Program-made: the position numbers and the translations under genes
Part shown: piece by piece, positions 1 through 64,000 of the stretch
Layout of the letters: the number at the start of each line of letters is the position of its first letter
How positions within the stretch are numbered: the first letter of the stretch is position 1
Source: Acinetobacter phage vB_AbaS_TCUP2199
Length of the DNA stretch: 64,000 nucleotides
Direction: 5' to 3' (one strand)
Sequence record: ON323491.1
The notes under the pieces: generated by a model
Seen by the model: the letters and a program-made list of their open reading frames with translations, nothing else
What the model was told of the DNA's origin: nothing
The model's database searches: none

Positions 1-43
1 ATTAGAACGCATACTTAATGCTAATTCTGAATCTTATGAAGCA

Positions 44-367
44 TTGGCTAAACAAGCTCATGAAGGTTCAGCAAAGATGGAAGCCTTTGCTGAAAATCTG
101 GAACGTTCTAAACGTACAGTTCATAAGGGCCGTAATGTTGGCCGAAGCATAGCATTTGTTGGTAGCCCAAATGTAGCTCATTGGCTAAACATCGCCATGG
201 AAAAGGGCCTGCATGTTAAGGTTACCAATGATTTAGAAAATGAATCCTTAGAGCTTAGTGCTGTACGGAAGGAAACATTAACCCGTGCTGACTTTCCAAG
301 TCGGCAAGCGTGGAGAGCGCATTGCCGTGAACTTGCAAAGCAGCAGTCAAAGGAAATGTATAAATGA
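44..367 (+). CDS. hypothetical protein (107 aa)
   Basis: Intact ORF; stop overlaps next start (ATGA); no recognisable motifs. Confidence 0.45.
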   Translation: MAKQAHEGSAKMEAFAENLERSKRTVHKGRNVGRSIAFVGSPNVAHWLNIAMEKGLHVKVTNDLENESLELSAVRKETLTRADFPSRQAWRAHCRELAKQQSKEMYK

Positions 368-720
368 CCCACAAGTTAAAAGCTGGTGTGCTTTCAGTTG
401 AAAAACTGAAAGCATACAAGGTAAAGGGAACCAATCTAGTTTCAATTAAAGTTGAGCAGTTGGGCATCAATTACAATGGTTTAAAAACCCTTTTGTCCCA
501 GTCCTTACAATGGACAAGAGGTCTACATGTTCGCCTAAACGAGTGGGATAGCATTGAAATCGACATGGTAGAGGACCACATCAACCACAAGATTGTTGAT
601 GTGAATTTCATGATCAAAGGATACGCAACGCATCGTGTACTTGGGATTAAGGTAGTTAATCACAAACCGATTTCCTTTGAATCAGTAAGCATTCATGCGT
701 TGCCAGCAAAAATTAATTAA
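364..720 (+). CDS. hypothetical protein (118 aa)
   Basis: ATGA-coupled to upstream ORF. Confidence 0.45.
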   Translation: MTHKLKAGVLSVEKLKAYKVKGTNLVSIKVEQLGINYNGLKTLLSQSLQWTRGLHVRLNEWDSIEIDMVEDHINHKIVDVNFMIKGYATHRVLGIKVVNHKPISFESVSIHALPAKIN

Positions 721-739
721 CTATACAGGAAACAAAATC

Positions 740-1345
740 ATGTCAGAAACAATCCGTGACCAAGCCCTTCGTGCAGCTTTAGCCGTTCTTGATGCAGAAA
801 AACAAATTGCATTCGTAACATTTCGCTATTCAGTACCTAAAAACTTTACTGAAAAACCACAAGTTTATCGCGCTAAAGTTACAGCGGACCAAGTGGTACA
901 AATTTTGAATCAGCAAAAGGTGATTCAAGAATATAAAGAACAGCTTAAAACTCAACCAGTAGGTAAGTCGATTGATAACCTACTTAATCAAAGTTCAATT
1001 ACGTATCTTGGTGAAGAACCAGAAGGGCCAAAGGTATGCCCAGCATTCATCTTTGGTACTTTAATTGGTGACAACAATATCCCTAGTGTTGTTGAAATTT
1101 TATCAATCTTTGGATACGAGCAACTGGCTGGTATTGAAGTTCCTTTAGAAAATTTAAAGTATCTTCATTCAATCTTACCATTGCACACTGAAAACGATGC
1201 GGATAAAAAAGAAGCAGAAGTTGTCAACGTCATCTCTAAAAAGTTGAAAGAGCAGTTTGGTACGAGTTATGCACGAAGCTTACTTGGTGATGATGGGTAT
1301 GCTGACGTGATAAAAACTCTTAACCCACCAGTTGACAAAGACTAA
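740..1345 (+). CDS. hypothetical protein (about 201 aa)
   Basis: ATG at 740 preceded by AGGAAA; ORF-finder start at 695 is likely an extension. Confidence 0.5.
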   Translation: MSETIRDQALRAALAVLDAEKQIAFVTFRYSVPKNFTEKPQVYRAKVTADQVVQILNQQKVIQEYKEQLKTQPVGKSIDNLLNQSSITYLGEEPEGPKVCPAFIFGTLIGDNNIPSVVEILSIFGYEQLAGIEVPLENLKYLHSILPLHTENDADKKEAEVVNVISKKLKEQFGTSYARSLLGDDGYADVIKTLNPPVDKD

Positions 1346-1449
1346 ATTAATCTGTAGTTTTTGAATCTATACCCAAGTTTGACTATGTCCATGCCGCAGT
1401 CAAACTTGGGTTTGTTGTAGGCGGCATAAAATTAACCAAAGAGTAGAGG

Positions 1450-1872
1450 ATGACAATTATGTCAAACACAAACACACCAATTCCAAAAGCAAATGATGAC
1501 ACCGATTTAGGTGATTTTTTTAACTCTTTAGCTGGCGGTGTACAACGCCAAATCATTCAAAAAGTAATGTCTAGCGTAGCTAAAGGCGTACTTCAACATG
1601 GTTCAAAAGGTAAAACTGGTGAAGTTCACATTAAGTTGAAATTTGCTCGTTTATCTGACGACACTGTTGAACAAGGTGCAGTAAAAATCACCTCAGAAGT
1701 ATTCTTTGCTGCGCCAACCCAACGCGGTAAAAAGAATGAAACAGAAAGCCGTGAATCGGTAATGTACATGTCAAGCCAAGGCTTAACAGACGCACCACCG
1801 AAAAAACTTGACGAAGAACAACATAGCCAGTCAGGTATGCCAGTGCCAAAGACGGGAACTTACGCTAGTTAA
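1450..1872 (+). CDS. hypothetical protein (140 aa)
   Basis: ORF with GAGG-type RBS. Confidence 0.45.
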   Translation: MTIMSNTNTPIPKANDDTDLGDFFNSLAGGVQRQIIQKVMSSVAKGVLQHGSKGKTGEVHIKLKFARLSDDTVEQGAVKITSEVFFAAPTQRGKKNETESRESVMYMSSQGLTDAPPKKLDEEQHSQSGMPVPKTGTYAS

Positions 1873-1925
1873 TCTAGCGTAGTTTTTAACTTAACCTTAA
1901 CCAAAACCTTTAGAGTAAATATCAC

Positions 1926-2783
1926 ATGTCTAAGCAAGAACAAAACCCAGTAGATTTTAAATTTGCAGAACAGTACCCAGAACTTGCACCTGAAAATACT
2001 TTAGTGTTGCATGAAAATTTCAATTTATTCGACCTGCAAAAGTATTTACCAAATGCACGTCGTTTAGCTGCAAATTTCCAAACTGGTGATTCTGAGTCAT
2101 ACTTTAAGTATGTGTTGGACCGTAAAGCGGAAAATGAAGATTCTCAAAAATCTCGTACATTCATCAATGCTTTTAATCCAGAATCTAGCTTAACAGCTAC
2201 AACTATCCTTAACTTTGGTACAAGTGAAAACGCAGGCCATGGGGATGATCGTGCTGTTTTGGATTTAAGTCGCGACCCAATGTTTGAAGAATTTTATGAA
2301 GCCTTCAACGATAAATGGTATAAAGCAAACAAACTTGCAGAAACTTTAGAAACATTCTTAGGTACTGCAGAAATGTTTGGTACTGTTGACGGTGAGGAGG
2401 GTCGCCTTCATATTTCAGCAGTTATTAGCAGCTTCCGTAACTTAAAAGTTGAAGCTAATCACACTAACCAGACTACTTCACAGTCACAATTCAAAGCTGA
2501 AACTTCTGATCTTGAAAGCTTTGAAGCGGAAGCTGTTGGTGGTGCTTTACCAGAGTACATTTTCTTTAGCACACCAATCTATGCTGGTTTAGAGTTCCAA
2601 GACATTCGTTTTAAAGTGATCATGGAAAAACGTGAAGATGAAAATAAAAAGCCTTTCGCGGTATTCCGCTTAAAGCCAATTGCATTGAAGTATGCATACC
2701 ATCAAGCGGCTGCTAACTTCCGTCACTTAGTACGTGAAAACTTGGAAGGTGAAGACACTTATATTGGTTCTGCAAAAGTATAA
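1926..2783 (+). CDS. hypothetical protein (285 aa)
   Basis: Long ORF; followed by a hairpin terminator. Confidence 0.5.
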   Translation: MSKQEQNPVDFKFAEQYPELAPENTLVLHENFNLFDLQKYLPNARRLAANFQTGDSESYFKYVLDRKAENEDSQKSRTFINAFNPESSLTATTILNFGTSENAGHGDDRAVLDLSRDPMFEEFYEAFNDKWYKANKLAETLETFLGTAEMFGTVDGEEGRLHISAVISSFRNLKVEANHTNQTTSQSQFKAETSDLESFEAEAVGGALPEYIFFSTPIYAGLEFQDIRFKVIMEKREDENKKPFAVFRLKPIALKYAYHQAAANFRHLVRENLEGEDTYIGSAKV

Positions 2784-2804
2784 GTTCTAACCCCATCATC
2801 AATA

Positions 2805-2833
2805 AAACAGCAAACTTCGGTTTGCTGTTTTTG
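2805..2833 (+). terminator. rho-independent terminator
   Basis: aaacagcaaac-ttcg-gtttgctgttt followed by T-run. Confidence 0.6.
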
Positions 2834-2860
2834 CTATCAAAAAATTAATTGGAGATTAAC

Positions 2861-3274
2861 GTGGATAAGAGCAAAGAAACTTTAGCTTATGTATGGTACA
2901 GATCAATAAATAACGTTGTGATGCATATCCACAATGCTGTTTATAAAGGTGACCGTAAAAGCTGTAAATATAAAGTTGGCAAACAAATTATTGCCACAGT
3001 TGAAAATGACAAAGTGAGCAAGATTGCAGACTTTAGCAAGGGCCGTGTCATTATCCCAGACCATGACAAAGGCATTGTCAAGTACATGCCAATGCTCAAT
3101 GAAACATCTTTGGCCGAAGATGTTCAAGACAGAATGCAAGCAGCAATACGAGCCAACACACCACTCCAAGTATATAAGGCTTATGAAGTCACAGGTCTTA
3201 AATACTGGATAACTAATCGTATTGAATTTATCTACAAATATGCCAACCGTGTAGCAAACCCACAAAGCAATTAA
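2861..3274 (+). CDS. hypothetical protein
   Basis: GTG start with GGAG 6 nt upstream; ORF-finder TTG start at 2849 is less likely. Confidence 0.45.
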   Translation: MDKSKETLAYVWYRSINNVVMHIHNAVYKGDRKSCKYKVGKQIIATVENDKVSKIADFSKGRVIIPDHDKGIVKYMPMLNETSLAEDVQDRMQAAIRANTPLQVYKAYEVTGLKYWITNRIEFIYKYANRVANPQSN

Positions 3275-3286
3275 GAGGACTCCACC

Positions 3287-3742
3287 ATGGAACTTAAAAA
3301 TCGTACAGTTGAAGAAGTAGCAGCAGAAATCGAAAAGCTGATTGCAATAATGGACCCGAATCAACCATATTCAGTTGATGCCATTAAAGCCGACGTTGAC
3401 CAAGCGGAGGTGGATGCGCTGCTTAAACTGCTACATATTCGCTCACAGCTTGTTGAGAAATTCAAAGCAGTGTTTAACGTGGTTGACTCTATCGAAGCCA
3501 GTGTCAAAGCTAAACGTTTCCCTGCAGGTACTTATGGTATTACCAACCCGCTGAAAGTATCAGCAGTAACCAGCAAGGTTTATGATATGAAAGGAATCTT
3601 GGAAATTCTCAAAGATAAGTTTGATGATATTGAACCATACGTGATTCCTGATCTTAAAAACAAAACAGTTGAAGAAATCGTTGGCACTCAACCAAAGCTG
3701 GTTACAACAGTAAAAGGCACAAACCGCCACAGCTTCAAATAA
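3287..3742 (+). CDS. hypothetical protein (151 aa)
   Basis: ORF with RBS GAGGA. Confidence 0.5.
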   Translation: MELKNRTVEEVAAEIEKLIAIMDPNQPYSVDAIKADVDQAEVDALLKLLHIRSQLVEKFKAVFNVVDSIEASVKAKRFPAGTYGITNPLKVSAVTSKVYDMKGILEILKDKFDDIEPYVIPDLKNKTVEEIVGTQPKLVTTVKGTNRHSFK

Positions 3743-3753
3743 GGATACACGTC

Positions 3754-3975
3754 ATGCCAAGACATTTAACAATGGATGACGTAAGCAAACTTGACGATGA
3801 ATGTGCATACATCATCGTCAATGCTGCACCGATTCCTGTAGTTGAGTTAGTGACCATGGACTACAACAAAGCACGTGGTTTATGTGTAAGTGAAGAAAAC
3901 AATGTTATGCTTGCGCTCACACCAGAAACCTTGGCTGCAGTCCGCAGCGGTGAATACTTGGAGATCAAAGTATGA
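3754..3975 (+). CDS. hypothetical protein (73 aa)
   Basis: Small ORF, ATGA overlap with next. Confidence 0.4.
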   Translation: MPRHLTMDDVSKLDDECAYIIVNAAPIPVVELVTMDYNKARGLCVSEENNVMLALTPETLAAVRSGEYLEIKV

Positions 3976-4256
3976 CAACCTTCACAATCACTTTTAACCC
4001 ATTCTACTTTGATATTATTCTTATATATATCATTTGGTTAGTTGCACCAATTGCTTTACGTTGGGATGTACATTTAAGTGACCCTAAGAAAGCTAAAGAA
4101 CCCCACTGGCAGTTTTTAACTATGGTGGTTGGTTTTGCTTTAATTGTTACCTTATTTGTTTTACGTATACTTGACGCGATATTCGCTCAACTAGCAATAT
4201 CACTTGATAAAGTATTAACCAAGTATGGAAAATATGTTTTTCCTACCAAAAAATAG
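3972..4256 (+). CDS. small membrane protein (94 aa, 2-3 TM)
   Basis: Hydrophobic segments ILIYIIWLVAPIAL and VVGFALIVTLFVL. Confidence 0.45.
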   Translation: MTTFTITFNPFYFDIILIYIIWLVAPIALRWDVHLSDPKKAKEPHWQFLTMVVGFALIVTLFVLRILDAIFAQLAISLDKVLTKYGKYVFPTKK

Positions 4257-4264
4257 GTGGTCAG

Positions 4265-4738
4265 GTGAGTATAGAAAAACTTGAAACACTATTTGCAATT
4301 GAGTTCGGGCAACTACTTGAAAACTATCTGTATTCTAACGCACGACGTGAAGAATTGACGGACGTAATCTGTAGCTGCCTGCAGTTGCGAAACAAACAGC
4401 AATTGGCCCAGATATATGCTGGGTATGATATACCTTCAACCGCTAACATATTTGAATTGATCAGAACATTGAATGACGACGAGTTCACCATGCGCTTTTT
4501 CAAGCTGCAGACTACGTTGCCAGAAGTGGCTGTATCAAGACCAGAGGAAGTGGTTGAGCAAGCACCTGTCGTTGAGGTAAGTACGGAGCGTAAACCGTAC
4601 TGGATGATCGACGATGAAGAAAAGCCTGCAGACTATCCAAAGCAAGACGAAAATGACTTGCGAAAAAATGACGACATGTTCGATGAACTTGGAGACATGG
4701 ATATGGATATGATGAAGGGGATTGATTTTAACCTTTAA
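4265..4738 (+). CDS. hypothetical protein with strongly acidic C-terminus (157 aa)
   Basis: GTG start after AGGTGG; C-terminus DDEEKPADYPKQDENDL...DMDMDMM. Confidence 0.45.
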   Translation: MSIEKLETLFAIEFGQLLENYLYSNARREELTDVICSCLQLRNKQQLAQIYAGYDIPSTANIFELIRTLNDDEFTMRFFKLQTTLPEVAVSRPEEVVEQAPVVEVSTERKPYWMIDDEEKPADYPKQDENDLRKNDDMFDELGDMDMDMMKGIDFNL

Positions 4739-4755
4739 AAATTAGGAAATTAACG

Positions 4756-6333
4756 ATGTTAGAGTTAAGACAAAAACAGATTAAAACTTTCCAGAAAGCG
4801 TTAATGAATAAACGCTTCCTAGATCGTTCACATGCAGGGACTGGTAAAACAGCCCCTATTTGCTGCCTGACTGGTTTTTTGATCGGCTCTAAACCAGTTG
4901 ATATTCATCCGTCAAAAACCATTCACCAGATACCGAAAATTGTCACTTTAACGAAACACTCAATTACTCAGGTAACTGGTGGAATATATAACTGCCGTGC
5001 TATTTGGATTCAGCCAAGTTCATTGATGGAGAAAAATCGTCAGGAACTTTTAAGTTGGAACCCAACATGGTCGGAGTCTGCAGTAAAAGTTGTACAGGGA
5101 ACACCTGCCAAAAAGAAAAGAATCATTAATGATGAAAATACTTTGGTGTGGGTTATGACTGCAGAAGCTTTCAAGGCTTATTACAAAGAAATGAAAGTTA
5201 AGTATCCAGATATTCTACAAATTGTTTGTGATGAACCTCACTTATATTACCGTGGCTTTAACAGTGCCCGTACCCAATTTTTTGTCAACAACGTGGACCA
5301 AAACACTCGCGTTCACTTCATGACCGCAACACCAACACCACGTGGCAAGTTAAGTTCAGCTTACACTTACTGTCACATGATTCAGCGCGATTATTATGGA
5401 TGCTATGACTGGTTCATTAATACCCACGCTGATCTTGATGAATACGGTAATCCACAGAACTGGAAAAACCATGACAAGCTATGGACATTCTTGGATAACT
5501 ACTCAATCTGCTGGACCAGTAAGGATATGTATGGTGACGTTGACGAAGTTATTATTCGTGATGTTGTTCGTATGAATCCAGTAGTTGAACATGTGTATCG
5601 TGAATTTGAATTAGCTGGTATTGCCGATTTGCAGGGTTCAGTATTGAATGCAACGAGTGGCGGTGTCGAAAGCCTACGCTGTCGCCAAATGCTATGCCAC
5701 CCACATGCTATCCGTATTCCATGTGCTTGGGGTGATGACGGTAAACCAACCAACTACCAAGTCGGGACAATTTTAGACGACATTACCCCTAAATTAGAAA
5801 GAATTGTAGAATATGCAGAAGCTGGTGAGCCATTGATCATCTTTGGTTCATTCACTTCTGAAATAGAAATGATTGCCGAAACTTTACGGAGAAGAAAATT
5901 CCGTGTCGGTGTCATCCATGGTGGAGTTTTACAACTCCAACGTGTGAAGATCGACCAAGACTTCCAAGCTGGAAAGCTTGACGTAGTGGTCTGTTCTGCA
6001 GCAACAGCAGGCGTTGGCTTCAACTGGGGCCACGTCAACACAGTAATTTTCCATTCATTGAACTATGGTGATGATGAGTTCTTGCAAGCGATTGCCCGTG
6101 CTAAGCGTGGTGTTCGTACAGAGACACTTAAAATTATCTTGTTGGAATATGAAAATACTATTGATCAACCAGTCATGTGGGCGGTGCATCATAACTCACG
6201 CAACAGCCATTTGACCAATCCAGACAACCCGATTATTTACTTCCCACGTGTGATGCAAGATGATAAAAACGCATCTTTAACACCACAAATGGAAATGGAA
6301 TATAAGGAATATGGTGAAAAGATGATCGCATAG
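4756..6333 (+). CDS. SF2 DNA helicase (DExH-box)
   Basis: Walker A AGTGKT, DEPH (motif II), TATP (motif III), QAIARAKRG (motif VI). Confidence 0.7.
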   Translation: MLELRQKQIKTFQKALMNKRFLDRSHAGTGKTAPICCLTGFLIGSKPVDIHPSKTIHQIPKIVTLTKHSITQVTGGIYNCRAIWIQPSSLMEKNRQELLSWNPTWSESAVKVVQGTPAKKKRIINDENTLVWVMTAEAFKAYYKEMKVKYPDILQIVCDEPHLYYRGFNSARTQFFVNNVDQNTRVHFMTATPTPRGKLSSAYTYCHMIQRDYYGCYDWFINTHADLDEYGNPQNWKNHDKLWTFLDNYSICWTSKDMYGDVDEVIIRDVVRMNPVVEHVYREFELAGIADLQGSVLNATSGGVESLRCRQMLCHPHAIRIPCAWGDDGKPTNYQVGTILDDITPKLERIVEYAEAGEPLIIFGSFTSEIEMIAETLRRRKFRVGVIHGGVLQLQRVKIDQDFQAGKLDVVVCSAATAGVGFNWGHVNTVIFHSLNYGDDEFLQAIARAKRGVRTETLKIILLEYENTIDQPVMWAVHHNSRNSHLTNPDNPIIYFPRVMQDDKNASLTPQMEMEYKEYGEKMIA

Positions 6334-6345
6334 TGAAAATTACTG

Positions 6346-6375
6346 TTGACTCTAACCAGATTTTGCAATTATAGT
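6346..6375 (+). promoter_or_regulatory. sigma70-like promoter candidate (TTGACT-18-TATAGT)
   Basis: -35 TTGACT 6346-6351; -10 TATAGT 6370-6375. Confidence 0.35.
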
Positions 6376-6380
6376 AAGTC

Positions 6381-6422
6381 ATCACCGCAGTTTACACCTC
6401 GTTTTCTGCGGTGATATTTTTA
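6381..6422 (+). terminator. promoter-proximal hairpin plus T-run (attenuator/terminator-like)
   Basis: atcaccgcag...tgcggtgat stem followed by atttttat. Confidence 0.4.
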
Positions 6423-6467
6423 TGTTTCAAAATCACTTTCAAAATCAAAGTCACAGGAAATTTTATC

Positions 6468-7253
6468 ATGACAGCATTAAATGAAGCACTAAACGCAGCA
6501 GCAAACGAAGCGGCAGCAGATTCAACTGCAACAGCTCAACCTATCTCTCAGGTAGATCAAGGCTCAGTAGTTGGAAATGGTGAAGCTACTACACCTGCAG
6601 TAGCGAATCGCCAAGTAGCAGCAGCGCCTGCGGCTGGTGGTCCTTCACTGTCTATGGACAGCAGCGTTGTCCAATCACAAAGCAGCATCACAGAATTTTT
6701 AAAATTAAGTGATGGTGGCTGTATGGTTGGTGAAGCAAAGTTCGACCCAATCAAAGTTCGTATTCGTCTTGAAGATGCCAGCAATGGTGGTGGTTTTAAA
6801 CCAGCTTACATGATGAACTACGAAGGTCCACAAGGCATGGTTTACACTAAATCTTATGATGGTGTAAATACGTCAAGTAATAACCCAGCTCACGCTGGAT
6901 TATCATGGGCTGATAACAAAGCACGTATTCTTAACCTTGCACCAAAAGCGTATGATTTCTTAGGATATGATATTGCGTTTGTTGTAGCGGAAGATACTTT
7001 GTCTAAAGACAAGAAAACTGAACTAAAAGCTGGTACAGTTCTTGGCTTTACGACTCCATACACTGCAGCAAAAATGTTGAAGAAAGTATGGGACTCAGGT
7101 GTTGGTGCAAACCAACGTGGTAATGATGCAATTCTTATGATTTCTGGTGAAGAAATTTCTAAGAATGGTCGTCAGTACAAGCAATTAGTTGTTGAGCATG
7201 TCGGTTACGCAGCTCCAACTACTGTGGCTGAACCTGAACATGAAGGTGAGTAA
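6468..7253 (+). CDS. hypothetical protein, Ala/Gln-rich N-terminus (possible ssDNA-binding or recombination-associated)
   Basis: ATG 6468 with AGGAAA RBS; sits between helicase and FEN; start 6411 overlaps the hairpin and is rejected. Confidence 0.45.
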   Translation: MTALNEALNAAANEAAADSTATAQPISQVDQGSVVGNGEATTPAVANRQVAAAPAAGGPSLSMDSSVVQSQSSITEFLKLSDGGCMVGEAKFDPIKVRIRLEDASNGGGFKPAYMMNYEGPQGMVYTKSYDGVNTSSNNPAHAGLSWADNKARILNLAPKAYDFLGYDIAFVVAEDTLSKDKKTELKAGTVLGFTTPYTAAKMLKKVWDSGVGANQRGNDAILMISGEEISKNGRQYKQLVVEHVGYAAPTTVAEPEHEGE

Positions 7254-7266
7254 TCACTTTTAAGTC

Positions 7267-7296
7267 AAATGCCCCTTAATTGGGGCATTTGTCTAT
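7267..7296 (+). terminator. rho-independent terminator candidate
   Basis: aaatgcccc-ttaat-tggggcattt. Confidence 0.4.
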
Positions 7297-7307
7297 TTGG
7301 AGATAAC

Positions 7308-7484
7308 ATGTTAGTCCTTCCAGATTTAAAGCCAGAAACCTTAGTTGCCTTGGCGATTTTTGTTCTCATGTTTTGTATAGCTTGTTGGTACGAAGAACAC
7401 ATGGAGAAAAAGAACAAGAAAATAGCAGAGGAATCTAAGAAAAAATTTAACAAAAACAAAGGGGTAGATGAATGCAACGAATAA
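7308..7484 (+). CDS. small membrane protein (about 58 aa)
   Basis: ATG after GGAG; TM segment LVALAIFVLMFCIACW. Confidence 0.35.
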   Translation: MLVLPDLKPETLVALAIFVLMFCIACWYEEHMEKKNKKIAEESKKKFNKNKGVDECNE

Positions 7485-8290
7485 ATATTATTGATGGAAA
7501 TAACCAGTTTTTCATCAATATGAGTCGCGCACTAAATGCTCAAGACCTTGCCCGTCGCTGCTTTGAATTACACCATGGTTATGACATTGTGTATTGGACC
7601 TTTGACGGAATTGATTCACGCAAACCACGTCGTGATTTGTACGCTGGCTATAAAGATACTGTAGCCCGTCAAAAAGCCAAACATGATACCAACCGTTATG
7701 AATTATTAAAGAATTTTAAACACCAACACTTACCAGCACATGGTGGTGTCATAGTTATTGAAGTTCCCTTTTTTGAAGCCGATGACGTTATCCGTAAGCT
7801 GGTCAATCATCACGCGAATGGTGACAACCTGATAACCATTTCATCAAACGATGCCGATTTACTTGACTTGACACGGTTTAAGGGTGTGACACAGCCACAA
7901 GCTAAGTTCCCTGCAGTCTGTCAGGACCCAGTTTACTTGCCAATATACAAAACACTGGTTGGTGATACTGGTGACAATATCAAGGGCCTAAAAGGTTTTG
8001 GTGATGGTGCATGGTCCAAATTATCAGATGGTGACATGCGTTTGATTGCTTCATGTCTATGGAATAAGATACGCATTGACCAAGATAGCGTGATGGATGA
8101 TGAAAAGCTCAAAGCTAAGTTAATAGAGCATTGGGATTCTGTTGCGTTATGGTATAAGCTAGTTGACTATATTGACGTTCCAGACGATGCTATTCAAGCT
8201 AACTTGAGAATACATCCACGGAAAACTCCAAAAAACCCTGTGGCATTTGTCGATACCAAACGGCCAAGCATTTCAATGGATACGCTATGA
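7472..8290 (+). CDS. 5'-3' exonuclease / flap endonuclease (PolI N-terminal-like)
   Basis: H3TH-like motif GDTGDNIKGLKGFG; acidic clusters EADDV, SNDAD. Confidence 0.7.
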   Translation: MQRINIIDGNNQFFINMSRALNAQDLARRCFELHHGYDIVYWTFDGIDSRKPRRDLYAGYKDTVARQKAKHDTNRYELLKNFKHQHLPAHGGVIVIEVPFFEADDVIRKLVNHHANGDNLITISSNDADLLDLTRFKGVTQPQAKFPAVCQDPVYLPIYKTLVGDTGDNIKGLKGFGDGAWSKLSDGDMRLIASCLWNKIRIDQDSVMDDEKLKAKLIEHWDSVALWYKLVDYIDVPDDAIQANLRIHPRKTPKNPVAFVDTKRPSISMDTL

Positions 8291-8826
8291 GTACATATAC
8301 TGCAAATCGTAATAACCCTGATGTGATGAACATTTCAGGTAAACCAGCCATTCAAGCAGCAAGTGCTGAGGGCAAATCAATCCTGTTAGCAATCCTTGCG
8401 TTTGCTAAAGAGGACTCAGACAAAGGTACTTACTTACGTTATGTACCAGAGAGCAAAGCGTGGACCGATTCTAAAGGTCATGTTGTTCTATTTAATATCG
8501 CTGACTCAGAAACCACTTCTGCAGAAGCTATCCAATTGGTTAAGCAGTTCTCAACCAAGACTGGATATGAACCCCCTGTTAAGACTCAGGTTTCAGAAGG
8601 TGGCACTTTAGCTACCGACAATGGTGAGCCTATCGCAATCAGCACCCGTGCTATTGAAGAAAGCTCAAGTGACGAAAATGACGAAACAAATAAAAATGCA
8701 GAAGTCATTGGCGTTGACCATGAAAGCAAAAAAGTAGAACAAGAACCAGTAGTAGAAAAAGAAACGGTAGCTAAGCGCACTGCCAAGGCTGTAAAACCAG
8801 CTACAGATTCAACTACTGAATCGTAG
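8287..8826 (+). CDS. hypothetical protein with acidic C-terminal tail (179 aa)
   Basis: ATGA overlap with upstream gene; followed by a strong terminator. Confidence 0.5.
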   Translation: MSTYTANRNNPDVMNISGKPAIQAASAEGKSILLAILAFAKEDSDKGTYLRYVPESKAWTDSKGHVVLFNIADSETTSAEAIQLVKQFSTKTGYEPPVKTQVSEGGTLATDNGEPIAISTRAIEESSSDENDETNKNAEVIGVDHESKKVEQEPVVEKETVAKRTAKAVKPATDSTTES

Positions 8827-8857
8827 CAATAAATAGAAACAGCCGTTATCAAGTGAT

Positions 8858-8888
8858 AAACTCTCGTCAACTGACGAGAGTTTTTTAT
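8858..8888 (+). terminator. rho-independent terminator
   Basis: ctctcgtca-act-gacgagag followed by ttttttatt; abuts the ATG at 8890. Confidence 0.65.
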
Positions 8889-8889
8889 T

Positions 8890-10989
8890 ATGGCTAATGT
8901 TATTGACCTTTTTACCAGAAAGATTAAAGACCTTCTGGTGGGTTCAGACCTTGGTGCTAACCCACATGTTTTTAAAGATGTAAAGATTCCAGTAGGTAAC
9001 TTACCTTCCAACTATCGTGACATTGAAGCTCTTACATTAGAACAAATTTCAGAGCTGGCATTAGGTATGAACCCTAACGGTGGTAACTATTCAGAGGAAC
9101 CACCGATTGTTTATGAAAATCTGGTGGAACGTTTCCCTGCAGACTGCTGGACCGTAGATGGTGTCCGTAGTATGTCTTTCTGCGTGGTTGGTGAAAAGGA
9201 CGATGGATTCGACGTTCACTGGACTTCACGTCGTAAAAATGACTTTGCTGCCGTCATCTGGTTCAGCGAAGATTTAAACATGCACCCATACTTATCGTAT
9301 GAAACTAAACCAGATTACCGCAACTGTACCCTTTCTTTCTCTATTGATTTAGAAGGTCAAGTACCCCCTATTTCAGATGAGCAACTGGGCTTAGTAATGA
9401 CTGTTATCACCATTAACAGCTACGGCCAACAAGTGCCGTATTACTTACGCCTTGCCAATTTTGCAGACCCTGCAACTCTCACAGACACACATGCAGATGT
9501 AACCATTGACTGGAACACTGCCCGTTCTGGTTTCTATGCCACAGACAATTTCCCTAAAACAAATATCCAGCGTATCTTCATTGGCTGCTTAACCAATGGC
9601 TTTGACATTGACAGTACACAGCCGTTGCCTAAAGAGGAAACAGCATCTATGAAGATAACGAACATGCGCTGTACTGGTACAGAGAGCAAGTTCATTCGTA
9701 GAACCATGGCTGTGCCACAGCACACGATTGGCATGTGTACCAGTTATGATGATAGCTATAACGTAAACCCTTACCGTATCATCAAGAACTGCTTCATGCT
9801 GGGCTATCGTGGACACATAAACCATTACTGTGGTATGTCTCATTACTACAACCAGAAATGGAGTGAGTCACAGCTCCGCTTTGTCGTGACTAAAGTAGAG
9901 GACCGACCAGAGTACAGTTTAATCAATAAAGAAACCACGTTGTGGCATAAGTACATGGCAAAAGCCTGCAAGAAAATGTATATGCTGCCAATTTTTTCTG
10001 TCTCTTATGAAATGTTTTCGGAAGCTGCAGAATTAACTTGGACTCAACGTGACTGGAACGATAACTATGGCCGTACAGGTTATGAGCCACCAAGTTATTT
10101 ATTAAGCCCATGTATCCCAGAAGCCATGAACTGGTTACAGCAAGTATTTGTTGAGTTTGCAGCTATTTCTGCGGGTGAAGGGTTAGTACCGCACCTGCAG
10201 GTAGGTGAACCATGGTGGTGGATTAACAGCGACGGTAAACCTTGTATTTATGATTACCCTACACGGGTTAAGTTTAATGCTGAGACAGGATTATTTGCGC
10301 CAGAAATCCCTAACCGTATGGACACACACTTACTTGAACAATCACCTTACAAAGAATTTGCTGCATTCTTGCGTAAGGAATTGGGTAACTCAGTTGTGGC
10401 CGTGCGTACAGCAGTGAAACAGGTTTATCCAGAAGCATTGGTTACAACACTATTTTTCTTACCTTCCATTCTGGATGAAGAAACCAGTGGTATTGCATCA
10501 ACTATTAACTATCCAGTTGAGCAGTACAAGTACCCGAACCTTGACTTTATCCAAACTGAAACCTATGACTGGTTGATCATTGGTAAGTTTAATAAAGCCT
10601 TGCGCGGGTTCACGTCGGCCATTGATGAGTTAGGATACCCACCAGATTTGGTCCATTACTTGCTTGGCTTTGTCCCAGATGATTTCTTGGGCAAGCTCAT
10701 TATCCCTAACTATGACTTGAAAAAGGACGGGGTAAAAGTGTGGCAAGCAATCATGGGTAATGCTTACCTTGGTAAAGAATATAACGTTGCTAAGCAATAT
10801 ATTTGGGCCTACAACCAAGTTATGCGTGATGGTTTAGTCATTCAGCCAGAGCTGTTCTTGCGTAAGTTCTGGATATTGAATAGCCTGTATTTAAGTCAGG
10901 TCCGTGAAGGTGAAGTATTGGGTACACCAATTGATAACCTACCTTGGAACCCTGTGCGACCACCACAGCCAGAAACTCCAAACGTATAA
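8890..10989 (+). CDS. large structural/enzymatic protein with shared N-terminal module (699 aa), paralog A
   Basis: N-terminal motif DVKIPVGNLPSNYRDIEALTLEQI...NPNGG shared with ORFs at 12001 and 13110; Trp/Tyr/Cys-rich globular C-terminus. Confidence 0.55.
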   Translation: MANVIDLFTRKIKDLLVGSDLGANPHVFKDVKIPVGNLPSNYRDIEALTLEQISELALGMNPNGGNYSEEPPIVYENLVERFPADCWTVDGVRSMSFCVVGEKDDGFDVHWTSRRKNDFAAVIWFSEDLNMHPYLSYETKPDYRNCTLSFSIDLEGQVPPISDEQLGLVMTVITINSYGQQVPYYLRLANFADPATLTDTHADVTIDWNTARSGFYATDNFPKTNIQRIFIGCLTNGFDIDSTQPLPKEETASMKITNMRCTGTESKFIRRTMAVPQHTIGMCTSYDDSYNVNPYRIIKNCFMLGYRGHINHYCGMSHYYNQKWSESQLRFVVTKVEDRPEYSLINKETTLWHKYMAKACKKMYMLPIFSVSYEMFSEAAELTWTQRDWNDNYGRTGYEPPSYLLSPCIPEAMNWLQQVFVEFAAISAGEGLVPHLQVGEPWWWINSDGKPCIYDYPTRVKFNAETGLFAPEIPNRMDTHLLEQSPYKEFAAFLRKELGNSVVAVRTAVKQVYPEALVTTLFFLPSILDEETSGIASTINYPVEQYKYPNLDFIQTETYDWLIIGKFNKALRGFTSAIDELGYPPDLVHYLLGFVPDDFLGKLIIPNYDLKKDGVKVWQAIMGNAYLGKEYNVAKQYIWAYNQVMRDGLVIQPELFLRKFWILNSLYLSQVREGEVLGTPIDNLPWNPVRPPQPETPNV

Positions 10990-10998
10990 GAGAAAGCT

Positions 10999-11997
10999 AT
11001 GCCTGAATATACCTTAACACCAATCCCAGATATGGTCTTATATGTGGATGGAGTCCCAGCGATAGTCCCAGCCAGTAATATCGGGGCTGCAGTCTTAAAT
11101 GACTTTTACACTTACTTATTGGACCCCAGCACTGGCAATAGTGTTGGGGTAACGCTACGCTATGTTCATCCAAGTTCATCGTGGATTTTACCGAATGGTG
11201 AGCCAGCGTTGTTTAATTTGGGAATGTCAGATGAAAACTTCTTTGAGATTATTACCCAGTTAAAAACATATTCTAAAGCCAACTACCTTGTAAAACCTTT
11301 GGGTTCTTTGTGGGGCTACCTTGCAACGGATGCAGGTAATTTTTTAGAGTTAAAACCAGATGAACTTATTGAAATTAAACCGCAAGAGTTCGTGAAAGCT
11401 GGCAAAGAAGTTTACTATATTTCTAACCTAGACAATGGCTTAACCCTTAACACAGCCATGGCACAGCTTGGTGTTTTTTCTTTGCCTGAGAAAAAGAATC
11501 CGCTTCAAGATTATGCTTGGGGTGGGTATGTGTTAAATGAAACACCACAGGATGGTAAACACTCTTTGTGGAAAGTAACGTACAAGACTGATACCAGCGA
11601 GTTTTTTATTAAACGAGCCGATCAAGTTGAACAGACTAACCCATTGTATGAAACTGATGTAACCGCAGTTGGCCTAGCAATGGACCCACAGAACAGACCA
11701 CAGATTGTTTATACCATTGCTGGTGTATCAAACATTTACTGGTATGATTTCAACCTTGGTCGTTACAACCACATGGAATTACCTGACGCGGTGAATCCGT
11801 GTATTTCAGACCTGAACCCAAACTCAGGCACTGAAATTATTTTAGGCTACCAAGTGGATAATAGTTTGATGTATCGAAAATATTCAGAAGGCTATCAGAC
11901 TGAACACACCTTGGTTAGCAACCTAGCTAATGGTTTAAAGTTACATCAAATTGGTTATGCTGATAATGAAAAATTTCAATGGTTATTAAAGGGGTAA
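10999..11997 (+). CDS. hypothetical protein (332 aa)
   Basis: Sits between the paralogs; lacks the shared motif. Confidence 0.5.
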   Translation: MPEYTLTPIPDMVLYVDGVPAIVPASNIGAAVLNDFYTYLLDPSTGNSVGVTLRYVHPSSSWILPNGEPALFNLGMSDENFFEIITQLKTYSKANYLVKPLGSLWGYLATDAGNFLELKPDELIEIKPQEFVKAGKEVYYISNLDNGLTLNTAMAQLGVFSLPEKKNPLQDYAWGGYVLNETPQDGKHSLWKVTYKTDTSEFFIKRADQVEQTNPLYETDVTAVGLAMDPQNRPQIVYTIAGVSNIYWYDFNLGRYNHMELPDAVNPCISDLNPNSGTEIILGYQVDNSLMYRKYSEGYQTEHTLVSNLANGLKLHQIGYADNEKFQWLLKG

Positions 11998-12000
11998 GTT

Positions 12001-13092
12001 GTGGATAACATTGAAGAATCTGTAATAAAAGCAAGGACTTACGCCTTTTTTATGTTGGCTTTATCTGTGGATAAAAAAAACCCAGACTGGGCTGATGTGA
12101 AGATACCTGCAGGTAATTTTCCAAAAGGTTTTGAACACTGTGAAGCCCTAACATTGGGCCAAATCGTTGCCATTTTGCAAATTACTGTCAAGAAAAAATT
12201 GCAAGATATTGTAGATGAATTAAACGGTGGTGGTACAGTTAATCCGCATCCTCCAATTGAGTGTGCAAATGGTGCTTCATGGTTTGAATTTCATACTGAC
12301 TTAGGTTCACAAATAGAATGGTTAGTGTCAGCTAATGGTGGGCCATGGTTAAGTATTGTTGATCATCCAGCGGTGGAATATTGGTATAACCCACAAAATT
12401 TTGGGGCCACCATGGTCATTGTTTTAAGGGAAGGATTACCACCAACTCCAATTCAACTTAAAGCAAGTTCACCTGTAGCCTTTTATGTTAATCCATCGGC
12501 TAACGTAAACGACACTGAACAGGAAAACCAATCGTATGTCTTGTATAACAGTCAAGACGTAATAGTTGACCCAACTTTAGAAATTAATAAAGTTTATAAC
12601 TCACCATACATCAATGATACCAGTACCGAGTTAGATTATTGCGTGATGTTCAATGCTGTAGACTTCTGCTTAAAATACCCAGAAGGGCCGCCAGTTGGGT
12701 GTGCAGGGGCGATTGACACCTTTAAAGCTATCTACATGACTGCTGGTGGTTTATATAATTTCTATGTTAATGACGTGGAATTTACAGGGACTAACTGGAT
12801 GTTCAGGGATGACATATTTAAAGATCATCTTGCTACTTTTGGTGTCATTTTAAACGCTTACGATCTGGACGGTAACCCAGTACCTAAAGGGGAAAACGGT
12901 AGATATGATGGCGCGTATATGGGAGAGTTAATTAACACATCCAATAATTACGTGAGAATAAAGATTTTTTGTGGGGACGCAAGTGCCATTGATAATTTTC
13001 AAAACCCTATCAACCCTGCAGCAAATTGGGATGCTGAAAACAATACTTTAACAGTATGTTTGGCCCCTCAAGGCACCACCCTAACAACCTAA
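12001..13092 (+). CDS. protein with shared N-terminal module (363 aa), paralog C
   Basis: GTG start; motif DVKIPAGNFPKGFEHCEALTLGQI...LNGGG. Confidence 0.5.
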   Translation: MDNIEESVIKARTYAFFMLALSVDKKNPDWADVKIPAGNFPKGFEHCEALTLGQIVAILQITVKKKLQDIVDELNGGGTVNPHPPIECANGASWFEFHTDLGSQIEWLVSANGGPWLSIVDHPAVEYWYNPQNFGATMVIVLREGLPPTPIQLKASSPVAFYVNPSANVNDTEQENQSYVLYNSQDVIVDPTLEINKVYNSPYINDTSTELDYCVMFNAVDFCLKYPEGPPVGCAGAIDTFKAIYMTAGGLYNFYVNDVEFTGTNWMFRDDIFKDHLATFGVILNAYDLDGNPVPKGENGRYDGAYMGELINTSNNYVRIKIFCGDASAIDNFQNPINPAANWDAENNTLTVCLAPQGTTLTT

Positions 13093-13109
13093 GAATAGTT
13101 GAGAACGCC

Positions 13110-13982
13110 ATGACAGTTAGCAAACTTATGACACGACGGATGGCTGACCTAATCACCCCGTCAAATTTAGGTGAAAACCTATTAAAATTTAATCAGGTAA
13201 TTTTACCTTGTGGGCGTATGCCTGCAGGTTATGAATTTGTAGAGGGTCTAACTATCAGCCAGCTTGGTGATATTATTATTGAGCAACTAGACGTAGCTGG
13301 TCTTATTCCAGACCTCAGTGGCGGTGGCAATAACCCAAGCGAAGGTGTACCAACAGACTCGCTTACTATGAATTTCACATTCAATAATAGTGCTACTATC
13401 CCATTAAATGATGTTGAAATTTTAATGTTTGATGGTTCTGACACCATGCGGGTTAATGACACCTTCGATCTGGACCATAACCCGACACAGCCTAACTACT
13501 TTATGGCTATTGTTACTGGTCCAAAATGGGTGTTTTATAACTTCCATCCGAGTAATGCCCCAATTAAAATTGCCATTCGTCTGATTCCTGAGAATCAAAA
13601 TTCGTTACAGAATATTCAATTGGTCGGAAACACTACTTTTAAATGGTTGGATGAGAACAAAGCTTATGTTGGAACATTACTCCCATTCCCTAAACCACAG
13701 CTTTCAGATGTAACTTATGACCCATCATCTGGTTCAACTGTACTTATTGAAGGTACTGCTTTGAACCTAAAAGATGGTGCAGAATATGGGGCATACGTCA
13801 CATTTCATAGGACGGATATTGACCAAACTGTCGTATTACCATCGGCTGACACTATTACTTCTGTCAATAAAAACTTTACTATTGAAGGAGATATACCAGT
13901 TGATATGGGTCCATATTATGTGTCTTTACATCTTAAAGATGCCACAGGTTGGCGTGACACCGTGCAGGCTGAACTTATTTAA
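13110..13982 (+). CDS. protein with shared N-terminal module (about 291 aa), paralog D
   Basis: ATG 13110; degenerate motif ILPCGRMPAGYEFVEGLTISQL...LSGGG. Confidence 0.5.
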   Translation: MTVSKLMTRRMADLITPSNLGENLLKFNQVILPCGRMPAGYEFVEGLTISQLGDIIIEQLDVAGLIPDLSGGGNNPSEGVPTDSLTMNFTFNNSATIPLNDVEILMFDGSDTMRVNDTFDLDHNPTQPNYFMAIVTGPKWVFYNFHPSNAPIKIAIRLIPENQNSLQNIQLVGNTTFKWLDENKAYVGTLLPFPKPQLSDVTYDPSSGSTVLIEGTALNLKDGAEYGAYVTFHRTDIDQTVVLPSADTITSVNKNFTIEGDIPVDMGPYYVSLHLKDATGWRDTVQAELI

Positions 13983-14066
13983 AGTAATGGGTCCATTTAG
14001 CAGAAAGTATTAAAAGTATACAAGGTAGTATGATATTATCAGCACATCAACTCAGGGTGTGCTGAA

Positions 14067-14489
14067 ATGTTTTTAAAATACATTGCAATCAGTTTTCTTT
14101 TGAGTGTCTTGAGCATGAATGTTCCAGCAATGGCTCAAACTAAAAACGACAGTCCAGCTACTACTTTCGTTCTCACGTATGGAAACGAATTTACCTTTGG
14201 GTTGTGTGTTTTAGTGTTAATCTTGTCCAGTTGGCTTAGTTTAAAGCTACCATCTGATGACACAGTTAAGCCAGAAATGTCCAATCAAGCCAAGATACTT
14301 TCAGCTTTAACTGGTGGAATCTTAGCGTTTATCTATTCGCTACACAAAGACCAAGGTTTAACCCTTATGAATCCTATTTGGATTGCTGTTGCTGCGATTG
14401 TACTCCCAGTTACAATTTTAACTTTACGCAGTAAATTTAAGAGATACACTGAAACTGTAGATTTCAGCAATCAACGAAAGGGTGACTAG
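14067..14489 (+). CDS. holin-like membrane protein (3 TM)
   Basis: Hydrophobic N-terminus plus 2 further TM segments; immediately upstream of endolysin. Confidence 0.5.
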   Translation: MFLKYIAISFLLSVLSMNVPAMAQTKNDSPATTFVLTYGNEFTFGLCVLVLILSSWLSLKLPSDDTVKPEMSNQAKILSALTGGILAFIYSLHKDQGLTLMNPIWIAVAAIVLPVTILTLRSKFKRYTETVDFSNQRKGD

Positions 14490-14787
14490 GATGCCAATTA
14501 ACCTTTACACCATGTTCTGGGCCGCTGTTGGCGTGTTAAGTCTCACTGGCCTGTTCATGTTTAACTCAAAACCTAGCATTTTCAATTTCATAACGAAGCG
14601 GGAATACTTGGTTGCTTTTCTTATCGCATCAATTTTAGGAATGCGAGAAACTTTCCCCCTTGCTTGTATTATTTCAGGGGTAACTCTTTTTGCCATGTTT
14701 CGTCAATACCCGCAATACTTAAAACATTGCTTCCTTGAGAAACAACGGCACAGTCAGGGGCACAATTACCGTCATAGAAATTTATAA
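14482..14787 (+). CDS. membrane protein (holin/antiholin or spanin candidate)
   Basis: 2-3 TM segments; overlaps the previous gene. Confidence 0.45.
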   Translation: MTRMPINLYTMFWAAVGVLSLTGLFMFNSKPSIFNFITKREYLVAFLIASILGMRETFPLACIISGVTLFAMFRQYPQYLKHCFLEKQRHSQGHNYRHRNL

Positions 14788-14808
14788 ATGTATACGTTAT
14801 GTTATAGT

Positions 14809-14838
14809 ACCCTCATCACTTGATGAGGGTTTTATTTT
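14809..14838 (+). terminator. rho-independent terminator
   Basis: accctcatca-ctt-gatgagggt followed by tttattttg. Confidence 0.6.
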
Positions 14839-14854
14839 GTCTAAACAAACACGA

Positions 14855-15568
14855 ATGCACTTTCAGGAGTTTCTGAAAGCTAAAGGTTTTTACACTGGCA
14901 ATATAGATGGCATTATCGGTTTAAGAACTAAAGCCGCCATTCTAAATTGTTTCCAGTGTAAAACTGCAACTACCATTACCGACGTTGAATTATTTCAATT
15001 TGCCAAATTACTTGGTGATACCAACACGGTTCGTATTCGTACCGTTGCCAAGGTAGAATCAAATGGCTCAGGCTGGTTCAATGATGGTCGCCCAAAAATT
15101 TTGTATGAGCGTCATAAGTTCTGGAAGTATAACGATGATGCAACTGCACCTAAGTCTACTTTCTTTAACTTCCCAGATGCTGGTAACTACACCATTGATG
15201 CAGACAAGAATGGTATCAATGATTCATACGACAAACTTTTAAAGGCTTGTGAGTATGACCCAATGGGGGCTTTCATGTCAGTCTCAATGGGTGCCTTCCA
15301 AGTTATGGGTTTCTATTTCAAGGAAATGGGCTATGCCACACCTTGGGAAATGCTCTATGACTGTGCCCGTTCCGAGAAAGCTCAGTACCAGTTGCTGGTC
15401 AATTACATCATAATGAATAAATTGCAAAAAGCTTTCTTGGCTATTTCTGGAAAACCAGACACTTGCCGTATGTTTGCGTCAGGATACAATGGTAAAAATT
15501 ACGCTAAGTATAATTACCATGGTAACTTGGCTTCTGCTTATTTATACTATTTGAACAAGGTCAGATAA
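14855..15568 (+). CDS. endolysin (PG-binding domain plus muramidase-like domain)
   Basis: N-terminal FQEFLKAKGFYTGNIDGIIGLRTKAAI (PG_binding_1-like); C-terminal domain resembling phage N-acetylmuramidases; start moved downstream of the terminator. Confidence 0.6.
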   Translation: MHFQEFLKAKGFYTGNIDGIIGLRTKAAILNCFQCKTATTITDVELFQFAKLLGDTNTVRIRTVAKVESNGSGWFNDGRPKILYERHKFWKYNDDATAPKSTFFNFPDAGNYTIDADKNGINDSYDKLLKACEYDPMGAFMSVSMGAFQVMGFYFKEMGYATPWEMLYDCARSEKAQYQLLVNYIIMNKLQKAFLAISGKPDTCRMFASGYNGKNYAKYNYHGNLASAYLYYLNKVR

Positions 15569-15583
15569 ATAGGCGGTTAAAAT

Positions 15584-15733
15584 ATGAGCAAACGTGAAGT
15601 TGCTGTTGTCATCGTCAAAGCCATTATTTTAGGGACGTTGCGCTATCTTGAAGATAAATCCAAGGATAAAAAACAACCTAAAAATAAAATTATTTTTAAA
15701 GATGGTGTTGACGAAGGAATCGGCCTTGGCTAA
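15584..15733 (+). CDS. small membrane protein (49 aa)
   Basis: TM VAVVIVKAIILGTL followed by Lys-rich tail; spanin/holin accessory candidate. Confidence 0.3.
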   Translation: MSKREVAVVIVKAIILGTLRYLEDKSKDKKQPKNKIIFKDGVDEGIGLG

Positions 15734-15818
15734 TATTGGTTTCAAGACGAGGGGCAGCAGTTAAACAGTAGTTCTAACGCAAGTTTGAAACAACCGTTGT
15801 ATGCAAATCTCCAAGTAT

Positions 15819-15845
15819 AAAAAACCCCTTTCGGGGGTTTTTTAA
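15819..15845 (+). terminator. rho-independent terminator
   Basis: aaaaacccc-tttc-gggggtttttt. Confidence 0.7.
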
Positions 15846-17290
15846 TCGCTTTAGAAAGCAGTAAATTTTAAAGCCTAAATCAATTTATTTTGGATTAGTC
15901 TTTTTGATTTCAATATTTAGATACTATTGTTGCTTTCTAACCGATTAAACTGGCTACGAACTTAGCCAATGAAGTCGAAAGATGGATTGAACAACCCTTT
16001 AGTGTTGAGGTTCATTTAAATCTGGCATGGCTGGCTTATCCATTTGGTTCTGCAGATAACCAGTGGTTAAAGTAGAGGGGTTCTAACAGCCAAATTGTTT
16101 TTAGATATTGATAGAAGCTATAGTAATTCTTGATATGGACTTAAACAATTAGGGTTCGATTCCCTACGCCAGATGCCATTTATGGGTTATCTATCAAATT
16201 GAAGTAAACGAAAGCGCGTAAGTAGTTTACGGAAAATTACTGGTGTAGATAGATGTGCTGTGTTACTTCTAGGGTCAAAGGCACATGGTGGTTCGATTCC
16301 CCGATAACCCAACCAATATTTATAGTTGATAATTTCAGTCAACTGTACATCAAAGGTCGCAACTTTGCAGGACAGAAGTTATCAACTATAAATGTTGGAA
16401 ACAATATTTAGTGAAGCATTCTTGACGAACCGCATGAGATGTAAGGGGTAATGGAGACTGTGATGGTCATAGAAGTTACCAGATAAGTTGAAGCGTATGT
16501 GGCCCTTTTCAAAGGTTGTGGGCCAAAGCTGAGCTGACGATCAAACAGATTTAGCATCAACCAAGGTGTTGCTAGTCACTTCACCGAGAATGCTTCCCTA
16601 AATGTTGGAATACTCAGGCAAAGGGTAAACCGCTGTAGACAGGCCGCAAGGGACAGATACTCTTGGTCAGGGCCGATAAGTTTTTGGGTTATGCAACTCA
16701 ATTCCAACATTTCCAAATTTGAGGACTGCCGATTTAGCGGTTGTGCAAGCTCAAAGGGGTTACGTAAGTGCCGCACGACCTACTAGCTAGGAAGGCATAA
16801 GCGTAATGGGTGTCACCTACCAGCAGGTCAACTAAGTACACGTTGATTAATCCTAGTGGTGAGATGCTAGGGAACCCCAGCTAGGGTTCCTAACAATATT
16901 TATGGAAACAAATTCATGACTGTGACCTCTTTAAAAAAAGATAAGCAGTTGATTGTCGGTTAGTTTGGGTATGTGAGGTAACCACTCAAGCGGACAATCT
17001 CCTTCCTCACAAGGGTTGAGTTTGGTTCCATAAGTGTTGTAAATGAGAGAAACAGCCCGTATCCCTGTATGGTTAAGACTGCTCTCAATAGTCTGTGGAT
17101 TGAAACCTAGCTGGTAACAGCATGAGACGGATGCCACGCCTTGTATGGCAACAAACCAGCGAGTGAGTGGAAAGCTCACAACCAACACTTACCATGTTGA
17201 CTGTCAGACTCAGGACATAAGCGAGGAACATAGCAGAGAAATTGCTCTTAGAAGTAGAAGCCTGCTTGACCGACAAGAATGTTGAGTCAG
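15846..17290 (+). ncRNA. ORF-free structured non-coding island (tRNA-like elements or other structured RNA)
   Basis: No ORF over 90 aa on either strand across 1.45 kb; two GGTTCGATTCC T-arm-like motifs (16150-16166, 16287-16303); 14-bp perfect inverted repeat 16319-16332 / 16379-16392; long-range pairings 16411-16421 with 16588-16596 and 16601-16612 with 16701-16712. Confidence 0.35.
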
Positions 17291-17326
17291 CACCCCGACC
17301 ATTAAATTGGTTGGGGTGTTATTTTA
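17291..17326 (+). terminator. rho-independent terminator
   Basis: caccccgacca-ttaaat-tggttggggtg followed by ttattttat. Confidence 0.6.
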
Positions 17327-17351
17327 TCCACGCAATAAAAAGGAAATAACC

Positions 17352-17651
17352 ATGACCCCCGAAGATCAAAAAGTGCTGGACCAAATTGTAGATTTACCGA
17401 CAGTTTTAAATGTTGAAGGCTTTGGTATCACAGAAGCAGACGTTTACAATCAAGCCTGTCAGATTTATGCTAAGTTAGTTTCTGTACCACGTACCCTGCA
17501 ACATGAACAAATGCTAGACTTTACTTACAAAGAGCTTGGTTATGAAGGCGGTGCCACAGAAGCTTACCAAGTTGGAGCTGTACAAGCAGCCTTTAACATC
17601 AAACGTATGGTTGAAAAAGGAATGGCTAAACAGGAGAAAGAGAATGTTTAA
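17352..17651 (+). CDS. hypothetical protein (99 aa)
   Basis: ATG after AAAAGGAAA. Confidence 0.5.
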   Translation: MTPEDQKVLDQIVDLPTVLNVEGFGITEADVYNQACQIYAKLVSVPRTLQHEQMLDFTYKELGYEGGATEAYQVGAVQAAFNIKRMVEKGMAKQEKENV

Positions 17652-17835
17652 ATCAATGTTAAAATCTGCAGTAGCTATTGCAGCAACCCCAGTTACGGTT
17701 GTAGTTGATGCCACAGCCAATGTGAAGGACTGTATTGTAGGCGACACCCCACGTGGTTTAAAAAACACTAAAGCTGTCACAGATTTAGCTGCAGAAAATT
17801 TTAAGAACGCAGTTGAGCCTTTAACAAAAAAGTAG
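17644..17835 (+). CDS. small membrane protein (63 aa)
   Basis: ATG after GGAGAAAGAGA; TM AVAIAATPVTVVV. Confidence 0.4.
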   Translation: MFKSMLKSAVAIAATPVTVVVDATANVKDCIVGDTPRGLKNTKAVTDLAAENFKNAVEPLTKK

Positions 17836-18121
17836 TAAATTACCAATTGAATGTTATGTTAGTGGTGTGTCTAAAAGCTGATTAATGCCAACCTCCTTTG
17901 CTCAGAACAGTTGGTACGTGGACATTGTTAGAAGTCAGCGCAAACTTATCTATCTCCGTCGGTAAGTGCAAAAGTTAAACACACAAGCAACCCTTAACCT
18001 TGGCCTGAGCATCCAGACAATACACGGTGCGACTAAACTAACTGCCAATTAATTTAGCGTAGATTGTCAATAGGTTAAGCATCAACGTGGTAAATACAGC
18101 CACAGTTGCGTAAACGGTAGT

Positions 18122-18156
18122 AACCCCCAACGTAGGAGTTTGGGGGTTTACTTTTA
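18122..18156 (+). terminator. rho-independent terminator
   Basis: aacccccaa-cgtaggag-tttggggg followed by T-run and then TTTTACCTAAA motif. Confidence 0.6.
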
Positions 18157-18247
18157 CCTAAAGATCAGCTACTGTGGTTTTTATCTGGACAGCGCGATTA
18201 GAAATAATTGCCTGTCCTTTTTCTGTACTCAACAAAAAGGACAACAC

Positions 18248-20827
18248 ATGTCATTTTCATACGACTGCCCTGTAGAGCGTATCTTGGTTGACCGCCATAA
18301 TATTGCTATCTGGGACCAATTCATTACAGAACAATTAAGTAAACCATCGAACTTTGTAGGTTTCGATATAGAAACCTCACAACGTGATGCCCATGAAGGC
18401 ATTAAAAAATTGATGAAGACTGACGATGAGGGTTACAGCAAGGGTAAAAAATTAATCTTTGACTTTAAGCGAACAAAAATTGTCGGGGCTTCTTTTTATT
18501 TTGGGCACACTGCAGGTGACAAAGCTTTCTATGTGAACTTTGACCATGCAGATAAAGAAAATACAATCAGCATTGATTATTTAATCCGCTGGATGGATTT
18601 AGCCAAAGCCAACAATGTCAGCAACATTATTCACAACGTACAATATGAATATTCTGTTTTCCGCGGGTCATATAACTACGAGCTGCCACCAACGCTATGT
18701 TCTATGCAACTGTGCGTGACAGCTTATGGTCCAGATGAATATAAAAAATCTGATCTAGCAATGGCCGTAGCTAACGGTATCAAGCCATTGATTCCAGAAA
18801 TTGACCGTGTGTTTGCCAACTATGAATATGGCAAGCTGACTTTCCAGCAAGAGGAATTGCTGGGCAAGTTCTGTGCAAAGTCTGGTGGCGCAACCCATTC
18901 TTATGAAGGTATCGTGAAAGGTATCTCTTACGGCTATGGTTTAAAGAAAGCTGTCAAGACTTGGTTCGGTTACCAGATGGAAGAATTTAAGGATACCTTG
19001 GGTGATTCTGCAGACATGGAAAGCCTAACTGCTCAACAAGTATTGGCCTATGGTGCTGATGATGCTATCTGGGCATATCGTTTATTTTTCCGTGTGTATT
19101 CTTACCTGCAGCAAACTAACCCAGACGTTATTGCAACATACCTGAACACAGAAAACCCCATTACCCGTGTCTTTGCTGAAACCACCATTGGTGGCATGAA
19201 GGTAAACCATCAAGAGATCATTAAAAAGCGTGACGAAATGCGTCACTCTGTGGCAATGAAATTGGTTGAGTTCAAGCAACTGCTACGCGAACACATGCCA
19301 AAAGAAGCACCAGAAATGCATGAGAAACTTTTGAAATATGAAAAATGGTATAAGCCAGATTCTCATCAAAAGTATTTCAACTATATCTGGGATTGGCTTG
19401 ATATGCCAGATGATGTGTCTGACTATGAGCTATGCACGCAAATTAAATGTGCCACAGGCAACGCTTGGCTTGAAGATGTGAAAGGGGTTGGGGCTAAGCC
19501 AAAAGCTTTGCTGTCAATTAACCATTACATGGCTCAACGATACATTATGTTTGTAATCTTTAATCTGCCATGTTCTGCATCTGGTGGCAAAATTAATAGT
19601 GACAAACTGGCACGTGCAGAAATGGCTGAGAAGCTGGGCGGTCACCCGCTGTTGGATATTTATGAAAAATTAAGTTCTGCAGAGCAGGCATTTAAGCTGT
19701 ACATTACACCATACCTGTGTCTTGTGGACCCAGAAACTGGTTTGATGCATCCACAGCTTTCGTCTATGTTGGCGACACGTCGTACCAGTTGTTCTAACCC
19801 GAACGGTCAACAGTTGGCTAAACGTGGTGACTCTGTATTTGTCCGTGGCTTTTTCCAAGCGGATGACCCAGACTCGGTTATTGTCTCAGCCGACTGGTCC
19901 GCTATTGAATTGGTTGGTGTAGCTGCAAATAGTCAGGACCCAGAGTTCTTGGCAGCTTATGGTCAACGACCACATAACGATTTACATACTGCAGCAGCAG
20001 CAGGTGTACTTGGTCTTGACTTAGATGAGTTCAAGCAATTACCAAACAAGAAAGACATGCGTACTATCTTGGGTAAAGGCTCTAACTTTGAATACTGGTA
20101 TTCAGGTTGGTTAATGAACACAGCCAAGAAAATGGGTTGGGACCTTGAAGAAACTGCAGAAGCGGTACGTGGTTATACAAGCAAGTTCCCTGTTGCAGAG
20201 AACTGGCGTTTAGCTTTAATTGAAGAATTAAAACGCAATGGTTTTGTTAAGATTGCTGACCATCACATTCGTACACGTTTTGAAGCTACTCAGGAATGGG
20301 CAGATATTATTTGGAATGTATTCGACGGTTATGGTAGCCAAGCCATTCTTGACTTTGCACGTGAAGCCATTAAGCGTATTCAACGTCGTGCTTGCAACCA
20401 AGGTGTGAACTTCTCAATTCAAGGCTTGTGTGCCGCATTGGCTAAACAGACTATTTTACGTGTAATTGCTAACGCTAAAAAAGCTGGATTTAAAGCGCGA
20501 TTCATGTTGTTAATTCACGATGAATTGTTGTTCTCTGTGCCACGTGCGGAAGCTGCAGCATTCTGTGACTTCTTATACAACGAAATGATTCAGGATTCTG
20601 ATATGTTCCCGAATGTGAAGATTGACAGCTCTGTGGCCGTAGGTTATACCTTCCAACCATTTGATAAAGTCAATGCGCCATTTGGTCAGATCGAATTACA
20701 TGAAATCCAGAAAGGTGTACCAGTGATACCAGAGGACCGTTGGGAGTCTAAGGCAACACCAGAGGAACGCGACTTGATCATTGATTATTTAACAATCCAA
20801 CGAGCAGCAGGGGTGGCGTATGCATAA
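18248..20827 (+). CDS. DNA polymerase, family A, with 3'-5' exonuclease domain
   Basis: Exo I FDIETS; motif A DWSAIELV; motif B RTILGKGSNFEYWYSG; motif C LLIHDEL. Start 18140 overlaps the terminator and is rejected. Confidence 0.85.
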   Translation: MSFSYDCPVERILVDRHNIAIWDQFITEQLSKPSNFVGFDIETSQRDAHEGIKKLMKTDDEGYSKGKKLIFDFKRTKIVGASFYFGHTAGDKAFYVNFDHADKENTISIDYLIRWMDLAKANNVSNIIHNVQYEYSVFRGSYNYELPPTLCSMQLCVTAYGPDEYKKSDLAMAVANGIKPLIPEIDRVFANYEYGKLTFQQEELLGKFCAKSGGATHSYEGIVKGISYGYGLKKAVKTWFGYQMEEFKDTLGDSADMESLTAQQVLAYGADDAIWAYRLFFRVYSYLQQTNPDVIATYLNTENPITRVFAETTIGGMKVNHQEIIKKRDEMRHSVAMKLVEFKQLLREHMPKEAPEMHEKLLKYEKWYKPDSHQKYFNYIWDWLDMPDDVSDYELCTQIKCATGNAWLEDVKGVGAKPKALLSINHYMAQRYIMFVIFNLPCSASGGKINSDKLARAEMAEKLGGHPLLDIYEKLSSAEQAFKLYITPYLCLVDPETGLMHPQLSSMLATRRTSCSNPNGQQLAKRGDSVFVRGFFQADDPDSVIVSADWSAIELVGVAANSQDPEFLAAYGQRPHNDLHTAAAAGVLGLDLDEFKQLPNKKDMRTILGKGSNFEYWYSGWLMNTAKKMGWDLEETAEAVRGYTSKFPVAENWRLALIEELKRNGFVKIADHHIRTRFEATQEWADIIWNVFDGYGSQAILDFAREAIKRIQRRACNQGVNFSIQGLCAALAKQTILRVIANAKKAGFKARFMLLIHDELLFSVPRAEAAAFCDFLYNEMIQDSDMFPNVKIDSSVAVGYTFQPFDKVNAPFGQIELHEIQKGVPVIPEDRWESKATPEERDLIIDYLTIQRAAGVAYA

Positions 20828-21167
20828 GGATGTAACTTTAACCAAGGAACAGTTTGACAAGATAAAATTGCTAGATTTAATAATCAAATGGCAACGGGAC
20901 TTTAAAGACTTCAACAGGAATGGTTTCATATACGTTATAGAAACTATCAATGGTGAATATGAATTAAGACCTTTTAATCCTAGACAACAAAACTGGGGCG
21001 ATAATTGGCGTAGATGTTATGAACTGCGGATACCTGAGTGGGTTAAAAGTATTGCTGACTATTTGAAATCTAAACGTGTTAGGATTCGCAGAGTGTGGTG
21101 GACACAGCACCCACATGATGGTTGTTATTTTGAAACAGCAAGAACAGTATGGTTATTTTTGGAGTAA
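20820..21167 (+). CDS. hypothetical protein (115 aa)
   Basis: Overlaps the polymerase stop. Confidence 0.45.
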   Translation: MHKDVTLTKEQFDKIKLLDLIIKWQRDFKDFNRNGFIYVIETINGEYELRPFNPRQQNWGDNWRRCYELRIPEWVKSIADYLKSKRVRIRRVWWTQHPHDGCYFETARTVWLFLE

Positions 21168-21171
21168 GACA

Positions 21172-21903
21172 ATGCATGAAGTAAATAAATTAGACAGTCT
21201 GGAAGTTCCACAGCCAGATGTTCGCCAAGAATTGTTGTTGAATAACATGCAATTTCATAAAACTCAGGCTGCAGCTTTTCTTAAAAAGTCTGAGGATATG
21301 CGAAAGGAAATAGCGGAAACGTATGTTCCAAAAGAAATTGAACTTGGTAAAACGTATATTGGTATTAGACACCCTAACGATACAGCTTCAATATTTGAAC
21401 ATGCACCTGCTATGTATGCTAAGTTATTGAAAGATAACAAATTATGTTTACATTACCAAAATAGCGAGTTTGAAAATCGTGAAGTAACACCTATTGCGAT
21501 TGCTTTATATGATCTCAATTTTAATTTGGGAATCATCCGCTGGGAAATTACTGTAGAAAATTCAGATCAGAAATTGTTTACTGCTCTGTATGCTACAAAA
21601 ATGGCGGGTAAACCATATCCAAAGCTTAAAATGGATGACCTATTCATTCTGTTAGCAATTAGTGGCCTAGAACCAGACAAGCTTGGTGATAATGTTATTT
21701 ACATTGCCAAAAATGTTAATGGTGCAGTGACTACATTCGTTAATGGTGTGCCTGCAGATTGGGTTGTAAAAGGCATACCATTTATTCCAGAAGGGGTTAA
21801 AAGCTGGCCCCAGTTTATTAGCAACCCAGAAAGTGTAATGATGAACTTAGACGATAAAGTTTTTTCATTAGATGAATGGCTCAGCTATTGCAATGCAACA
21901 TAA
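21172..21903 (+). CDS. hypothetical protein (243 aa)
   Basis: ATG after GGAG. Confidence 0.5.
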   Translation: MHEVNKLDSLEVPQPDVRQELLLNNMQFHKTQAAAFLKKSEDMRKEIAETYVPKEIELGKTYIGIRHPNDTASIFEHAPAMYAKLLKDNKLCLHYQNSEFENREVTPIAIALYDLNFNLGIIRWEITVENSDQKLFTALYATKMAGKPYPKLKMDDLFILLAISGLEPDKLGDNVIYIAKNVNGAVTTFVNGVPADWVVKGIPFIPEGVKSWPQFISNPESVMMNLDDKVFSLDEWLSYCNAT

Positions 21904-21941
21904 GAGTAAGTAGTATTACTTAAAAATACTCTTTGGTTAAG

Positions 21942-21973
21942 CCCTTATCCGCTAGTCGGGTAAGGGATTTTTA
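21942..21973 (+). terminator. rho-independent terminator
   Basis: cccttatccg-ctagt-cgggtaaggg followed by atttttac. Confidence 0.6.
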
Positions 21974-21997
21974 CAGGTCAGATTTATTGAGATTGAA

Positions 21998-22216
21998 ATG
22001 TCTGAAAAAACGGATGAGCTTGAATATCAAGCTATTGAACTTCATTTTAATGAAGCAATGCATAAAGCAAAGCAAGCTGGAAAGCATGACTTGAAACCAG
22101 TTGGGGCTTGTCATAACTGTAATGAATCAGTTGATGGAAATAAACTTTTCTGTGATCAAGATTGTGCCGAAGATTATGAAAAACGCAAGTTCGCAAAGTC
22201 ACAAAGGCTATATTAA
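21998..22216 (+). CDS. small zinc-ribbon protein (72 aa)
   Basis: CHNCN...CDQDC cysteine pairs. Confidence 0.45.
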   Translation: MSEKTDELEYQAIELHFNEAMHKAKQAGKHDLKPVGACHNCNESVDGNKLFCDQDCAEDYEKRKFAKSQRLY

Positions 22217-22218
22217 GT

Positions 22219-22746
22219 ATGATTAAAAAACACGGAATTAAATCAAATTCTAGTGGTGAATCAGCTACCAAAGTCAGAAGCATAAAAGCCAATGGTAAAG
22301 CTACGGAAAAAACCGTAGCTTATCTTTTGCGCCAAGCTTATGCGACACAGGTAGAAATCCTTCGCCTACCAGATAAATATGACACAGGCCGACACGAAGA
22401 TACACGCCCCAGCGATTTCGTTGTCATCCTGAATCCAACCAACCATGGCCTAGTCGGTGTCTCAAACACTTTCTATGTCGAAGCCAAGGAAACTGGCGCA
22501 GATAAGAACACTTGGTCACTTCTGTCAACATTCAGAAATGGTCAGCTTCAAGCAATGATTCGTGCAAATAAATTGAATATTCCCTACTTTGTGGTGTTCC
22601 ATTACTTGCATAACAAAAAGATTTATCTGGTCCCAAGTACAGTTATTTTGGACCTTTACATGAACGGTAAGAAATCTATATCTAAGGATGTTATTGCACA
22701 ATACCCTTGGGACGATGGACGACTTTACAACTACTTTAGAAAGTAA
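22219..22746 (+). CDS. PD-(D/E)XK-like nuclease candidate (175 aa)
   Basis: PSDFVV...VEAKE resembles a D-x(n)-E-x-K core. Confidence 0.35.
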   Translation: MIKKHGIKSNSSGESATKVRSIKANGKATEKTVAYLLRQAYATQVEILRLPDKYDTGRHEDTRPSDFVVILNPTNHGLVGVSNTFYVEAKETGADKNTWSLLSTFRNGQLQAMIRANKLNIPYFVVFHYLHNKKIYLVPSTVILDLYMNGKKSISKDVIAQYPWDDGRLYNYFRK

Positions 22747-22772
22747 TTAACCAAAACATTAGGAGCAACACA

Positions 22773-23459
22773 ATGGCTAAAAAAGAGACTACTCGCAAGC
22801 ATGAACGTTACCATCACTTTATGGTTGACTGTGAAACTTTAGGGGTATTGCCAAACTCAAATCCAGTATTACAGATTGCGATTGTTGAATTTGACCCAGT
22901 GTCATTCACGGCCACAGGTAAAGAACTAACAGTGTTTTTGCCATTGGTTGAACAATTAAAAGCGGGTGCCATTGCTGATAAAGGTACTGTTGACTGGTGG
23001 AATAAACCTGAACGTGCCAAGGTGCTTGAAGAAGTCATGGCAGGTGTTAATGCTGCAGGCACAATGAGTGATCAACTATTAAAAATTTATCACTGGTTAA
23101 AAGATGTTTGCACTGTTGAAGGAAATAATGAACTTGGTAAAACCATGTTCTGGGCAAAACCTGCAGCGTTTGACTATCCATTCATTGATGGTTTATTTGT
23201 GAAGTTTGGCATCCCTAGCCCATTCATGTTCCGTAATGTTATGGACATGCATAGCTATATCATTTCAAATTTTATTAATACGCACCGTGCAGTTCAGCAT
23301 TATGAAATTGATTTCTGGCAAGCTCAACAAATGTATTGGGATGCTATGAAAGATGTTGAAGCCAATGAGGAAGATGCCCATAACGCAACGCACGACTGCC
23401 ATTTCCAGATTGAATGGCTACGTCATGCAGTATTAAATCCTCAAAAATATTTTGATTAA
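22773..23459 (+). CDS. DnaQ-like DEDDh 3'-5' exonuclease
   Basis: Exo I FMVDCETLG; Exo III HNATHDCHFQ. Confidence 0.65.
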   Translation: MAKKETTRKHERYHHFMVDCETLGVLPNSNPVLQIAIVEFDPVSFTATGKELTVFLPLVEQLKAGAIADKGTVDWWNKPERAKVLEEVMAGVNAAGTMSDQLLKIYHWLKDVCTVEGNNELGKTMFWAKPAAFDYPFIDGLFVKFGIPSPFMFRNVMDMHSYIISNFINTHRAVQHYEIDFWQAQQMYWDAMKDVEANEEDAHNATHDCHFQIEWLRHAVLNPQKYFD

Positions 23460-23462
23460 TTG

Positions 23463-23491
23463 TTGACATGAGATAATGATTTAATCATTAT
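23463..23491 (+). promoter_or_regulatory. promoter candidate (TTGACA) overlapping a perfect 7-bp-arm palindrome
   Basis: TTGACA 23463-23468; palindrome TAATGATttaATCATTA 23475-23491. Confidence 0.35.
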
Positions 23492-23498
23492 GAATTGA

Positions 23499-23525
23499 GA
23501 CTGACCATTGGGTCAGTCTTTTTAT
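23499..23525 (+). terminator. hairpin plus T-run followed by TATCACCTAAA motif
   Basis: agactgacc-attg-ggtcagtct followed by tttttat. Confidence 0.55.
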
Positions 23526-23548
23526 CACCTAAACAAAAGGATACGAGC

Positions 23549-23830
23549 ATGGGTCCATTAATATTTTTACCCCCGAACAATGTGCCATTTAAGTATTACA
23601 ACATGCGTGACCATTTCGCTGGTATGGCAATGCAAGGCATGATTAGTTCAATTAAAGATCAAGATCAACTTGATCGTATGCGCGATTGGGCAAACAAAAA
23701 TCAAATGTCACTGGCTCAATTTATTGCTTATGATTCATATAAACAAGCTGACGCTATGCTTCAAGCACGTACACAGCCAGCGGTTTATACCGAAGAACTT
23801 CACACAGAATACAAAGGACCTAAACGATGA
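23549..23830 (+). CDS. hypothetical protein (93 aa)
   Basis: ATG after AAAGGA. Confidence 0.45.
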   Translation: MGPLIFLPPNNVPFKYYNMRDHFAGMAMQGMISSIKDQDQLDRMRDWANKNQMSLAQFIAYDSYKQADAMLQARTQPAVYTEELHTEYKGPKR

Positions 23831-24243
23831 ATATTTTCCCAACTGACGAAGCAGTAATAGTAGCCGCACCAGAATACACAGCAGTACAGTCAGCATTTAT
23901 TGATGCAATCAACAATGACCAAATCCCGTTGTTGCACCATTACTTCACCATTAACGAATATTTTGGTTTAAATGATGATGGTGAGTTTGAACACATAGAC
24001 ACGTATGCAGCTTTTAAAATTTTTGAAGCTGGCTATGTGTTGAGTAAAGCTGAAAATGAACCTTTAGAAGATGAGCAGCTTGAAGATGAAGTTTTAGCTG
24101 CAGTCTCTGGCCGTGACCCTAACAAGCCTGTTAATTCTGGCAAGTTAAAAGATTGGGTCATTATGATTGGTGTTCTAATCATCGGATTGATCATTGGTTA
24201 CTATGTAAACTTTGCTCATTTAAATAGCAAAATCCATTTCTGA
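23827..24243 (+). CDS. hypothetical protein with C-terminal TM anchor (138 aa)
   Basis: TM WVIMIGVLIIGLIIGYYV. Confidence 0.45.
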   Translation: MNIFPTDEAVIVAAPEYTAVQSAFIDAINNDQIPLLHHYFTINEYFGLNDDGEFEHIDTYAAFKIFEAGYVLSKAENEPLEDEQLEDEVLAAVSGRDPNKPVNSGKLKDWVIMIGVLIIGLIIGYYVNFAHLNSKIHF

Positions 24244-24250
24244 GAATATT

Positions 24251-25378
24251 ATGATTGATCAAAATTATAAACACAGAAACCCTTTAATAATTACCCCTAT
24301 GGGTAATTTTTTACAGACCATTGGTGACACCCACTTAGGTCGGGTGTTTAAAAACGATGTGCCTTTGGACCGTCGTGGTGATTATGAGCAATACCAGTAT
24401 GAAAAATTACAGGAACTGCTTTGGGCTAAACCAAAATTTACTACGACTGAAACACTCCTTAGCTCAGAAATTAAAGGCCGCTATGTTAAGGCCCAAGTAG
24501 GCGACTGGTTTGATAAGCCAGTCGTTACACTGAATGTTATTCAACAGTCAGTTGATACGTTAGAACAGTATGCCCAAGAACATGAGGATAAAGAGGAACT
24601 TTTTATCCTTTCTGGAAACCACGATGATGCCAAAAATGTCACGGATACGACAGCTTGGGATTTATTAGCCAGTACGTTACGCAGCAGTGTGTATAATTCA
24701 GAAGGCACTGTTACTTTTGTGAAGGACTACGAGGTATATGAATATGCAAACGGTGAAGAAATCCTGTTTATTGGTTGGAATATTGCCACTAATGCTTGTT
24801 CTGCTTTACTTAGAGCTTTGGAAGCGGGCCATAAGTCTATAACAACTGTGGTCTGCCACTTGGATAAAATCAGCTATGGGAATGACGAAAATGTCATTCC
24901 TTATGAATTTTTTGCAAGCCATGGTGTCAAACTAGTTGTCAGCGGCCATGAGCATAAACCTTACCATTCCCATGACAGTGGTATGGAAATTATTGGTACT
25001 GGTTCATTATTACCTTTCAGTCATGCCGAAGATGATGGTGAAGAAATCTATGTGACTTTGCACTCAATCAATGAGTATGAAGATTACTTGATTGACAATG
25101 ATGTGACTGACAAACATATCCGTTTGATCTTGGATGAAGATGACCAGAAGCGTGTAGACGAACTCAACAATGTTCAATCATTAAGCTTGAAGATTGTTAA
25201 GAAGGGCGTAGCTGTAGAAGTTCTCGATATGGATAACTCAGGCGTTAGCCAAGTTACCTTGGAAGCTTACGATGCCAAAAGTGTTTGGGAAAATGCTGTG
25301 GCTGAGACTGGGTTAGAGCCAGTGACGGGTAAATTGGTATGGCAAGAAATCCAGTCTAAAGGGGACAGTGATGATTAA
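24251..25378 (+). CDS. SbcD/Mre11-like nuclease (calcineurin-like phosphoesterase)
   Basis: Motifs IGDTHLG, GNHDD, GHEH. Confidence 0.7.
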   Translation: MIDQNYKHRNPLIITPMGNFLQTIGDTHLGRVFKNDVPLDRRGDYEQYQYEKLQELLWAKPKFTTTETLLSSEIKGRYVKAQVGDWFDKPVVTLNVIQQSVDTLEQYAQEHEDKEELFILSGNHDDAKNVTDTTAWDLLASTLRSSVYNSEGTVTFVKDYEVYEYANGEEILFIGWNIATNACSALLRALEAGHKSITTVVCHLDKISYGNDENVIPYEFFASHGVKLVVSGHEHKPYHSHDSGMEIIGTGSLLPFSHAEDDGEEIYVTLHSINEYEDYLIDNDVTDKHIRLILDEDDQKRVDELNNVQSLSLKIVKKGVAVEVLDMDNSGVSQVTLEAYDAKSVWENAVAETGLEPVTGKLVWQEIQSKGDSDD

Positions 25379-27545
25379 AAAATTAAAGATGCGTAATTGG
25401 GCCAAGCATCATGACCGTGAGTTCTTTTTTGAAGCTGGTTTAAATATGATTCGCGGTGTCAATGAAGGTGGCAAGAGTTTGATTTTGGAAGCCATTGACT
25501 ATGCACTTCATGGTTCAGTAGCCCTTCGTTTGCCTGCGAGTTTGTATCCAACTAACTTGTCATCTGAGCTAACAGTGGTTATCCGTGGCAAGGAATACTT
25601 CATTCAGCGTTCACCTAAAATGGCGATTCTGACTGACGTAGAAACAGACACTGTCCTTGCCAAAGGTACAAAGCCAGTAGATGCTGAGATTCGTAAAATT
25701 CTTGGTTACAGCCGCAGTGTATTTATGGTTTCCAACTATAGTTCTCAGAATGCTATTGACCAGTTGGCTGCATTAAAGCCTGCTGAGCGTAAGCGTGTGA
25801 TTGACAACGTGGTTGGCCTGACTGCAGTTGAGGAAGTGATTGGTGACCATAAGGTTGAACTATCAGCTCTCAATAAAATGCTTGCTGGTCACAAGGCACG
25901 TTTACCTGATAATGAACCAGTAAAGCCTGCTGTGGATTTGCCAGATTATTTGTCGAGCCAGAAAATGTACTTGCGCGAAGAAATGACTCGCGTACAAGGT
26001 TATATTTCTCGTCAAGAACAAATCGCTGTGACGCACCAACGCTTAATGGATACCAAGCCAGAGCAGCTTCATTTTGATGAAGTGCGTTTGCAAAAAATGC
26101 TGATACCAGAAGGTATTGACCGTGCTGCTGCAGCAAAACATGACGCTACTTTAAAAAGTAAGAAAGACATGTTGGCCCAGCAACAGGCATTGTTGGAAGC
26201 TGAGAAACAGCCTGAGTATGTGCCTGAGCCAGACACAGCATGGTTAATTGAAGGTATGACTCGCGCTAAGTGGGATGCATACAATCAGAAAACTGCTCAA
26301 TTAAACGCTGCTATTGATAAAGCTTTAAGTGACCAAAATGCCTTAGAAACTCGTAAGAAATCATTGACTTATATAAGTCAAGCTGACTTAGATGACTTAT
26401 ACGTGGCTAATAATCTTTACAAGGATTGGCTTAACGTACAGGAATTAAAGGCAAAAGGGTCATTGACTTGTGATAGTTGTGGGTCAGAAGTCCACTTGAT
26501 GAAAGACCATCTGGCTAAATACCAGCATGTGCCTGAGACTGTGGCTAAGCCAACAATGGATTATGATCAAGCAGTTAAAGAACATAAATGGTACAACGAA
26601 ATACAAGAGGAAATTACCAAAGCTAAAGATCGTGTAGTTGAACTCATGACCGAACGTGATGAACATGTTCTAACCATGAGCTGCTATAGCAATGAGCAGA
26701 TAGAACAGCACTTCAAAATTGAAAACCAACTGGAACTTTGGAAAGAAAGCCTTAAAAAATATGAAGATTATAAGTACCGTACTGGCACTTATAAAGATAA
26801 CTGTGAACGCTTGGAAGCTGAAATTATCGAACTAGAAACCAACTGGTACGATGAAAAAACCTTGGCCGATAACTTCTATGCCATTGATGAATTTGAGAAG
26901 CTGGAAAAACAAAATGCCAGTTTGCTTGTTTGGCAGCGTAACTTTGATGCACTTCCAACCTATGAAGGTGATGAAGCTGTAGAAAAAGCCAAACTGGAAT
27001 TGAAAGAACTCAATGAAAAAGAAGCTGAACTTCAAGCTCTTGAATATGAGTGGGATGTTTATAAGCGTGACAAAGCAGCTTACGATGCTATTTACAGTGA
27101 TTATGAAGTTGTAAAAACCCAAGTGGATGCTGAGAAAGAAATCATTGAAACACTGCAGCTCTATAAAGCCAAGATCAAATCAACGATTTTGCCAAGTGTC
27201 AATTCAGTGGCATCTTCATGGATTCAGCGTATGTCCCTCGGTAAGCATGTAAGCGTGGCCCTTACCGATGATATGGAAATCTTAGTGAACAATGAACCAA
27301 TTGAAGCACTTTCTATTTCGGGTCGTGCTTTGGGCCATTTAAGCTTACGCATGGCTTTGGGTCAGGTTTTAACGAATAGTATTTTTCCAGTGTTCATGGC
27401 TGATGAAGTGGATGCTTCAATGAGAAACGAACGGGCACAAGCAGTGCTTGACAACTTGGTAAAAATGCTGGATGGGTCGGTGAAACAGATCATTATGATC
27501 TCACACCGAGAGCTGGAAAATATTCAAAATGTGATTGAGGTGTAA
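25368..27545 (+). CDS. SbcC/Rad50-like SMC ATPase
   Basis: Walker A GVNEGGKS; long coiled-coil; zinc-hook-like CDSCGSE; C-terminal Walker B/D-loop VFMADEVDA. Confidence 0.7.
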   Translation: MMIKKLKMRNWAKHHDREFFFEAGLNMIRGVNEGGKSLILEAIDYALHGSVALRLPASLYPTNLSSELTVVIRGKEYFIQRSPKMAILTDVETDTVLAKGTKPVDAEIRKILGYSRSVFMVSNYSSQNAIDQLAALKPAERKRVIDNVVGLTAVEEVIGDHKVELSALNKMLAGHKARLPDNEPVKPAVDLPDYLSSQKMYLREEMTRVQGYISRQEQIAVTHQRLMDTKPEQLHFDEVRLQKMLIPEGIDRAAAAKHDATLKSKKDMLAQQQALLEAEKQPEYVPEPDTAWLIEGMTRAKWDAYNQKTAQLNAAIDKALSDQNALETRKKSLTYISQADLDDLYVANNLYKDWLNVQELKAKGSLTCDSCGSEVHLMKDHLAKYQHVPETVAKPTMDYDQAVKEHKWYNEIQEEITKAKDRVVELMTERDEHVLTMSCYSNEQIEQHFKIENQLELWKESLKKYEDYKYRTGTYKDNCERLEAEIIELETNWYDEKTLADNFYAIDEFEKLEKQNASLLVWQRNFDALPTYEGDEAVEKAKLELKELNEKEAELQALEYEWDVYKRDKAAYDAIYSDYEVVKTQVDAEKEIIETLQLYKAKIKSTILPSVNSVASSWIQRMSLGKHVSVALTDDMEILVNNEPIEALSISGRALGHLSLRMALGQVLTNSIFPVFMADEVDASMRNERAQAVLDNLVKMLDGSVKQIIMISHRELENIQNVIEV

Positions 27546-27546
27546 T

Positions 27547-27813
27547 GTGGCTGTAGATGTTGAACGCTTATTGGCTGAGTTTGATCTTCTGACACAGAAC
27601 ACAGCCACAAAAGATCGGGTATTGTTTTTACTTTTAAAGGAAATTCAAGAGGAATTACCCAACACAGATGAAGGTTCAGAATGGTTCCATGCGGCCTTTA
27701 GGAAAATAGATGTGTCTGGTAGTGGTTATCGAGATATGGCTATTTATATATTACTTGGTGATAGTTCTGCTTTTTGGGAACTGTATCACAGATTAGATGG
27801 AGAAAAGGCATGA
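27547..27813 (+). CDS. hypothetical protein (88 aa)
   Basis: GTG after GAGG. Confidence 0.4.
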   Translation: MAVDVERLLAEFDLLTQNTATKDRVLFLLLKEIQEELPNTDEGSEWFHAAFRKIDVSGSGYRDMAIYILLGDSSAFWELYHRLDGEKA

Positions 27814-28007
27814 AACGTCTGATTGGAAAGGTGACTGTAAATTTAGTTGTTGAGCTGGAAAACATAGACGTAGAGCTTTACGACTTAGCTCAGTCCTTGG
27901 GAAATAATACAAGCTTAAATACTAAGGTTCAAAACATTCGTAAAAAGATAGAGTCAATCCAAGGTTGGCTTAATGCTATCAGTTACGACTTAAATGGAGA
28001 TAAATAA
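27810..28007 (+). CDS. hypothetical protein (65 aa)
   Basis: ATGA overlap. Confidence 0.4.
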   Translation: MKRLIGKVTVNLVVELENIDVELYDLAQSLGNNTSLNTKVQNIRKKIESIQGWLNAISYDLNGDK

Positions 28008-28303
28008 TGTCTGATGCAAAGGTTGGTTTGTCACAAGTATTGGCAGAGATTGGTGACGATAATTATAAACTCCAAGTGCTGGGCAGCAGCTTGAAGGGGT
28101 TTAGACAAAATAAACGTGATACGGTTATTGAGTTTTATACTGACCCTGAAAACACCCCACAATTTTCTGGGCCAAACATGATAGTTGACACGCCAAAATT
28201 AGGTGTGGTTCTTTGGATTGATCGTGCAGATTATGACAAAGCATTTAAGGCTCTCACAGATCGTCAAAAGGAAGCTAAACCAAATGATGAAGTGGTGGAG
28301 TAA
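28007..28303 (+). CDS. hypothetical protein (98 aa)
   Basis: TAATG overlap. Confidence 0.45.
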   Translation: MSDAKVGLSQVLAEIGDDNYKLQVLGSSLKGFRQNKRDTVIEFYTDPENTPQFSGPNMIVDTPKLGVVLWIDRADYDKAFKALTDRQKEAKPNDEVVE

Positions 28304-28308
28304 TTTAT

Positions 28309-28887
28309 TTGCTAAACCGTGTAGCTGCAGAAACTGCAGCTACTGTCAAAAACATGGTGGGTATATTCCCTGTGCCGATAAAGTATATAAAGCACAAGCA
28401 ATATATCAAACACGGGCTAAGCCACCTAAAAAATTGTGAGACCAAAATGAAGACAATCCACCAACTGGTCGCAGACCAAGAAAAGTTAAGTCAAAAAATT
28501 AGAGAGCATCAAAACGAAATCCGTATTTTGCAAGAGGGTATTATTGCCATTTGCGACGAGATTAAGGACCGTTTTGCACCTAAAGATATTCTAGGTCACC
28601 TATTTAAAATCAAGGGTTATACCTATGAAGTTGGGTATGATGAAGAATCACGCAACTATGATGCTTTAGAGGAACGTATTTTCCGTGTTAAAAGTTGGGG
28701 CCAAGGCTACAAGAAAATCATGGAAGGTCGTTTATGCAAGGTTATTGCTGTAGACCTTATGAACATCATGCCTGATAAGAAGGAAATTAGATGGATGATT
28801 ACAGCTATTCCAGCCAATGCAGATGGTAAATTTGGTAATTTAATTATTCGTACCAATGTTATTGACAAAGTATCACTAAGTGATTAA
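28309..28887 (+). CDS. hypothetical protein (start uncertain; alternative starts at 28354 or 28447)
   Basis: ORF; TTG start given by the ORF-finder. Confidence 0.4.
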   Translation: MLNRVAAETAATVKNMVGIFPVPIKYIKHKQYIKHGLSHLKNCETKMKTIHQLVADQEKLSQKIREHQNEIRILQEGIIAICDEIKDRFAPKDILGHLFKIKGYTYEVGYDEESRNYDALEERIFRVKSWGQGYKKIMEGRLCKVIAVDLMNIMPDKKEIRWMITAIPANADGKFGNLIIRTNVIDKVSLSD

Positions 28888-28914
28888 TGTGTAATAGCTT
28901 ACTCGACAAAGCGA

Positions 28915-28944
28915 ACACTCCAACTTGATTGGGGTGTTTTCTTT
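28915..28944 (+). terminator. rho-independent terminator
   Basis: acactccaa-cttga-ttggggtgt followed by tttctttAACCTAAAA. Confidence 0.55.
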
Positions 28945-28982
28945 AACCTAAAATTTTTTAACCTACCATTATGGTGAACTAA

Positions 28983-29696
28983 ATGACTGATCAACAAGCG
29001 CTACCAGCAAACGTACAAGAAAATTATCGTGAGCTTTCACACATGGATTTCGGGGCCATTTCTCGTTTAATCAATCTCCGCGCTGGCCGTGTACCAGCGA
29101 CAAGTGTTCAAGCTGCTACTGTCATTCAACAATTCAATTTAATTGAATCAGAATTAATCGAAGGTAAACGGGCTGCTGCAGACGGTAATGTTGATCAGGT
29201 CCGTGATGCCATTGCTGATATTATTCTTTTAGCTGCTGGTCAAATGGGTCATATTCAAGAACTGGATGTTGCCGAAGATTTTAAACGTATGTGTGCGTTT
29301 AATATGACTCGTATTCCTCAGTCTGTAGATGAAGCTGCAGCTACTGTAGAAAAATATGCAGCCATTGGTATTGAAGCAGTTATGCTTGAACCAATCACTG
29401 TTGGTGGCAGCACGTTATTCCCAGTAGTTACTGCAGATAAAGAGCAGTGGGATACTGAGAAAAACGAACACTATCCACCTCGTAAGTTCTTGAAATCAAT
29501 CAATTTTTCTGACGTTTACTATGAGCCATTAGCTCTTACAGAAATTGTAGGTGGTGGTGTAGACGTAGAACACTTGGTTGGTACTCAATTTACCTCTAAT
29601 CATTTAGATTTGATCAAAACTGAACTTGAACAAGAAAACTTGTTAAGTGAAGAAGTGATTGAAGTTCTTGAACGTCTTGTAGGGAAACGCGCTTAA
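28983..29696 (+). CDS. MazG-like nucleotide pyrophosphohydrolase candidate
   Basis: IESELIEGKRAAADGN...DAIADIILLAAG resembles the EExxE/DxxxD all-alpha NTP-PPase signature. Confidence 0.4.
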   Translation: MTDQQALPANVQENYRELSHMDFGAISRLINLRAGRVPATSVQAATVIQQFNLIESELIEGKRAAADGNVDQVRDAIADIILLAAGQMGHIQELDVAEDFKRMCAFNMTRIPQSVDEAAATVEKYAAIGIEAVMLEPITVGGSTLFPVVTADKEQWDTEKNEHYPPRKFLKSINFSDVYYEPLALTEIVGGGVDVEHLVGTQFTSNHLDLIKTELEQENLLSEEVIEVLERLVGKRA

Positions 29697-30643
29697 TGAC
29701 CTTACGCACTATCAATGTCGCAACTATCGAGAAAATGGTAGATGAAGACTCACACGGTACACACACCTATGCCAAAATTATTGAAGCTTCCAAGTGTATC
29801 CAGACTGGAAAAAAGCTTATTACTTTTGAGTTGTTTTTTCCCCGCGCTATTCTGGCAGAAAAAAACACGCACCGTAAACACTCCAAGAATACTGGCTCTA
29901 GCCGTGCTATTCCTGTATTGCGTTTACTTAAAGACATTATGCGTTCACCCTTTACACCTCTCTTTTGGGGGGCCAATAAGTCTGGTATGCAATCAGCCCA
30001 AGAACTTCCCCTCTGGAAGCGAGTTCTTTGTGCTTGGATTTGGATTACTCATCGTTATTTCACTTATTTCACGGTTCGCTTATTAACTAAGCTTGGCCTA
30101 CACAAACAATGGACCAACCGTTTGTTTGAGCCGCATAGCTATATTCGCCAAGTTGAAACCAGTGATAGCTTTGATAACTTCTTTGATCTTCGCTACCATG
30201 ATGATGCTCAGCCAGAAATCATCTTACTGGCTATCATGATGAAGCGTGAGATTGAATATATTGAAAAGAACAACCTTTGGAATAAAGTGGATGCACGTAA
30301 AACCAAAGGTGATGCTCTCAACTGGCACTTACCATACATCACAGATCAAGAGCGCAACATTTATCGTCGCTTCCCTGAGTATCTGGCTAAGTTGTCGTCA
30401 GCTCGTACAGCGCGTACCAGTTTCTTGACACAGGAAGGGGTTGAGCCTAAGCCTGAGAAAGAAATTGAGACGTTTAAAAAGCTGGCATTATCAAAACCGA
30501 TTCATGCTTCGCCACTTGAACACATTGCATATCCGAGTTTGGATGGTAATGTCAAGTCTCGTAATTTCACTGGTTATGTTCAGTACAGAGAAATTTACGA
30601 AGAAAAAGAATTTGGAAGCCCTATTGTAATTCCGAAAGTTTAA
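29696..30643 (+). CDS. ThyX-like (flavin-dependent thymidylate synthase-like) protein
   Basis: THRKHSKNTGSSR resembles the ThyX RHRx7S motif but the first Arg is Thr; 315 aa is longer than typical ThyX. Confidence 0.45.
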   Translation: MTLRTINVATIEKMVDEDSHGTHTYAKIIEASKCIQTGKKLITFELFFPRAILAEKNTHRKHSKNTGSSRAIPVLRLLKDIMRSPFTPLFWGANKSGMQSAQELPLWKRVLCAWIWITHRYFTYFTVRLLTKLGLHKQWTNRLFEPHSYIRQVETSDSFDNFFDLRYHDDAQPEIILLAIMMKREIEYIEKNNLWNKVDARKTKGDALNWHLPYITDQERNIYRRFPEYLAKLSSARTARTSFLTQEGVEPKPEKEIETFKKLALSKPIHASPLEHIAYPSLDGNVKSRNFTGYVQYREIYEEKEFGSPIVIPKV

Positions 30644-30664
30644 TAATATAGTGAACGAATCGAA

Positions 30665-30690
30665 CGACACCTAACAGGTGTCGTTTTTAT
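30665..30690 (+). terminator. rho-independent terminator
   Basis: cgacacct-aaca-ggtgtcg followed by tttttATCACCTAAA. Confidence 0.6.
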
Positions 30691-30708
30691 CACCTAAAGG
30701 AAAGTACC

Positions 30709-31770
30709 ATGTCTATGCCAGATGACGTTTTAAAAAACTTACGTGGGGTTTTGCACTTTTCACGTGCTGAGTTAGCTTCACCGCCACAGCCATTTTCTGA
30801 GGAAATAGCTGCAGAAATTCGCGCAATGCTATATCCACCTGTACCTCTATACCTTTCACGTAAATCTATTTTTGAATTAATGAATGAAGGTCATAAGGTA
30901 ACGATTGAAGGCAAAGAATGGCGACCAGCTCATTTTTATTTATTTGAACATTTATATGATCAAGACTTGCCAGTAGAAGCAACAGGACCACAGCCAGATA
31001 TTGCAGAATTAAAACGTAAACAAGCAGTGCGTGAATATTTTGGTATTGACGCTGAACAGTTTGAAGCTGGTGTCAAAAAAGCAGCAGAAGCTTTCCAAGC
31101 AATGTCTCATGCTGCACAAATGAAATTTAAAAAATGTGAAGGCCCATGTTCGGGCAAATGTGGAGAAAATCAAGTGACTCAAGATCGTAAAGTTTCAGGT
31201 GACCATGTTGGTGCAGTTAGTATGGCTAATGCTCGACAGACAGCGGATATTAACCCTCAAGCTCGTTATGAAAAAGGCGGTTTCACTGGTACAGTAAAAC
31301 AGTTTGGTGAAACTATGGCAGTTGGTGCAAACGTTGAGCAACTTCCAAAAGTTGGAAGTGATATTTTCAAACAAGTTCGTGGTATGGACCCAGATGAACA
31401 TCAACGTATTCAAGACCACTATAACGAATCTGTAGCTATGGCTGCTGGTTCAAAATTCCAATTTGAACCAGCTCGTATGATGAATGTTCGCCAAGGTTAT
31501 TCTGAACTTGCTGAGGTTCTTGCACTGGCTCTTGAACAGGCACAGAACGGGAAAGGGAATGCGCGTCACCAAGTGGGTACGACACCGTTTATTGCTCAGC
31601 CAATTTGTGAACTTGCGCGTCTATATGGTGTTGGTTACAACTTCGGTCAGGCAGCTAAAAAAGCTCATGAAACTCAACAGCTTGAATCTAAAGAAGCAAA
31701 ATTGGCTGAAATCCTTGGTGGTATTAATTATCTAGCTGCAGCATATATTGTTATTGCTGAGCAAGAATAA
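30709..31770 (+). CDS. hypothetical protein (353 aa) inside the nucleotide-metabolism cluster
   Basis: Contains CEGPCSGKCG; no recognisable family. Confidence 0.5.
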   Translation: MSMPDDVLKNLRGVLHFSRAELASPPQPFSEEIAAEIRAMLYPPVPLYLSRKSIFELMNEGHKVTIEGKEWRPAHFYLFEHLYDQDLPVEATGPQPDIAELKRKQAVREYFGIDAEQFEAGVKKAAEAFQAMSHAAQMKFKKCEGPCSGKCGENQVTQDRKVSGDHVGAVSMANARQTADINPQARYEKGGFTGTVKQFGETMAVGANVEQLPKVGSDIFKQVRGMDPDEHQRIQDHYNESVAMAAGSKFQFEPARMMNVRQGYSELAEVLALALEQAQNGKGNARHQVGTTPFIAQPICELARLYGVGYNFGQAAKKAHETQQLESKEAKLAEILGGINYLAAAYIVIAEQE

Positions 31771-31840
31771 ACACAATATGTAGTTGTCAAGACTATTTTT
31801 TAATATATTTTTGCAGTAAATTACTACCATCACCACCATA

Positions 31841-31868
31841 AAGGGCACGTCACGTGCCCTTTATTTTC
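31841..31868 (+). terminator. palindromic hairpin plus T-run
   Basis: aagggcacg-tca-cgtgccctt followed by tattttc. Confidence 0.5.
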
Positions 31869-31886
31869 GACTCTACAGGTAGAAAT

Positions 31887-33836
31887 ATGTTATTAAAAAA
31901 CCATGTTGATTATTCGCGTGATCAACTATTGTCAGCCTTTGGTATGGCGACATTGAAAGACCGATACCTCAAACCATTTGAAGAATCACCTCAAGAACTT
32001 TATATGAGAGCTGCAACCGCTTGGGGAAGTAATAAAGCTCACTCTCTCCGTCTATATGACTATGCCAGTAAAGGCTGGTTTGGTTTTGCAAGTCCCACTA
32101 TTTCAAATGCCCCTGTACGAACAAATTACCTCTCCGACACTGTAGCAAACTTCACACGCGAATGCTTTGAGTCTGTAGAAGGTGCTTTACCAATCTCTTG
32201 TTTCACTGGCTATGTGGGCGATAACCGCGAAGAAATCGGGAACCATTACTATGAATCTGTTTGGCTGGCTTCAAATGGCGGTGGCTATAAAGCTGCATGG
32301 TCTGCACTTCGACCAATCAATTCGTCAACTTCAACAGGCTCTAAGACGGGTGGACTTATTCCATTTTTCCATGTTATGGATGGTCTTATTATTGCTACTC
32401 ACCAAGGTAATAACCGACGTGGCGTGTACGGTGGTGCTTGTGATGTTAGTCATGTCGAAATTATTGAGTTTATTAGCAGCCGAAAAATGACAGGTGACGT
32501 GAATAAACGTTCACGTAATATTTTCCAAACTGTCAATATCCCAGATATTTTCATGTACGCTGTACTTGAAGATGCAATGTGGGGCCTAACAGACCACCAT
32601 GGTAATGTTGTAAAAACTATCAAAGCACGTGTGCTTTGGGAAATGATCATGGAAATGCCATTTGAAACTGGCTGCCCATTCATTATGTGGTCTGACTCAG
32701 CAAATGATGCTTTACCAACTTCTCAAAAAATGCTTGGTCTTAAAGTTCACAACCCTAACATCTGTACTGAAATCACATTGGCTACCAATAAAGATCGTAC
32801 TGCTGTTTGCTGCTTGTGTTCACCAAACGCTGCCAAATACGATGAATGGAAAGACCACCCTCAGTTCATTTCAGACCTTACAGAAATGCTTGATAACATT
32901 CTGGAATACTTTATCCAAAATGCTATGTATGCATGTACTAAGGATTATGACTGGGATAAGTTATACAACACCATTAATGAATCAATGTCTGAAATTGGCG
33001 TTGAATTAACTGCAGACCAAGTTCAAAAATTGGCTAAAGACATTGTTGAAAAGAATATCATGGGCTACAAAAAAGCTGTGTATTCTGCTAAACGTGAACG
33101 TGCCATTGGTATTGGTTTAATGGGCCTTGACACATATTTCATGTCAAAAGAAATTGCTTATGAATCAAATGAAGCATTGGCTCTTACCCAAGAAATCACA
33201 CGCAATATCAAATCTAACTTTGTCAAAGCTTCTAAACGTTTAGCCCTTGAACGTGGTGAGCCAGAAGACATGATCGGCACTGGTATGCGTAACTCACACG
33301 GTTTGGCTATTGCACCAACTGCAACTAACTCAATCATTGTGAACGTGACTGCAGCGTTAGAAAAATGCTATGAAAACATTTATACGCAAAAAACCAAGTC
33401 TGGTACTTTTGAAGTTGTAAACCCAGCACTGGTTAAGTTGCTTGATAAATATGGTATCAACACACCAGAAGTTCGCAAGTCTATTGCTGACCAGCAGGGT
33501 TCTGTACAACATATTGAACAGTTCACAGATCATGAACGTAAATATTTACGTACAGCATTTGAAGTGGACCAACGTTGGATTGTTGAACACGCTGCAGTAG
33601 CACAACAATCTGTGTGTCAAGCTATCTCTGTGAACCTGTTCTTTAAACCAGAAACGCCACGTGAATATGTGAACAATGTTCACTTGTTAATGTGGAAACG
33701 TGGTTTAAAAACTCGTTACTACGTTCGCACAAAAGCGGTCAATACTGCAGATGCATTTGCAGACGAATTGATCAAAAATTACAACACTATTGACTATACT
33801 GCAGGCTTCAATAGCTGTGTAGCATGTGAAGCATAA
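31887..33836 (+). CDS. nrdA: ribonucleotide reductase class I large subunit
   Basis: Active site HNPNICTEITL (N-x-C-x-E); C-terminal cysteine pair SCVACEA; start placed after the hairpin. Confidence 0.85.
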   Translation: MLLKNHVDYSRDQLLSAFGMATLKDRYLKPFEESPQELYMRAATAWGSNKAHSLRLYDYASKGWFGFASPTISNAPVRTNYLSDTVANFTRECFESVEGALPISCFTGYVGDNREEIGNHYYESVWLASNGGGYKAAWSALRPINSSTSTGSKTGGLIPFFHVMDGLIIATHQGNNRRGVYGGACDVSHVEIIEFISSRKMTGDVNKRSRNIFQTVNIPDIFMYAVLEDAMWGLTDHHGNVVKTIKARVLWEMIMEMPFETGCPFIMWSDSANDALPTSQKMLGLKVHNPNICTEITLATNKDRTAVCCLCSPNAAKYDEWKDHPQFISDLTEMLDNILEYFIQNAMYACTKDYDWDKLYNTINESMSEIGVELTADQVQKLAKDIVEKNIMGYKKAVYSAKRERAIGIGLMGLDTYFMSKEIAYESNEALALTQEITRNIKSNFVKASKRLALERGEPEDMIGTGMRNSHGLAIAPTATNSIIVNVTAALEKCYENIYTQKTKSGTFEVVNPALVKLLDKYGINTPEVRKSIADQQGSVQHIEQFTDHERKYLRTAFEVDQRWIVEHAAVAQQSVCQAISVNLFFKPETPREYVNNVHLLMWKRGLKTRYYVRTKAVNTADAFADELIKNYNTIDYTAGFNSCVACEA

Positions 33837-33846
33837 GGAAAAACCC

Positions 33847-34887
33847 GTGGAAAATCAAGAAGTTAAGCAATTTAAATTGACGGATAAACGACCATACTAC
33901 AAGCCATTTACTTATCCATGGGCTTACCAGTATGCCGAAGAACACCGTCGTATGAACTGGACTAAAGAGGAAGTTCGTTCATTACACGAAGACATTCTGG
34001 ACTGGCATGCTTTACCAGAGGAACGTCGTAAACCATTAGAACTTCTGCTTCTGTACTTTACTCAAGCAGACTGGGATATTGGTGATTCGTACATTGAAAA
34101 CCTTTTCCGCTGGTACAAAATGCCAGAACTTCGCCATGGTTTAATTCGTACTGTTGACCGTGAAGCAACTCACGTAGACAACTACGATTTGCTACCAGAC
34201 CAGTTTGGTATTCCTCATCGTAACTACCAAGACTTGATGGACATTGACGCTATCTATGACCAACATGCCTTTATGGTTGCACAACCAGATGATGATTCTG
34301 TTGAAGCTCGTTTGTTGACTTTAACCAAACATATCTGTGGTGAGGGTATTTCGATTTACGGTATTTTCTTAATGCTGTTAAACGAATCCCGCTTTGGTCG
34401 TATGAAATGTTTGGGCCAAGAAATTGTCTCTTGGTCAGCACGTGATGAAAACCAACACGTTGGTTTCTTGACTAAATTGTTCACTACCGAGCTTGAAGAA
34501 AACCCAGAGGTTGATTTAGAACAATTACGCCAAAATGTGGTTTGCTTAATCAAGCTTGCTGTTGAACGTGCTATTGCAATGGCTAAAACTGTTCTAAGCT
34601 ATGGTCCATTAGAGGATTTAACCTTTGAACAGATTTCATATTTCTTAATGCAGTTAGCCAATGTTCGTATCCGTCGCATGGGCTTAGGCATTAAATCTAT
34701 CTATGATGTAGACGAAATTGTTCGCCTTGAATGGGCTGGTTCATTATTCCGTGGTTCATTGGATAACTTCTTTGAAACTGCAGGGACCAACTACCAGATT
34801 GGTGCAATGATTGGTGAATGGAAATATCCTGAACCTAATACCTATTTCAAAGACAGTGATTATGAAAAAATGATTGCCAATGGTTAA
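33847..34887 (+). CDS. nrdB: ribonucleotide reductase class I small subunit
   Basis: Di-iron ligand motifs EATHVDNY and ARDENQHVGF; GTG after AAGGA. Confidence 0.8.
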   Translation: MENQEVKQFKLTDKRPYYKPFTYPWAYQYAEEHRRMNWTKEEVRSLHEDILDWHALPEERRKPLELLLLYFTQADWDIGDSYIENLFRWYKMPELRHGLIRTVDREATHVDNYDLLPDQFGIPHRNYQDLMDIDAIYDQHAFMVAQPDDDSVEARLLTLTKHICGEGISIYGIFLMLLNESRFGRMKCLGQEIVSWSARDENQHVGFLTKLFTTELEENPEVDLEQLRQNVVCLIKLAVERAIAMAKTVLSYGPLEDLTFEQISYFLMQLANVRIRRMGLGIKSIYDVDEIVRLEWAGSLFRGSLDNFFETAGTNYQIGAMIGEWKYPEPNTYFKDSDYEKMIANG

Positions 34888-34892
34888 GCCAT

Positions 34893-34927
34893 AAAGAAAA
34901 ATACCGCCACTTGGCGGTATTTTTTAT
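34893..34927. terminator. bidirectional terminator between convergent nrdB (+) and tail fibre (-)
   Basis: A-run, ataccgcca-ctt-ggcggtat, T-run. Confidence 0.65.
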
Positions 34928-35925
34928 GCTACGTATTCACTTGGATTATAGTTGCCAGCAATCTGGCTCACGACACGTTCAATCATTAGGCCACTGATAT
35001 GGAATTGGTTGCCAGCTTCACCGTCGCCATTTGGATAGAAACCAATAACAGCACCGCCAGTTGTATTTGCAATAAAGCTGATAGAGTAACGAGTCATTGT
35101 TTCAGATAAAACCAATGGGTGCGGGTTGGTTACAGCAAAGTTACCATCTGCTAGTCGGATGACACAACGCATTTTTTTACCTGCAGTTGCAGCCATGGCG
35201 TAGAAGCTGTAAATATATTGAACCCCAGCTACCAGTTGGATGTTCTCGTAAGTATCTGGTGTGTCATCAAAATAAATATAAGCGTCTGGGTTAGCAGCAT
35301 TGGTACACTCAATAGTCAACCGTTTTCCACGTACATGTTTTAATGTGGTTTCATCACTTACTGTGGCCGTAACATCTGCTTTGGACCAGCTTGCAACACC
35401 AGCAAAGCTTTTGATGTAATCATTTAAAAGGTTTATGCCTGCGCCTGCTTTACTGAGTAAGCCATACATTAAGCCACGGACCTGAGAAACAGCACCAATG
35501 GTTGCAGCTAGACCATGTTCAGTCTCAGATGCGTAAATGTCACCGCTTAAAGCAACAATACCAGTTACGCCTACGCCTGCAGCACGAATATCATTCATGG
35601 AAACGCCAGTGATTAAGCCTTGGGCATTCACTGTGATAGACGGAATTTTAATTGTGGACATGTAGGTCCCAGCAACAACCCCTGAGTTCTGCAGGGTTAA
35701 AATTGCTGATTTATTACCTGAACCATCAAAGCTGACAGAACCAGTTACTGAGCCAGAAAAAGAAAGGGTAATTTCTGTAGCCCATTTACTTGCTGACACA
35801 GCATTATCGGCAGCATTTAACTTACCTTCTTTTAAATCTTTAATGTCTTGACCAACTCTTACAGCGAGTTCGTTTACACCTACCGCTACCTGTTCGGCCG
35901 TTAGTGTTTCAATTGTGTCAGCCAT
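34924..35925 (-). CDS. side tail fibre protein (333 aa)
   Basis: Downstream of the J-like gene; Gly/Ser/Thr/Val-rich repeats. Confidence 0.55.
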   Translation of the reverse strand: MADTIETLTAEQVAVGVNELAVRVGQDIKDLKEGKLNAADNAVSASKWATEITLSFSGSVTGSVSFDGSGNKSAILTLQNSGVVAGTYMSTIKIPSITVNAQGLITGVSMNDIRAAGVGVTGIVALSGDIYASETEHGLAATIGAVSQVRGLMYGLLSKAGAGINLLNDYIKSFAGVASWSKADVTATVSDETTLKHVRGKRLTIECTNAANPDAYIYFDDTPDTYENIQLVAGVQYIYSFYAMAATAGKKMRCVIRLADGNFAVTNPHPLVLSETMTRYSISFIANTTGGAVIGFYPNGDGEAGNQFHISGLMIERVVSQIAGNYNPSEYVA

Positions 35926-35976
35926 AAATAGGACCCATAAAATACACCCATATCAATGGGTGTATTCTATCAGAGA

Positions 35977-38900
35977 TTAACTTGAGCTGCTGTTATAAAC
36001 AGCGGTAGGGTTAAAACCGTTGGTAGACACCGCTGGTACAATCACCTCAGCCCATTCAGAATCTAAAGCATTGTATTCCCAATCTGGTGGGTCACCAATT
36101 ACACCATTCTTATCTGAGACACGAATCTTGATCTTGGCACCAACAAAAGTTTCATCTGGGGCAAATAATATACCGCCCATACTGTTGTCAACTTCAAAGT
36201 ACAAATCAAAGATACCTGAATTGGCTGGTGTACTTGCTGCTTTAATTGGTAAGTCAAGGTAACCATAAATACGATAGTCACCATCGTTATGATCTGAAAT
36301 TACAGCAAAGAAAGGTGACCATGCATATTGCTCACGGAAATACTGCTCAAATATTGGATACTGACTATAATTTGGAATTTGCACAACTAAATGTACGAAT
36401 ACCATCCCTTCTGGTGCAGTACGAATATTCCAGCTTTGTTTAGCGCGAGTATATGACTCAATACCAAGGATTACTGGTTTAGGGTACTTAGCAACTGGTA
36501 AGCTGCCAGAATCATCCCCATAATAAGTCCAAGTGTCAGTTTTTTGAGTATCTACAAAACCACCGTTGGCAGCACTTGTAGCTTCATAGCGTAAACTCAT
36601 TTTGTATGTGCCAGCGCCAACATACGGAATATCGTAGTAAGTAGAATCAACTGGTACTGGTTGGTTGGCACTTGATCTATACGGAGCTGAATAGTTTACA
36701 TAAGCTTCGTTATAAATTAAACCAGTGTACGGTTGGAAGTTAGCCTGAGTAAATGCAAAACGGATACTCTTGGTCGGAGCATAATATTCAGCAGAAATAA
36801 ACTTAGGTAAACCATTTTCCTGAGCTTTACCAAGCTGAACATTATCCATGATTAATGGTTCACCTGCCTGCCCAGCTTTGTTGTATGGTGTAATCTTCAA
36901 CTTCAAACTGGTTGTCTCAGGGAAAGCTGGGGCCAACACACCTTCGGTATCAAACAATATGGTTTCACGCGCTTCACCAGTTTCCTTGTTTACCCAAGTA
37001 ATTTTGTACTTGTGTGCTGGGTCAATCGTATTAAACGTAATACCATAAGTTGGCTGACCTAAAGCGTTTGACAAATCACGAAGCCACAGGCGAACATCAA
37101 ACGGCATACTAGGGATACGGTCACGCTTATAGGTTAAGTCCAAACTGTTATATTTGAAATTAACCAAGCTTGGGTCATTAATATTGTCAATGGCTTGGTA
37201 CTTGATCGGGGCAACAATGGCACCTTTAAACAAGAACATTTCGCCTTGAGCAACGTCTGACGAATCCGTTTGTTCAATACTGAGGACACGGAAAATTTTA
37301 GGCTGACCGTACACGCCACCTGCTAAACCAATTGGTGCATTCTCAATACTGTTAAGGTATAAGTTTACATCATCCAATTTTTCAACTTCTGTCACCAGTA
37401 ACTGGTGCGGGTTGATACTTTTCACGAATGCAGTCATCACAGTATCCTGTGTATGGAAATACATTGTGTAAACTTCACTAGATGACATTTCAACCAAAGC
37501 ATCACGAAGGGTAACCAACTGGGTTGCTGGGTCGTAACTAGAAATACGAGTACCTAAACCCCAATCCATTTCTTTATCGAAGATATAGAAATTATCATAT
37601 AAATCAACAACATGACCCAAACGAGGTTGGGTGAATGTGATGAAAGTGGTTTCCTCTTTATTGGTGTACATTAAGTAAACCGCCTGACGGATAGCTTCAC
37701 TTAAATTAGTTGCACCAACACATTGGAATGCGTAAGGAATAATACCATTGACCGCTTGGCTTTCTTCATCTAAAAGAACACGACGGTCCTCTTGGTAATC
37801 GTTCGCAGCATTGGCAAAAATTACACGCATGAAGTTATACCGTGATGAAAGGTCAGAACGGTAATAGCTTAAACCAGTTTGGAATACTGTTTCTGAACTG
37901 ACAAAGAAACGAGGGGTCTTTGGTTTATCAATAAAGAAGCGATAAACACCAAACATCTCCCGACTGGTCGCATGGAATGAACCAAGGACATATTTTAAGT
38001 ATTCATCAATGTCGCGTTCAGCGGTAATAGCTTCATTAAAAGTGTGACGAGGTTTCATTTCACCGTTAAGGTCAGGTACTTTCTCATCACAATACTTGAT
38101 AGCTTCCATCAAGCTGGTGTTGTCTACACGTAGCTGCGGCTCACTAGCTCGTTTACCCCAATCGCGGTTCATGATGATCTCACGCGCAATTAGAGCATTA
38201 TTGTCGGTCCAACCTTTCTTGAATCGACCATCCCAGATGCCTGCCCAAGTTTTGGTGATCGGATTATAGTTGACAGGAATGTCACACATTAAACCCATAA
38301 TCTCAGCAGTAAAGTCTGGCACATCGTCAAAACGGTCAGTATGCTGGGCCACAACATGGCAGATAGCGGTTTTTGGATAAGCTTTTTCTGTGTCAGTAAT
38401 GATAGTCACACTATCTAAACTGATTGTTTTAGATGAGAATTTCTTTTCATCAGAAGTCAATTCCTTACTACGACGAACAATTTGAACTTCCCAATCATGG
38501 TTAGCATCTGAGTCATCAAAAATAGGAATGTTTAATTCGTAAATGTAACCTGCCGTAGTCTTACCAGTTACCACAATCATTTCATTTTGAATTTGAGAAG
38601 TAGTAGTACCCGTTGGTAATTGGCTTAAATACTTTTCATATAAATCAACAGAATAAGCACGACGAATTAAACGACCATAGCCGCCATTCTGATACTGAAT
38701 TTCTGTTTCTGCAGGTGTATCTAAGTTACCTAAGTCAGCAGACACAATGTTTTTGAGTTCTTTTAAAGTGTTTAACTCAAAATCATATTGCTGAGCAGGG
38801 GTCATGGCATCAAAATCAAGACCTCTATCTTTAGCAGCTTGACGAAGGGTAGCAACCTTACGCTTATATTGAATTAAAGTCTCTGTGGTTTCATTCACAT

Positions 38901-39366
38901 AACGCCAATTAGTGTCACCAACACGACGATATTTCACCTGAAAAATTACAGATGATTCATAACTGTTCTGACCATCACCAGCGGTTAATTGGTTAATGAT
39001 GATACGAACATCTAAGCTTTTGATAGCGCCACGGTATTGGGCTGGTGTAACGATTGTTCGCGCAACATCTGCAGGTAAAGATAAACCTAAACTACCAGCA
39101 ATAATTGAAGATTCACCGCCCGAAAAATAACGGATAGGTTGATCATCCATATACCCTTGACGAATATTTACAGCTACGTCTTGGAAATTATACTCCCCAG
39201 TCTCAGCTACCAAAGGCAAATTATTGATGTAGAAAGATTTTAAACCATCTTTTAATCCAAAAATGGTTCCTTCACACATACCAAATGCCAGCTCTACAAT
39301 ATCTTGGCTATATAAGTTATCGGCCGCAATCGTAGGGCTAGGCGGTTGTTTTTTCTTACCACCCAT
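35977..39366 (-). CDS. host-specificity / central tail fibre protein, lambda J-like (1129 aa)
   Basis: Size (lambda J is 1132 aa) and position after the I-like gene. Confidence 0.7.
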   Translation of the reverse strand: MGGKKKQPPSPTIAADNLYSQDIVELAFGMCEGTIFGLKDGLKSFYINNLPLVAETGEYNFQDVAVNIRQGYMDDQPIRYFSGGESSIIAGSLGLSLPADVARTIVTPAQYRGAIKSLDVRIIINQLTAGDGQNSYESSVIFQVKYRRVGDTNWRYVNETTETLIQYKRKVATLRQAAKDRGLDFDAMTPAQQYDFELNTLKELKNIVSADLGNLDTPAETEIQYQNGGYGRLIRRAYSVDLYEKYLSQLPTGTTTSQIQNEMIVVTGKTTAGYIYELNIPIFDDSDANHDWEVQIVRRSKELTSDEKKFSSKTISLDSVTIITDTEKAYPKTAICHVVAQHTDRFDDVPDFTAEIMGLMCDIPVNYNPITKTWAGIWDGRFKKGWTDNNALIAREIIMNRDWGKRASEPQLRVDNTSLMEAIKYCDEKVPDLNGEMKPRHTFNEAITAERDIDEYLKYVLGSFHATSREMFGVYRFFIDKPKTPRFFVSSETVFQTGLSYYRSDLSSRYNFMRVIFANAANDYQEDRRVLLDEESQAVNGIIPYAFQCVGATNLSEAIRQAVYLMYTNKEETTFITFTQPRLGHVVDLYDNFYIFDKEMDWGLGTRISSYDPATQLVTLRDALVEMSSSEVYTMYFHTQDTVMTAFVKSINPHQLLVTEVEKLDDVNLYLNSIENAPIGLAGGVYGQPKIFRVLSIEQTDSSDVAQGEMFLFKGAIVAPIKYQAIDNINDPSLVNFKYNSLDLTYKRDRIPSMPFDVRLWLRDLSNALGQPTYGITFNTIDPAHKYKITWVNKETGEARETILFDTEGVLAPAFPETTSLKLKITPYNKAGQAGEPLIMDNVQLGKAQENGLPKFISAEYYAPTKSIRFAFTQANFQPYTGLIYNEAYVNYSAPYRSSANQPVPVDSTYYDIPYVGAGTYKMSLRYEATSAANGGFVDTQKTDTWTYYGDDSGSLPVAKYPKPVILGIESYTRAKQSWNIRTAPEGMVFVHLVVQIPNYSQYPIFEQYFREQYAWSPFFAVISDHNDGDYRIYGYLDLPIKAASTPANSGIFDLYFEVDNSMGGILFAPDETFVGAKIKIRVSDKNGVIGDPPDWEYNALDSEWAEVIVPAVSTNGFNPTAVYNSSSS

Positions 39367-39378
39367 AAGGGTACTCCA

Positions 39379-40152
39379 TTAAAATTCTGAACCAGTACGG
39401 TAAGTACCATTATCCACTTGATTTAATTTAACCTTATCACCAGCTTGGACAAAACCATAATACTTGTTAAGGTTTTGGGTTGGTAAATTTTCATCTACTT
39501 TACCAGTGAAATATGGTGAGTCAGTCGGGTCATCAATACCACTATATTTGCGAGATTCAACGTTGAAGCTGAACATGTGGAAACCAATTTTGTAGGTTCC
39601 AAACACGATTTGAATAGGTGTACCGATTTCCGAAGTGGTTCTGGCCCCAAAAGTACGTGAGCTATAATTACCATCATTCTTGGTTTCACTTTCTTTTGGA
39701 GTCGGTGACAGCAACTGCATAACCCCCATAAGCATTAAGCCGTAACCGACTTTAATCATGACGGTTGTAGCTGCTGCAGCAAACGCACCACTGGCACCTG
39801 TAAATAATGCAGGGGCTGCGTATGGGGCAAGGACCGCGACAACAACCAAGACAACACCAATGACAATGTTTAACCAACCATTACCGCCACCAGCACCTTG
39901 GTAAGTTGAAGGTGCAACCATATTCTCACCAACAGGTACAATGTCAAACACATGTTGATCGTCAGCAATAGTCGGGTTATTTAACTCAACCATGGTATGT
40001 AATTGTTTAATCCTGACTGGAACTGGTTTAATTTTTCCGTTCTCAGGATGTTGGGTAGCCAACAGTTTTAAAGCATCCAAAGGTGTGGATGCTTCAATAT
40101 TGACTTCTGCAGGAAATAAATGCTGCAGGTCTGGGTGGAATTTTAGAATCAT
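39379..40152 (-). CDS. tail assembly protein, lambda I-like
   Basis: Central hydrophobic Gly/Ala-rich segment; position between K and J. Confidence 0.55.
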   Translation of the reverse strand: MILKFHPDLQHLFPAEVNIEASTPLDALKLLATQHPENGKIKPVPVRIKQLHTMVELNNPTIADDQHVFDIVPVGENMVAPSTYQGAGGGNGWLNIVIGVVLVVVAVLAPYAAPALFTGASGAFAAAATTVMIKVGYGLMLMGVMQLLSPTPKESETKNDGNYSSRTFGARTTSEIGTPIQIVFGTYKIGFHMFSFNVESRKYSGIDDPTDSPYFTGKVDENLPTQNLNKYYGFVQAGDKVKLNQVDNGTYRTGSEF

Positions 40153-40466
40153 GTAGTTTCTTCTCTAAGAACAAAATCACGACGGACATAATATTCAGCG
40201 TATTCATCACGACTATTATAGATTCTATGTCTATGATCTGGATACGCTAAAAAGGATAAATAATCATCCAAACTAAGGTTGATGTTATCATCCACATGTG
40301 AATGCCAAAAATAGGCAATCTGGTCCTTGTACTTTTCTATTTCCGCAGGGTCCATAGCGAAAAAATTACTAGGCTCTTTATGGATGTTCGGCACTTCAAT
40401 TTGAGTGCCGTCCTTTAAAATAAATCCACAGCGTTCGCTAAATGGACTCCAAAACTTACTCGACAT
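40149..40466 (-). CDS. MPN/JAMM domain protein (lambda K N-domain-like)
   Basis: HSHVDDNINLSLDD fits JAMM H-x-H-x(7-8)-S-x-x-D; upstream Glu in IEVPN. Confidence 0.5.
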   Translation of the reverse strand: MSSKFWSPFSERCGFILKDGTQIEVPNIHKEPSNFFAMDPAEIEKYKDQIAYFWHSHVDDNINLSLDDYLSFLAYPDHRHRIYNSRDEYAEYYVRRDFVLREETT

Positions 40467-40935
40467 ACCCAGCCACCTTCTGATAATTAGGCATTAAATC
40501 AATTACGTTGAACTGTACTACAGCATGTTCAACATCCTTGTGACGAGAAACCATTTGAATGCGACGAAGCCAAGCTGGTGTTAATGCTTCCTCACGTGGT
40601 TCACGATCAACTAATTGATGTAAGAATAACTGGTTGCCAAGATAAATACCAACATGATTAATGGTACTGGCATGGACAGTCATGCTTAGAACATCACCAG
40701 CTTGCATGTCTTTTACATCCACACACGGTAAGTGTTGCCAGTAATCTTCACTATAAATTTTGGCAAACAAATCTAGGCGCGGGTCATAAAAATCCCGCGG
40801 TCTGGCATAGTTTGGCAAGAGGACACCACAGGCTCTGTTTAAGACAGTTCTCACCACAGAGTAGCAGTCTGATTCCCCCTGAATATAAGGCAAATTTAAT
40901 AAATCCTTATATACATCATACGGAATGTATTGCAT
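40456..40935 (-). CDS. NlpC/P60 peptidase domain protein (lambda K C-domain-like)
   Basis: Catalytic Cys in ESDCYSV; His in INHVGIYLG. Confidence 0.55.
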   Translation of the reverse strand: MQYIPYDVYKDLLNLPYIQGESDCYSVVRTVLNRACGVLLPNYARPRDFYDPRLDLFAKIYSEDYWQHLPCVDVKDMQAGDVLSMTVHASTINHVGIYLGNQLFLHQLVDREPREEALTPAWLRRIQMVSRHKDVEHAVVQFNVIDLMPNYQKVAGYVE

Positions 40936-40950
40936 AAAAATCCTTTATTA

Positions 40951-41469
40951 TCAAACGTTTACGTGATAAAACTCAGGTGGATAATATCCGCGTGGCGGGA
41001 ATCGCTGAGCTAAGTTATCGCCTAAACGACGTAAAGTTAAACTTACCTTGGTACTAATCATTGGAATTTGATAGACCTTCCAAATATCAGTACGTACAAC
41101 TTTACCAGTAGTTTCTGAACCATATTCAGCTTCAATCTGGTAACGAGTTATTAAGGCACCTTCTAAACGACCAGAGACAGCCAGTTTGTTGAACATGGAG
41201 TCTGGGTTTGATAAATCAATGTTTGGTCGGCTCTTTTCATCCGATTGGGTTAATAAATCACCAGTGATTGAGAAATCTAAATAGACATAAGTTTCATCTA
41301 AATATTTAAACTCAAACTGGTCACAAATTAAAATTTGTTGACCATCAACAGTTTTGATCTTCAACAAATTAATCGTGGTTTTTTGCTGCAGGGAATTGAC
41401 CTGCAACAAATCTAATTCAGAATCAGCCATTAATGTCTTTCTCCTGTAGGGTTTGGAATGGAGTTTCAA
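40951..41469 (-). CDS. minor tail protein (L/M-like position)
   Basis: Position only. Confidence 0.45.
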   Translation of the reverse strand: MKLHSKPYRRKTLMADSELDLLQVNSLQQKTTINLLKIKTVDGQQILICDQFEFKYLDETYVYLDFSITGDLLTQSDEKSRPNIDLSNPDSMFNKLAVSGRLEGALITRYQIEAEYGSETTGKVVRTDIWKVYQIPMISTKVSLTLRRLGDNLAQRFPPRGYYPPEFYHVNV

Positions 41470-42310
41470 TCAATGTTAATTCAATTGTTGGCAGTATGCC
41501 AGAATTAGCTGCTGGCTTAGTTAAGGTTAATGGCTCCTTAAAACGTACAGGAATAATTTCGTCGGCATATTTCCAGTTAAACACAGTTTTTAAACGGTTC
41601 TGGATGTAAAAAATTTCCAGTAAAGCAGCATTACGTTCAGGCCAGTAGCTCAAACTGATCTCATCGTTTGGAGTGAGAAAATACTGCAGACCTTCAATGT
41701 GAACTTTAATGGTCCGTAAAGCTGGCTTATTATCTTTGAAAATCATGTTGTAATTACCGCCCAAAGGGGTAATCAACGTATCTTCACGATATTCCATTTC
41801 TACGTCATAGAAACCACAAGGGAAAGCAATTTTTCCAGTCAGGTCTTCGTTTTGATCAAAATAAAAATCCGTGTCAATGATTTCAATCAAGGTAACATTT
41901 AAACCCTGAATGGTTTGACTGTTTGGATTTTTCTTAGGTAAAACGATTGGCCGTGCAAAACGTACTTTTAAATCACCATACACAGGATGTGGATAAACAA
42001 AAGCTTTGTGCAAGCCATGCTCTAAGTAAAAGGTTTGCAGTTTGGCATAGTTATATTCATCTGGGCAAGTTGTCTCTACACCACCATTATAAAATAAGGT
42101 TGGAAATTCCAGTTCAAAAGTACGCAAGGGCTTTACTGTCTGTGAAAAGACATACTCTTGGGTACTGTTGTTTTTTACACTGGCATGAGTAAACGGCTCT
42201 TGATAAGCCGTTCCAAAATTATGACAATCCCAGATAAACCGTTTAAGGGTAGGGTCAGTAATGACCCGCCCCTTAAAGTTTTGGCTGAAATCAAAAGTTT
42301 TAATAGCCAT
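41423..42310 (-). CDS. minor tail protein (M/L-like position, 295 aa)
   Basis: Immediately after the tape measure gene. Confidence 0.5.
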   Translation of the reverse strand: MAIKTFDFSQNFKGRVITDPTLKRFIWDCHNFGTAYQEPFTHASVKNNSTQEYVFSQTVKPLRTFELEFPTLFYNGGVETTCPDEYNYAKLQTFYLEHGLHKAFVYPHPVYGDLKVRFARPIVLPKKNPNSQTIQGLNVTLIEIIDTDFYFDQNEDLTGKIAFPCGFYDVEMEYREDTLITPLGGNYNMIFKDNKPALRTIKVHIEGLQYFLTPNDEISLSYWPERNAALLEIFYIQNRLKTVFNWKYADEIIPVRFKEPLTLTKPAANSGILPTIELTLIETPFQTLQEKDING

Positions 42311-42311
42311 A

Positions 42312-45300
42312 TTATTCGTTCACAATTTGCTTAATCAGGGTTTTCAACTCACCACTTCGGGTTAAGTTGTCTGCCACAGCTACAACCACATCATTCTTGT
42401 TTAAAGACTGAGGTACACTGTTTTGAGTAACAACGTAAACATTGGTGTTGCTCGGTGGTCGCGGTGGCGCTTCTTGCTTCATAGAAACATTATACTTAGT
42501 ATTTAACGTACCTGCTGGGTCAGCCCGTAAATTTTCTAAGAAACCTAAACCTACCGTATCTGTCACACTGCTTGGTAATACATACTCATCCTTAGACAAC
42601 AAGGTTGGTAAGGTATCAACATTTGGTGCGCCATAACCTTTTACTAGGCCACCTTCACTGTACATGCCCCACGAACCACCTGACGGTAAGTTGTAGTTCA
42701 TCGTTGCAGAAGGTGTTGCTGCAGATCGGCTTAAAGCGTCTGCTGCAGTTACTGTACCTGCCGCTGCTGCACCAGCACCGCCAAAGTAAGCTGAACCGAT
42801 AGCAGCACCAATCTGGATAACTGAGCGTAACCAGCCAAATTTATCTTTAGGCTGTTCAGGTGCAGAGTATGCATTCTGACCAATTCGTGTTGCCGATGCT
42901 GTACCTAACGCTTTTGCAATACCTTGGCCGATGCCTGTGCCACCAATTAGGCCACCGTTACCTTCCTCGCCAAACAATGCGCCAGTAACTAACTGCATAA
43001 ACTGCTGAGCAATGCGGTCAGTAACAATCTTCATCATGGTTTGTAAGATGCTATAACCAAATGCTTTGAAAGCTTCTTTTGATTCACGGGAACCGCCAAC
43101 CAAAATTTTAAAAAAGTCGTCAAAGCTATCGGAAGCTTCCCAAGCTGTACTGATCAACTGGTTGAAAGCACCCTGAACACTGCCCAAGACATTTTCAACG
43201 TCAGCATATTTCTGGTTTTCTGAATCCATTTGACGTTGGTTTTTACCCACAATCGCACGGACAGTCTCACCGATACCAAATTGGCTTGGACGGAAATTAC
43301 CATCAAGTTCTTTAAGCTTTTGCTCAGTTTCACGAAGCTTAGTTTTCCATTCGATAAGGTCAGCACTTTGTTTAGTTAAATCTTCTGTCAGCTTGGTTTG
43401 CTGCTTTTTAATTTCAGTAATAGTTGCTTCGCTAATTTCCTTATCACTAATTGTCTGAGCATTTTCAATCAACTTAGCAGAAATGGCCTCTTGCTGCGCT
43501 TGTGCTTCTGCAATTTTGGCCGTGATCTCAGAAATAGCATCATTGTAAACCACACGACGAACTTCTAGGTCATTCAATTCAACTTGGTTTTGAGCTTCTA
43601 AACCAGCTTGGCTAATTTTGTAGCTCAGGTCTTCACGTTGAATATCTGAATATTTATCCTTGTATCGTGGGTCATCCATCAATGCACGTTTAGCTTGCAT
43701 TTCACCGATGCCAGCTTGGTCCTGTACTTCCCAAGTGTTCACCTGTTTCTGGAAGTCCAAACCTTGAAGGCTATCTTTCACACGGTTGTTGGTTTCAGCA
43801 ATAGAGTTATTGATGTTATCAAGGAACTCTTTATTTTGCTTTTTGATGATTTCGGCATACGAAGTAGCTGCGTCTTTCAACCATTTCTTTCTACGTGTGT
43901 CAATATCCAGCTTCAAGTTTTCAGTGTCAGTTTTCAACTTCAAGTCTGCAGACATAACCACGTAGTTGCCCAATACCTTGTTTTGTGCGCTGTAAGTTAC
44001 AGCATCAAACTTGGTAAGGTCAGCAGTCATCTTAATTTCTTGTTCTTTCAAGTCTTTCAACTGATCAAACAATTTTGCAGCTTCCACAGTTTGCTTGTAA
44101 TCATCACCGTCACGAATGTCTTTTACATTCTTCAACTGTTGTTCAACAGATGAGATTTGAGCTTTGATTTCATCCAAACCATATTGTTTAGCTTCACGCT
44201 CACGTTTACGTTCTTCGGTGTCTTTAGCTTGGGCAGACTGAATCGCATTGTTAGTCTGACTTTGTAAAGAATCCATTTCCCGCTGGAAAGCCTGAACACG
44301 TGTAGTCAAGGTGTCATACTCACGCTTTTCAGCAGGTGACAACTTGTTCACGTCTTTACTGCCATACTTGGTTTCTAACAAGTTAGCATCGTTTTCCTGT
44401 AAACCTTTTAAGCGTTCCAAGATAGCCAAATCGGTTTTGATATTGTCTGGTACTTCTACTTCACCAGCCAGTTGGAATCGACCACCAGTTTTGCTTACAT
44501 TTGCGTAGTTCGCTGCAATCTTAGAAACGTACTGGCTTGATTCCTGATAACGAGCCTTGGCACCTTTACCATTCTTGTAATTTCTTAAATCACCAGAACC
44601 CATGTAGTAAGCACGGAACGCATCTTCATAGTTGCCAAACTCTTTATATTTTTGAGCAATGTACTTGGCACCAGCCATGATGTTGTTTTCATCATTGCCA
44701 ACGATGCTGTTGTAGTTAAAGCCAGCATCTTGAGCTGCCGCACGGGTAACTTGCATTACACCAACTGCAGATGTGGTGATTGGTTTACCGTTAGCATCAT
44801 ACTTACCAGTTTTGCCAAGTACAGTGCTTGAACCCAAGCTTGACTCAGTGATACTTTGTGCAACCAAAAATTCAACAGGCACACCAGTTGCTGCCGAAGC
44901 TTTCTTGAAAGCTGGCATCAAATCTTTGAGACGCTGTTGCTGAGCCAAAGTCAATGGTTTAGCAGATGCACCAGTCATGTTCACCATGTTGCCCATGTTC
45001 GCATTAGCTGGGATACGGCCTGTACGACGCATGTTCAAAATGTCAGCTTGAACAGTGTTCTGCGCTGATTGAACATTACGCTGGTTTTCAGTCATATCCT
45101 GTTGGCTAAGGGTAGAACTGAATCGGTTGATCAGGTTCGTATAATCCTTAAAGCCATTCATCATGTTATTGATGCTGGCAATGGTAGTACGAGCATTGGC
45201 TTTTTGTTCTGGCGTAGTACGGCTATCAGAAACTCGATTCTGGTATTGTTTACGCGCACCATTAATAATGGTGTTGAACTCATTGACTTTTGCTTTGATC

Positions 45301-48300
45301 TTTGGTAAAGCTTCACGCGCTTCATCTGGTGTCATATCATTCAAGGTCATTGCTGCCTGAGTGATACTGTTCGCCAAGTTTTGAATCGCTTGGGCGCTTC
45401 CTGTACCGCCATTTGCTTTATTGGCTTGAGAAATTGCTGTAAAGAACTCTAAACCTGACGGGTTAGGGTCACCACCTAAACCACCACCGATTAAACCTCT
45501 TGCACTTACACCATATTTAGCATAAGGGTTAGCAGGCTTAACAGCTTGACTTAAATTATTGAAATCATAGACTTTTCCGAAGTTATTCTTGCTGACACTG
45601 TTAGGGCCAAAGAAGTCGCCACGGTCCTGTAATTCCTTACCTTTCAACTGAGCTGTGATGTACGCTAAGTTTTGAAGCTCAGCAATCTGGTTGTCCAGAT
45701 TCATCACCAATTCTTTACCTAAAGCTAGGCGTAATTCTTCCCAACCCAAGCGGACCGACTCAATATTATTTTTTAAGTCTGTGCCAAGGGTAATACCAAG
45801 CTCAGATGCTCGGTCTTTTAACTTAGCCATTTCTACAGCAACTGCTGCAGGGTCATCTTTTAATGACTCAAAACGTGACTCAAGAGAAACGATTTTCTTA
45901 TCAGTCTCTTGGATTTCATTTTGGGTGTTAGAAATCGCATCGTTCAAGTTGTTGACCGATGTTTTGGTGGCTTCCATACTGATCTTCAAATCTTCATTTG
46001 AATCACTGAATGCTTTGAATGCCAAAATACCCGCTGAAACGAGAGCTGTGATAATTGCCAACTGAGGTGCAGTCAACATCATGGCTGCTCGTAAAGCAGT
46101 CATTGCTGTGGTTGCGCCACCTGCAGCTACACCGCTTGCAGTTGTAGCTGCAGTCATAACTGCAGAAGCTGCCGCTGCTTTACGGTAAATATCGGCCAAA
46201 GCAATCACGGCACCGATTGAACTACGGATAATTAAGATACCAGTTGTCAAGGCCCCAGCCATTACTACCACTTGGGTTGTGTAACGAACCACACCGTTGT
46301 CCGTCAATTCACGGAAACCGATGAGCATATCGCCAATGGTACGGACCACATCCGTAAGAGTGTCACGTAAACCAGCACCTGAAACTTCTGCCAAGGCTTT
46401 AAACTGGTTCGTCATGCGGTCAGTTTGAGCTGCCAATGAGTTCATTTGAACTTCGTTAGCATCCATGGCTGCAGTGTTATTATCCAAGTTTGCAGACAAA
46501 TCATCGTACATTTGCAAGTTGTTAGATAATGCTGTATAGAACGCTACCGAACGAACTTCAAATGATTGGTATGCATCTGCAGTGGTAAACCCTGCTTCAC
46601 GTAAAGTTTTTAACGCACCAACCAAACCTTTTGTACGAATGTCAACATCTGCAGCACTCAAACCTAGTCGGGTAAGAATGTCTGAGAATTTTTGACTTGG
46701 TGCGATAAGGTCTGTCAACAATTGACGGAAACCAGTACCGAGTGTTGAACCAGATCGTACACCAGCGTTGGCAACGGTAGAGACAGAAGCCAATAATTCT
46801 TCAAAATCTAAGCCAGCATCAGATGCAGCGTTACCCGCGTACTGAACAGCAAGCTGGAATTTTTGAATATCCAACTTAGATAAGTTCATTGCTTGGGTAA
46901 TTTGGTTCACAATCGTCGGCATGTTTTCAGCAGACAACTGGAAGGCACCAAGTGATGATGTAGCAATGTCCACCGTTTCTTTTAACGATGAGCCAGTTGC
47001 TGTTGCAAGCAAGGTCACTGATTCCAAGGTCTTTTCAATTTCAGACATTGAGAAACCAGCTTGTGCCAAGCTAGTTGCAGCGTCAGTGATTTCAACCGCT
47101 GAGAAGCGAGAGTTTTCCGCTACCTTTAAGATTGAGCCACTTAATGACTGCATCTGGGTATCAGTCGCTTGCGAAATTGCCTGAGTTTGCTTCAAGGCAT
47201 TTTCAAAGTCACGCAAGAACTGGTAGCTGCCAGTAAGCGCACCAATACCAGCACCCAACATGGCAAAGTCACGAAGGAAGCTAATACGGTTCGCTAAACG
47301 TGAGCCAGAGATTTCAGACTCTGATTTTTGTTCAGCTTGTGACTCTTTAATCGCACGGGTACGAGCCTTGATAGCATCAACCTCTTGTTGGTATTTAACC
47401 ACAAGGTCTGTTGCATCTTTTTTGGCTTGGGTATTACCCAATTTTTCTGCTTCATACAAAGCTGATTTTGCCTGAGACAAACGCTTGGTCATTGTTACTT
47501 GACGAGCGATTAAGTCATCTGGGGCAAGTTGTGCAATTTTGTCTGCAGATAATGTGTCTACACGCAAGCCACCTTTCAAGGTGTCTTGTAATTTTACATT
47601 ACGTTGCTGCTCGTCATTGGTTTTACGGATAGCTTTTAATTCGTCATCCGTTTGCTTGAGGTTGGTACGCTTCAAGTTAGAAATGGCTTGCAACTTGACA
47701 CGTTCAGCTTCAAGGTTATCCAAAATTTTGCTAAGTGAAGCCAATTCCTTGTCACGGGTTTTGCTGTCATCTTGCAAATATGTTTGGGCCATTAAACGGT
47801 TGGCTGCAGCAATTTTTTGAGTGTTGGTCGCTAAAGCCTGCTGAGTGCTACCGCCTGCAATCGGGTCCTTGGAAGGTTGCAAGTTTGCTTTACTCGCCAT
47901 GAACTGACGAATAGCTTTTTCATCTGCAGCAGTAGTGTAGTTACGATTCAAACGTGACGAAGCAGCAGCCTGAGTTGCATACTCAGACATTGGTTGACGA
48001 AGGAACGCAACAGCAGCTTCATCTTGAAGACGACGCATAGTTGCCAAGCCTTTCATCTTCACATTCAGATCAGACATGGTTTTCTGATACTGATCTAAAG
48101 CTTTGCTGGCTTCCTCAGCTTTTTTAATGTCACCCTGTAGACGTGCAGCATTTAAACGAGTATCGAGAACGCTACGAATAACCTTCGGGTCATAATCCTT
48201 GAACAATGAGTTCATTGTGTTTGGATTCGAGAAACGACGACGGCTCTCCATCAACTGAACGAATTGGTTATCCAGTGATGCTTGGTTAGTTCGGCTGTAA

Positions 48301-48602
48301 GCTTGACGTTGAATATTGGCAGGTGTAGTCGTAAGCAAATCAATTTGCTGACGCAACCGTTTGAGAGTTTGTGCATTAAGGGCTGAGTTTTCACCCACAC
48401 CTTTTTGCATCTTTTGCATATCATCATTGATTGACTTGAGGATAGCACCTACGCCAGCAGCAGTCTGGCGTAGTTGTTGCATTCTCTCAGTCAACTGAGT
48501 AATTGAACCTAACGCATTTCCTGTTAGGTTAAACCCCACGTCAATGTTGTCGTTCGGAGTATCGTTAGCCATGTTTTTGGTTCTCGAAAAACTGTTTAAC
48601 AC
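42312..48602 (-). CDS. tail tape measure protein with internal lytic transglycosylase (SLT) domain, 2096 aa
   Basis: Very long coiled-coil-rich ORF after the chaperones; SLT motifs TESSLGS...GVMQV...AYYMG. Confidence 0.85.
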   Translation of the reverse strand: MLNSFSRTKNMANDTPNDNIDVGFNLTGNALGSITQLTERMQQLRQTAAGVGAILKSINDDMQKMQKGVGENSALNAQTLKRLRQQIDLLTTTPANIQRQAYSRTNQASLDNQFVQLMESRRRFSNPNTMNSLFKDYDPKVIRSVLDTRLNAARLQGDIKKAEEASKALDQYQKTMSDLNVKMKGLATMRRLQDEAAVAFLRQPMSEYATQAAASSRLNRNYTTAADEKAIRQFMASKANLQPSKDPIAGGSTQQALATNTQKIAAANRLMAQTYLQDDSKTRDKELASLSKILDNLEAERVKLQAISNLKRTNLKQTDDELKAIRKTNDEQQRNVKLQDTLKGGLRVDTLSADKIAQLAPDDLIARQVTMTKRLSQAKSALYEAEKLGNTQAKKDATDLVVKYQQEVDAIKARTRAIKESQAEQKSESEISGSRLANRISFLRDFAMLGAGIGALTGSYQFLRDFENALKQTQAISQATDTQMQSLSGSILKVAENSRFSAVEITDAATSLAQAGFSMSEIEKTLESVTLLATATGSSLKETVDIATSSLGAFQLSAENMPTIVNQITQAMNLSKLDIQKFQLAVQYAGNAASDAGLDFEELLASVSTVANAGVRSGSTLGTGFRQLLTDLIAPSQKFSDILTRLGLSAADVDIRTKGLVGALKTLREAGFTTADAYQSFEVRSVAFYTALSNNLQMYDDLSANLDNNTAAMDANEVQMNSLAAQTDRMTNQFKALAEVSGAGLRDTLTDVVRTIGDMLIGFRELTDNGVVRYTTQVVVMAGALTTGILIIRSSIGAVIALADIYRKAAAASAVMTAATTASGVAAGGATTAMTALRAAMMLTAPQLAIITALVSAGILAFKAFSDSNEDLKISMEATKTSVNNLNDAISNTQNEIQETDKKIVSLESRFESLKDDPAAVAVEMAKLKDRASELGITLGTDLKNNIESVRLGWEELRLALGKELVMNLDNQIAELQNLAYITAQLKGKELQDRGDFFGPNSVSKNNFGKVYDFNNLSQAVKPANPYAKYGVSARGLIGGGLGGDPNPSGLEFFTAISQANKANGGTGSAQAIQNLANSITQAAMTLNDMTPDEAREALPKIKAKVNEFNTIINGARKQYQNRVSDSRTTPEQKANARTTIASINNMMNGFKDYTNLINRFSSTLSQQDMTENQRNVQSAQNTVQADILNMRRTGRIPANANMGNMVNMTGASAKPLTLAQQQRLKDLMPAFKKASAATGVPVEFLVAQSITESSLGSSTVLGKTGKYDANGKPITTSAVGVMQVTRAAAQDAGFNYNSIVGNDENNIMAGAKYIAQKYKEFGNYEDAFRAYYMGSGDLRNYKNGKGAKARYQESSQYVSKIAANYANVSKTGGRFQLAGEVEVPDNIKTDLAILERLKGLQENDANLLETKYGSKDVNKLSPAEKREYDTLTTRVQAFQREMDSLQSQTNNAIQSAQAKDTEERKREREAKQYGLDEIKAQISSVEQQLKNVKDIRDGDDYKQTVEAAKLFDQLKDLKEQEIKMTADLTKFDAVTYSAQNKVLGNYVVMSADLKLKTDTENLKLDIDTRRKKWLKDAATSYAEIIKKQNKEFLDNINNSIAETNNRVKDSLQGLDFQKQVNTWEVQDQAGIGEMQAKRALMDDPRYKDKYSDIQREDLSYKISQAGLEAQNQVELNDLEVRRVVYNDAISEITAKIAEAQAQQEAISAKLIENAQTISDKEISEATITEIKKQQTKLTEDLTKQSADLIEWKTKLRETEQKLKELDGNFRPSQFGIGETVRAIVGKNQRQMDSENQKYADVENVLGSVQGAFNQLISTAWEASDSFDDFFKILVGGSRESKEAFKAFGYSILQTMMKIVTDRIAQQFMQLVTGALFGEEGNGGLIGGTGIGQGIAKALGTASATRIGQNAYSAPEQPKDKFGWLRSVIQIGAAIGSAYFGGAGAAAAGTVTAADALSRSAATPSATMNYNLPSGGSWGMYSEGGLVKGYGAPNVDTLPTLLSKDEYVLPSSVTDTVGLGFLENLRADPAGTLNTKYNVSMKQEAPPRPPSNTNVYVVTQNSVPQSLNKNDVVVAVADNLTRSGELKTLIKQIVNE

Positions 48603-48843
48603 TTTCGACGGTGTTAAGAACAGGAAGTGACTTAATCTTTTGGTCGATTATAGCACTACCCGACGGTTTTTCTGGTTCCCCAAATGCATTTTTTAATAAC
48701 AGTCCAAATACTTCATATTGTTGCTGATATTCGACTTGCTTAGTTTGTAAATGAAGCTGTAGCTTCATTTCAATATCTTCGTATGTAACGGTCCAAAAGA
48801 AGCTTTGCAAATCAGAGGGGTTTATGCCGAAGCATAAACACAC
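48565..48843 (-). CDS. tail assembly chaperone, T-like (-1 frame relative to G-like)
   Basis: Overlaps the end of the G-like ORF in the -1 frame, which stays open upstream. Confidence 0.45.
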   Translation of the reverse strand: MCLCFGINPSDLQSFFWTVTYEDIEMKLQLHLQTKQVEYQQQYEVFGLLLKNAFGEPEKPSGSAIIDQKIKSLPVLNTVESVKQFFENQKHG

Positions 48844-48857
48844 CGCCTGTGGAAAGT

Positions 48858-49259
48858 TTAAGCCTGAGAAGTATTCAAGGTATTGCTTAATTCTTTCACT
48901 TGTGGAATCGCTTGGCGAATCTGTTTTGCTGCTGCTTCGGCTTCTTTCAGCATAAAATTTATTGTGCGCTCAAGAACCCACTCATAGATTGCCATCATTT
49001 CATGGTCTAAAAGTCCAAGGTTTTCAAATTCATCTAAGATTGCTTCTACAGTTTTACCCATAGAATCTTTACCTAAAAGCAATAAGGCTGTTGCCTGCAT
49101 CTTAAATGCTTCGGTAGTAACATACCCTTGAATTTCTTCAATAGGTAAATCTTTAAATAAACGGAAACGTGTAGCTGCCGTAAATTTAAGTTCCATTGGT
49201 TGGTTGCCGACCATGAAGGTTTTTACACCATAGTCAATGGTCTTTTCTTGCTCAGACAT
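48858..49259 (-). CDS. tail assembly chaperone, G-like
   Basis: Between major tail and tape measure genes. Confidence 0.55.
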   Translation of the reverse strand: MSEQEKTIDYGVKTFMVGNQPMELKFTAATRFRLFKDLPIEEIQGYVTTEAFKMQATALLLLGKDSMGKTVEAILDEFENLGLLDHEMMAIYEWVLERTINFMLKEAEAAAKQIRQAIPQVKELSNTLNTSQA

Positions 49260-49269
49260 TTATTTACTC

Positions 49270-49301
49270 CAAAAAATAAACCCTGCTAGGGGCAGGGTTT
49301 A
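49270..49301 (-). terminator. rho-independent terminator after the major tail gene
   Basis: Minus strand aaaccctgc-cccta-gcagggttt followed by attttttgg. Confidence 0.65.
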
Positions 49302-49314
49302 TTATGTCACAGGA

Positions 49315-50109
49315 TTAAGTTAATAAGAATACCTTTGACTTACCATGTTCAACATATAAGTCATAACCAGCATCTTTCTTGGTTAATGCCATTGCCTTCA
49401 TTTGATAAGCAATGTTCGCGTAATCAGTAGCACCAAACGCTAAGTTAAGACCAGATGTGATCTGAACTTTAGGAACGATAACCACGATAGGGTTACAGTT
49501 TACATCAGCAGAAACGATTTTTGCTGAGAAGTATTCTGCACCAGAACATGAGTTCGGGTTGTTAGTATTGATAAGAGTTGATTTAACAAGCTCATCACCA
49601 ACAGCAACAGGTGCAACAAGGTCACGGTCCAACGTAAGAACGTTAGTAGCGATAGCATCAATTTTGTATGCTAAGCCGTTGTTGTCACCAAGTTTGTTGT
49701 ACAAAATTACCCAGTCGCCAACTGCTAAACCAGTTGAAGATTGAACAGTAATTTCAGAAACACCAACTGCAGCAGGTGCAGAAACAACTGCGCGAGTACG
49801 TGCAGCAGTAGGGTCAGCAGTAAAACCAGCTTGGCCTAATGCATACATAATGGTACGCGGGTTATATTCATAACCGTTACCAGAAATAGTCCAGTTGTCA
49901 CCAGTCTTTTGACTGTGAACTGTATCTTGTGTAACACCTTGGTTTAAGTCTTGGAATGTTTTATCGTTAGCAATCGCTAAGTTTTTAAACAAGCCAACGC
50001 TGTGTTCTTCCTCAGTTAAATCCAAAGCAGAACCCAAAGCACCGATCATAAGGGTTGCTTCGTTTAATACGAAACCATCACCCAACGCTGTACCAAAATT
50101 TTGTTGCAT
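49315..50109 (-). CDS. major tail protein (V-like)
   Basis: ATG at 50109 after GAGG; strong terminator downstream; start at 50187 would overlap the upstream gene. Confidence 0.55.
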   Translation of the reverse strand: MQQNFGTALGDGFVLNEATLMIGALGSALDLTEEEHSVGLFKNLAIANDKTFQDLNQGVTQDTVHSQKTGDNWTISGNGYEYNPRTIMYALGQAGFTADPTAARTRAVVSAPAAVGVSEITVQSSTGLAVGDWVILYNKLGDNNGLAYKIDAIATNVLTLDRDLVAPVAVGDELVKSTLINTNNPNSCSGAEYFSAKIVSADVNCNPIVVIVPKVQITSGLNLAFGATDYANIAYQMKAMALTKKDAGYDLYVEHGKSKVFLLT

Positions 50110-50167
50110 AGCGACCTCAAATTTGTTATGTAACTGTCTAAGTCTGAGCAGATTATACCTGTATTTT

Positions 50168-50671
50168 TTATACTGTGCTATGCTCAATTTGAAGTCGCTG
50201 TGGACTCATCATTGTGACAGTGACACTTCTAAAAGTACGGGAATCATCTACACGTGGCGAATTGGTAAAGAAAGAGGGTGAATACACCAATGTACCGATA
50301 ACCTCGTTTCCGCTTTCAGAGTATATACCAATTCTTGTGTGTTTTTTAGAATCTCTATTTGCAATTTCAGAAATTAACTGACTCATATAGAGTTCTTCAA
50401 GCTTACCACCGTTTACATCATTCACTGCAGCAAAGCCTAAAAGCATATTATGCTTATCACCATACTGGCTTCCATCTACATCCATGGTCCAGTCGGACAG
50501 GAAAATAAAGTCACCCTTTGGTAATTTTGAAGCATCGGCAATACTATCCAGATAAACCACCGTTAATTTCGGAATGTCTGGCTTTTTTTCATGGATACGC
50601 TGGGCCACATCCCCAAGGTATTTTAGCAAACTGGCAAATACCTCTTTATATTGGTAACCTCTAATATTCAT
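50168..50671 (-). CDS. tail terminator / head-tail completion protein (U/Z-like position)
   Basis: Position only. Confidence 0.4.
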   Translation of the reverse strand: MNIRGYQYKEVFASLLKYLGDVAQRIHEKKPDIPKLTVVYLDSIADASKLPKGDFIFLSDWTMDVDGSQYGDKHNMLLGFAAVNDVNGGKLEELYMSQLISEIANRDSKKHTRIGIYSESGNEVIGTLVYSPSFFTNSPRVDDSRTFRSVTVTMMSPQRLQIEHSTV

Positions 50672-51633
50672 TTCTTAATCCCACGAATAGTGTTTCTGGC
50701 TAAAGGAACCATCACACGTTTAAAAAAGTACCGCATGTATGGTTGGATAAGGTCACGCTGTTTCAGTTTATCGTCCCGTCGGTAATAGAGTTTATATCCT
50801 AAATTTAATCGACGTTCAAACTGACCAGTGGTTTTATTGAAATAAACATCTGGATTAGCAATGACAGTTCTTGGGTTCTGGATAATCTGGGTGCCAGAAG
50901 TTACCGACTTAACGTAATCTTCTGGACTCGAACTGACAGTACCCTGCAGCATATCCGATACAAATTTTGCATATCCGTTGAAGACATTAAATTCAATTGT
51001 ACGTCGCATCTGCTTGACATACTTCTCAGGCACAGCCCCTGATTTCTTAGATGCTTCGGAATAATTAATCTTTGGCGCTTTTTCTGCAGCATCGTAGATG
51101 AAGTCATAATTTTTTCCTCGCGTACCAATATTACGGCCATAAGCTGGAATAGATTTTTGTGGTACAAACAAAGGGTCGGTATTTTTAGATGAAAAACGGC
51201 TGGCATATCCTTGTGGATTATTTGCAGCTTGGTATCTCAAAGTGTTGTTTGACATACGAGCCATACGTTCGCTTTGGGTCCTGAAAGTCTTAATCATGGA
51301 ACCTGTGTACATCCAAAAATTACGATTACCATTCTTTTTAATTTTTTGCTTTTCATATTTGGGAGTTAATTTTTCCCAAGGTGTGGCACCTTCCTGTACC
51401 AAAAAACTTGGTGTACTTGCGTGGGAACCCATTACCCGACGGGCAACAACCCCACCAATTTGCACATCCTTACCCATTGCTTCAAATACACGTGAAGCTG
51501 CTCGGTCCATTTGTTTAACAAAACTACCTTGGATGTTCAAAACTTTTCGGTCAAGTGCAGATGAAAATTTGCCCTCAATTCTAATGAGGGCATCATCTAA
51601 ACCTGTAATGATAACTGTCGGTTGATCAGCCAT
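50668..51633 (-). CDS. head-tail connector/structural protein (321 aa)
   Basis: Position only. Confidence 0.4.
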   Translation of the reverse strand: MADQPTVIITGLDDALIRIEGKFSSALDRKVLNIQGSFVKQMDRAASRVFEAMGKDVQIGGVVARRVMGSHASTPSFLVQEGATPWEKLTPKYEKQKIKKNGNRNFWMYTGSMIKTFRTQSERMARMSNNTLRYQAANNPQGYASRFSSKNTDPLFVPQKSIPAYGRNIGTRGKNYDFIYDAAEKAPKINYSEASKKSGAVPEKYVKQMRRTIEFNVFNGYAKFVSDMLQGTVSSSPEDYVKSVTSGTQIIQNPRTVIANPDVYFNKTTGQFERRLNLGYKLYYRRDDKLKQRDLIQPYMRYFFKRVMVPLARNTIRGIKK

Positions 51634-52186
51634 TTGGTTCTACCGTTTGATACTCTGCTCTCGCACAGTATAAACCATACTCTACCTTCACATCACGAAT
51701 TAAAAAATCGCCAACAATATCGCCAGCTTTTAATTCTGCTGCAGCACGGATAGTTGCATATTGAGTAGGATTATCATCATAACGAGCAGGGGACACGTCA
51801 AACAACATAGAAATGTTAATATTATCAAGGACTTGGTAATACATTTCAGTAGTATCTAAACCAGTGACAGGATGTTTTTTACGCACCTGACGAGTCCATT
51901 GTTGTTTATAATGGGTCACTTCAAAAGCCCGATACGTGAGTGATTCACGACGAGCTGAAAAGGCACCGATAAGATAACAAGCACCAGTTAGGCCAGTGCT
52001 TTTAATCTGCTGACCTTGAAGGTCCATTGTCTTGCTGCTAACTTCCAGTAAGCGGACAACGTTATTGTTTGAATAACGAATGTCCTCTGGCGGCTCCGCA
52101 AGCAACCCCAAAAAGGCTACCTTCTGATTATCATATAATCGGAATTTTTCCTTATGGGATGTTTTATTTGTGAGTGCGATTGCCAT
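51626..52186 (-). CDS. head-tail joining protein (186 aa)
   Basis: Position only. Confidence 0.4.
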   Translation of the reverse strand: MAIALTNKTSHKEKFRLYDNQKVAFLGLLAEPPEDIRYSNNNVVRLLEVSSKTMDLQGQQIKSTGLTGACYLIGAFSARRESLTYRAFEVTHYKQQWTRQVRKKHPVTGLDTTEMYYQVLDNINISMLFDVSPARYDDNPTQYATIRAAAELKAGDIVGDFLIRDVKVEYGLYCARAEYQTVEPNG

Positions 52187-52893
52187 TATGCGTTAATACT
52201 CCATTGTTTAGCGTTCACAAATTCAAAAATAGAAACGCTCACAGCTTCTGGAATAACTAGGAAATCTGCCAAGTCGTCTTGCAATTTTGCCAAGGTATCT
52301 TGCAAATTGTCTAAAAAGTCTTGGAAATATTTAGGGTCCATTAAACGTTGGACTTGACCATTCTCGGTTTTACGACTCTTATCAAGGCGAATCAGCATTG
52401 ATGGTCCCAAAGAAATGGCAGCAATAATGGCAATTAAATCACCAAAACGTTTGGTTAAATACGGGTCATTTTGACGTACAGCGTGAAAATCATTGATCAT
52501 CCAGCGGTAAACCTCAACATAATGAGATTCAATACCAATGGTTTCATCTGATAATTCATCTGGGGTAACACCCAGTAAGGTACGAACAGCTTCTGCATCG
52601 GTTGGAATATCTAAACTGTCTACTACACCGAACATTTCGCGGTGAACAAACATACCTAATGCAGTTGGTGCTGATAGCATGACACCAATTAAATGTAGCT
52701 GACCTGCAGCAACATTTGGTGTGAGAATATCAAAGGTAATGTCTGTTGCTTCCGCAACTTCAATAGTCGATGTAACAGTTGTACCTGACTGGCGAACAAC
52801 TAATTTAGCGTCGCCAGTAGGTAGAGTATATTCAGCACCGACAATCACAGGCACTGTAATTGGATGCTGATCGTTCGGTGCTAAAAATTTCAT
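52186..52893 (-). CDS. head completion/structural protein (235 aa)
   Basis: Position only. Confidence 0.4.
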   Translation of the reverse strand: MKFLAPNDQHPITVPVIVGAEYTLPTGDAKLVVRQSGTTVTSTIEVAEATDITFDILTPNVAAGQLHLIGVMLSAPTALGMFVHREMFGVVDSLDIPTDAEAVRTLLGVTPDELSDETIGIESHYVEVYRWMINDFHAVRQNDPYLTKRFGDLIAIIAAISLGPSMLIRLDKSRKTENGQVQRLMDPKYFQDFLDNLQDTLAKLQDDLADFLVIPEAVSVSIFEFVNAKQWSINA

Positions 52894-52900
52894 TCAGGCA

Positions 52901-53371
52901 TTACTCAGCAGGTTTGTTTTCAGCAGCAGCTTTTTCAGCAGCAGCTTTTTCAGCAGCAAGCGCACGTTTTTGTGCGGCAGTTAATGGTTTTTCTTGAATC
53001 TGACCAGTATCACCTGCAGCTTCATCTTCACCTTCTTCACCACCGTTTTCTAATTCAGCAGTGTAAGCTTCAACCGCAAAGCGATATGTATTAGCTACAT
53101 ATTCTTCATAAGTTTCTTCATCTGGAACCCATGGTTTAGATGCACGTTGGTCACGATAGATTTCATCTAAAGTAGCATAGACAGCTTCATCTGGAACTTC
53201 AAAAGCTTCTGGACTTCCAGCTTGAGTTAAAATGGTAAGTTTCCCTTGAGAAACTAAACCGTTAAGGTATGCGTCATCTTTATCGCCCAAAAGATAATCA
53301 CGGCCACCTGTTAAAGTCAAACCGTTGATTGATAATGTGCGTCCTACTGCGGGGGTTAATAAACGTTTCAT
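52901..53371 (-). CDS. structural protein with C-terminal AAAEKAAAEK repeats (156 aa)
   Basis: Downstream of MCP; tandem 15-bp DNA repeats encode the Ala/Glu/Lys repeats. Confidence 0.45.
   Translation of the reverse strand: MKRLLTPAVGRTLSINGLTLTGGRDYLLGDKDDAYLNGLVSQGKLTILTQAGSPEAFEVPDEAVYATLDEIYRDQRASKPWVPDEETYEEYVANTYRFAVEAYTAELENGGEEGEDEAAGDTGQIQEKPLTAAQKRALAAEKAAAEKAAAENKPAE
52931..52970. repeat. tandem 15-bp repeat inside CDS
   Basis: cagcagcagcttttt x2 plus a partial copy. Confidence 0.8.
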
Positions 53372-53401
53372 GGTTTATCCTCTGTGAATTTCCTGAATTA
53401 T

Positions 53402-53436
53402 AACAAATAAAAACCCTCTTAAAAGAGGGTTTTTAT
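53402..53436 (-). terminator. rho-independent terminator after MCP
   Basis: aaaccctctt-aa-aagagggttt flanked by A/T runs; TATAAT-like box follows on the minus strand (53397-53402). Confidence 0.6.
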
Positions 53437-53450
53437 TTTATTCACTATTA

Positions 53451-54659
53451 TTATGATTGAGTCCATTTTAATAGTGTACGAGTATCACCGTAAGCAAGGG
53501 TGAAACCAGAGATAATTGTATTAGTATACAAGATCGTTTGGTTACCGATGTTACGCTCAGATTCAGCAATCTGAGAGTTAGTCTTGATCAGACGCTCAAG
53601 AGTTTCACCTTTACGGAAACCGATAAGCTTGTGACCAGTTAATTGTGAAGTGATAACCAAAGTAAGGTTAAAGTTCACACCGTTCGCTACTTTAACAGCT
53701 AAACTAGCCATTTGAGTACCAGAACCTGTGATACCACCAACACCAGCAGCAGGTGTGTTGTTAGCGTTAGTCACTGGGAACATCAATTGAAGTTCCATTA
53801 AAGTGTCCCAACCAACTAACAATGTATCAAACTGCAAGCCTTTACGAGCTTGGTTGATAATCCACTGCATGAAGCCTTCGGCACGTTCACGTAAAGGTTT
53901 ACCAGCTTTACCATCTAACGTATCAAGGTTGACTTCTTTAATCGGACCATTGATTGAGTTAGGGTCTTGAGATTCACCGTTTACGATTGTCTCAACCGCT
54001 AATGAATGTTCATCTTGGCTACGTTCAAACTCGATACGAGCAGCGTAAGGAACTAAAACGTCAGGAGTTACGTTAGACGCAAACTCATAAGACATTTCAA
54101 TCGCGTGACCAGTTTTGAAGAAATTCACACCAGTTTGAGTCGCTTTCAAAGTACGACGTGGAATGTTTGCACCTTCCGCGATACGATGAGTTTTGAACGA
54201 ATCGTTGGTTGCTTTATCCCAAGTGATTTCTTTCTGCATCACGTTGCTTTTCACCATACGTGTACCGAAAATTAAATCGTCAACACGTTCGATGATAGGG
54301 GTACGTTCAACAGCGCGAAGCAAGTTGTTGATCAACGAAGGTAAAAGTACACGTAGACCTTCATTAGTCATGAATGTACCAGTTGCTGCAGCGAAACACG
54401 CCATTGCAACTTCGTTACCTTGATGGTTTACAGGAACGTTCAACGCTTGGAAAGTAGCTTCCAAACCGTTAAGACCATTTCCACCTTCAACGTACATAGC
54501 TAAAGCAGCTTCTACGTTACAACCTAAAAGGCCAGCGTCTTGCACAAGATTAGATGCAGCGCGTAATTGAGCTTCACGTTCACCTTGCGTCAAAGCAGCA
54601 ACTAATTCAGATGCTTTTAACTTAGGGCCAGTTGGCTTTAATAATTGAAATTTACTCAT
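53451..54659 (-). CDS. major capsid protein (lambda gpE-like)
   Basis: 402 aa; position after the decoration-like and protease/scaffold genes; terminator immediately downstream. Confidence 0.65.
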   Translation of the reverse strand: MSKFQLLKPTGPKLKASELVAALTQGEREAQLRAASNLVQDAGLLGCNVEAALAMYVEGGNGLNGLEATFQALNVPVNHQGNEVAMACFAAATGTFMTNEGLRVLLPSLINNLLRAVERTPIIERVDDLIFGTRMVKSNVMQKEITWDKATNDSFKTHRIAEGANIPRRTLKATQTGVNFFKTGHAIEMSYEFASNVTPDVLVPYAARIEFERSQDEHSLAVETIVNGESQDPNSINGPIKEVNLDTLDGKAGKPLRERAEGFMQWIINQARKGLQFDTLLVGWDTLMELQLMFPVTNANNTPAAGVGGITGSGTQMASLAVKVANGVNFNLTLVITSQLTGHKLIGFRKGETLERLIKTNSQIAESERNIGNQTILYTNTIISGFTLAYGDTRTLLKWTQS

Positions 54660-54674
54660 GTTTTCCTAATCCAA

Positions 54675-55088
54675 TTAAAGTTTAAGTACGCCAACAGCAC
54701 CGTCAGCAAGTGCGTCGATCTCAGCAACGAAGAAACGTAAGTCAGTAGATGCAGCAGCACCTTTCTTAACTTTACCATCTGGACCACCAACAACAGTGTC
54801 ACCAATTTTGAACGCAGTCGCTGGGTCACAAGCTAAGCGGTAACCACCCAAGATAGTGACTTGAACAACTTTACGTGCATTTGGATTAGTCGGTGTTTCA
54901 ACTACAGTGATCTGACCTAAAATTGGGTCACCGTCACCTGCGAGTTTTACAACTGCTTCTGTGCCACCCATCACAAGAGTACAAGCATAACCAGTGTGTT
55001 CTGGCAAAATGCTTTCGTCAGCATAAAATGTGTGACGTGATTCCTGAACTGGAATCGTAGAGGTACTTGGTTTAAAAGCCATTTTCAT
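54675..55088 (-). CDS. head decoration protein candidate (gpD-like position, 137 aa)
   Basis: Small Gly/Val-rich protein between scaffold and MCP. Confidence 0.45.
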   Translation of the reverse strand: MKMAFKPSTSTIPVQESRHTFYADESILPEHTGYACTLVMGGTEAVVKLAGDGDPILGQITVVETPTNPNARKVVQVTILGGYRLACDPATAFKIGDTVVGGPDGKVKKGAAASTDLRFFVAEIDALADGAVGVLKL

Positions 55089-55125
55089 CTGCTCCGAATG
55101 AATTTTTGATTAACTACTTCAAAGC

Positions 55126-56289
55126 TTATTTAGAAGCTTTGAAGAATGAATTATCAAGAACAGGTTGGCTTAGATTTGTATCGTCACCTTCACCGCCTTG
55201 GGCACCGCCAGCACTACCTTCTGGGTTACCGCCAGCTTCGTAAACTGCAAGTTTAGCTTCTGCTGCAGTAAGCTTAGCTTCTACTTCTGCTTTTGCTGTT
55301 TTTTCAGTTTCAAGTTCAGTCTCTTTAGCAGCTAAGTCAGCTTCTGCTTTTTGTTTAGCAGTTTCAGCTTCTTGTTTAGCAGTTTCAGCCTTAGTTACAG
55401 ATTCGTTAGCAGCAGAAAGTTGAGCTTCGAGTAAATCAACTTTAGCTTCTGCTTTTACGAACTTGTCATATTTATCTTGAGAAAGAGTAATATCCATCTT
55501 CGCACCTGTGTTTGGAATATTTGGCGTTCCAGAATTTTTAGGAATTTCATCGGCTAAAAAGACTGCACCCGCTGTTGTTGACAGAAGTATATCAGTGGAA
55601 AAATCGCCTGACAAATTAATTTCACCAGTTTCTGCAGCTAATAAAGCATTTTCAGCTTTAATTACCTGAGCATTTGGGGCAGCACCACGTGGGACTACAC
55701 TGATTTCACGCCATTGCTTAACACCATCAAGGCGTAAATGGTTGCCATTCATACCCCATTGGTGACCGTTATCACAAAGAGGGGTGTAATCTTTACCAGC
55801 ATAAAGCTTACGACGATTATCTGGCGAAGCCATGAAGTCAAAATCACAAGCTGAACATTTCACCGAACTTGGTGTTGTGCCAGTTGAAACTTCATTGATA
55901 ATACCTGAATCAATTTTTGCTGCGTGTTCATGGTCAGCTTGAAGGTATACAAGTACACGAAGTTCTTTCTCATTGAAATTACCTTCGCTATCATAAACCT
56001 TAGCATCCAAAGTACGGCCAATTGGTAGTCGAGAATGCGTGTCATGCAGTTCAATCAATGGTACATAATTACCAAGATTGATATTCTCAGCCATTTGGTT
56101 TAAGTATGTTTGGGTCATACGTGCATTTGCTAAAGCACCCCCTGCGCGAGTGATCGGCAGGGTATCGTTTGCACGTAATTCAAACACAGCAAATTGACTC
56201 AAATCTGTTTTTTCACCAACCTGCGCTTGTAAAAGTTTTTTAGCACGTGGTGATTTTTCAAGGTCAATTCTATACATAGTTTGTCTCAC
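55126..56289 (-). CDS. prohead protease / scaffold protein (C/Nu3-like)
   Basis: C-terminal 120 aa Ala/Glu/Lys coiled-coil typical of scaffolds; internal in-frame ATG at 55497 with AGGTG RBS. Confidence 0.5.
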   Translation of the reverse strand: MRQTMYRIDLEKSPRAKKLLQAQVGEKTDLSQFAVFELRANDTLPITRAGGALANARMTQTYLNQMAENINLGNYVPLIELHDTHSRLPIGRTLDAKVYDSEGNFNEKELRVLVYLQADHEHAAKIDSGIINEVSTGTTPSSVKCSACDFDFMASPDNRRKLYAGKDYTPLCDNGHQWGMNGNHLRLDGVKQWREISVVPRGAAPNAQVIKAENALLAAETGEINLSGDFSTDILLSTTAGAVFLADEIPKNSGTPNIPNTGAKMDITLSQDKYDKFVKAEAKVDLLEAQLSAANESVTKAETAKQEAETAKQKAEADLAAKETELETEKTAKAEVEAKLTAAEAKLAVYEAGGNPEGSAGGAQGGEGDDTNLSQPVLDNSFFKASK

Positions 56290-57797
56290 TACTTGACAGC
56301 ATTGCTTTTGGCACTAGCGTCAGATTTTCGGGTTTGCGCTCGTTGACGAGAATCAGGTTGATCTTTCTGCGGTGTATTAGTTTTTGCGTTTTGCGCTTGA
56401 CTCGTCGCATCATTACCATTACCCGTATCCTTCTGAGCTTCTAAAAATCCAGTCCCTGACAGTGTAGGGGCAGTTGGCGGTTTTGGTCGATTATACATAG
56501 CTAAATGGTACTCATCATCTGAAATAATTCCAAGTGACAAGTCTTTTTGCAATCGAGCCTGTTTTTGTACCCATGCTGGTTCAAGTTCATTTGGTGGGCG
56601 CATTTCTGGCTTGTCAAAATAAACTTCAACGTAGCTTTGTGAACCACTAACACGCATAGCAAATGTTAAAAACTGACTCCAAACCTCAGCTAAAGGTTCA
56701 TTCAGTTCTGCAGCTTGCATACTGAAAACCTGAGCTTCAACAGAAGCAGTGTTTACACCTGCAGCACCACGGCCTAAAACTGTTGCAACAGATTTTAAAG
56801 CTGCTTGGTTTTGTGCATCCAGTACGTTAATGACTGGTTGAATGTCAATTGCTGAACCTGCGCCACCGCCACCACTTACATCCAAAGTGCTTACTTCAAT
56901 AGAATCTGTATGCACAATTGGTTGAGTAGGACGAATATCGCCAAACTTACGGGTAACGTCAGTTAAAATACTGTTGACAAAAGTTTTTCGCTTCTTATCG
57001 TCACGACGGTCAACTTCGCTCATGTTTTTAACAATTACGTCTTCTAATAATTTAACTGTCATCCGTGGATAACCGTTAATTTGCATAATGTCATAAAGGT
57101 CCCCAATAATTTGGAGACGAGCATATACAGTATTAATAACTGAAATAAAGTTACTCTTGCTGTATAACTTGCTTGGGTCCTGACGATGGGCAGCGTAGTA
57201 GACAGTTGGCAAGTTCAGATCAATGTCATCATTACCTTTTTTCTGTACTGGTGTAGGACGGCCAACTTTCTTTTCGTACCATTCAAATGTGTTGGTATCA
57301 ATAAGACGAGCATCTTGCAAGCCGAACTTTTGGTCCATAATCATTTCAAGCGCAACAGAGCCACGCTTTAAAACCATGTAACGTAATTGCTCATTTCGGG
57401 TTTTCATGCTACGTGGCATGGTAAAACCTTGAGAATAATCAGTAACATAGGTTAGTTGTGAAATGATTTGGGCTACCTGAGTCATACCTTGAGAGTCAAT
57501 TTGACCATCAATGGTTCTAACCACATAGCGCATTTCTGTGTTACTTAGAGTCAGATAAGCAGCAACCGCAGCACTTACGTCTGGGTCATAAGTCATTAAT
57601 TTTTCAATTAAATCATTATCTGCATCCGTGGTCCGTTCATTCAGAAGGTCACGCAAATGGTTGTCAGTATCTGGTGCAGCTACTGCTTGAGTAGATTGCT
57701 GGGGGTCATAGTTCGGGGTGAGCGAAGCTCCCCCGTTCTTAAACCCCTTGGGTAAGATGACTTCGCCAATCTTACCTAAAATATCGAAGCCTGCCAT
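56289..57797 (-). CDS. portal protein
   Basis: 502 aa directly after TerL with overlapping stop/start. Confidence 0.6.
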   Translation of the reverse strand: MAGFDILGKIGEVILPKGFKNGGASLTPNYDPQQSTQAVAAPDTDNHLRDLLNERTTDADNDLIEKLMTYDPDVSAAVAAYLTLSNTEMRYVVRTIDGQIDSQGMTQVAQIISQLTYVTDYSQGFTMPRSMKTRNEQLRYMVLKRGSVALEMIMDQKFGLQDARLIDTNTFEWYEKKVGRPTPVQKKGNDDIDLNLPTVYYAAHRQDPSKLYSKSNFISVINTVYARLQIIGDLYDIMQINGYPRMTVKLLEDVIVKNMSEVDRRDDKKRKTFVNSILTDVTRKFGDIRPTQPIVHTDSIEVSTLDVSGGGGAGSAIDIQPVINVLDAQNQAALKSVATVLGRGAAGVNTASVEAQVFSMQAAELNEPLAEVWSQFLTFAMRVSGSQSYVEVYFDKPEMRPPNELEPAWVQKQARLQKDLSLGIISDDEYHLAMYNRPKPPTAPTLSGTGFLEAQKDTGNGNDATSQAQNAKTNTPQKDQPDSRQRAQTRKSDASAKSNAVK

Positions 57798-59557
57798 TAA
57801 CGACTACCTAGAAAGCTAAAGGAATTGTTTGGTACTAATAAATTTGTTTCCATTGTGCCTAGTAATATTACTGAATTACCAGAACCGTTGGAGGTATCAT
57901 AAGCATACCCCTGATAATACTGTAAAACTGCTTGGTAATTATAGGCGCAAGAGTGGAAATAGTGATCATTTTTATCAATCTTTTTCCAGACAGGTAATTT
58001 TTCCATACCTTCCTTGCTTTCTACCATTACACGGACCATACCCCGTAAATGCTTAATGATGGTTTCTTTCTGGTTCCCGAAACCACCAAAAGTCATGTAG
58101 CCTGCACGAAGTGCGTCAGCAAAACAGTCCAGATGGTAAGTACGGTTTACAGCCAAATAGCTGAGCATTCCATATTCATCATTTTTGGCAACAATTGGCG
58201 CACCTTTCTGTTGCTCATACTGGATTGGCATCACCTGCATACCAGACCAGTCGCGGACTTTCTCTGCGTCTGAAATCAAAGGTAGTCGGTCAATATGGCC
58301 CCCGACGATGTTGAACTTATCAAATAAAAATTTGACCTTTTCCAAAAGCAAATCTTTCTTGACCGTTTCAAAGGTCACATATTCAACACGGTTTACTGCA
58401 GTGGCTTTGCTGACTGTAATATGACAGACAGCACCCATATCAATCCCGATAAAATGTGGCACTTCATTGGTTGGGTTTTCATAATCAATTTCGCGCTTGT
58501 GATTCATGAACAAGGTACGAAGTAATGAGTCAGAAATACGTTCGTCCGAAGTTTCATGGGTCAGACCAAGTACGGTGTTCTTGAAACCCTTCATGTTATC
58601 CAAGGCAACATATTTCATCAAAGTTTCTAAGACATATTGAGCGTCCAAGCTTCGGGTTGAAAATGGACTAATGCGATAGCCACGGATTTGACGGTGTGGG
58701 TGACGCGGAACCCAAGCATGGTTCTCTTTATCACCATAAGTGACTTTCTTTCCGCACTTCACACAAATTGAATATGCTTCTGAAAAATTGATTTTGTATT
58801 TGTCCACCCAGACTGGGTCAAAGTTGGTCAAGTCATCATCTGCATTCATTGGTAAGTTAGGAATATAGATGTACTTGGTTGTGAACTCAGGCATCTGGTA
58901 GTGGGTACAGTGCGGGCACTTGAACAAATACTCTTGCTGGTCCGAAGTTTCAAACAAAGCTGAAATCCCCATACCTTCATAGGTTGGGGTTGAGTAGTTA
59001 TGGTTGATCTTCAAATCCGAACCCTGTAAACGCGAGTTGAACAGGGCAATAATTTGAGGGTCCGATAAGTCAATCTCATCGTTGAACACCACATCGGCTG
59101 GCTGTGATGTTGCAGCTTTTTCATTGGCTGGGAACATCAGCATTTGTGAAGTACCAACTTCGGTAACCTCAATTGAACGAATTGGCTTTTTACCTTCGGC
59201 ATTTAGGCCATGGAAAACTTCATCGTTTGTCAGAATTGGCAATACGCGGTTTTGGTACACACGTTTACGCATGTCTTTATCAGGCATGGTGTAAATAAGG
59301 TTGCGATAGGGGTTGCGACTAACAAAGGCAAGGGCTTTACGCAACTGTACCTCGGTCAAACCGATCTGGGATGGTTTGATAACGTGCATCTCGCGGGCCA
59401 TATCATTTAAAATGGCTTCCTGAAATGGGTATCTGTCACAGGTAAACGGAATACCTTGGAGTGTGGTATTCTTATTTACCCACTCCATATATGTCATCGG
59501 ATTGATCATTTCATTCAGAAACGACGACATACGCGATTTATACGTGCCTTTGCTCAT
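57797..59557 (-). CDS. terminase large subunit (GpA-like)
   Basis: 586 aa; N-terminal ATPase region with KPSQIGLTE P-loop-like motif; C-terminal nuclease-like region; first gene of the structural operon. Confidence 0.75.
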   Translation of the reverse strand: MSKGTYKSRMSSFLNEMINPMTYMEWVNKNTTLQGIPFTCDRYPFQEAILNDMAREMHVIKPSQIGLTEVQLRKALAFVSRNPYRNLIYTMPDKDMRKRVYQNRVLPILTNDEVFHGLNAEGKKPIRSIEVTEVGTSQMLMFPANEKAATSQPADVVFNDEIDLSDPQIIALFNSRLQGSDLKINHNYSTPTYEGMGISALFETSDQQEYLFKCPHCTHYQMPEFTTKYIYIPNLPMNADDDLTNFDPVWVDKYKINFSEAYSICVKCGKKVTYGDKENHAWVPRHPHRQIRGYRISPFSTRSLDAQYVLETLMKYVALDNMKGFKNTVLGLTHETSDERISDSLLRTLFMNHKREIDYENPTNEVPHFIGIDMGAVCHITVSKATAVNRVEYVTFETVKKDLLLEKVKFLFDKFNIVGGHIDRLPLISDAEKVRDWSGMQVMPIQYEQQKGAPIVAKNDEYGMLSYLAVNRTYHLDCFADALRAGYMTFGGFGNQKETIIKHLRGMVRVMVESKEGMEKLPVWKKIDKNDHYFHSCAYNYQAVLQYYQGYAYDTSNGSGNSVILLGTMETNLLVPNNSFSFLGSR

Positions 59558-59887
59558 TATTTGTCCAAATTTGGGGTTTTCACTGTTAAATAGTGTATCT
59601 CAAAGCTCAAATAATCGAAAATTTTTGTTTTTTACAAAAAGGTGAAAATGGACTTTTAAAACAGTTACACAGCAGCATTAATCGGTTTTTTAAATGTATA
59701 TGCGTAAGTATTTGATAAAAAATAAGAAAAAATCACTAAAATTTTCATAAATTTTTCTAATAATCTATATAATCGTTTCTAATCTTTTTTGAACTATTGA
59801 GATTGACCCTCAACCCAAGCAATATACCTTCAACAAATGCACTTTTACTCCAAATCAGGGTAAAAGTTTTCTTTTTCGGGAAAAATT
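59558..59887. promoter_or_regulatory. AT-rich divergent control region between TerL (-) and the 59888 gene (+)
   Basis: 330 bp without ORFs, about 25% GC, TATAAT at 59768-59773. Confidence 0.4.
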
Positions 59888-60640
59888 ATGTTAATAGCCA
59901 GCAATGATAAGCATCCTAAAGTGACGCAAGAACAAGTTCTTATGGTGATGCAAGTTATTTTAGGGACCCTTAAAGACCCTAAGTATTTAGATGATTCACC
60001 ATACAGTGTAATGATGCGTCGCACTATCCATGATCAGGTCCTGAAAGTTAAGAAAAATTTTGAGGATGGTAAAGTAGCTACCTCTCAACCAGAAAAACCA
60101 AAATTAGTAGCACCTGAGCCAATTCCAAAGGCACCAGTTGAGTTACAGCCTAAGCCACAGTACCTGACTAAAGCTGACATTGTTCGTATCGAACGTGAAG
60201 AAAAGGAAAAATTAGAAGCTGAATATCGTGAACAAGCACGAATTAAAGCTGAACGTGAAGCCAAGATGCAAGCAGAAGCAGAAGCTGAACGTGAAGAAAA
60301 GGAAATCCAAGCTGCGTTTTCTAGTATTTCTGAGAACATTGAAGAACGCCCTCAAGAATACCGAGATCAGTACGGCATCCTTATCCGAATGGAAAAGTTG
60401 ATTCGCTCAGTTGTAAAAATTGCTGATAGCAGTACCACGGATACCAACCGTTTATCTGCAGTAAGTAAAGCCATGGATTATCAAGATAAGCAAATGGCTA
60501 TTCTGCAACAGCTTTTGAATATTGAGAAAGTTGACAAGATTGAAAAAACAACTCGTAAATTTTTTACCGAGTTGAGAAAGCATCCAGATTTGTCTGTGAT
60601 TGCTGAACGCTATTTAACCCTATTAGATAATATCGAGTAA
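59888..60640 (+). CDS. hypothetical charged coiled-coil protein (250 aa)
   Basis: Internal EREEKEK repeats encoded by 19-bp direct repeats. Confidence 0.5.
   Translation: MLIASNDKHPKVTQEQVLMVMQVILGTLKDPKYLDDSPYSVMMRRTIHDQVLKVKKNFEDGKVATSQPEKPKLVAPEPIPKAPVELQPKPQYLTKADIVRIEREEKEKLEAEYREQARIKAEREAKMQAEAEAEREEKEIQAAFSSISENIEERPQEYRDQYGILIRMEKLIRSVVKIADSSTTDTNRLSAVSKAMDYQDKQMAILQQLLNIEKVDKIEKTTRKFFTELRKHPDLSVIAERYLTLLDNIE
60190..60305. repeat. 19-bp direct repeat gaacgtgaagaaaaggaaa (x2) inside CDS
   Basis: Copies at 60190-60208 and 60287-60305. Confidence 0.8.
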
Positions 60641-60644
60641 CGCA

Positions 60645-63326
60645 ATGTCAGAAAATATTTTCCGCGACCACGCACCGTTTTACTATGCAAAAGGGATAAA
60701 CGTTATCCCTTTATATTGTGAATCAAAAAGACCACTGATCAATGCGTGGTCCGATTATTCTGACTTTCCAATTACACCCGAAGTGCAAAACGTTTGGCTG
60801 CAGCTCCCAGATAACCACAACATTGGTGTGGTTCTGGGTAAGCAATCTAACCTTGGCATGTTGGATATTGACTATGCGGATGATGCGTTAATCGCTGAAA
60901 TCCGTAAAATTTTGCCAGAAGGTTATGATAAGTGGACACGTGTTGGTAAAAAAGGGATGGTGTTTGCCTTCCGTTTTAACCCGAATGTACCTCGCGCATT
61001 TAAATTAATCTCAAAAGAACACGGTACGATCTGTGAATATTTATGTACAGGTCAGCAGGTAGTATTACCACCGTCGATTCACCCTGAGACAAAGAAACCA
61101 TACACGGCCAACAGTAATCTTTGGGAAGTTATTGATGAACTACCAATGATTCCAGATGACCTTGAAGAAAAATTACGTAGCTTAATTGAACTCAAGGGTA
61201 TCAGCTTGAGTAGTAAAGGTGTGGGTTCACTTATTGAACACATACCTGCAGGTTTCCGTGACTCAAACCTCACACAAAAAGCTGGCTATTTAGCCAATGA
61301 GGTTATCCGTGGTCGTATCACACTGCAGCAAGCTATTGATGGTTTATATGTAATTAATGAAGCTTTCACTGAAAAAGTGGAAGGTGATTTAATGGATATG
61401 GACAAACATATCACCAACCTGATCAAATTTTTGAAGAAATCTTTGATTTCTCAAAAAACAATGTTGCCTACTGGTTGGGATGAGAAGCTGGACCCAAAAC
61501 TGGCAGCTCAACTTACTTCGGACGAAGCTTTTGTCACCGAAGAAACGTATGAACAAATTTATGCTTGGTACACAGTAGAAGCTGACAGTGCAGTAGACGA
61601 ACAGGCACAGCTCCAACTTTTGGATGAAACAGTTTTCAAAATCGCTCAGGTGAAGCAAGAGGATAATATCCGTGAAAGCTTCATTGTGAATAAGGTTGTG
61701 GAAAAGTCTGGATTGCCAATTAAAGCTGGTGACGTGAAAGCTCGTATTCGCAGCAAACGTAGTGAACTTCAAAAAATCATGATGATTGGTACAGATGATG
61801 ATGGTAAGAATGGTGTAGAAATTACACTAAATACCCATACCGAAGTTGCCGCTGCAGCTCTTGATTTTTTAAGCATGATGAACCCGATTCGTGTAGATGC
61901 TGGTGCCCTTTACCGTTTCATGGGAAGTCACTGGGTTCTTTATCCACCAGAACAGGTGAAGCAGTTTATTGCTAAAAACTATATCAGTCTGGATGTGATG
62001 AAGCGTAACTCAGATATTGACGGTGTTTATAAGCAAATGCTGATCTTGGCCGAATCTGGTTTGGAACGTGAATCAAGCAGCTACGTCAATGTAGCCAATG
62101 GGATGATCGTTGAAAATAACACGGCTCGTATCACCAAAGATTCACCAGAAATGGAAGCTAAAATCCAGCAGGTTCGTGACACGGTATTGGAAAGCCCGCA
62201 GGTAAAAATGGGTATGTGGTCAGATGAGCAAATTCATGAAGCGCAAGAAAATGCGGTGAAGCGTTTTATTGACGGTATGAATACGCCATTGCACTTTATC
62301 AACCACACTGAAAGCTACGGTGCAACGTATGTTTTACCATATCGCTATATACCAGAAGCTGCAGGCAAAATGCCATTGTTTGAACAGTTCCTGAAAGACT
62401 GTTGGGGTCATCGTAAAGATTACAAACAAACTGTAGCTGCTTTTCAGGAAGCACTTTATGTTTCATTCATGGGTTGTGCTACCAAGTACCAACGTGCTTT
62501 CTTGCTTTATGGTGTAGCTAACTCAGGTAAATCTGTGCTGCTTAAAATTGTAGCGTCGTTATTCCCAGATGAAACTAAAGCCAGTGTCAGCTTTGACCGT
62601 ATGCATGAAAACCGCTACTTCGTTGCCTTGCATCGTAAGAACATCAATATCATTGGTGAATTAAGTGAACGTAAACGTATCGAAGGTGACATTTTCAAGT
62701 CCATCATTGACGGTACGCCAATGTCTGCTTATCACCTGTATCGTGAGTCATTTATGTTGAACCCGATGACAGCACACTGGGCAGCTTCAAATCACTTGCC
62801 AAAAACTTATGACAGTTCCGAGGGCTTCACACGTCGCTGGTTGTTCTTTTGGTTTGATCAACAGGTTGCTAAAGAAAAAGTGGATGTGGACTTGGCTAAG
62901 AAAATTATCAGCCAAGAGCGTGAAGCCATTTTTGCTTGGGCTTTGGAAGCTGGACAACGCTTGATTAAAAACCAAGGTTACACGTTGCCGCAAAGTCATA
63001 AACAATTGCTGTCTGTATTGGCTTGCCAAACAAACCCAGCTTTATTTTTCTTGCTCAAGGACCCAAGTATCGAGATACAAAAGTTCATGCCTGAAAATAA
63101 ACAGAAAGAATTGTATGAATGCACAGAACTTGACTTACATTTGCAATTCCGTCAGTTTATGAGACTAGGGGTTGGTTCTAACAAGAATGTTGAAATGCAA
63201 GATTTCCGTCACATGCTTGATGAAATTATCAAGTCGCGTGGCATCGAACGTTTCACACGTGAAGGCGATATTAATCAATGGTATCGCGGAATCAGAATCA
63301 AAAACATGAACATGAAGATGAAGTAA
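60645..63326 (+). CDS. bifunctional primase-polymerase / SF3 (D5/P4-type) helicase
   Basis: N-terminal prim-pol motif GMLDIDY; C-terminal Walker A GVANSGKS and Walker B-like segment. Confidence 0.7.
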   Translation: MSENIFRDHAPFYYAKGINVIPLYCESKRPLINAWSDYSDFPITPEVQNVWLQLPDNHNIGVVLGKQSNLGMLDIDYADDALIAEIRKILPEGYDKWTRVGKKGMVFAFRFNPNVPRAFKLISKEHGTICEYLCTGQQVVLPPSIHPETKKPYTANSNLWEVIDELPMIPDDLEEKLRSLIELKGISLSSKGVGSLIEHIPAGFRDSNLTQKAGYLANEVIRGRITLQQAIDGLYVINEAFTEKVEGDLMDMDKHITNLIKFLKKSLISQKTMLPTGWDEKLDPKLAAQLTSDEAFVTEETYEQIYAWYTVEADSAVDEQAQLQLLDETVFKIAQVKQEDNIRESFIVNKVVEKSGLPIKAGDVKARIRSKRSELQKIMMIGTDDDGKNGVEITLNTHTEVAAAALDFLSMMNPIRVDAGALYRFMGSHWVLYPPEQVKQFIAKNYISLDVMKRNSDIDGVYKQMLILAESGLERESSSYVNVANGMIVENNTARITKDSPEMEAKIQQVRDTVLESPQVKMGMWSDEQIHEAQENAVKRFIDGMNTPLHFINHTESYGATYVLPYRYIPEAAGKMPLFEQFLKDCWGHRKDYKQTVAAFQEALYVSFMGCATKYQRAFLLYGVANSGKSVLLKIVASLFPDETKASVSFDRMHENRYFVALHRKNINIIGELSERKRIEGDIFKSIIDGTPMSAYHLYRESFMLNPMTAHWAASNHLPKTYDSSEGFTRRWLFFWFDQQVAKEKVDVDLAKKIISQEREAIFAWALEAGQRLIKNQGYTLPQSHKQLLSVLACQTNPALFFLLKDPSIEIQKFMPENKQKELYECTELDLHLQFRQFMRLGVGSNKNVEMQDFRHMLDEIIKSRGIERFTREGDINQWYRGIRIKNMNMKMK

Positions 63327-63330
63327 GCTT

Positions 63331-63492
63331 ATGGCTCAACGTAAATTAACTGAACAGGAAGTGGCTGAGCAAGACGAACGACGCAAGCTGTGTCGTCGTT
63401 TTCTCAACACTATCGAGGGTGTCGGTTGGATGCTGCTTATACTGACAGTGGTATTTATCCTGAAACATTATGGGCTGTTGCCCGTTCCGTGA
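63331..63492 (+). CDS. small membrane protein (53 aa)
   Basis: TM WMLLILTVVFIL; not in the ORF track because it is under 60 aa. Confidence 0.3.
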   Translation: MAQRKLTEQEVAEQDERRKLCRRFLNTIEGVGWMLLILTVVFILKHYGLLPVP

Positions 63493-63514
63493 TACTGACA
63501 CTAATCCATATAAT

Positions 63515-63540
63515 GGCCCCGTTTGGGGCCTTTTATTTAT
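63515..63540 (+). terminator. rho-independent terminator
   Basis: ggcccc-gttt-ggggcc followed by ttttatttatttg. Confidence 0.7.
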
Positions 63541-63628
63541 TTGTTGGCTGTGGCAAAGGCTGGGGCAAAGGCACGGGCCGAAGGTGAGCGTGGGTTTTAA
63601 TAAGGGGCACAGGCTACGGCACTGGCAC

Positions 63629-63658
63629 AGTCTAAGTCTCAGTCTCAGTCTCAGTCAC
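63629..63658. repeat. tandem hexamer repeat (AGTCTN x5)
   Basis: agtcta agtctc agtctc agtctc agtcac. Confidence 0.8.
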
Positions 63659-64000
63659 GGCCACATAGTATTTCACATACTATAGAAAAATGGAGCCAAA
63701 AATTTTAGAACGGAGATGCTGGACACTGTCGCACCCTGCCACGTGTCTGTAGTACAAAAAACGTACCTACCCTTCATAGTGGCAGTGGCTAAGTCATTGA
63801 AAATCATATAGAAATAAAATATTTTAATTATTTTTTATAGTACGTATTGTACTATGGATTCTGTAGGGCTATCATGAGCACATACCAAAGCACAATAGCT
63901 TGAGTATATCGAGTAGAACGCCACTAATCGAGAGACTGGATAGTATACCTTCAACCGTAACTATCCGCTAGTCCGAACCACTAATTAACAATTTGAAAAG

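What the first reader, a model, noticed from the sequence alone, without database searches (positions are those of the whole stretch)
8890..13982. Three paralogous proteins share a conserved N-terminal module ahead of divergent domains
The ORFs at 8890 (699 aa), 12001 (363 aa) and 13110 (291 aa) share a 45-aa N-terminal block: [D/N]VKIPxGNxPxx[Y/F]xxxEALTLxQI followed by a (N/S)GGG motif. Their C-terminal domains are unrelated and aromatic/Cys-rich. A shared anchor with varied payloads suggests modular virion-attached proteins (multiple receptor-binding proteins or depolymerases docking on one adaptor) or a family of packaged/ejected effectors. They sit between the early genes and the lysis cassette, far from the J-like gene and side fibre at 34.9-39.4 kb, so they are extra to a complete lambda-like adsorption apparatus. 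The 332-aa ORF between them lacks the module and may be a chaperone.
Basis: partly seen in the sequence, partly recalled or inferred. Interest (0 to 1): 0.7.

Follow-up and report, generated by a model that had tools for sequence, protein, structure and literature searches.

The report
Shared anchor on phage receptor-binding proteins

Summary
ORFs 8890-10989, 12001-13092 and 13110-13982 share only an N-terminal block of about 60-75 aa (pairwise BLASTP E 8e-6 to 2e-9). No fourth copy exists in the window.

The window is an Acinetobacter siphophage, 99% identical to fJoAci01 and of the same group as EAb13, Mystique, TCUP2199 and StAb3. The module matches nothing in Pfam, PHROGs, NCBIfam or PDB sequences. 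An exhaustive profile search found 46 hits, nearly all at residue 1 of proteins with varied tail-fibre-like C-termini. Six of these hits were traced to contigs of uncultured relatives, and all lie in the same genomic slot.

ORF1's payload matches N4 gp64/gp65 and phi92 gp142, which carries a Calx-beta domain where ORF1 has the module. This is a lineage-specific anchor on a swappable receptor-binding payload, which is a known principle with a new anchor family.

The "chaperone" reading of the 332-aa ORF is not supported. Its C-half matches a phiKMV gp41-type virion fibre protein, and its N-half is a second shared module, paralogous to the upstream 179-aa ORF.

New hypothesis: ORF1 binds PGR, the ManNAc-type glycan receptor of this genus. 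Virion attachment and the docking partner remain unproven.

The parts
8287..8826 (+). ORF0, 179 aa. It has an N-terminal domain of about 120 aa followed by an acidic/basic low-complexity tail. The domain is a paralogue of the N-half of ORF2 (the 'second shared module'). The gene overlaps the stop codon of the 5'-3' exonuclease gene.
   Evidence: BLASTP of ORF2 residues 10-113 against ORF0 residues 11-113 gives 36% identity, E 3e-9. phmmer gives 2e-7 to 3e-8. An ORF0-like gene follows the exonuclease gene in every relative examined. It has no hit above threshold in Pfam, PHROGs or NCBIfam.
8858..8883 (+). Conserved 11-bp hairpin followed by a U-run. It ends 6 nt before the ORF1 ATG and looks like an intrinsic terminator separating ORF0 from the cassette.
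   Evidence: Found by the terminator scan. The same element sits at the same syntenic position in EAb13 and in 4 metagenomic relatives. 90.8% of cells are paired, against 31-57% when the partners are slid. Three pairs change on both sides (n=6).
8890..10989 (+). ORF1, 699 aa. It has an A-type N-module (aa 1-65, nt 8890-9084), an NCTSP_N domain (aa 79-266, nt 9124-9687) and an NCTSP TIM barrel (aa 276-648, nt 9715-10833).
   Evidence: Pfam PF23844 at 1e-31 and PF23845 at 5e-89. PDB N4 gp64 (9lc0_M) at 1e-39 and gp65 at 5e-13. phi92 gp142 residues 112-664 at 34% identity, E 1e-107. 325 phage records hold the payload.
10999..11997 (+). ORF2, 332 aa, without the N-module. It has an ORF0-like N-domain (aa ~1-150) and a C-domain of the phiKMV gp41 type (aa 158-332, nt 11470-11994).
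   Evidence: phrog_4950 'tail fiber protein' at 9e-26. PT5 gp41 by BLASTP at 2e-5. Stand-alone 196-aa homologues occur in L005 and L009, and these match PT5 gp41 at about 1e-14. Against EAb13 the N-domain is 76-93% identical but the C-domain only 33-56%.
12001..13092 (+). ORF3, 363 aa, with a GTG start. It has a B-type N-module (aa 1-78, nt 12001-12234), domain A (aa ~85-228) and domain B (aa 229-358, nt 12685-13074).
   Evidence: BLASTP and HMM matches of the module. The EAb13 homologue P0004 has the module, a Gly linker, domain B and a different C-terminal domain, and it lacks domain A. AF2 gives pLDDT 75-88 for the module, 65-89 for domain B and below 50 for domain A. No significant fold match was found.
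13110..13982 (+). ORF4, 290 aa. It has a C-type N-module (aa 1-73, nt 13110-13328), a low-confidence linker region and beta-sandwich domain(s).
14039..14065 (+). Conserved hairpin directly upstream of the first lysis-cassette gene. It marks the downstream edge of the cassette.
   Evidence: It is conserved in EAb13, L005 and L006, and is degenerate in L009.
14067..15568 (+). Lysis cassette that bounds the slot. It comprises two small membrane-protein genes (14067-14489 and 14482-14787) and an N-acetylmuramidase endolysin gene (14735-15568).
   Evidence: phrog_20669 and phrog_1224, and Pfam Muramidase at 1e-37. The genes are syntenic in all relatives.
34924..39366 (-). The separate canonical tail-tip adsorption genes. 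These are a J-like central fibre (35977-39366, 1129 aa) and a 333-aa fibre protein (34924-35925). They are candidate docking sites, but this was not tested.
   Evidence: phrog_31 'central tail fiber J' at 1e-78, and several tail-fibre PHROGs for the 333-aa ORF.

Best explanation
Nt 8890-13982 is an accessory receptor-binding (tail fibre) cassette of an Acinetobacter siphophage.

**Proposed architecture.** ORF1, ORF3 and ORF4 each start with a module of about 60 aa that is specific to this phage lineage. AF2 predicts it as helix, two short strands, then a helix, followed by a Gly-rich linker. I infer that it fastens the protein to a conserved site on the tail, and that the domains behind it are exchangeable host-recognition payloads.

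**The three subtypes.** The modules belong to three subfamilies, and each has counterparts in related uncultured phages:
- A (ORF1-like) carries long fibre or spike payloads.
- B (ORF3-like) and C (ORF4-like) carry short payloads or none.

**ORF1.** It is this module fused to the NCTSP_N + TIM-barrel unit found in N4 gp64/gp65 and in the lateral tail fibre of phi92 and Vequintavirinae. I infer that it recognises, and perhaps processes, PGR. PGR is the WecB-dependent, ManNAc-type exopolysaccharide shown genetically to be the receptor of the sister phage StAb3.

**ORF2.** It is a structural fibre component with a phiKMV gp41-like C-domain. It probably works together with the B- and C-type proteins.

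**Shown versus inferred.**
- Shown: the sequence relationships, the synteny, the mosaicism and the domain swap.
- Inferred: virion attachment, the docking function of the module, and the PGR ligand.
For: 1. **The module is real and forms a family.** Pairwise E-values run from 8e-6 to 2e-9. A profile search of 1.84 billion proteins gave 46 hits with E<1e-3. Apart from three repeat proteins, all start at residue 1 of proteins 67-1007 aa long with unrelated C-termini.
2. **Payloads are typical of receptor-binding proteins.** They include NCTSP/TIM barrel, SASA esterase, CotH and DUF285, tail fibre/spike/minor-tail PHROGs and FN3/Ig-like sandwiches.
3. **There is an exact N-terminal domain swap.** phi92 gp142 is Calx-beta + NCTSP_N + TIM barrel. 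ORF1 is the N-module + NCTSP_N + TIM barrel.
4. **The slot is conserved.** In five distinct uncultured relatives (seven loci) the order is helicase, exonuclease, ORF0-like gene, hairpin, cassette, two membrane proteins, muramidase, DNA polymerase. The cassette holds 1-3 module genes with different payloads.
5. **Close relatives are mosaic.** Against EAb13, the modules and ORF1/ORF4 are conserved. The ORF2 C-domain and the ORF3 payload are replaced or shuffled.
6. **ORF2's C-domain has virion-associated homologues.** It matches phiKMV gp41-type proteins, whose Ar-KM counterparts were found in virions by MS (10.64898/2026.05.18.726046).
7. **The receptor link is consistent.**
   - StAb3-group phages need the PGR locus, in which PgrC resembles NfrB and PgrF resembles WecB. 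The authors liken that locus to the N4 receptor locus but name no phage protein (PMC12507263).
   - N4 and Vequintavirinae, which carry the same TIM-barrel protein, depend on wecB (PMC8594841).
   - gp65 is the N4 receptor-binding protein (PMC13434306).
Against: - No virion proteomics or tail-tip structure exists for this phage group. The TCUP2199 paper shows only an SDS gel, and the Mystique cryo-EM covers only the capsid and tail tube.
- The cassette lies outside the structural gene block, between replication and lysis genes. A terminator-like hairpin abuts the ORF1 start, so its timing of expression is unknown.
- The docking partner was not identified.
- The module has no solved or annotated relative, and the AF2 models are only of moderate confidence.
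- Stand-alone 'bare' modules of about 70 aa in relatives are not obviously explained by a simple anchor model.
- The ligand of the gp64-type TIM barrel has not been demonstrated biochemically in any phage. In N4, current models assign glycan binding to gp66 and NfrA binding to gp65.
- ORF3's payload has no recognisable fold.
Confidence: 0.68

Rival explanations
1. The N-module is an oligomerisation or assembly element rather than a tail anchor. It could be a trimerisation nucleus or a tag recognised by an assembly factor such as the ORF0-like domain. Attachment to the virion, if any, would be made by other parts or by ORF2.
For: - The module is small. AF2 predicts two short strands flanked by helices, the second of them long and amphipathic in ORF3 (H52-74).
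- In A-type homologues it runs straight into coiled-coil-like sequence.
- Bare modules exist as separate genes.
- An ORF0-like gene always accompanies the cassette.
Against: - In known systems a lineage-conserved N-terminus ahead of swapped payloads is usually the virion-attachment part (my own knowledge of T7 gp17, K1-5/SP6, CBA120 and G7C).
- phi92 gp142 has a different N-terminal domain at exactly this position.
- The two functions do not exclude each other.
Confidence: 0.15
2. The proteins are not virion components. They would be soluble glycan-acting or glycan-binding proteins made late and released at lysis, for example free depolymerase-like enzymes that clear exopolysaccharide for the progeny. 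The module would then serve another purpose.
For: - The cassette sits next to the lysis genes and away from the tail genes.
- ORF1 has an enzyme-like TIM barrel, which depositors annotate in relatives as a deacetylase or EPS depolymerase.
- There is no proteomic evidence of virion association.
Against: - The ORF1 payload homologues with structural or genomic evidence are tail-associated. N4 gp64/gp65 were solved in the virion (PMC13434306). phi92 gp142 is encoded next to the endosialidase tailspike gene. The Vequintavirinae homologue is described as a lateral tail fibre (PMC8594841).
- The Ar-KM counterparts of phiKMV gp39-41 were detected in virions by MS.
- Homologue payloads hit tail fibre and spike PHROGs.
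Confidence: 0.1
3. The proteins are packaged or ejected effector proteins.
For: None was found beyond the shared N-terminus, which could in principle be a packaging signal.
Against: - The payload families are external receptor-binding or fibre domains.
- There are no membrane-insertion, peptidoglycan-hydrolase or nucleic-acid-directed domains.
- The payloads vary between close relatives in the way host-range determinants do.
Confidence: 0.03

Closest known systems
Escherichia phage phi92 gp142 and the conserved lateral tail fibre protein of Vequintavirinae (rV5 gp34 type)
   Same: ORF1 residues 84-651 align with gp142 residues 112-664 at 34% identity, E 1e-107. Both have the same NCTSP_N + TIM-barrel pair. 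Both phage groups depend on a WecB-made glycan (PMC8594841; PMC12507263).
   Different: gp142 starts with a Calx-beta domain, whereas ORF1 starts with the new N-module. The phi92 group are myoviruses with a baseplate fibre cluster, whereas this phage is a siphovirus whose gene lies outside the tail cluster.
Coliphage N4 non-contractile sheath: gp64 (minor subunit) and gp65 (major subunit, receptor-binding protein). PDB 9LC0, 9YF4; Pfam PF23844/PF23845
   Same: The ORF1 TIM barrel matches gp64 at E 1e-39, and residues 226-321 match gp65. Both Pfam domains score far above their cut-offs. The host receptor pathways are analogous: NfrB/WecB/NfrA in E. coli and PgrC/PgrF/PgrG in Acinetobacter.
   Different: - N4 is a podovirus in which two proteins form a six-fold sheath and gp65 (1382 aa, 10 domains) also holds the tail plug.
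- ORF1 is a single 699-aa protein and lacks those further domains.
- A sheath role on a long flexible tail is unlikely.
Branched or anchor-plus-payload receptor-binding systems: T7 gp17 N-domain, K1-5/SP6 adaptor with tailspikes, CBA120 TSP1-4, G7C gp63.1/gp66, and Klebsiella phage depolymerase sets (from my own knowledge of the literature)
   Same: Several receptor-binding proteins in one genome share a conserved N-terminal part. The C-terminal enzymatic or binding domains are exchanged horizontally and differ between close relatives.
   Different: - The anchor here is a different, undescribed sequence family.
- It comes in three conserved subtypes.
- It is also encoded as bare genes of about 70 aa in relatives.
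- Its partner is unknown.
- No sequence or fold relationship to those anchors was found.
phiKMV-type tail fibre complex: phiKMV/PT5 gp38-gp41, equal to Ar-KM gp44-gp47
   Same: The ORF2 C-domain belongs to the gp41 family (phrog_4950). Relatives L005 and L009 also carry a gp40-like gene next to it. In Ar-KM these proteins form a flexible multi-protein fibre complex hung on an anchor fibre.
   Different: - No gp38/gp44-type anchor fibre was found in the window.
- In this phage the gp41-like domain is fused to an ORF0-like N-domain.
- Identity to PT5 gp41 is only about 20%.

Membership tests
Pfam NCTSP (N4 gp65/gp64-type 'non-contractile tail sheath protein'), for ORF1 | NCTSP_N domain (PF23844) above the gathering score | tested here: met
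   109.8 bits against a cut-off of 27, residues 79-266
Pfam NCTSP (N4 gp65/gp64-type 'non-contractile tail sheath protein'), for ORF1 | NCTSP TIM barrel (PF23845) above the gathering score | tested here: met
   299.1 bits against a cut-off of 27, residues 276-648. phmmer against N4 gp64 (9lc0_M) gives 1e-39.
Pfam NCTSP (N4 gp65/gp64-type 'non-contractile tail sheath protein'), for ORF1 | Forms a six-fold sheath around a short tail as a gp64:gp65 heterodimer and holds the tail plug through C-terminal domains D9-D10 | tested here: not met
   - ORF1 is 699 aa and its match to gp65 is limited to residues 226-321.
- It has no counterpart of the C-terminal 200 residues of gp65.
- No second NCTSP gene is present in the window.
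- The phage is a siphovirus with a long tail (tape measure of 2096 aa).
- ORF1 is therefore a member of the domain family, not a 'sheath'.
Pfam NCTSP (N4 gp65/gp64-type 'non-contractile tail sheath protein'), for ORF1 | Binds the host receptor (NfrA or the NGR glycan in N4) | not testable with these tools
   The evidence is only correlative. The StAb3-group receptor locus PGR is analogous to the N4 locus.
Modular anchor-plus-payload receptor-binding proteins of tailed phages | Two or more proteins in one genome share a conserved N-terminal part and have unrelated C-terminal parts | tested here: met
Modular anchor-plus-payload receptor-binding proteins of tailed phages | The N-terminal part is conserved across the lineage while payloads are exchanged, even between close relatives | tested here: met
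   The swap against phi92 gp142 is shown.
Modular anchor-plus-payload receptor-binding proteins of tailed phages | Payloads are carbohydrate-binding or carbohydrate-active domains, or fibre or spike domains | tested here: inconclusive
   This is met for ORF1 and for homologues. ORF4 gives only generic FN3/Ig-like sandwiches. ORF3 has no recognisable fold.
Modular anchor-plus-payload receptor-binding proteins of tailed phages | The N-terminal part physically attaches the protein to the virion or to an adaptor | not testable with these tools
phiKMV gp41-type tail fibre component (phrog_4950), for ORF2 | Profile match over the whole domain | tested here: met
   E 9e-26, with profile positions 22-189 of 192. 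BLASTP against PT5 gp41 gives 2e-5.
Tail fibre assembly chaperone (lambda Tfa, T4 gp38/gp57A, Mu U types), for ORF2 | Sequence match to a chaperone family | tested here: not met
   There is no chaperone family among the Pfam, PHROG, NCBIfam or PDB hits. The only annotated family is a fibre component.

The most novel reading that the evidence does not exclude
The module is a new kind of combinatorial docking system. The A, B and C subtypes, together with the ORF0-like domain, would assemble into a hetero-oligomeric hub on the tail. Each position in the hub must be filled, either by a payload-bearing chain or by a 'bare' module of about 70 aa acting as a placeholder. A phage could then gain, lose or swap receptor-binding domains without disturbing tail assembly. 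In this genus one position carries the PGR-binding TIM-barrel protein, which would explain the 85-91% host range.
Probability: 0.15. Interest if true: 0.75.

Novelty: new member of a known kind. Interest (0 to 1): 0.45.

Why it matters
**Therapeutic relevance.** The phages of this group (EAb13, Mystique, TCUP2199, StAb3, fJoAci01) are unusual among A. baumannii phages in infecting about 85-91% of clinical isolates. They are candidates for therapy.

**The gap this addresses.** Their receptor, the PGR glycan, was identified genetically in 2025. No paper in the searchable library names the phage protein that binds it.

**What this analysis offers.**
- It nominates ORF1 as the PGR binder, on the basis of a domain unit shared with N4 and with phi92 and Vequintavirinae. 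N4 and Vequintavirinae also depend on a WecB-made glycan.
- It defines the N-terminal module and the boundaries at which payloads are naturally exchanged. Those are the junctions one would use to engineer host range.
- It corrects misleading record annotations: 'non-contractile tail sheath protein' in a siphovirus, 'capsid protein', and the chaperone guess.

Tried and rejected
- **Chance similarity.** Rejected on the pairwise E-values, the six-frame HMM control and 46 database hits.
- **Fourth copy or a partner with the same module in the tail cluster.** None was found.
- **Known family for the module.** It has no hit in Pfam, PHROGs, NCBIfam or PDB by sequence, even with a 24-sequence profile. 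tblastn against 50,697 phage records finds it only in this Acinetobacter genus.
- **Folds of the payloads.**
  - The ORF4 model (pLDDT 62) gave only generic FN3/Ig-like matches.
- **Permissive Pfam scans of ORF0, ORF2, ORF3, ORF4 and P0004.** Nothing above noise.
- **Strict A+B+C heterotrimer.** This is not supported by gene counts. Relatives have A only, B+C, or B+C+C'.
- **Hits P0005, P0006 and P0041.** These are repeats in giant bacterial surface proteins that match only profile positions 36-81. I judged them a partial motif resemblance, not the same module.
- **Published virion proteomics for the group.** None was found.

Full report
**1. What the window is.** The region 8890-13982 is 99.0% identical to Acinetobacter phage fJoAci01, 95% to Mystique, and 87-88% over 65% of its length to EAb13 and fJoAci04. 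These are the broad-host-range siphoviruses also represented by TCUP2199 and StAb3 (PMC12507263; PMC12893723). Record annotations for the four genes vary. They read 'non-contractile tail sheath protein', 'tail fiber protein' and 'hypothetical' in fJoAci01 and EAb13. In Mystique the ORF1 homologue is split, and one piece is called 'putative capsid protein'.

**2. The observation.** ORFs 8890-10989 (699 aa, ORF1), 12001-13092 (363 aa, ORF3) and 13110-13982 (290 aa, ORF4) exist as described.
- BLASTP similarity is confined to the N-termini, at the same relative position, with E-values of 8e-6, 2e-9 and 1e-5.
- A profile of the three blocks finds only these three copies in the six-frame translation of the window. 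The next hit has E 0.23.
- The rest of the proteins are mutually unrelated.
- The block is about 60-75 aa rather than 45 aa.
- The 13110 start of ORF4 is supported by homologues.
- 'Aromatic/Cys-rich' applies to ORF1 and ORF3 but not to ORF4.

**3. The module is a family.** It has no match in Pfam, PHROGs or NCBIfam. A 24-sequence profile also found nothing among PDB sequences. Among 50,697 cultured-phage records it occurs only in this genus.
- An exhaustive profile search of 1.84 billion representative proteins gave 46 hits with E<1e-3. Apart from three repeat proteins, all begin at residue 1 of proteins 67-1007 aa long.
- Behind the module these proteins carry coiled-coil-like stretches and unrelated domains. 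These include a SASA carbohydrate esterase, CotH, DUF285 repeats and tail fibre, tail spike and minor-tail PHROGs.
- The modules fall into three subtypes that correspond to ORF1 (A), ORF3 (B) and ORF4 (C). A-type proteins are long. B- and C-type proteins are short, and 13 of 29 are 'bare' at under 100 aa.

**4. Same slot, different cargo.** Five hit proteins were looked up on their source contigs, giving seven loci, and a sixth lies beside one of them. All the loci lie on phage contigs of up to 77 kb with the gene order of this window. The order is helicase, 5'-3' exonuclease, an ORF0-like gene, the cassette, two small membrane proteins, muramidase, DNA polymerase.
- The cassette holds one A-type gene in L003 and L004.
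- It holds B plus C (plus C') genes in L005, L007 and L009, some of them bare modules of 71-72 aa.
- The window combines both designs.

**5. Mosaicism between close relatives.** Against EAb13, ORF0, ORF1 and ORF4 are 75-100% identical. The ORF2 N-half is 76-93% identical, but its C-half only 33-56%. The ORF3 module is 53-80% identical. EAb13 lacks ORF3's domain A, has domain B directly after a Gly linker, and adds a new C-terminal domain. This is the pattern expected of host-range determinants.

**6. ORF1.**
- Residues 79-266 and 276-648 are the Pfam NCTSP_N and NCTSP TIM-barrel domains, with E-values of 1e-31 and 5e-89.
- The TIM barrel matches N4 gp64 (PDB 9LC0 chain M, 1e-39), and residues 226-321 match gp65.
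- In N4, gp64 and gp65 form the sheath, and gp65 is the receptor-binding protein (PMC13434306).
- The whole payload is 33-36% identical to the conserved lateral tail fibre protein of Vequintavirinae, Phapecoctavirus and phi92. It is present in 325 phage records.
- ORF1 residues 84-651 align with phi92 gp142 residues 112-664, E 1e-107.
- gp142 is Calx-beta + NCTSP_N + TIM barrel, and ORF1 is N-module + NCTSP_N + TIM barrel. The same two-domain unit therefore carries a different N-terminal domain in each lineage. This is the strongest single argument that the module is the lineage-specific attachment part.
- ORF1 is a member of the domain family. It fails the 'sheath' definition because it lacks the further gp65 domains, has no second subunit, and belongs to a long-tailed phage.

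**7. Link to the receptor (inference).**
- StAb3 cannot adsorb to ΔpgrD cells, and escape mutants map to pgrD and to the wecB homologue pgrF.
- PgrC resembles NfrB. The authors note the likeness to the N4 receptor locus but name no phage protein (PMC12507263).
- An intact PGR locus also predicts susceptibility to EAb13 and Mystique.
- N4 and the Vequintavirinae share a wecB dependence and a gp64-type domain, which was predicted there to be a poly-GlcNAc deacetylase (PMC8594841).
- Three unrelated virion types therefore pair this TIM-barrel protein with a WecB-dependent glycan. I put the chance that ORF1 is the PGR-binding protein at about 0.5.
- No paper in the library states this.
- The caveat is that the ligand of this domain has not been shown biochemically in any phage.

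**8. ORF2 is not a chaperone candidate.**
- Its C-half (residues 165-331) is phrog_4950 'tail fiber protein' at 9e-26. It is related to gp41 of the phiKMV-like phage PT5.
- In the phiKMV-like phage Ar-KM, gp45-47 were detected in virions and are proposed to form a flexible fibre complex (preprint 10.64898/2026.05.18.726046). By gene order I equate these with phiKMV gp39-41.
- Relatives L005 and L009 also carry a gp40-like gene beside a stand-alone gp41-like gene.
- The ORF2 N-half (residues 10-113) is 36% identical (E 3e-9) to the upstream 179-aa ORF0 (8287-8826). ORF0-like genes occur in every relative (alignment).
Its role is unknown. It could be a hub or partner for the first module, but that is speculation.
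- In these loci, ORF2-type genes occur only in cassettes that also carry B- and C-type module genes, not in the A-only cassettes (L003, L004). This suggests that they form one multi-protein fibre.

**9. Structure predictions.**
- The module's fold is too small and generic for a fold assignment.

**10. Expression context.** A strong hairpin with a U-run at 8858-8883 ends 6 nt before the ORF1 ATG.
- It recurs at the same place in EAb13 and four uncultured relatives, with compensatory changes. 90.8% of cells are paired, against 31-57% in the slid controls, and three pairs change on both sides (n=6).
- It probably ends the exonuclease-ORF0 transcription unit.
- How ORF1-ORF4 are then transcribed and translated is unexplained.
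- A second conserved hairpin (14039-14065) precedes the lysis genes.

**11. Verdict.**
- The main interpretation, several virion-attached receptor-binding proteins on a common anchor and additional to the J-like tip, is the best-supported reading at about 0.68. It rests on homology, synteny and mosaicism, not on physical evidence.
- The effector and chaperone readings are not supported.
- The principle is well known from other phages. What is new is this anchor family with its three subtypes and bare forms, the second shared module, and the candidate PGR-binding protein.

Noticed in passing
window 8287-8826 and 10999-11448: There is a second shared N-terminal module. The 179-aa ORF directly after the exonuclease gene and the N-half of the 332-aa ORF2 are paralogues (36% identity, E 3e-9). 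ORF0-like genes are present in every related phage contig. The module has no family assignment, and in ORF0-type proteins it is followed by a charged low-complexity tail.
   Followed up: partly
window 8858-8883 (+); also L010 ~1469-1494, L004 ~9969-9995, L007 ~8030-8055, L009 ~7326-7351: A conserved 11-bp hairpin with a U-run abuts the start codon of the first cassette gene, and its stem shows compensatory changes. It looks like an intrinsic terminator placed 3-6 nt before an ATG, leaving no room for a normal ribosome-binding site.
   Followed up: partly
window 14039-14065 (+): A second conserved hairpin (CAGCACATC...GGTGTGCTG) lies immediately upstream of the first lysis-cassette gene. It is shared with EAb13, L005 and L006, and it has no U-run.
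   Followed up: no
L005 3067-3282; L007 10910-11125; L006 1475-1690; L009 9781-9999; proteins P0007, P0008, P0010, P0012, P0013, P0015, P0018, P0019, P0036, P0038: Related uncultured phages encode free-standing 'bare' modules of about 70 aa, of B or C type, with no payload. They are placed as the last or first gene of the cassette. No explanation has been tested.
   Followed up: partly
window 13056-13109; L002 (Mystique) 3001-5101 and 6113-7015: There are annotation discrepancies in public records.
- fJoAci01 starts ORF4 at the upstream ATG (13056), which overlaps ORF3.
- The Mystique record splits the ORF1 homologue into two CDSs, one of them called 'putative capsid protein'.
- The Mystique record also ends the ORF3 homologue early (301 codons).
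- Either sequencing frameshifts or real mutations could explain the Mystique differences.
   Followed up: no
proteins P0005, P0006, P0041: Giant bacterial surface proteins with up to 11 tandem repeats match only positions 36-81 of the module profile (LTLxQLKxIxG... motif). This is probably a motif-level resemblance and not homology of the whole module.
   Followed up: no
one search hits H39 (Acinetobacter phage Loki LOKI_17) and 21 Campylobacter phage records: The NCTSP TIM-barrel payload also occurs in the unrelated 41-kb Acinetobacter siphophage Loki and in Campylobacter and Pseudomonas syringae phages. Whether those phages also use WecB-dependent glycans was not checked.
   Followed up: no
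L009 7358-9765 and L005 3-1236: Uncultured relatives carry a run resembling phiKMV gp40 and gp41 as separate genes. In the window only the gp41-like domain remains, and it is fused to the ORF0-like domain.
   Followed up: partly

Follow-up and report, generated by a model that had tools for sequence, protein, structure and literature searches.

Positions 15846-17290 of the window, i.e., of the entire stretch of 64,000 nucleotides of Acinetobacter phage vB_AbaS_TCUP2199 that was analysed, form an island without sizeable open reading frames (ORFs). No ORF exceeds 85 aa, in agreement with the initial annotation, which had found none above 90 aa on either strand; the longest (16931-17188) is on the minus strand, opposite to every neighbouring gene. 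As had been proposed, two intrinsic terminators bracket the island. The upstream one was read directly from the sequence and was not flagged by the terminator scan; its hairpin shows in sub-threshold Rfam alignments and is kept in all relatives. The downstream one was found by the scan, and a scan for a convincing sigma-70 promoter upstream of the island found none. ARAGORN detected neither a tRNA nor a tmRNA in the window, and no Rfam family matched the island at gathering or relaxed thresholds, RF00005 (tRNA) giving no match even at E values up to 10. Thus, the earlier statement that nothing here can be assigned to a known RNA family holds for both resources.

Islands at the matching place are present in the Acinetobacter baumannii phages fJoAci01, EAb13, fJoAci04 and Mystique. 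In all relatives, the island is ORF-free and is part of the order muramidase/endolysin gene, short ORF (38-52 aa), island, DNA polymerase A, and it usually includes a gene for tRNA-Asn. The four phages named all carry a canonical tRNA-Asn in the island, and the phage studied here has lost it. Of two contigs reached through P0003 and P0009 in a search for further close relatives, one ends before the island and the other resembles locus L008. An IMG/VR search with the DNA polymerase found no relatives, and two DNA patterns derived from TL1 and M5 gave chance matches in coding DNA, or none, in IMG/VR.

The island is a chain of self-contained RNA modules, each with its own terminal helix (Table 1). 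Most of them, including TL1, TL2 and M4, have modest fold z-scores (-1.5 to -2.1), and the case for RNA therefore rests on covariation, which for TL1, M3 and M4 is drawn from four to five closely related phages. Compensatory changes were found in TL1, M3, M4 and the M5 core.

Table 1. Features of the island and its borders.
Feature	Coordinates	Strand	Remarks
Upstream intrinsic terminator	15819-15845	+	AAAAAACCCCTTTCGGGGGTTTTTT; CCCC-TTTC-GGGGG stem, then T6; ends the upstream lysis-gene block
CAATATTTA copy 1	15911-15919	+	conserved in relatives
Leader module	15920-16019	+	hairpin UGGCUA-CGAACU-UAGCCA (15951-15968)
TL1, expanded tRNA-like RNA	16021-16178	+	158 nt; acceptor stem, D-loop, anticodon-like loop, insert, T-arm, tail
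TL2, second tRNA-like RNA	16183-16315	+	133 nt; helix UGGGUUAUC/GAUAACCCA, 3' ACCA tail, three internal hairpins
CAATATTTA copy 2	16314-16322	+	overlaps the last CA of the CCA of TL2
M3 long hairpin	16319-16392	+	perfect 14-bp base, extends to 18 bp; inner CAAAG/CUUUG hairpin
CAATATTTA copy 3	16402-16410	+	motif search
M4a multi-hairpin domain	16411-16598	+	closed by 16413-23 with 16586-96
M4b domain	16600-16712	+	closed by AAAUGUUGGAAU/AUUCCAACAUUU
M4c domain	16713-16893	+	conserved core GGUGUCACCUACCAGCAGG...AAUCCUAGUGGUGA, variable insert, terminal GGGAACCC hairpin
CAATATTTA copy 4	16894-16902	+	motif search
M5a domain	16903-17029	+	fold; closed by UGGAAACAAAUUCA/UGAGUUUGGUUCCA
M5 core	17031-17191	+	P1 = 17031-39 with 17183-91
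3' tail, small hairpins	17192-17288	+	differs in L007 and L010
Intrinsic terminator closing the island	17289-17326	+	13-pair stem (17289-17320), then T-run; found by scan

TL1 and TL2 contain the two T-arm-like motifs that had been recognized initially, with GGTTCGATTCC at 16153-16163 and 16290-16300. Initially, no canonical acceptor stem could be closed for either motif, but both RNAs do close an acceptor-type stem. In TL1, TCTGGCA (16021-27) faces CGCCAGA (16167-73) with six pairs and one A/C mismatch, and all seven pairs form in EAb13 and Mystique. The D-loop of TL1, UGGCUUA, contains GG and is carried on a short D-stem. The anticodon-like stem of 4-5 bp bears an invariant CUGCAGA (16050-56) with a U33 and a GCA triplet, in a loop of 8 nt here and in EAb13 and of 7 nt in Mystique. 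The T-arm (16150-66) reads TAGGG-TTCGATT-CCCTA, i.e., a 5-bp stem with a loop of the TTCRANY type. At the position of the variable arm, an insert of ~88 nt forms two hairpins and contains blocks that are invariant across four phages. The 3' tail is U-GCCA here and N-CCA in the relatives, and both this tail and the discriminator base vary, which makes aminoacylation doubtful. In the TL1 alignment, 88% of the cells are paired vs. 37-46% in slid controls, and seven of the 30 pairs show compensatory changes, four of these among the seven acceptor pairs. A model of TL1 (R2) scores 171 bits at TL1 and gives weak, low-scoring end-to-end matches to genuine tRNAs.

TL2 ends in an acceptor-type helix of 7-9 bp followed by A-CCA; its minimum-free-energy fold closes the 9-bp version (z = -1.8). 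Its T-arm is imperfect, the loop being supported by only 2-3 stem pairs, and an anticodon stem-loop is lacking. TL2 is 99% identical in fJoAci01 and 91% in EAb13, giving two distinct sequences only, and is absent from fJoAci04 and Mystique.

TL1 thus shares with canonical tRNAs an acceptor stem, a D-loop with GG and a T-arm with a TTCGATT loop, and it has a stem-loop that resembles their anticodon arm, which consists of a 5-bp stem and a 7-nt loop with U33 and a purine at 37. It differs in its large insert, 8-nt anticodon-like loop, short D-stem and variable discriminator. Both RNAs exceed the ~70-95 nt, and the variable region of at most ~21 nt, of canonical tRNAs. TL2 resembles tmRNA in that an acceptor stem and a T-arm surround a large non-tRNA insert. 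However, neither RNA has a tag reading frame or a series of pseudoknots, both are shorter (133-158 nt vs. 260-400 nt), and the Rfam tmRNA model aligns only with 15 nt of the T-loop (11 bits). YrlA and other bacterial Y RNAs also mimic the D- and T-arms of tRNAs, are substrates of tRNA enzymes and lie near tRNA genes in some phages (PMC4201824). YrlA is encoded near a Ro60 gene; its tRNA-like domain lies in the interior, and its two ends pair into the stem that Ro60 binds, with a 5' GNCGAAN0-1G motif (PMC4201824). TL1 and TL2, in contrast, have the opposite topology, with acceptor-type closing stems and NCCA tails, and match no Rfam family; moreover, a tblastn search of the window with a Ro60 protein found nothing. 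Neither RNA is permuted, as had been considered, since both close ordinary 5'/3' acceptor-type stems. The initial idea of a cluster of non-canonical tRNA-like RNAs is upheld for only ~300 nt (TL1 and TL2), and the alternative of one large non-coding RNA falls away: the other ~1.1 kb is not tRNA-like and is made up, as a mosaic, of modules that are independent of each other.

Among these modules, the leader is located directly 5' of tRNA-Asn in the relatives. It is 93-95% identical in four Acinetobacter phages and 69% in L010 (fold z = -1.5), and its hairpin recurs in L011 as GGUUACGAACUUAACC, with a C-G to U-A change. M3 contains the 14-bp inverted repeat (16319-16332 with 16379-16392) that had been reported and that proved exact. 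M3 folds with z = -6.3. In EAb13 and fJoAci04, TA in its base pairs is replaced by CG on each of the two strands, and in EAb13 the module stands at another position, before TL2.

M4 consists of three domains, in which double-sided changes affect 16 pairs among five close relatives. The long-range helix initially proposed between 16411-16421 and 16588-16596, in M4a, was confirmed and is invariant in five phages; three internal helices of this domain show compensatory changes (RNAalifold, five phages; columns 40-68, 119-146 and 156-176). For M4b, the pairing suggested with 16701-16712 stands, with compensatory changes in the closing helix (columns 200-294 and 201-293), but its 5' strand, AAATGTTGGAAT, had been placed one base off and lies at 16600-16611. 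In Mystique, the interior of M4b is replaced and the closing helix kept. A further helix, proposed between 16738-16745 and 16773-16780, can form here and in EAb13, but its 3' partner is missing from fJoAci01, fJoAci04 and Mystique, and it is therefore unsupported. The hairpin of M4c (columns 449-467) has three compensatory pairs in Mystique, and the M4c core is also found in L007, a locus with 83% identity in the DNA polymerase. At the position of M5a, Mystique, L007, L011 and L012 contain unrelated domains, each with its own long closing helix. The sequence AAATGTTGG is present three times, and a stem with this sequence is common to M4b and the M5 core; a search with filters off revealed no second M5-core copy in M4b.

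The short motif that had been seen to recur after hairpins is CAATATTTA, and its four copies (Table 1), all on the + strand of the island, are the only ones in the 64 kb. A CCA-ATATTTA junction is also found 3' of TL1 in EAb13, fJoAci04 and Mystique. Among close relatives, modules are swapped, lost or gained as whole units, and the CAATATTTA junctions coincide with the points of shuffling. The A/U-rich CAAUAUUUA is punctuation between modules. A role of CAATATTTA as a promoter -10 element was rejected, as consistent -35 boxes are absent and the motif is confined to the island.

The M5 core is the main finding. Its elements are, in order, AAUGAG, a helix P2 that encloses a hairpin with an AUCCC loop and GGUUAAGAC, CAAUAGU, P3 (CUG/CAG) around a GUAA-capped hairpin, AAAC, CGAG, and the hairpin P4 with a GGAAA loop. 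An M5-core model (R1) matches it at full length (17042-17180; 78 bits, E = 2e-14) as the sole copy in the window. Family members share the ordered elements AWUGAG, P2, CAAUAGU, P3, AAAC, P3', CRAG and P4 with the GGAAA loop, all of which the M5 core has. They were found in the group of Sinorhizobium phage phiM12 and in ~40 contigs of viral or metagenomic origin, usually inside tRNA clusters, on the strand of the tRNAs and often 3-19 nt upstream of one. The M5 core agrees in strand and in position, since it is located at the tRNA-Asn locus of the relatives, although no tRNA is left here. In L068, a member lies 3' of a promoter (TTGACA-17-TATAAT) and 5' of tRNAs.

Covariation in this family is strong. 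In an alignment of spliced cores, 96.4% of the cells are paired and 15 of the 22 pairs are compensatory, a result that none of 500 shuffles reached. For 24 natural sequences, the values are 92.4% (25-38% in slid controls) and 14 of 20 pairs, with 101 compensatory cells vs. 31 in shuffles. Many pairs are G-U or U-G, such as an invariant U-G in P4, and thus only the + strand can fold. The family is absent from Rfam 15. Its signature pattern had 12 matches in IMG/VR and none in 185,579 prokaryote genomes (one representative per species), so no prophage copies were seen. The first pattern used on metagenomes was too degenerate, about three quarters of 120 rows being unrelated hairpins, and the true members were sorted out by the flanking AAACC-N-GC-R and the model; the unrelated hairpins comprised a soil family (GCGGCC...CGGTCCCGCCAC) and marine families. 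The M5 core thus belongs to a widespread RNA family in the tRNA arrays of unrelated phages, restricted to viruses in the collections searched, a membership that was not visible earlier because a single sequence had been read.

No protein cluster is common to more than five of 34 family loci, and hence no conserved neighbour protein was found. The member in L079 lies 122 nt upstream of a Ro60/TROVE gene, but a general link to Ro60 and Y RNAs was rejected, as such a gene was found neither in the window (tblastn) nor at the other loci of a search set without L135-L149. By eye, GGUUAAGACU and CAAUAGUC look like the R and S elements of group I introns. A P3-P7 reading of the M5 core was rejected, however, as the putative P7 is not kept in L017, L090, L071 and L094; P4-P6 and P8 are also lacking, and no Rfam intron model matches.

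Stable RNAs of unknown function have been known in phage tRNA islands for fifty years, starting with species 1 and 2 of phage T4 and later including GOLLD and ROOL, which are common in prophages. The T4 RNAs, rnaC (species 1, 139 nt) and rnaD (species 2, 119 nt), are encoded in the tRNA gene cluster on the strand of the tRNAs. Like TL1 and TL2, rnaC is far longer than a tRNA and has a T-arm near its 3' end, in this case a perfect one (CCGGG-TTCGAAT-CCCGG). T4 combines two such RNAs with eight tRNAs, whereas the phage studied here has at least six modules and no tRNA. Homology was rejected: AAUGAG or AUAUUGAG can be seen by eye in both T4 RNAs, but neither R1 nor R2 matches them, and R2 matched only real tRNAs on T4 (L133). 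GOLLD and ROOL are covariation-defined RNAs of phages and prophages, of unknown function, often located by tRNA islands and without a known protein partner (PMC12286853). The M5-core RNAs are likewise phage-borne, supported by covariation, located among tRNAs and without a protein partner, but their core is much smaller (~140-220 nt vs. ~580 and ~800 nt for GOLLD and ROOL), and the Rfam models of both left the island unmatched at gathering and relaxed thresholds.

Together, the island probably encodes selected, structured RNAs of the + strand in the slot of a tRNA island. Alternatively, it might represent a decaying tRNA gene cluster, with TL1 and TL2 as insertion-bloated pseudogenes and the rest as junk left after tRNA loss. 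The missing tRNA-Asn, the imperfect T-stem of TL2, the A/C mismatch and non-CCA tail of TL1, and the coming and going of modules would fit such decay. It is nevertheless unlikely, given that the acceptor stem of TL1 and the helices of M3 and M4 have been kept through compensatory changes, that the TL1 insert has invariant blocks, and that unrelated phages, with hosts far apart, share a heavily covarying M5 core. Furthermore, the deletion in this phage amounts to a natural experiment: its only real tRNA was lost and every non-tRNA module was kept, which argues that the modules are selected for their own sake.

Still less probable is an element acting at the DNA level, such as a replication origin, a packaging site or a recombination hotspot, with the repeats forming cruciforms or protein-binding sites. 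The location just upstream of the replication module, the three AAATGTTGG copies and the CAATATTTA junctions at shuffling points could be explained in this way. However, the many conserved G-U pairs would turn into C/A mismatches if the opposite strand folded, which makes the structures specific to the + strand and thus points to RNA. Also, motifs and model matches are confined to that strand, the tRNA-like architecture and GNRA loops are features of RNA, and the cumulative GC skew has no turning point at the island. We give equally little credence to the idea that the island regulates the genes downstream of it (from 17352 onward, then DNA polymerase) as their long, structured 5' leader or in the manner of a riboswitch. 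In L014, L017, L090 and L114, an ORF with a ribosome-binding site does follow immediately after the M5-core member, but most members are flanked by tRNAs rather than ORFs, the genes downstream of different members are mutually unrelated, and in the window the next gene is set apart from the island by a strong terminator. Least probable of all is that the island encodes several small proteins, as implied by hypothetical coding sequences in the records of EAb13 (nine) and Mystique (seven), because the PHANOTATE scores in EAb13 are near zero, Prodigal-annotated fJoAci01 and fJoAci04 have no coding sequence there, the two records disagree on the frame and strand of the called ORFs, seven small island ORFs had no PHROGs matches, the 85-aa maximum is on the strand opposite to the neighbours, and the variation consists of helix-preserving double changes and module-sized indels rather than codon-wise changes. 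The island is thus not random intergenic DNA, as had been claimed at the outset, and it is not protein-coding either.

Under the preferred reading, the island would be a stable-RNA operon at the tRNA-island position between lysis and DNA-replication genes, encoding the leader, TL1, TL2, M3, the three domains of M4, M5a and the M5 core, each folding independently. It may be transcribed as one precursor that host tRNA and rRNA maturation enzymes would cut to stable RNAs. The minimal substrate of RNase P is an acceptor stem stacked on a T-arm, and RNase P would therefore be expected to generate the 5' ends of TL1 and TL2. RNase E might cut at CA-AU|AUU, a site that agrees with the RN|WUU preference of this enzyme, and RNase III could cut the long closing stems. 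Such a polycistronic precursor, matured like tRNAs, is perhaps how the island works; we hold this scheme and its negation about equally plausible. As no neighbour protein is common to the family loci, the products would be expected to work in trans, with conserved host machinery for tRNAs, translation or RNA decay as their target and not a phage protein. Perhaps, though doubtfully, the tRNA-like RNAs serve as mimics or decoys, directed at enzymes that bind tRNAs or at defence nucleases that attack them, and the M5 core would be a compact fold of RNA alone that binds a universal host factor. More speculatively, and on balance improbably, the M5 core could be the first example, from a phage-host pair that is cultured and tractable, of a new and widespread class of RNAs in virulent phages. 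These RNAs would do without a dedicated protein, either as self-processing ribozymes of tRNA operons or by binding, as RNA alone, a universal host factor of tRNA or translation metabolism. TL1 would then be a tRNA scaffold that displays its functional insert by virtue of tRNA maturation and stability, e.g., as a decoy against tRNA-targeting defence nucleases.

In existing annotations, the island is either empty or occupied by small ORFs that are spurious. What is new here is, first, a compact, strongly covarying RNA family, absent from Rfam and viral-only among the collections searched, that spans phages of Acinetobacter, Sinorhizobium and many environmental hosts and is usually located among tRNA genes, and, second, tRNA-shaped RNAs with very large inserts in the variable arm. 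The hosts of the Acinetobacter phages are clinical A. baumannii strains, and EAb13, Mystique, fJoAci01 and fJoAci04 are under development for therapy. The RNAs of the island are therefore open to direct deletion and testing.

The ORF-free island at 15846-17290 (+ strand), in which the longest ORF encodes 85 aa, had been proposed in the initial annotation to be structured RNA with tRNA-like T-arms. Its two flanking terminators, its two GGTTCGATTCC T-arm-like motifs and its 14-bp inverted repeat were all recovered at the positions reported. Two of the three proposed long-range helices hold as well, except that AAATGTTGGAAT is shifted by one base, to 16600-16611. The third one, between 16738-45 and 16773-80, lacks conservation in phages fJoAci01, fJoAci04, and Mystique. 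The recurring short motif CAATATTTA has four copies in the window, all of them in the island on the + strand; by our rough calculation, the probability of four random sites within 1 kb on one strand is ~2e-6. ARAGORN found no tRNA in the whole 64 kb, and Rfam 15 gave no match in the window at gathering thresholds; at E up to 10, the region yielded only noise apart from a tmRNA match of 11 bits over 15 nt of the T-loop. The structured island is real, and its structure exceeds what could be seen in the initial annotation. The structures are strand-specific because of their G-U pairs, i.e., they belong to RNA of the + strand, and they are under selection.

Four lytic Acinetobacter baumannii siphoviruses of ~80 kb, fJoAci01, EAb13, fJoAci04, and Mystique, match the region and its flanking sequence with 92-96% identity. 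In the window and these four close relatives, the island is bordered by an endolysin gene and, after it, a 49-aa ORF on one side and by a family-A DNA polymerase gene on the other, with all surrounding genes on the + strand. In distant relatives from metagenome assemblies, with DNA polymerases of 74-83% identity, the corresponding position also holds an island of 0.55-1.1 kb that lacks ORFs. A canonical tRNA-Asn(GTT) gene is located directly 5' of TL1, the first of two expanded tRNA-like modules, in all four close relatives and in most distant ones. It is cleanly deleted in the window, where ~84 nt are gone at 16019/16020 (cf. locus L001 3319-3394). After this deletion, the 64-kb window is tRNA-free, yet all non-tRNA modules are kept. 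The papers on Mystique and EAb13 report "one tRNA" and do not mention the island region (PMC12013898, PMC10508131). In the public records, five to nine small hypothetical CDS on both strands fill the island (EAb13, L002 3226-4666; Mystique, L004 3493-4394). PHANOTATE scored these CDS close to zero, and the records do not agree on them; such CDS look like artefacts of annotating structured RNA.

The island RNAs are modular and are exchanged as units within a tRNA-island slot. When the islands of the relatives were cut at CAAT[AG]TTTA to define modules, entire modules were found to be kept in some islands, missing from others, or placed in another order: module M3 precedes TL2, the second tRNA-like module, in EAb13; both TL2 and M3 are absent from Mystique; TL2 is absent from fJoAci04, which has an extra 200-nt tRNA-like element; and an unrelated domain replaces module M5a in Mystique and locus L007. 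The sequence AAAUGUUGG, or AAGUGUUG, forms the 5' strand of closing helices in different modules, i.e., the M3 tail, M4b, and P1 of the M5 core (16391-16401, 16600-16611, and 17030-17039), and also forms P1 in L007 and L012. These repeats may mark recombination joints between modules. A covarying leader hairpin, GGYUA-CGAAC-UUARCC, is present in the window (15940-15968) and in distant relatives. In L008 (5135-5300) and L009 (4560-4735), it belongs to a non-coding block that is conserved 5' of tRNA-Asn, also includes CG(A/U)UAAA(C/G), and may represent a processing signal or a further small RNA.

Selected structured modules of the island
Module	Position	Structure	Basis
TL1	16021-16178	tRNA-like cloverleaf	alignment of four sequence variants
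TL2	16183-16315	9-bp terminal helix, free ACCA tail	predicted fold
M5 core	17031-17191	conserved fold	

In TL1, 88% of the alignment cells are paired vs. 37-46% with slid partners. Compensatory pairs are found at four of the seven positions of the acceptor stem, the D-loop UUGGCUUA, including its GG pair, is invariant, and the T-arm is TAGGG-TTCGATT-CCCTA. The anticodon-like arm has a stem of 4-5 bp and the invariant loop sequence CUGCAGA with U33 and the GCA triplet of a Cys anticodon; the loop measures 8 nt in the window and 7 nt in Mystique. Between this arm and the T-arm, an insert of ~88 nt forms two hairpins, a short one with an AAGUAG loop and a covarying stem, and a long one with the invariant block UUGAUAG-N-AGCUAUAGUAAU-N-CUUGAUA. 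A TL1 covariance model scores a diverged copy found in L012 at 42 bits and matches genuine tRNAs, including those of T4, end to end with 17-23 bits; thus, TL1 is tRNA-shaped, though no detector calls it a tRNA. Since the discriminator base is variable (U, C, A, A), the identity rules of CysRS argue against charging of TL1 by this enzyme. TL2 contains a T-loop sequence but a poor T-stem, and its structure, with two distinct sequences available, is based on folding and not on covariation. ARAGORN calls part of the EAb13 copy "tRNA-Pyl(cta)", which we take for an artefact caused by its resemblance to tRNA.

Other tRNA-like elements were observed in phages. The extra element of fJoAci04 (L003 3395-3594), located between tRNA-Asn and TL1, has an acceptor stem GGUGGGG/CCCUGUC with G-U pairs and a T-arm GGTGG-TTCGAGT-CCATC followed by G-CCA, and contains CCTGCAGAT, the CUGCAGA loop sequence of TL1. 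Directly 3' of tRNA-Asn in L010 (~4243-4300), a mini tRNA-like RNA of ~58 nt, which is not called by ARAGORN, consists of acceptor GGGTCG/CGATCC, one hairpin, T-arm AGTGG-TTCGAGT-CCACT, and A-CCA. Elements of 157-159 nt in unrelated phage tRNA clusters (L032 3662-3818, L144 1638-1796, and L142) combine an acceptor stem with a T-arm and CCA; their anticodon-like loop is CUUGAAA (UGA, Ser-like), and ~80 nt occupy the variable-arm position. They share the design and size of TL1 without sequence similarity.

M3 forms an exceptionally stable hairpin (z = -6.3), at the base of which EAb13 and fJoAci04 have CG in place of TA on each strand. For M4, of ~490 nt, RNAalifold on five phages predicted three domains with 129 pairs, 16 of which show double-sided change; several entire hairpins are exchanged among these phages for others of the same shape but different sequence.

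Short conserved M5 pieces are also present in L007, L011, and L012. By scanning metagenome contigs for the M5 3' hairpin, a family was gathered, many loci being alike well beyond the scanned pattern. Its members consist, in order, of an optional P1 formed from the flanks, AWUGAG, P2, CAAUAGU, P3, AAAC, the return strand of P3, CRAG, and P4. P2, of 8 bp, encloses a hairpin with an A-U-C-C-C loop and GGUYAAGA; P3, of 3-4 bp, surrounds a variable region, usually with a GNRA-capped hairpin; and P4 is a hairpin with a GGAAA loop. The family covaries strongly. Across 11 members aligned by their spliced cores, 96.4% of the cells are paired and 15 of 22 pairs are compensatory, with covariation at every P2 pair, and P3 occurs as CUG/CAG, CAG/CUG, CCG/CGG, UCAG/CUGA, CCGG/CCGG, CUGG/CCAG, and CCAG/CUGG. 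None of 500 shuffles matched the observed values, and slid controls gave 22-37% pairing. The covariance model of the family, R1, scores the single copy in the window at 78 bits (E ~2e-14). In an alignment of 24 distinct natural sequences, which was fitted to R1 and is, hence, biased towards structure, 92.4% of the cells are paired, compensatory pairs number 14 of 20, and compensatory cells 101 vs. 31 in shuffles. In L068 (2531-2688), the segment with the AUCCC loop and GGAUAAUG is located in the variable region and not within P2, which looks like a natural rearrangement of the parts of the fold. By eye, the inner hairpin of the M5 core (CC-UGAAU...UAUGG) resembles an 11-nt tetraloop receptor and the P4 loop a GAAA-type loop; a loop-receptor contact between the two is conceivable.

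The family includes Sinorhizobium phages phiM12, phiM7, phiM19, and phiN3, in which an unannotated copy ends 3 nt upstream of tRNA-His, 12 IMG/VR contigs, and ~25 metagenome contigs. None of 185,579 bacterial and archaeal genomes matched a strict signature pattern, and Rfam gave no match for the M5 core of the window or the copy in L032. The majority of members are found within tRNA clusters and share the strand of the tRNAs, a tRNA beginning 3-19 nt after the RNA at at least nine loci; in L068, a consensus sigma-70 promoter is followed by the RNA and then by tRNAs. Downstream genes are unrelated to one another, and no protein cluster is common to more than five of 34 loci. In L079 (6132-7742, minus strand), the sole such case among the loci examined, a Ro60 orthologue with TROVE and vWA domains starts 122 nt downstream of the RNA, with tRNA-Met genes around, and in L022 (79-500, minus strand), a short metagenome contig, ARAGORN calls a tmRNA (tag AETNVLPFVKRTAPVAARLAA) ~630 nt downstream. 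At metagenome loci L024, L037, L040, L042, L060, L076, L078, L097, L106, and L131, the search also encountered a distinct recurrent soil element, GCGGCC..GGGA-AGTGGGTGGAAAGCCCACA-CGGTCCCGCCAC, which has only the GUGGAAAGC hairpin in common with the M5-core family, and two more recurrent contexts in marine loci.

Stable RNAs in a phage tRNA island are of a known kind. The closest analogues in this respect are rnaC, of 139 nt with a T-arm, and rnaD of T4; also close are GOLLD and ROOL, phage RNAs near tRNA islands whose function is not known (PMC12286853). The YrlA Y RNAs, too, mimic tRNAs, and some of them are encoded by phages (PMC4201824). Model searches revealed no homology of the island RNAs to T4 rnaC/rnaD, GOLLD, ROOL, or YrlA. 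In T4 (L133 1909-2172, minus strand), rnaD opens with AAUGAG, a hexamer that opens the M5-core family too, and rnaC has AUAUUGAG followed by a hairpin; the covariance model has no match on either RNA. With the 10,006 phage RNA candidates of PMC10690425 left out of the comparison, neither the M5-core family nor the expanded, tRNA-like TL1 appears to have been described before.

We infer that the island would be transcribed as a single precursor ending at the terminator at 17289-17326 and be cut by enzymes of the host. At TL1 and TL2, the enzyme would be RNase P, whose known minimal substrate is an acceptor stem with a T-arm stacked on it. RNase E would cleave at CCA-AU|AUUUA, which fits its RN|WUU preference, and RNase III may cut closing stems of at least 14 bp. 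The one constant neighbor of the M5 core is tRNA genes, and the hosts of its phages are distant; together with the lack of a conserved protein partner, this favors a universal host target. Speculatively, and with rather low confidence, the M5 core might act on a universal host component of tRNA metabolism, translation, or RNA decay, with TL1 and TL2 serving as mimics or decoys.
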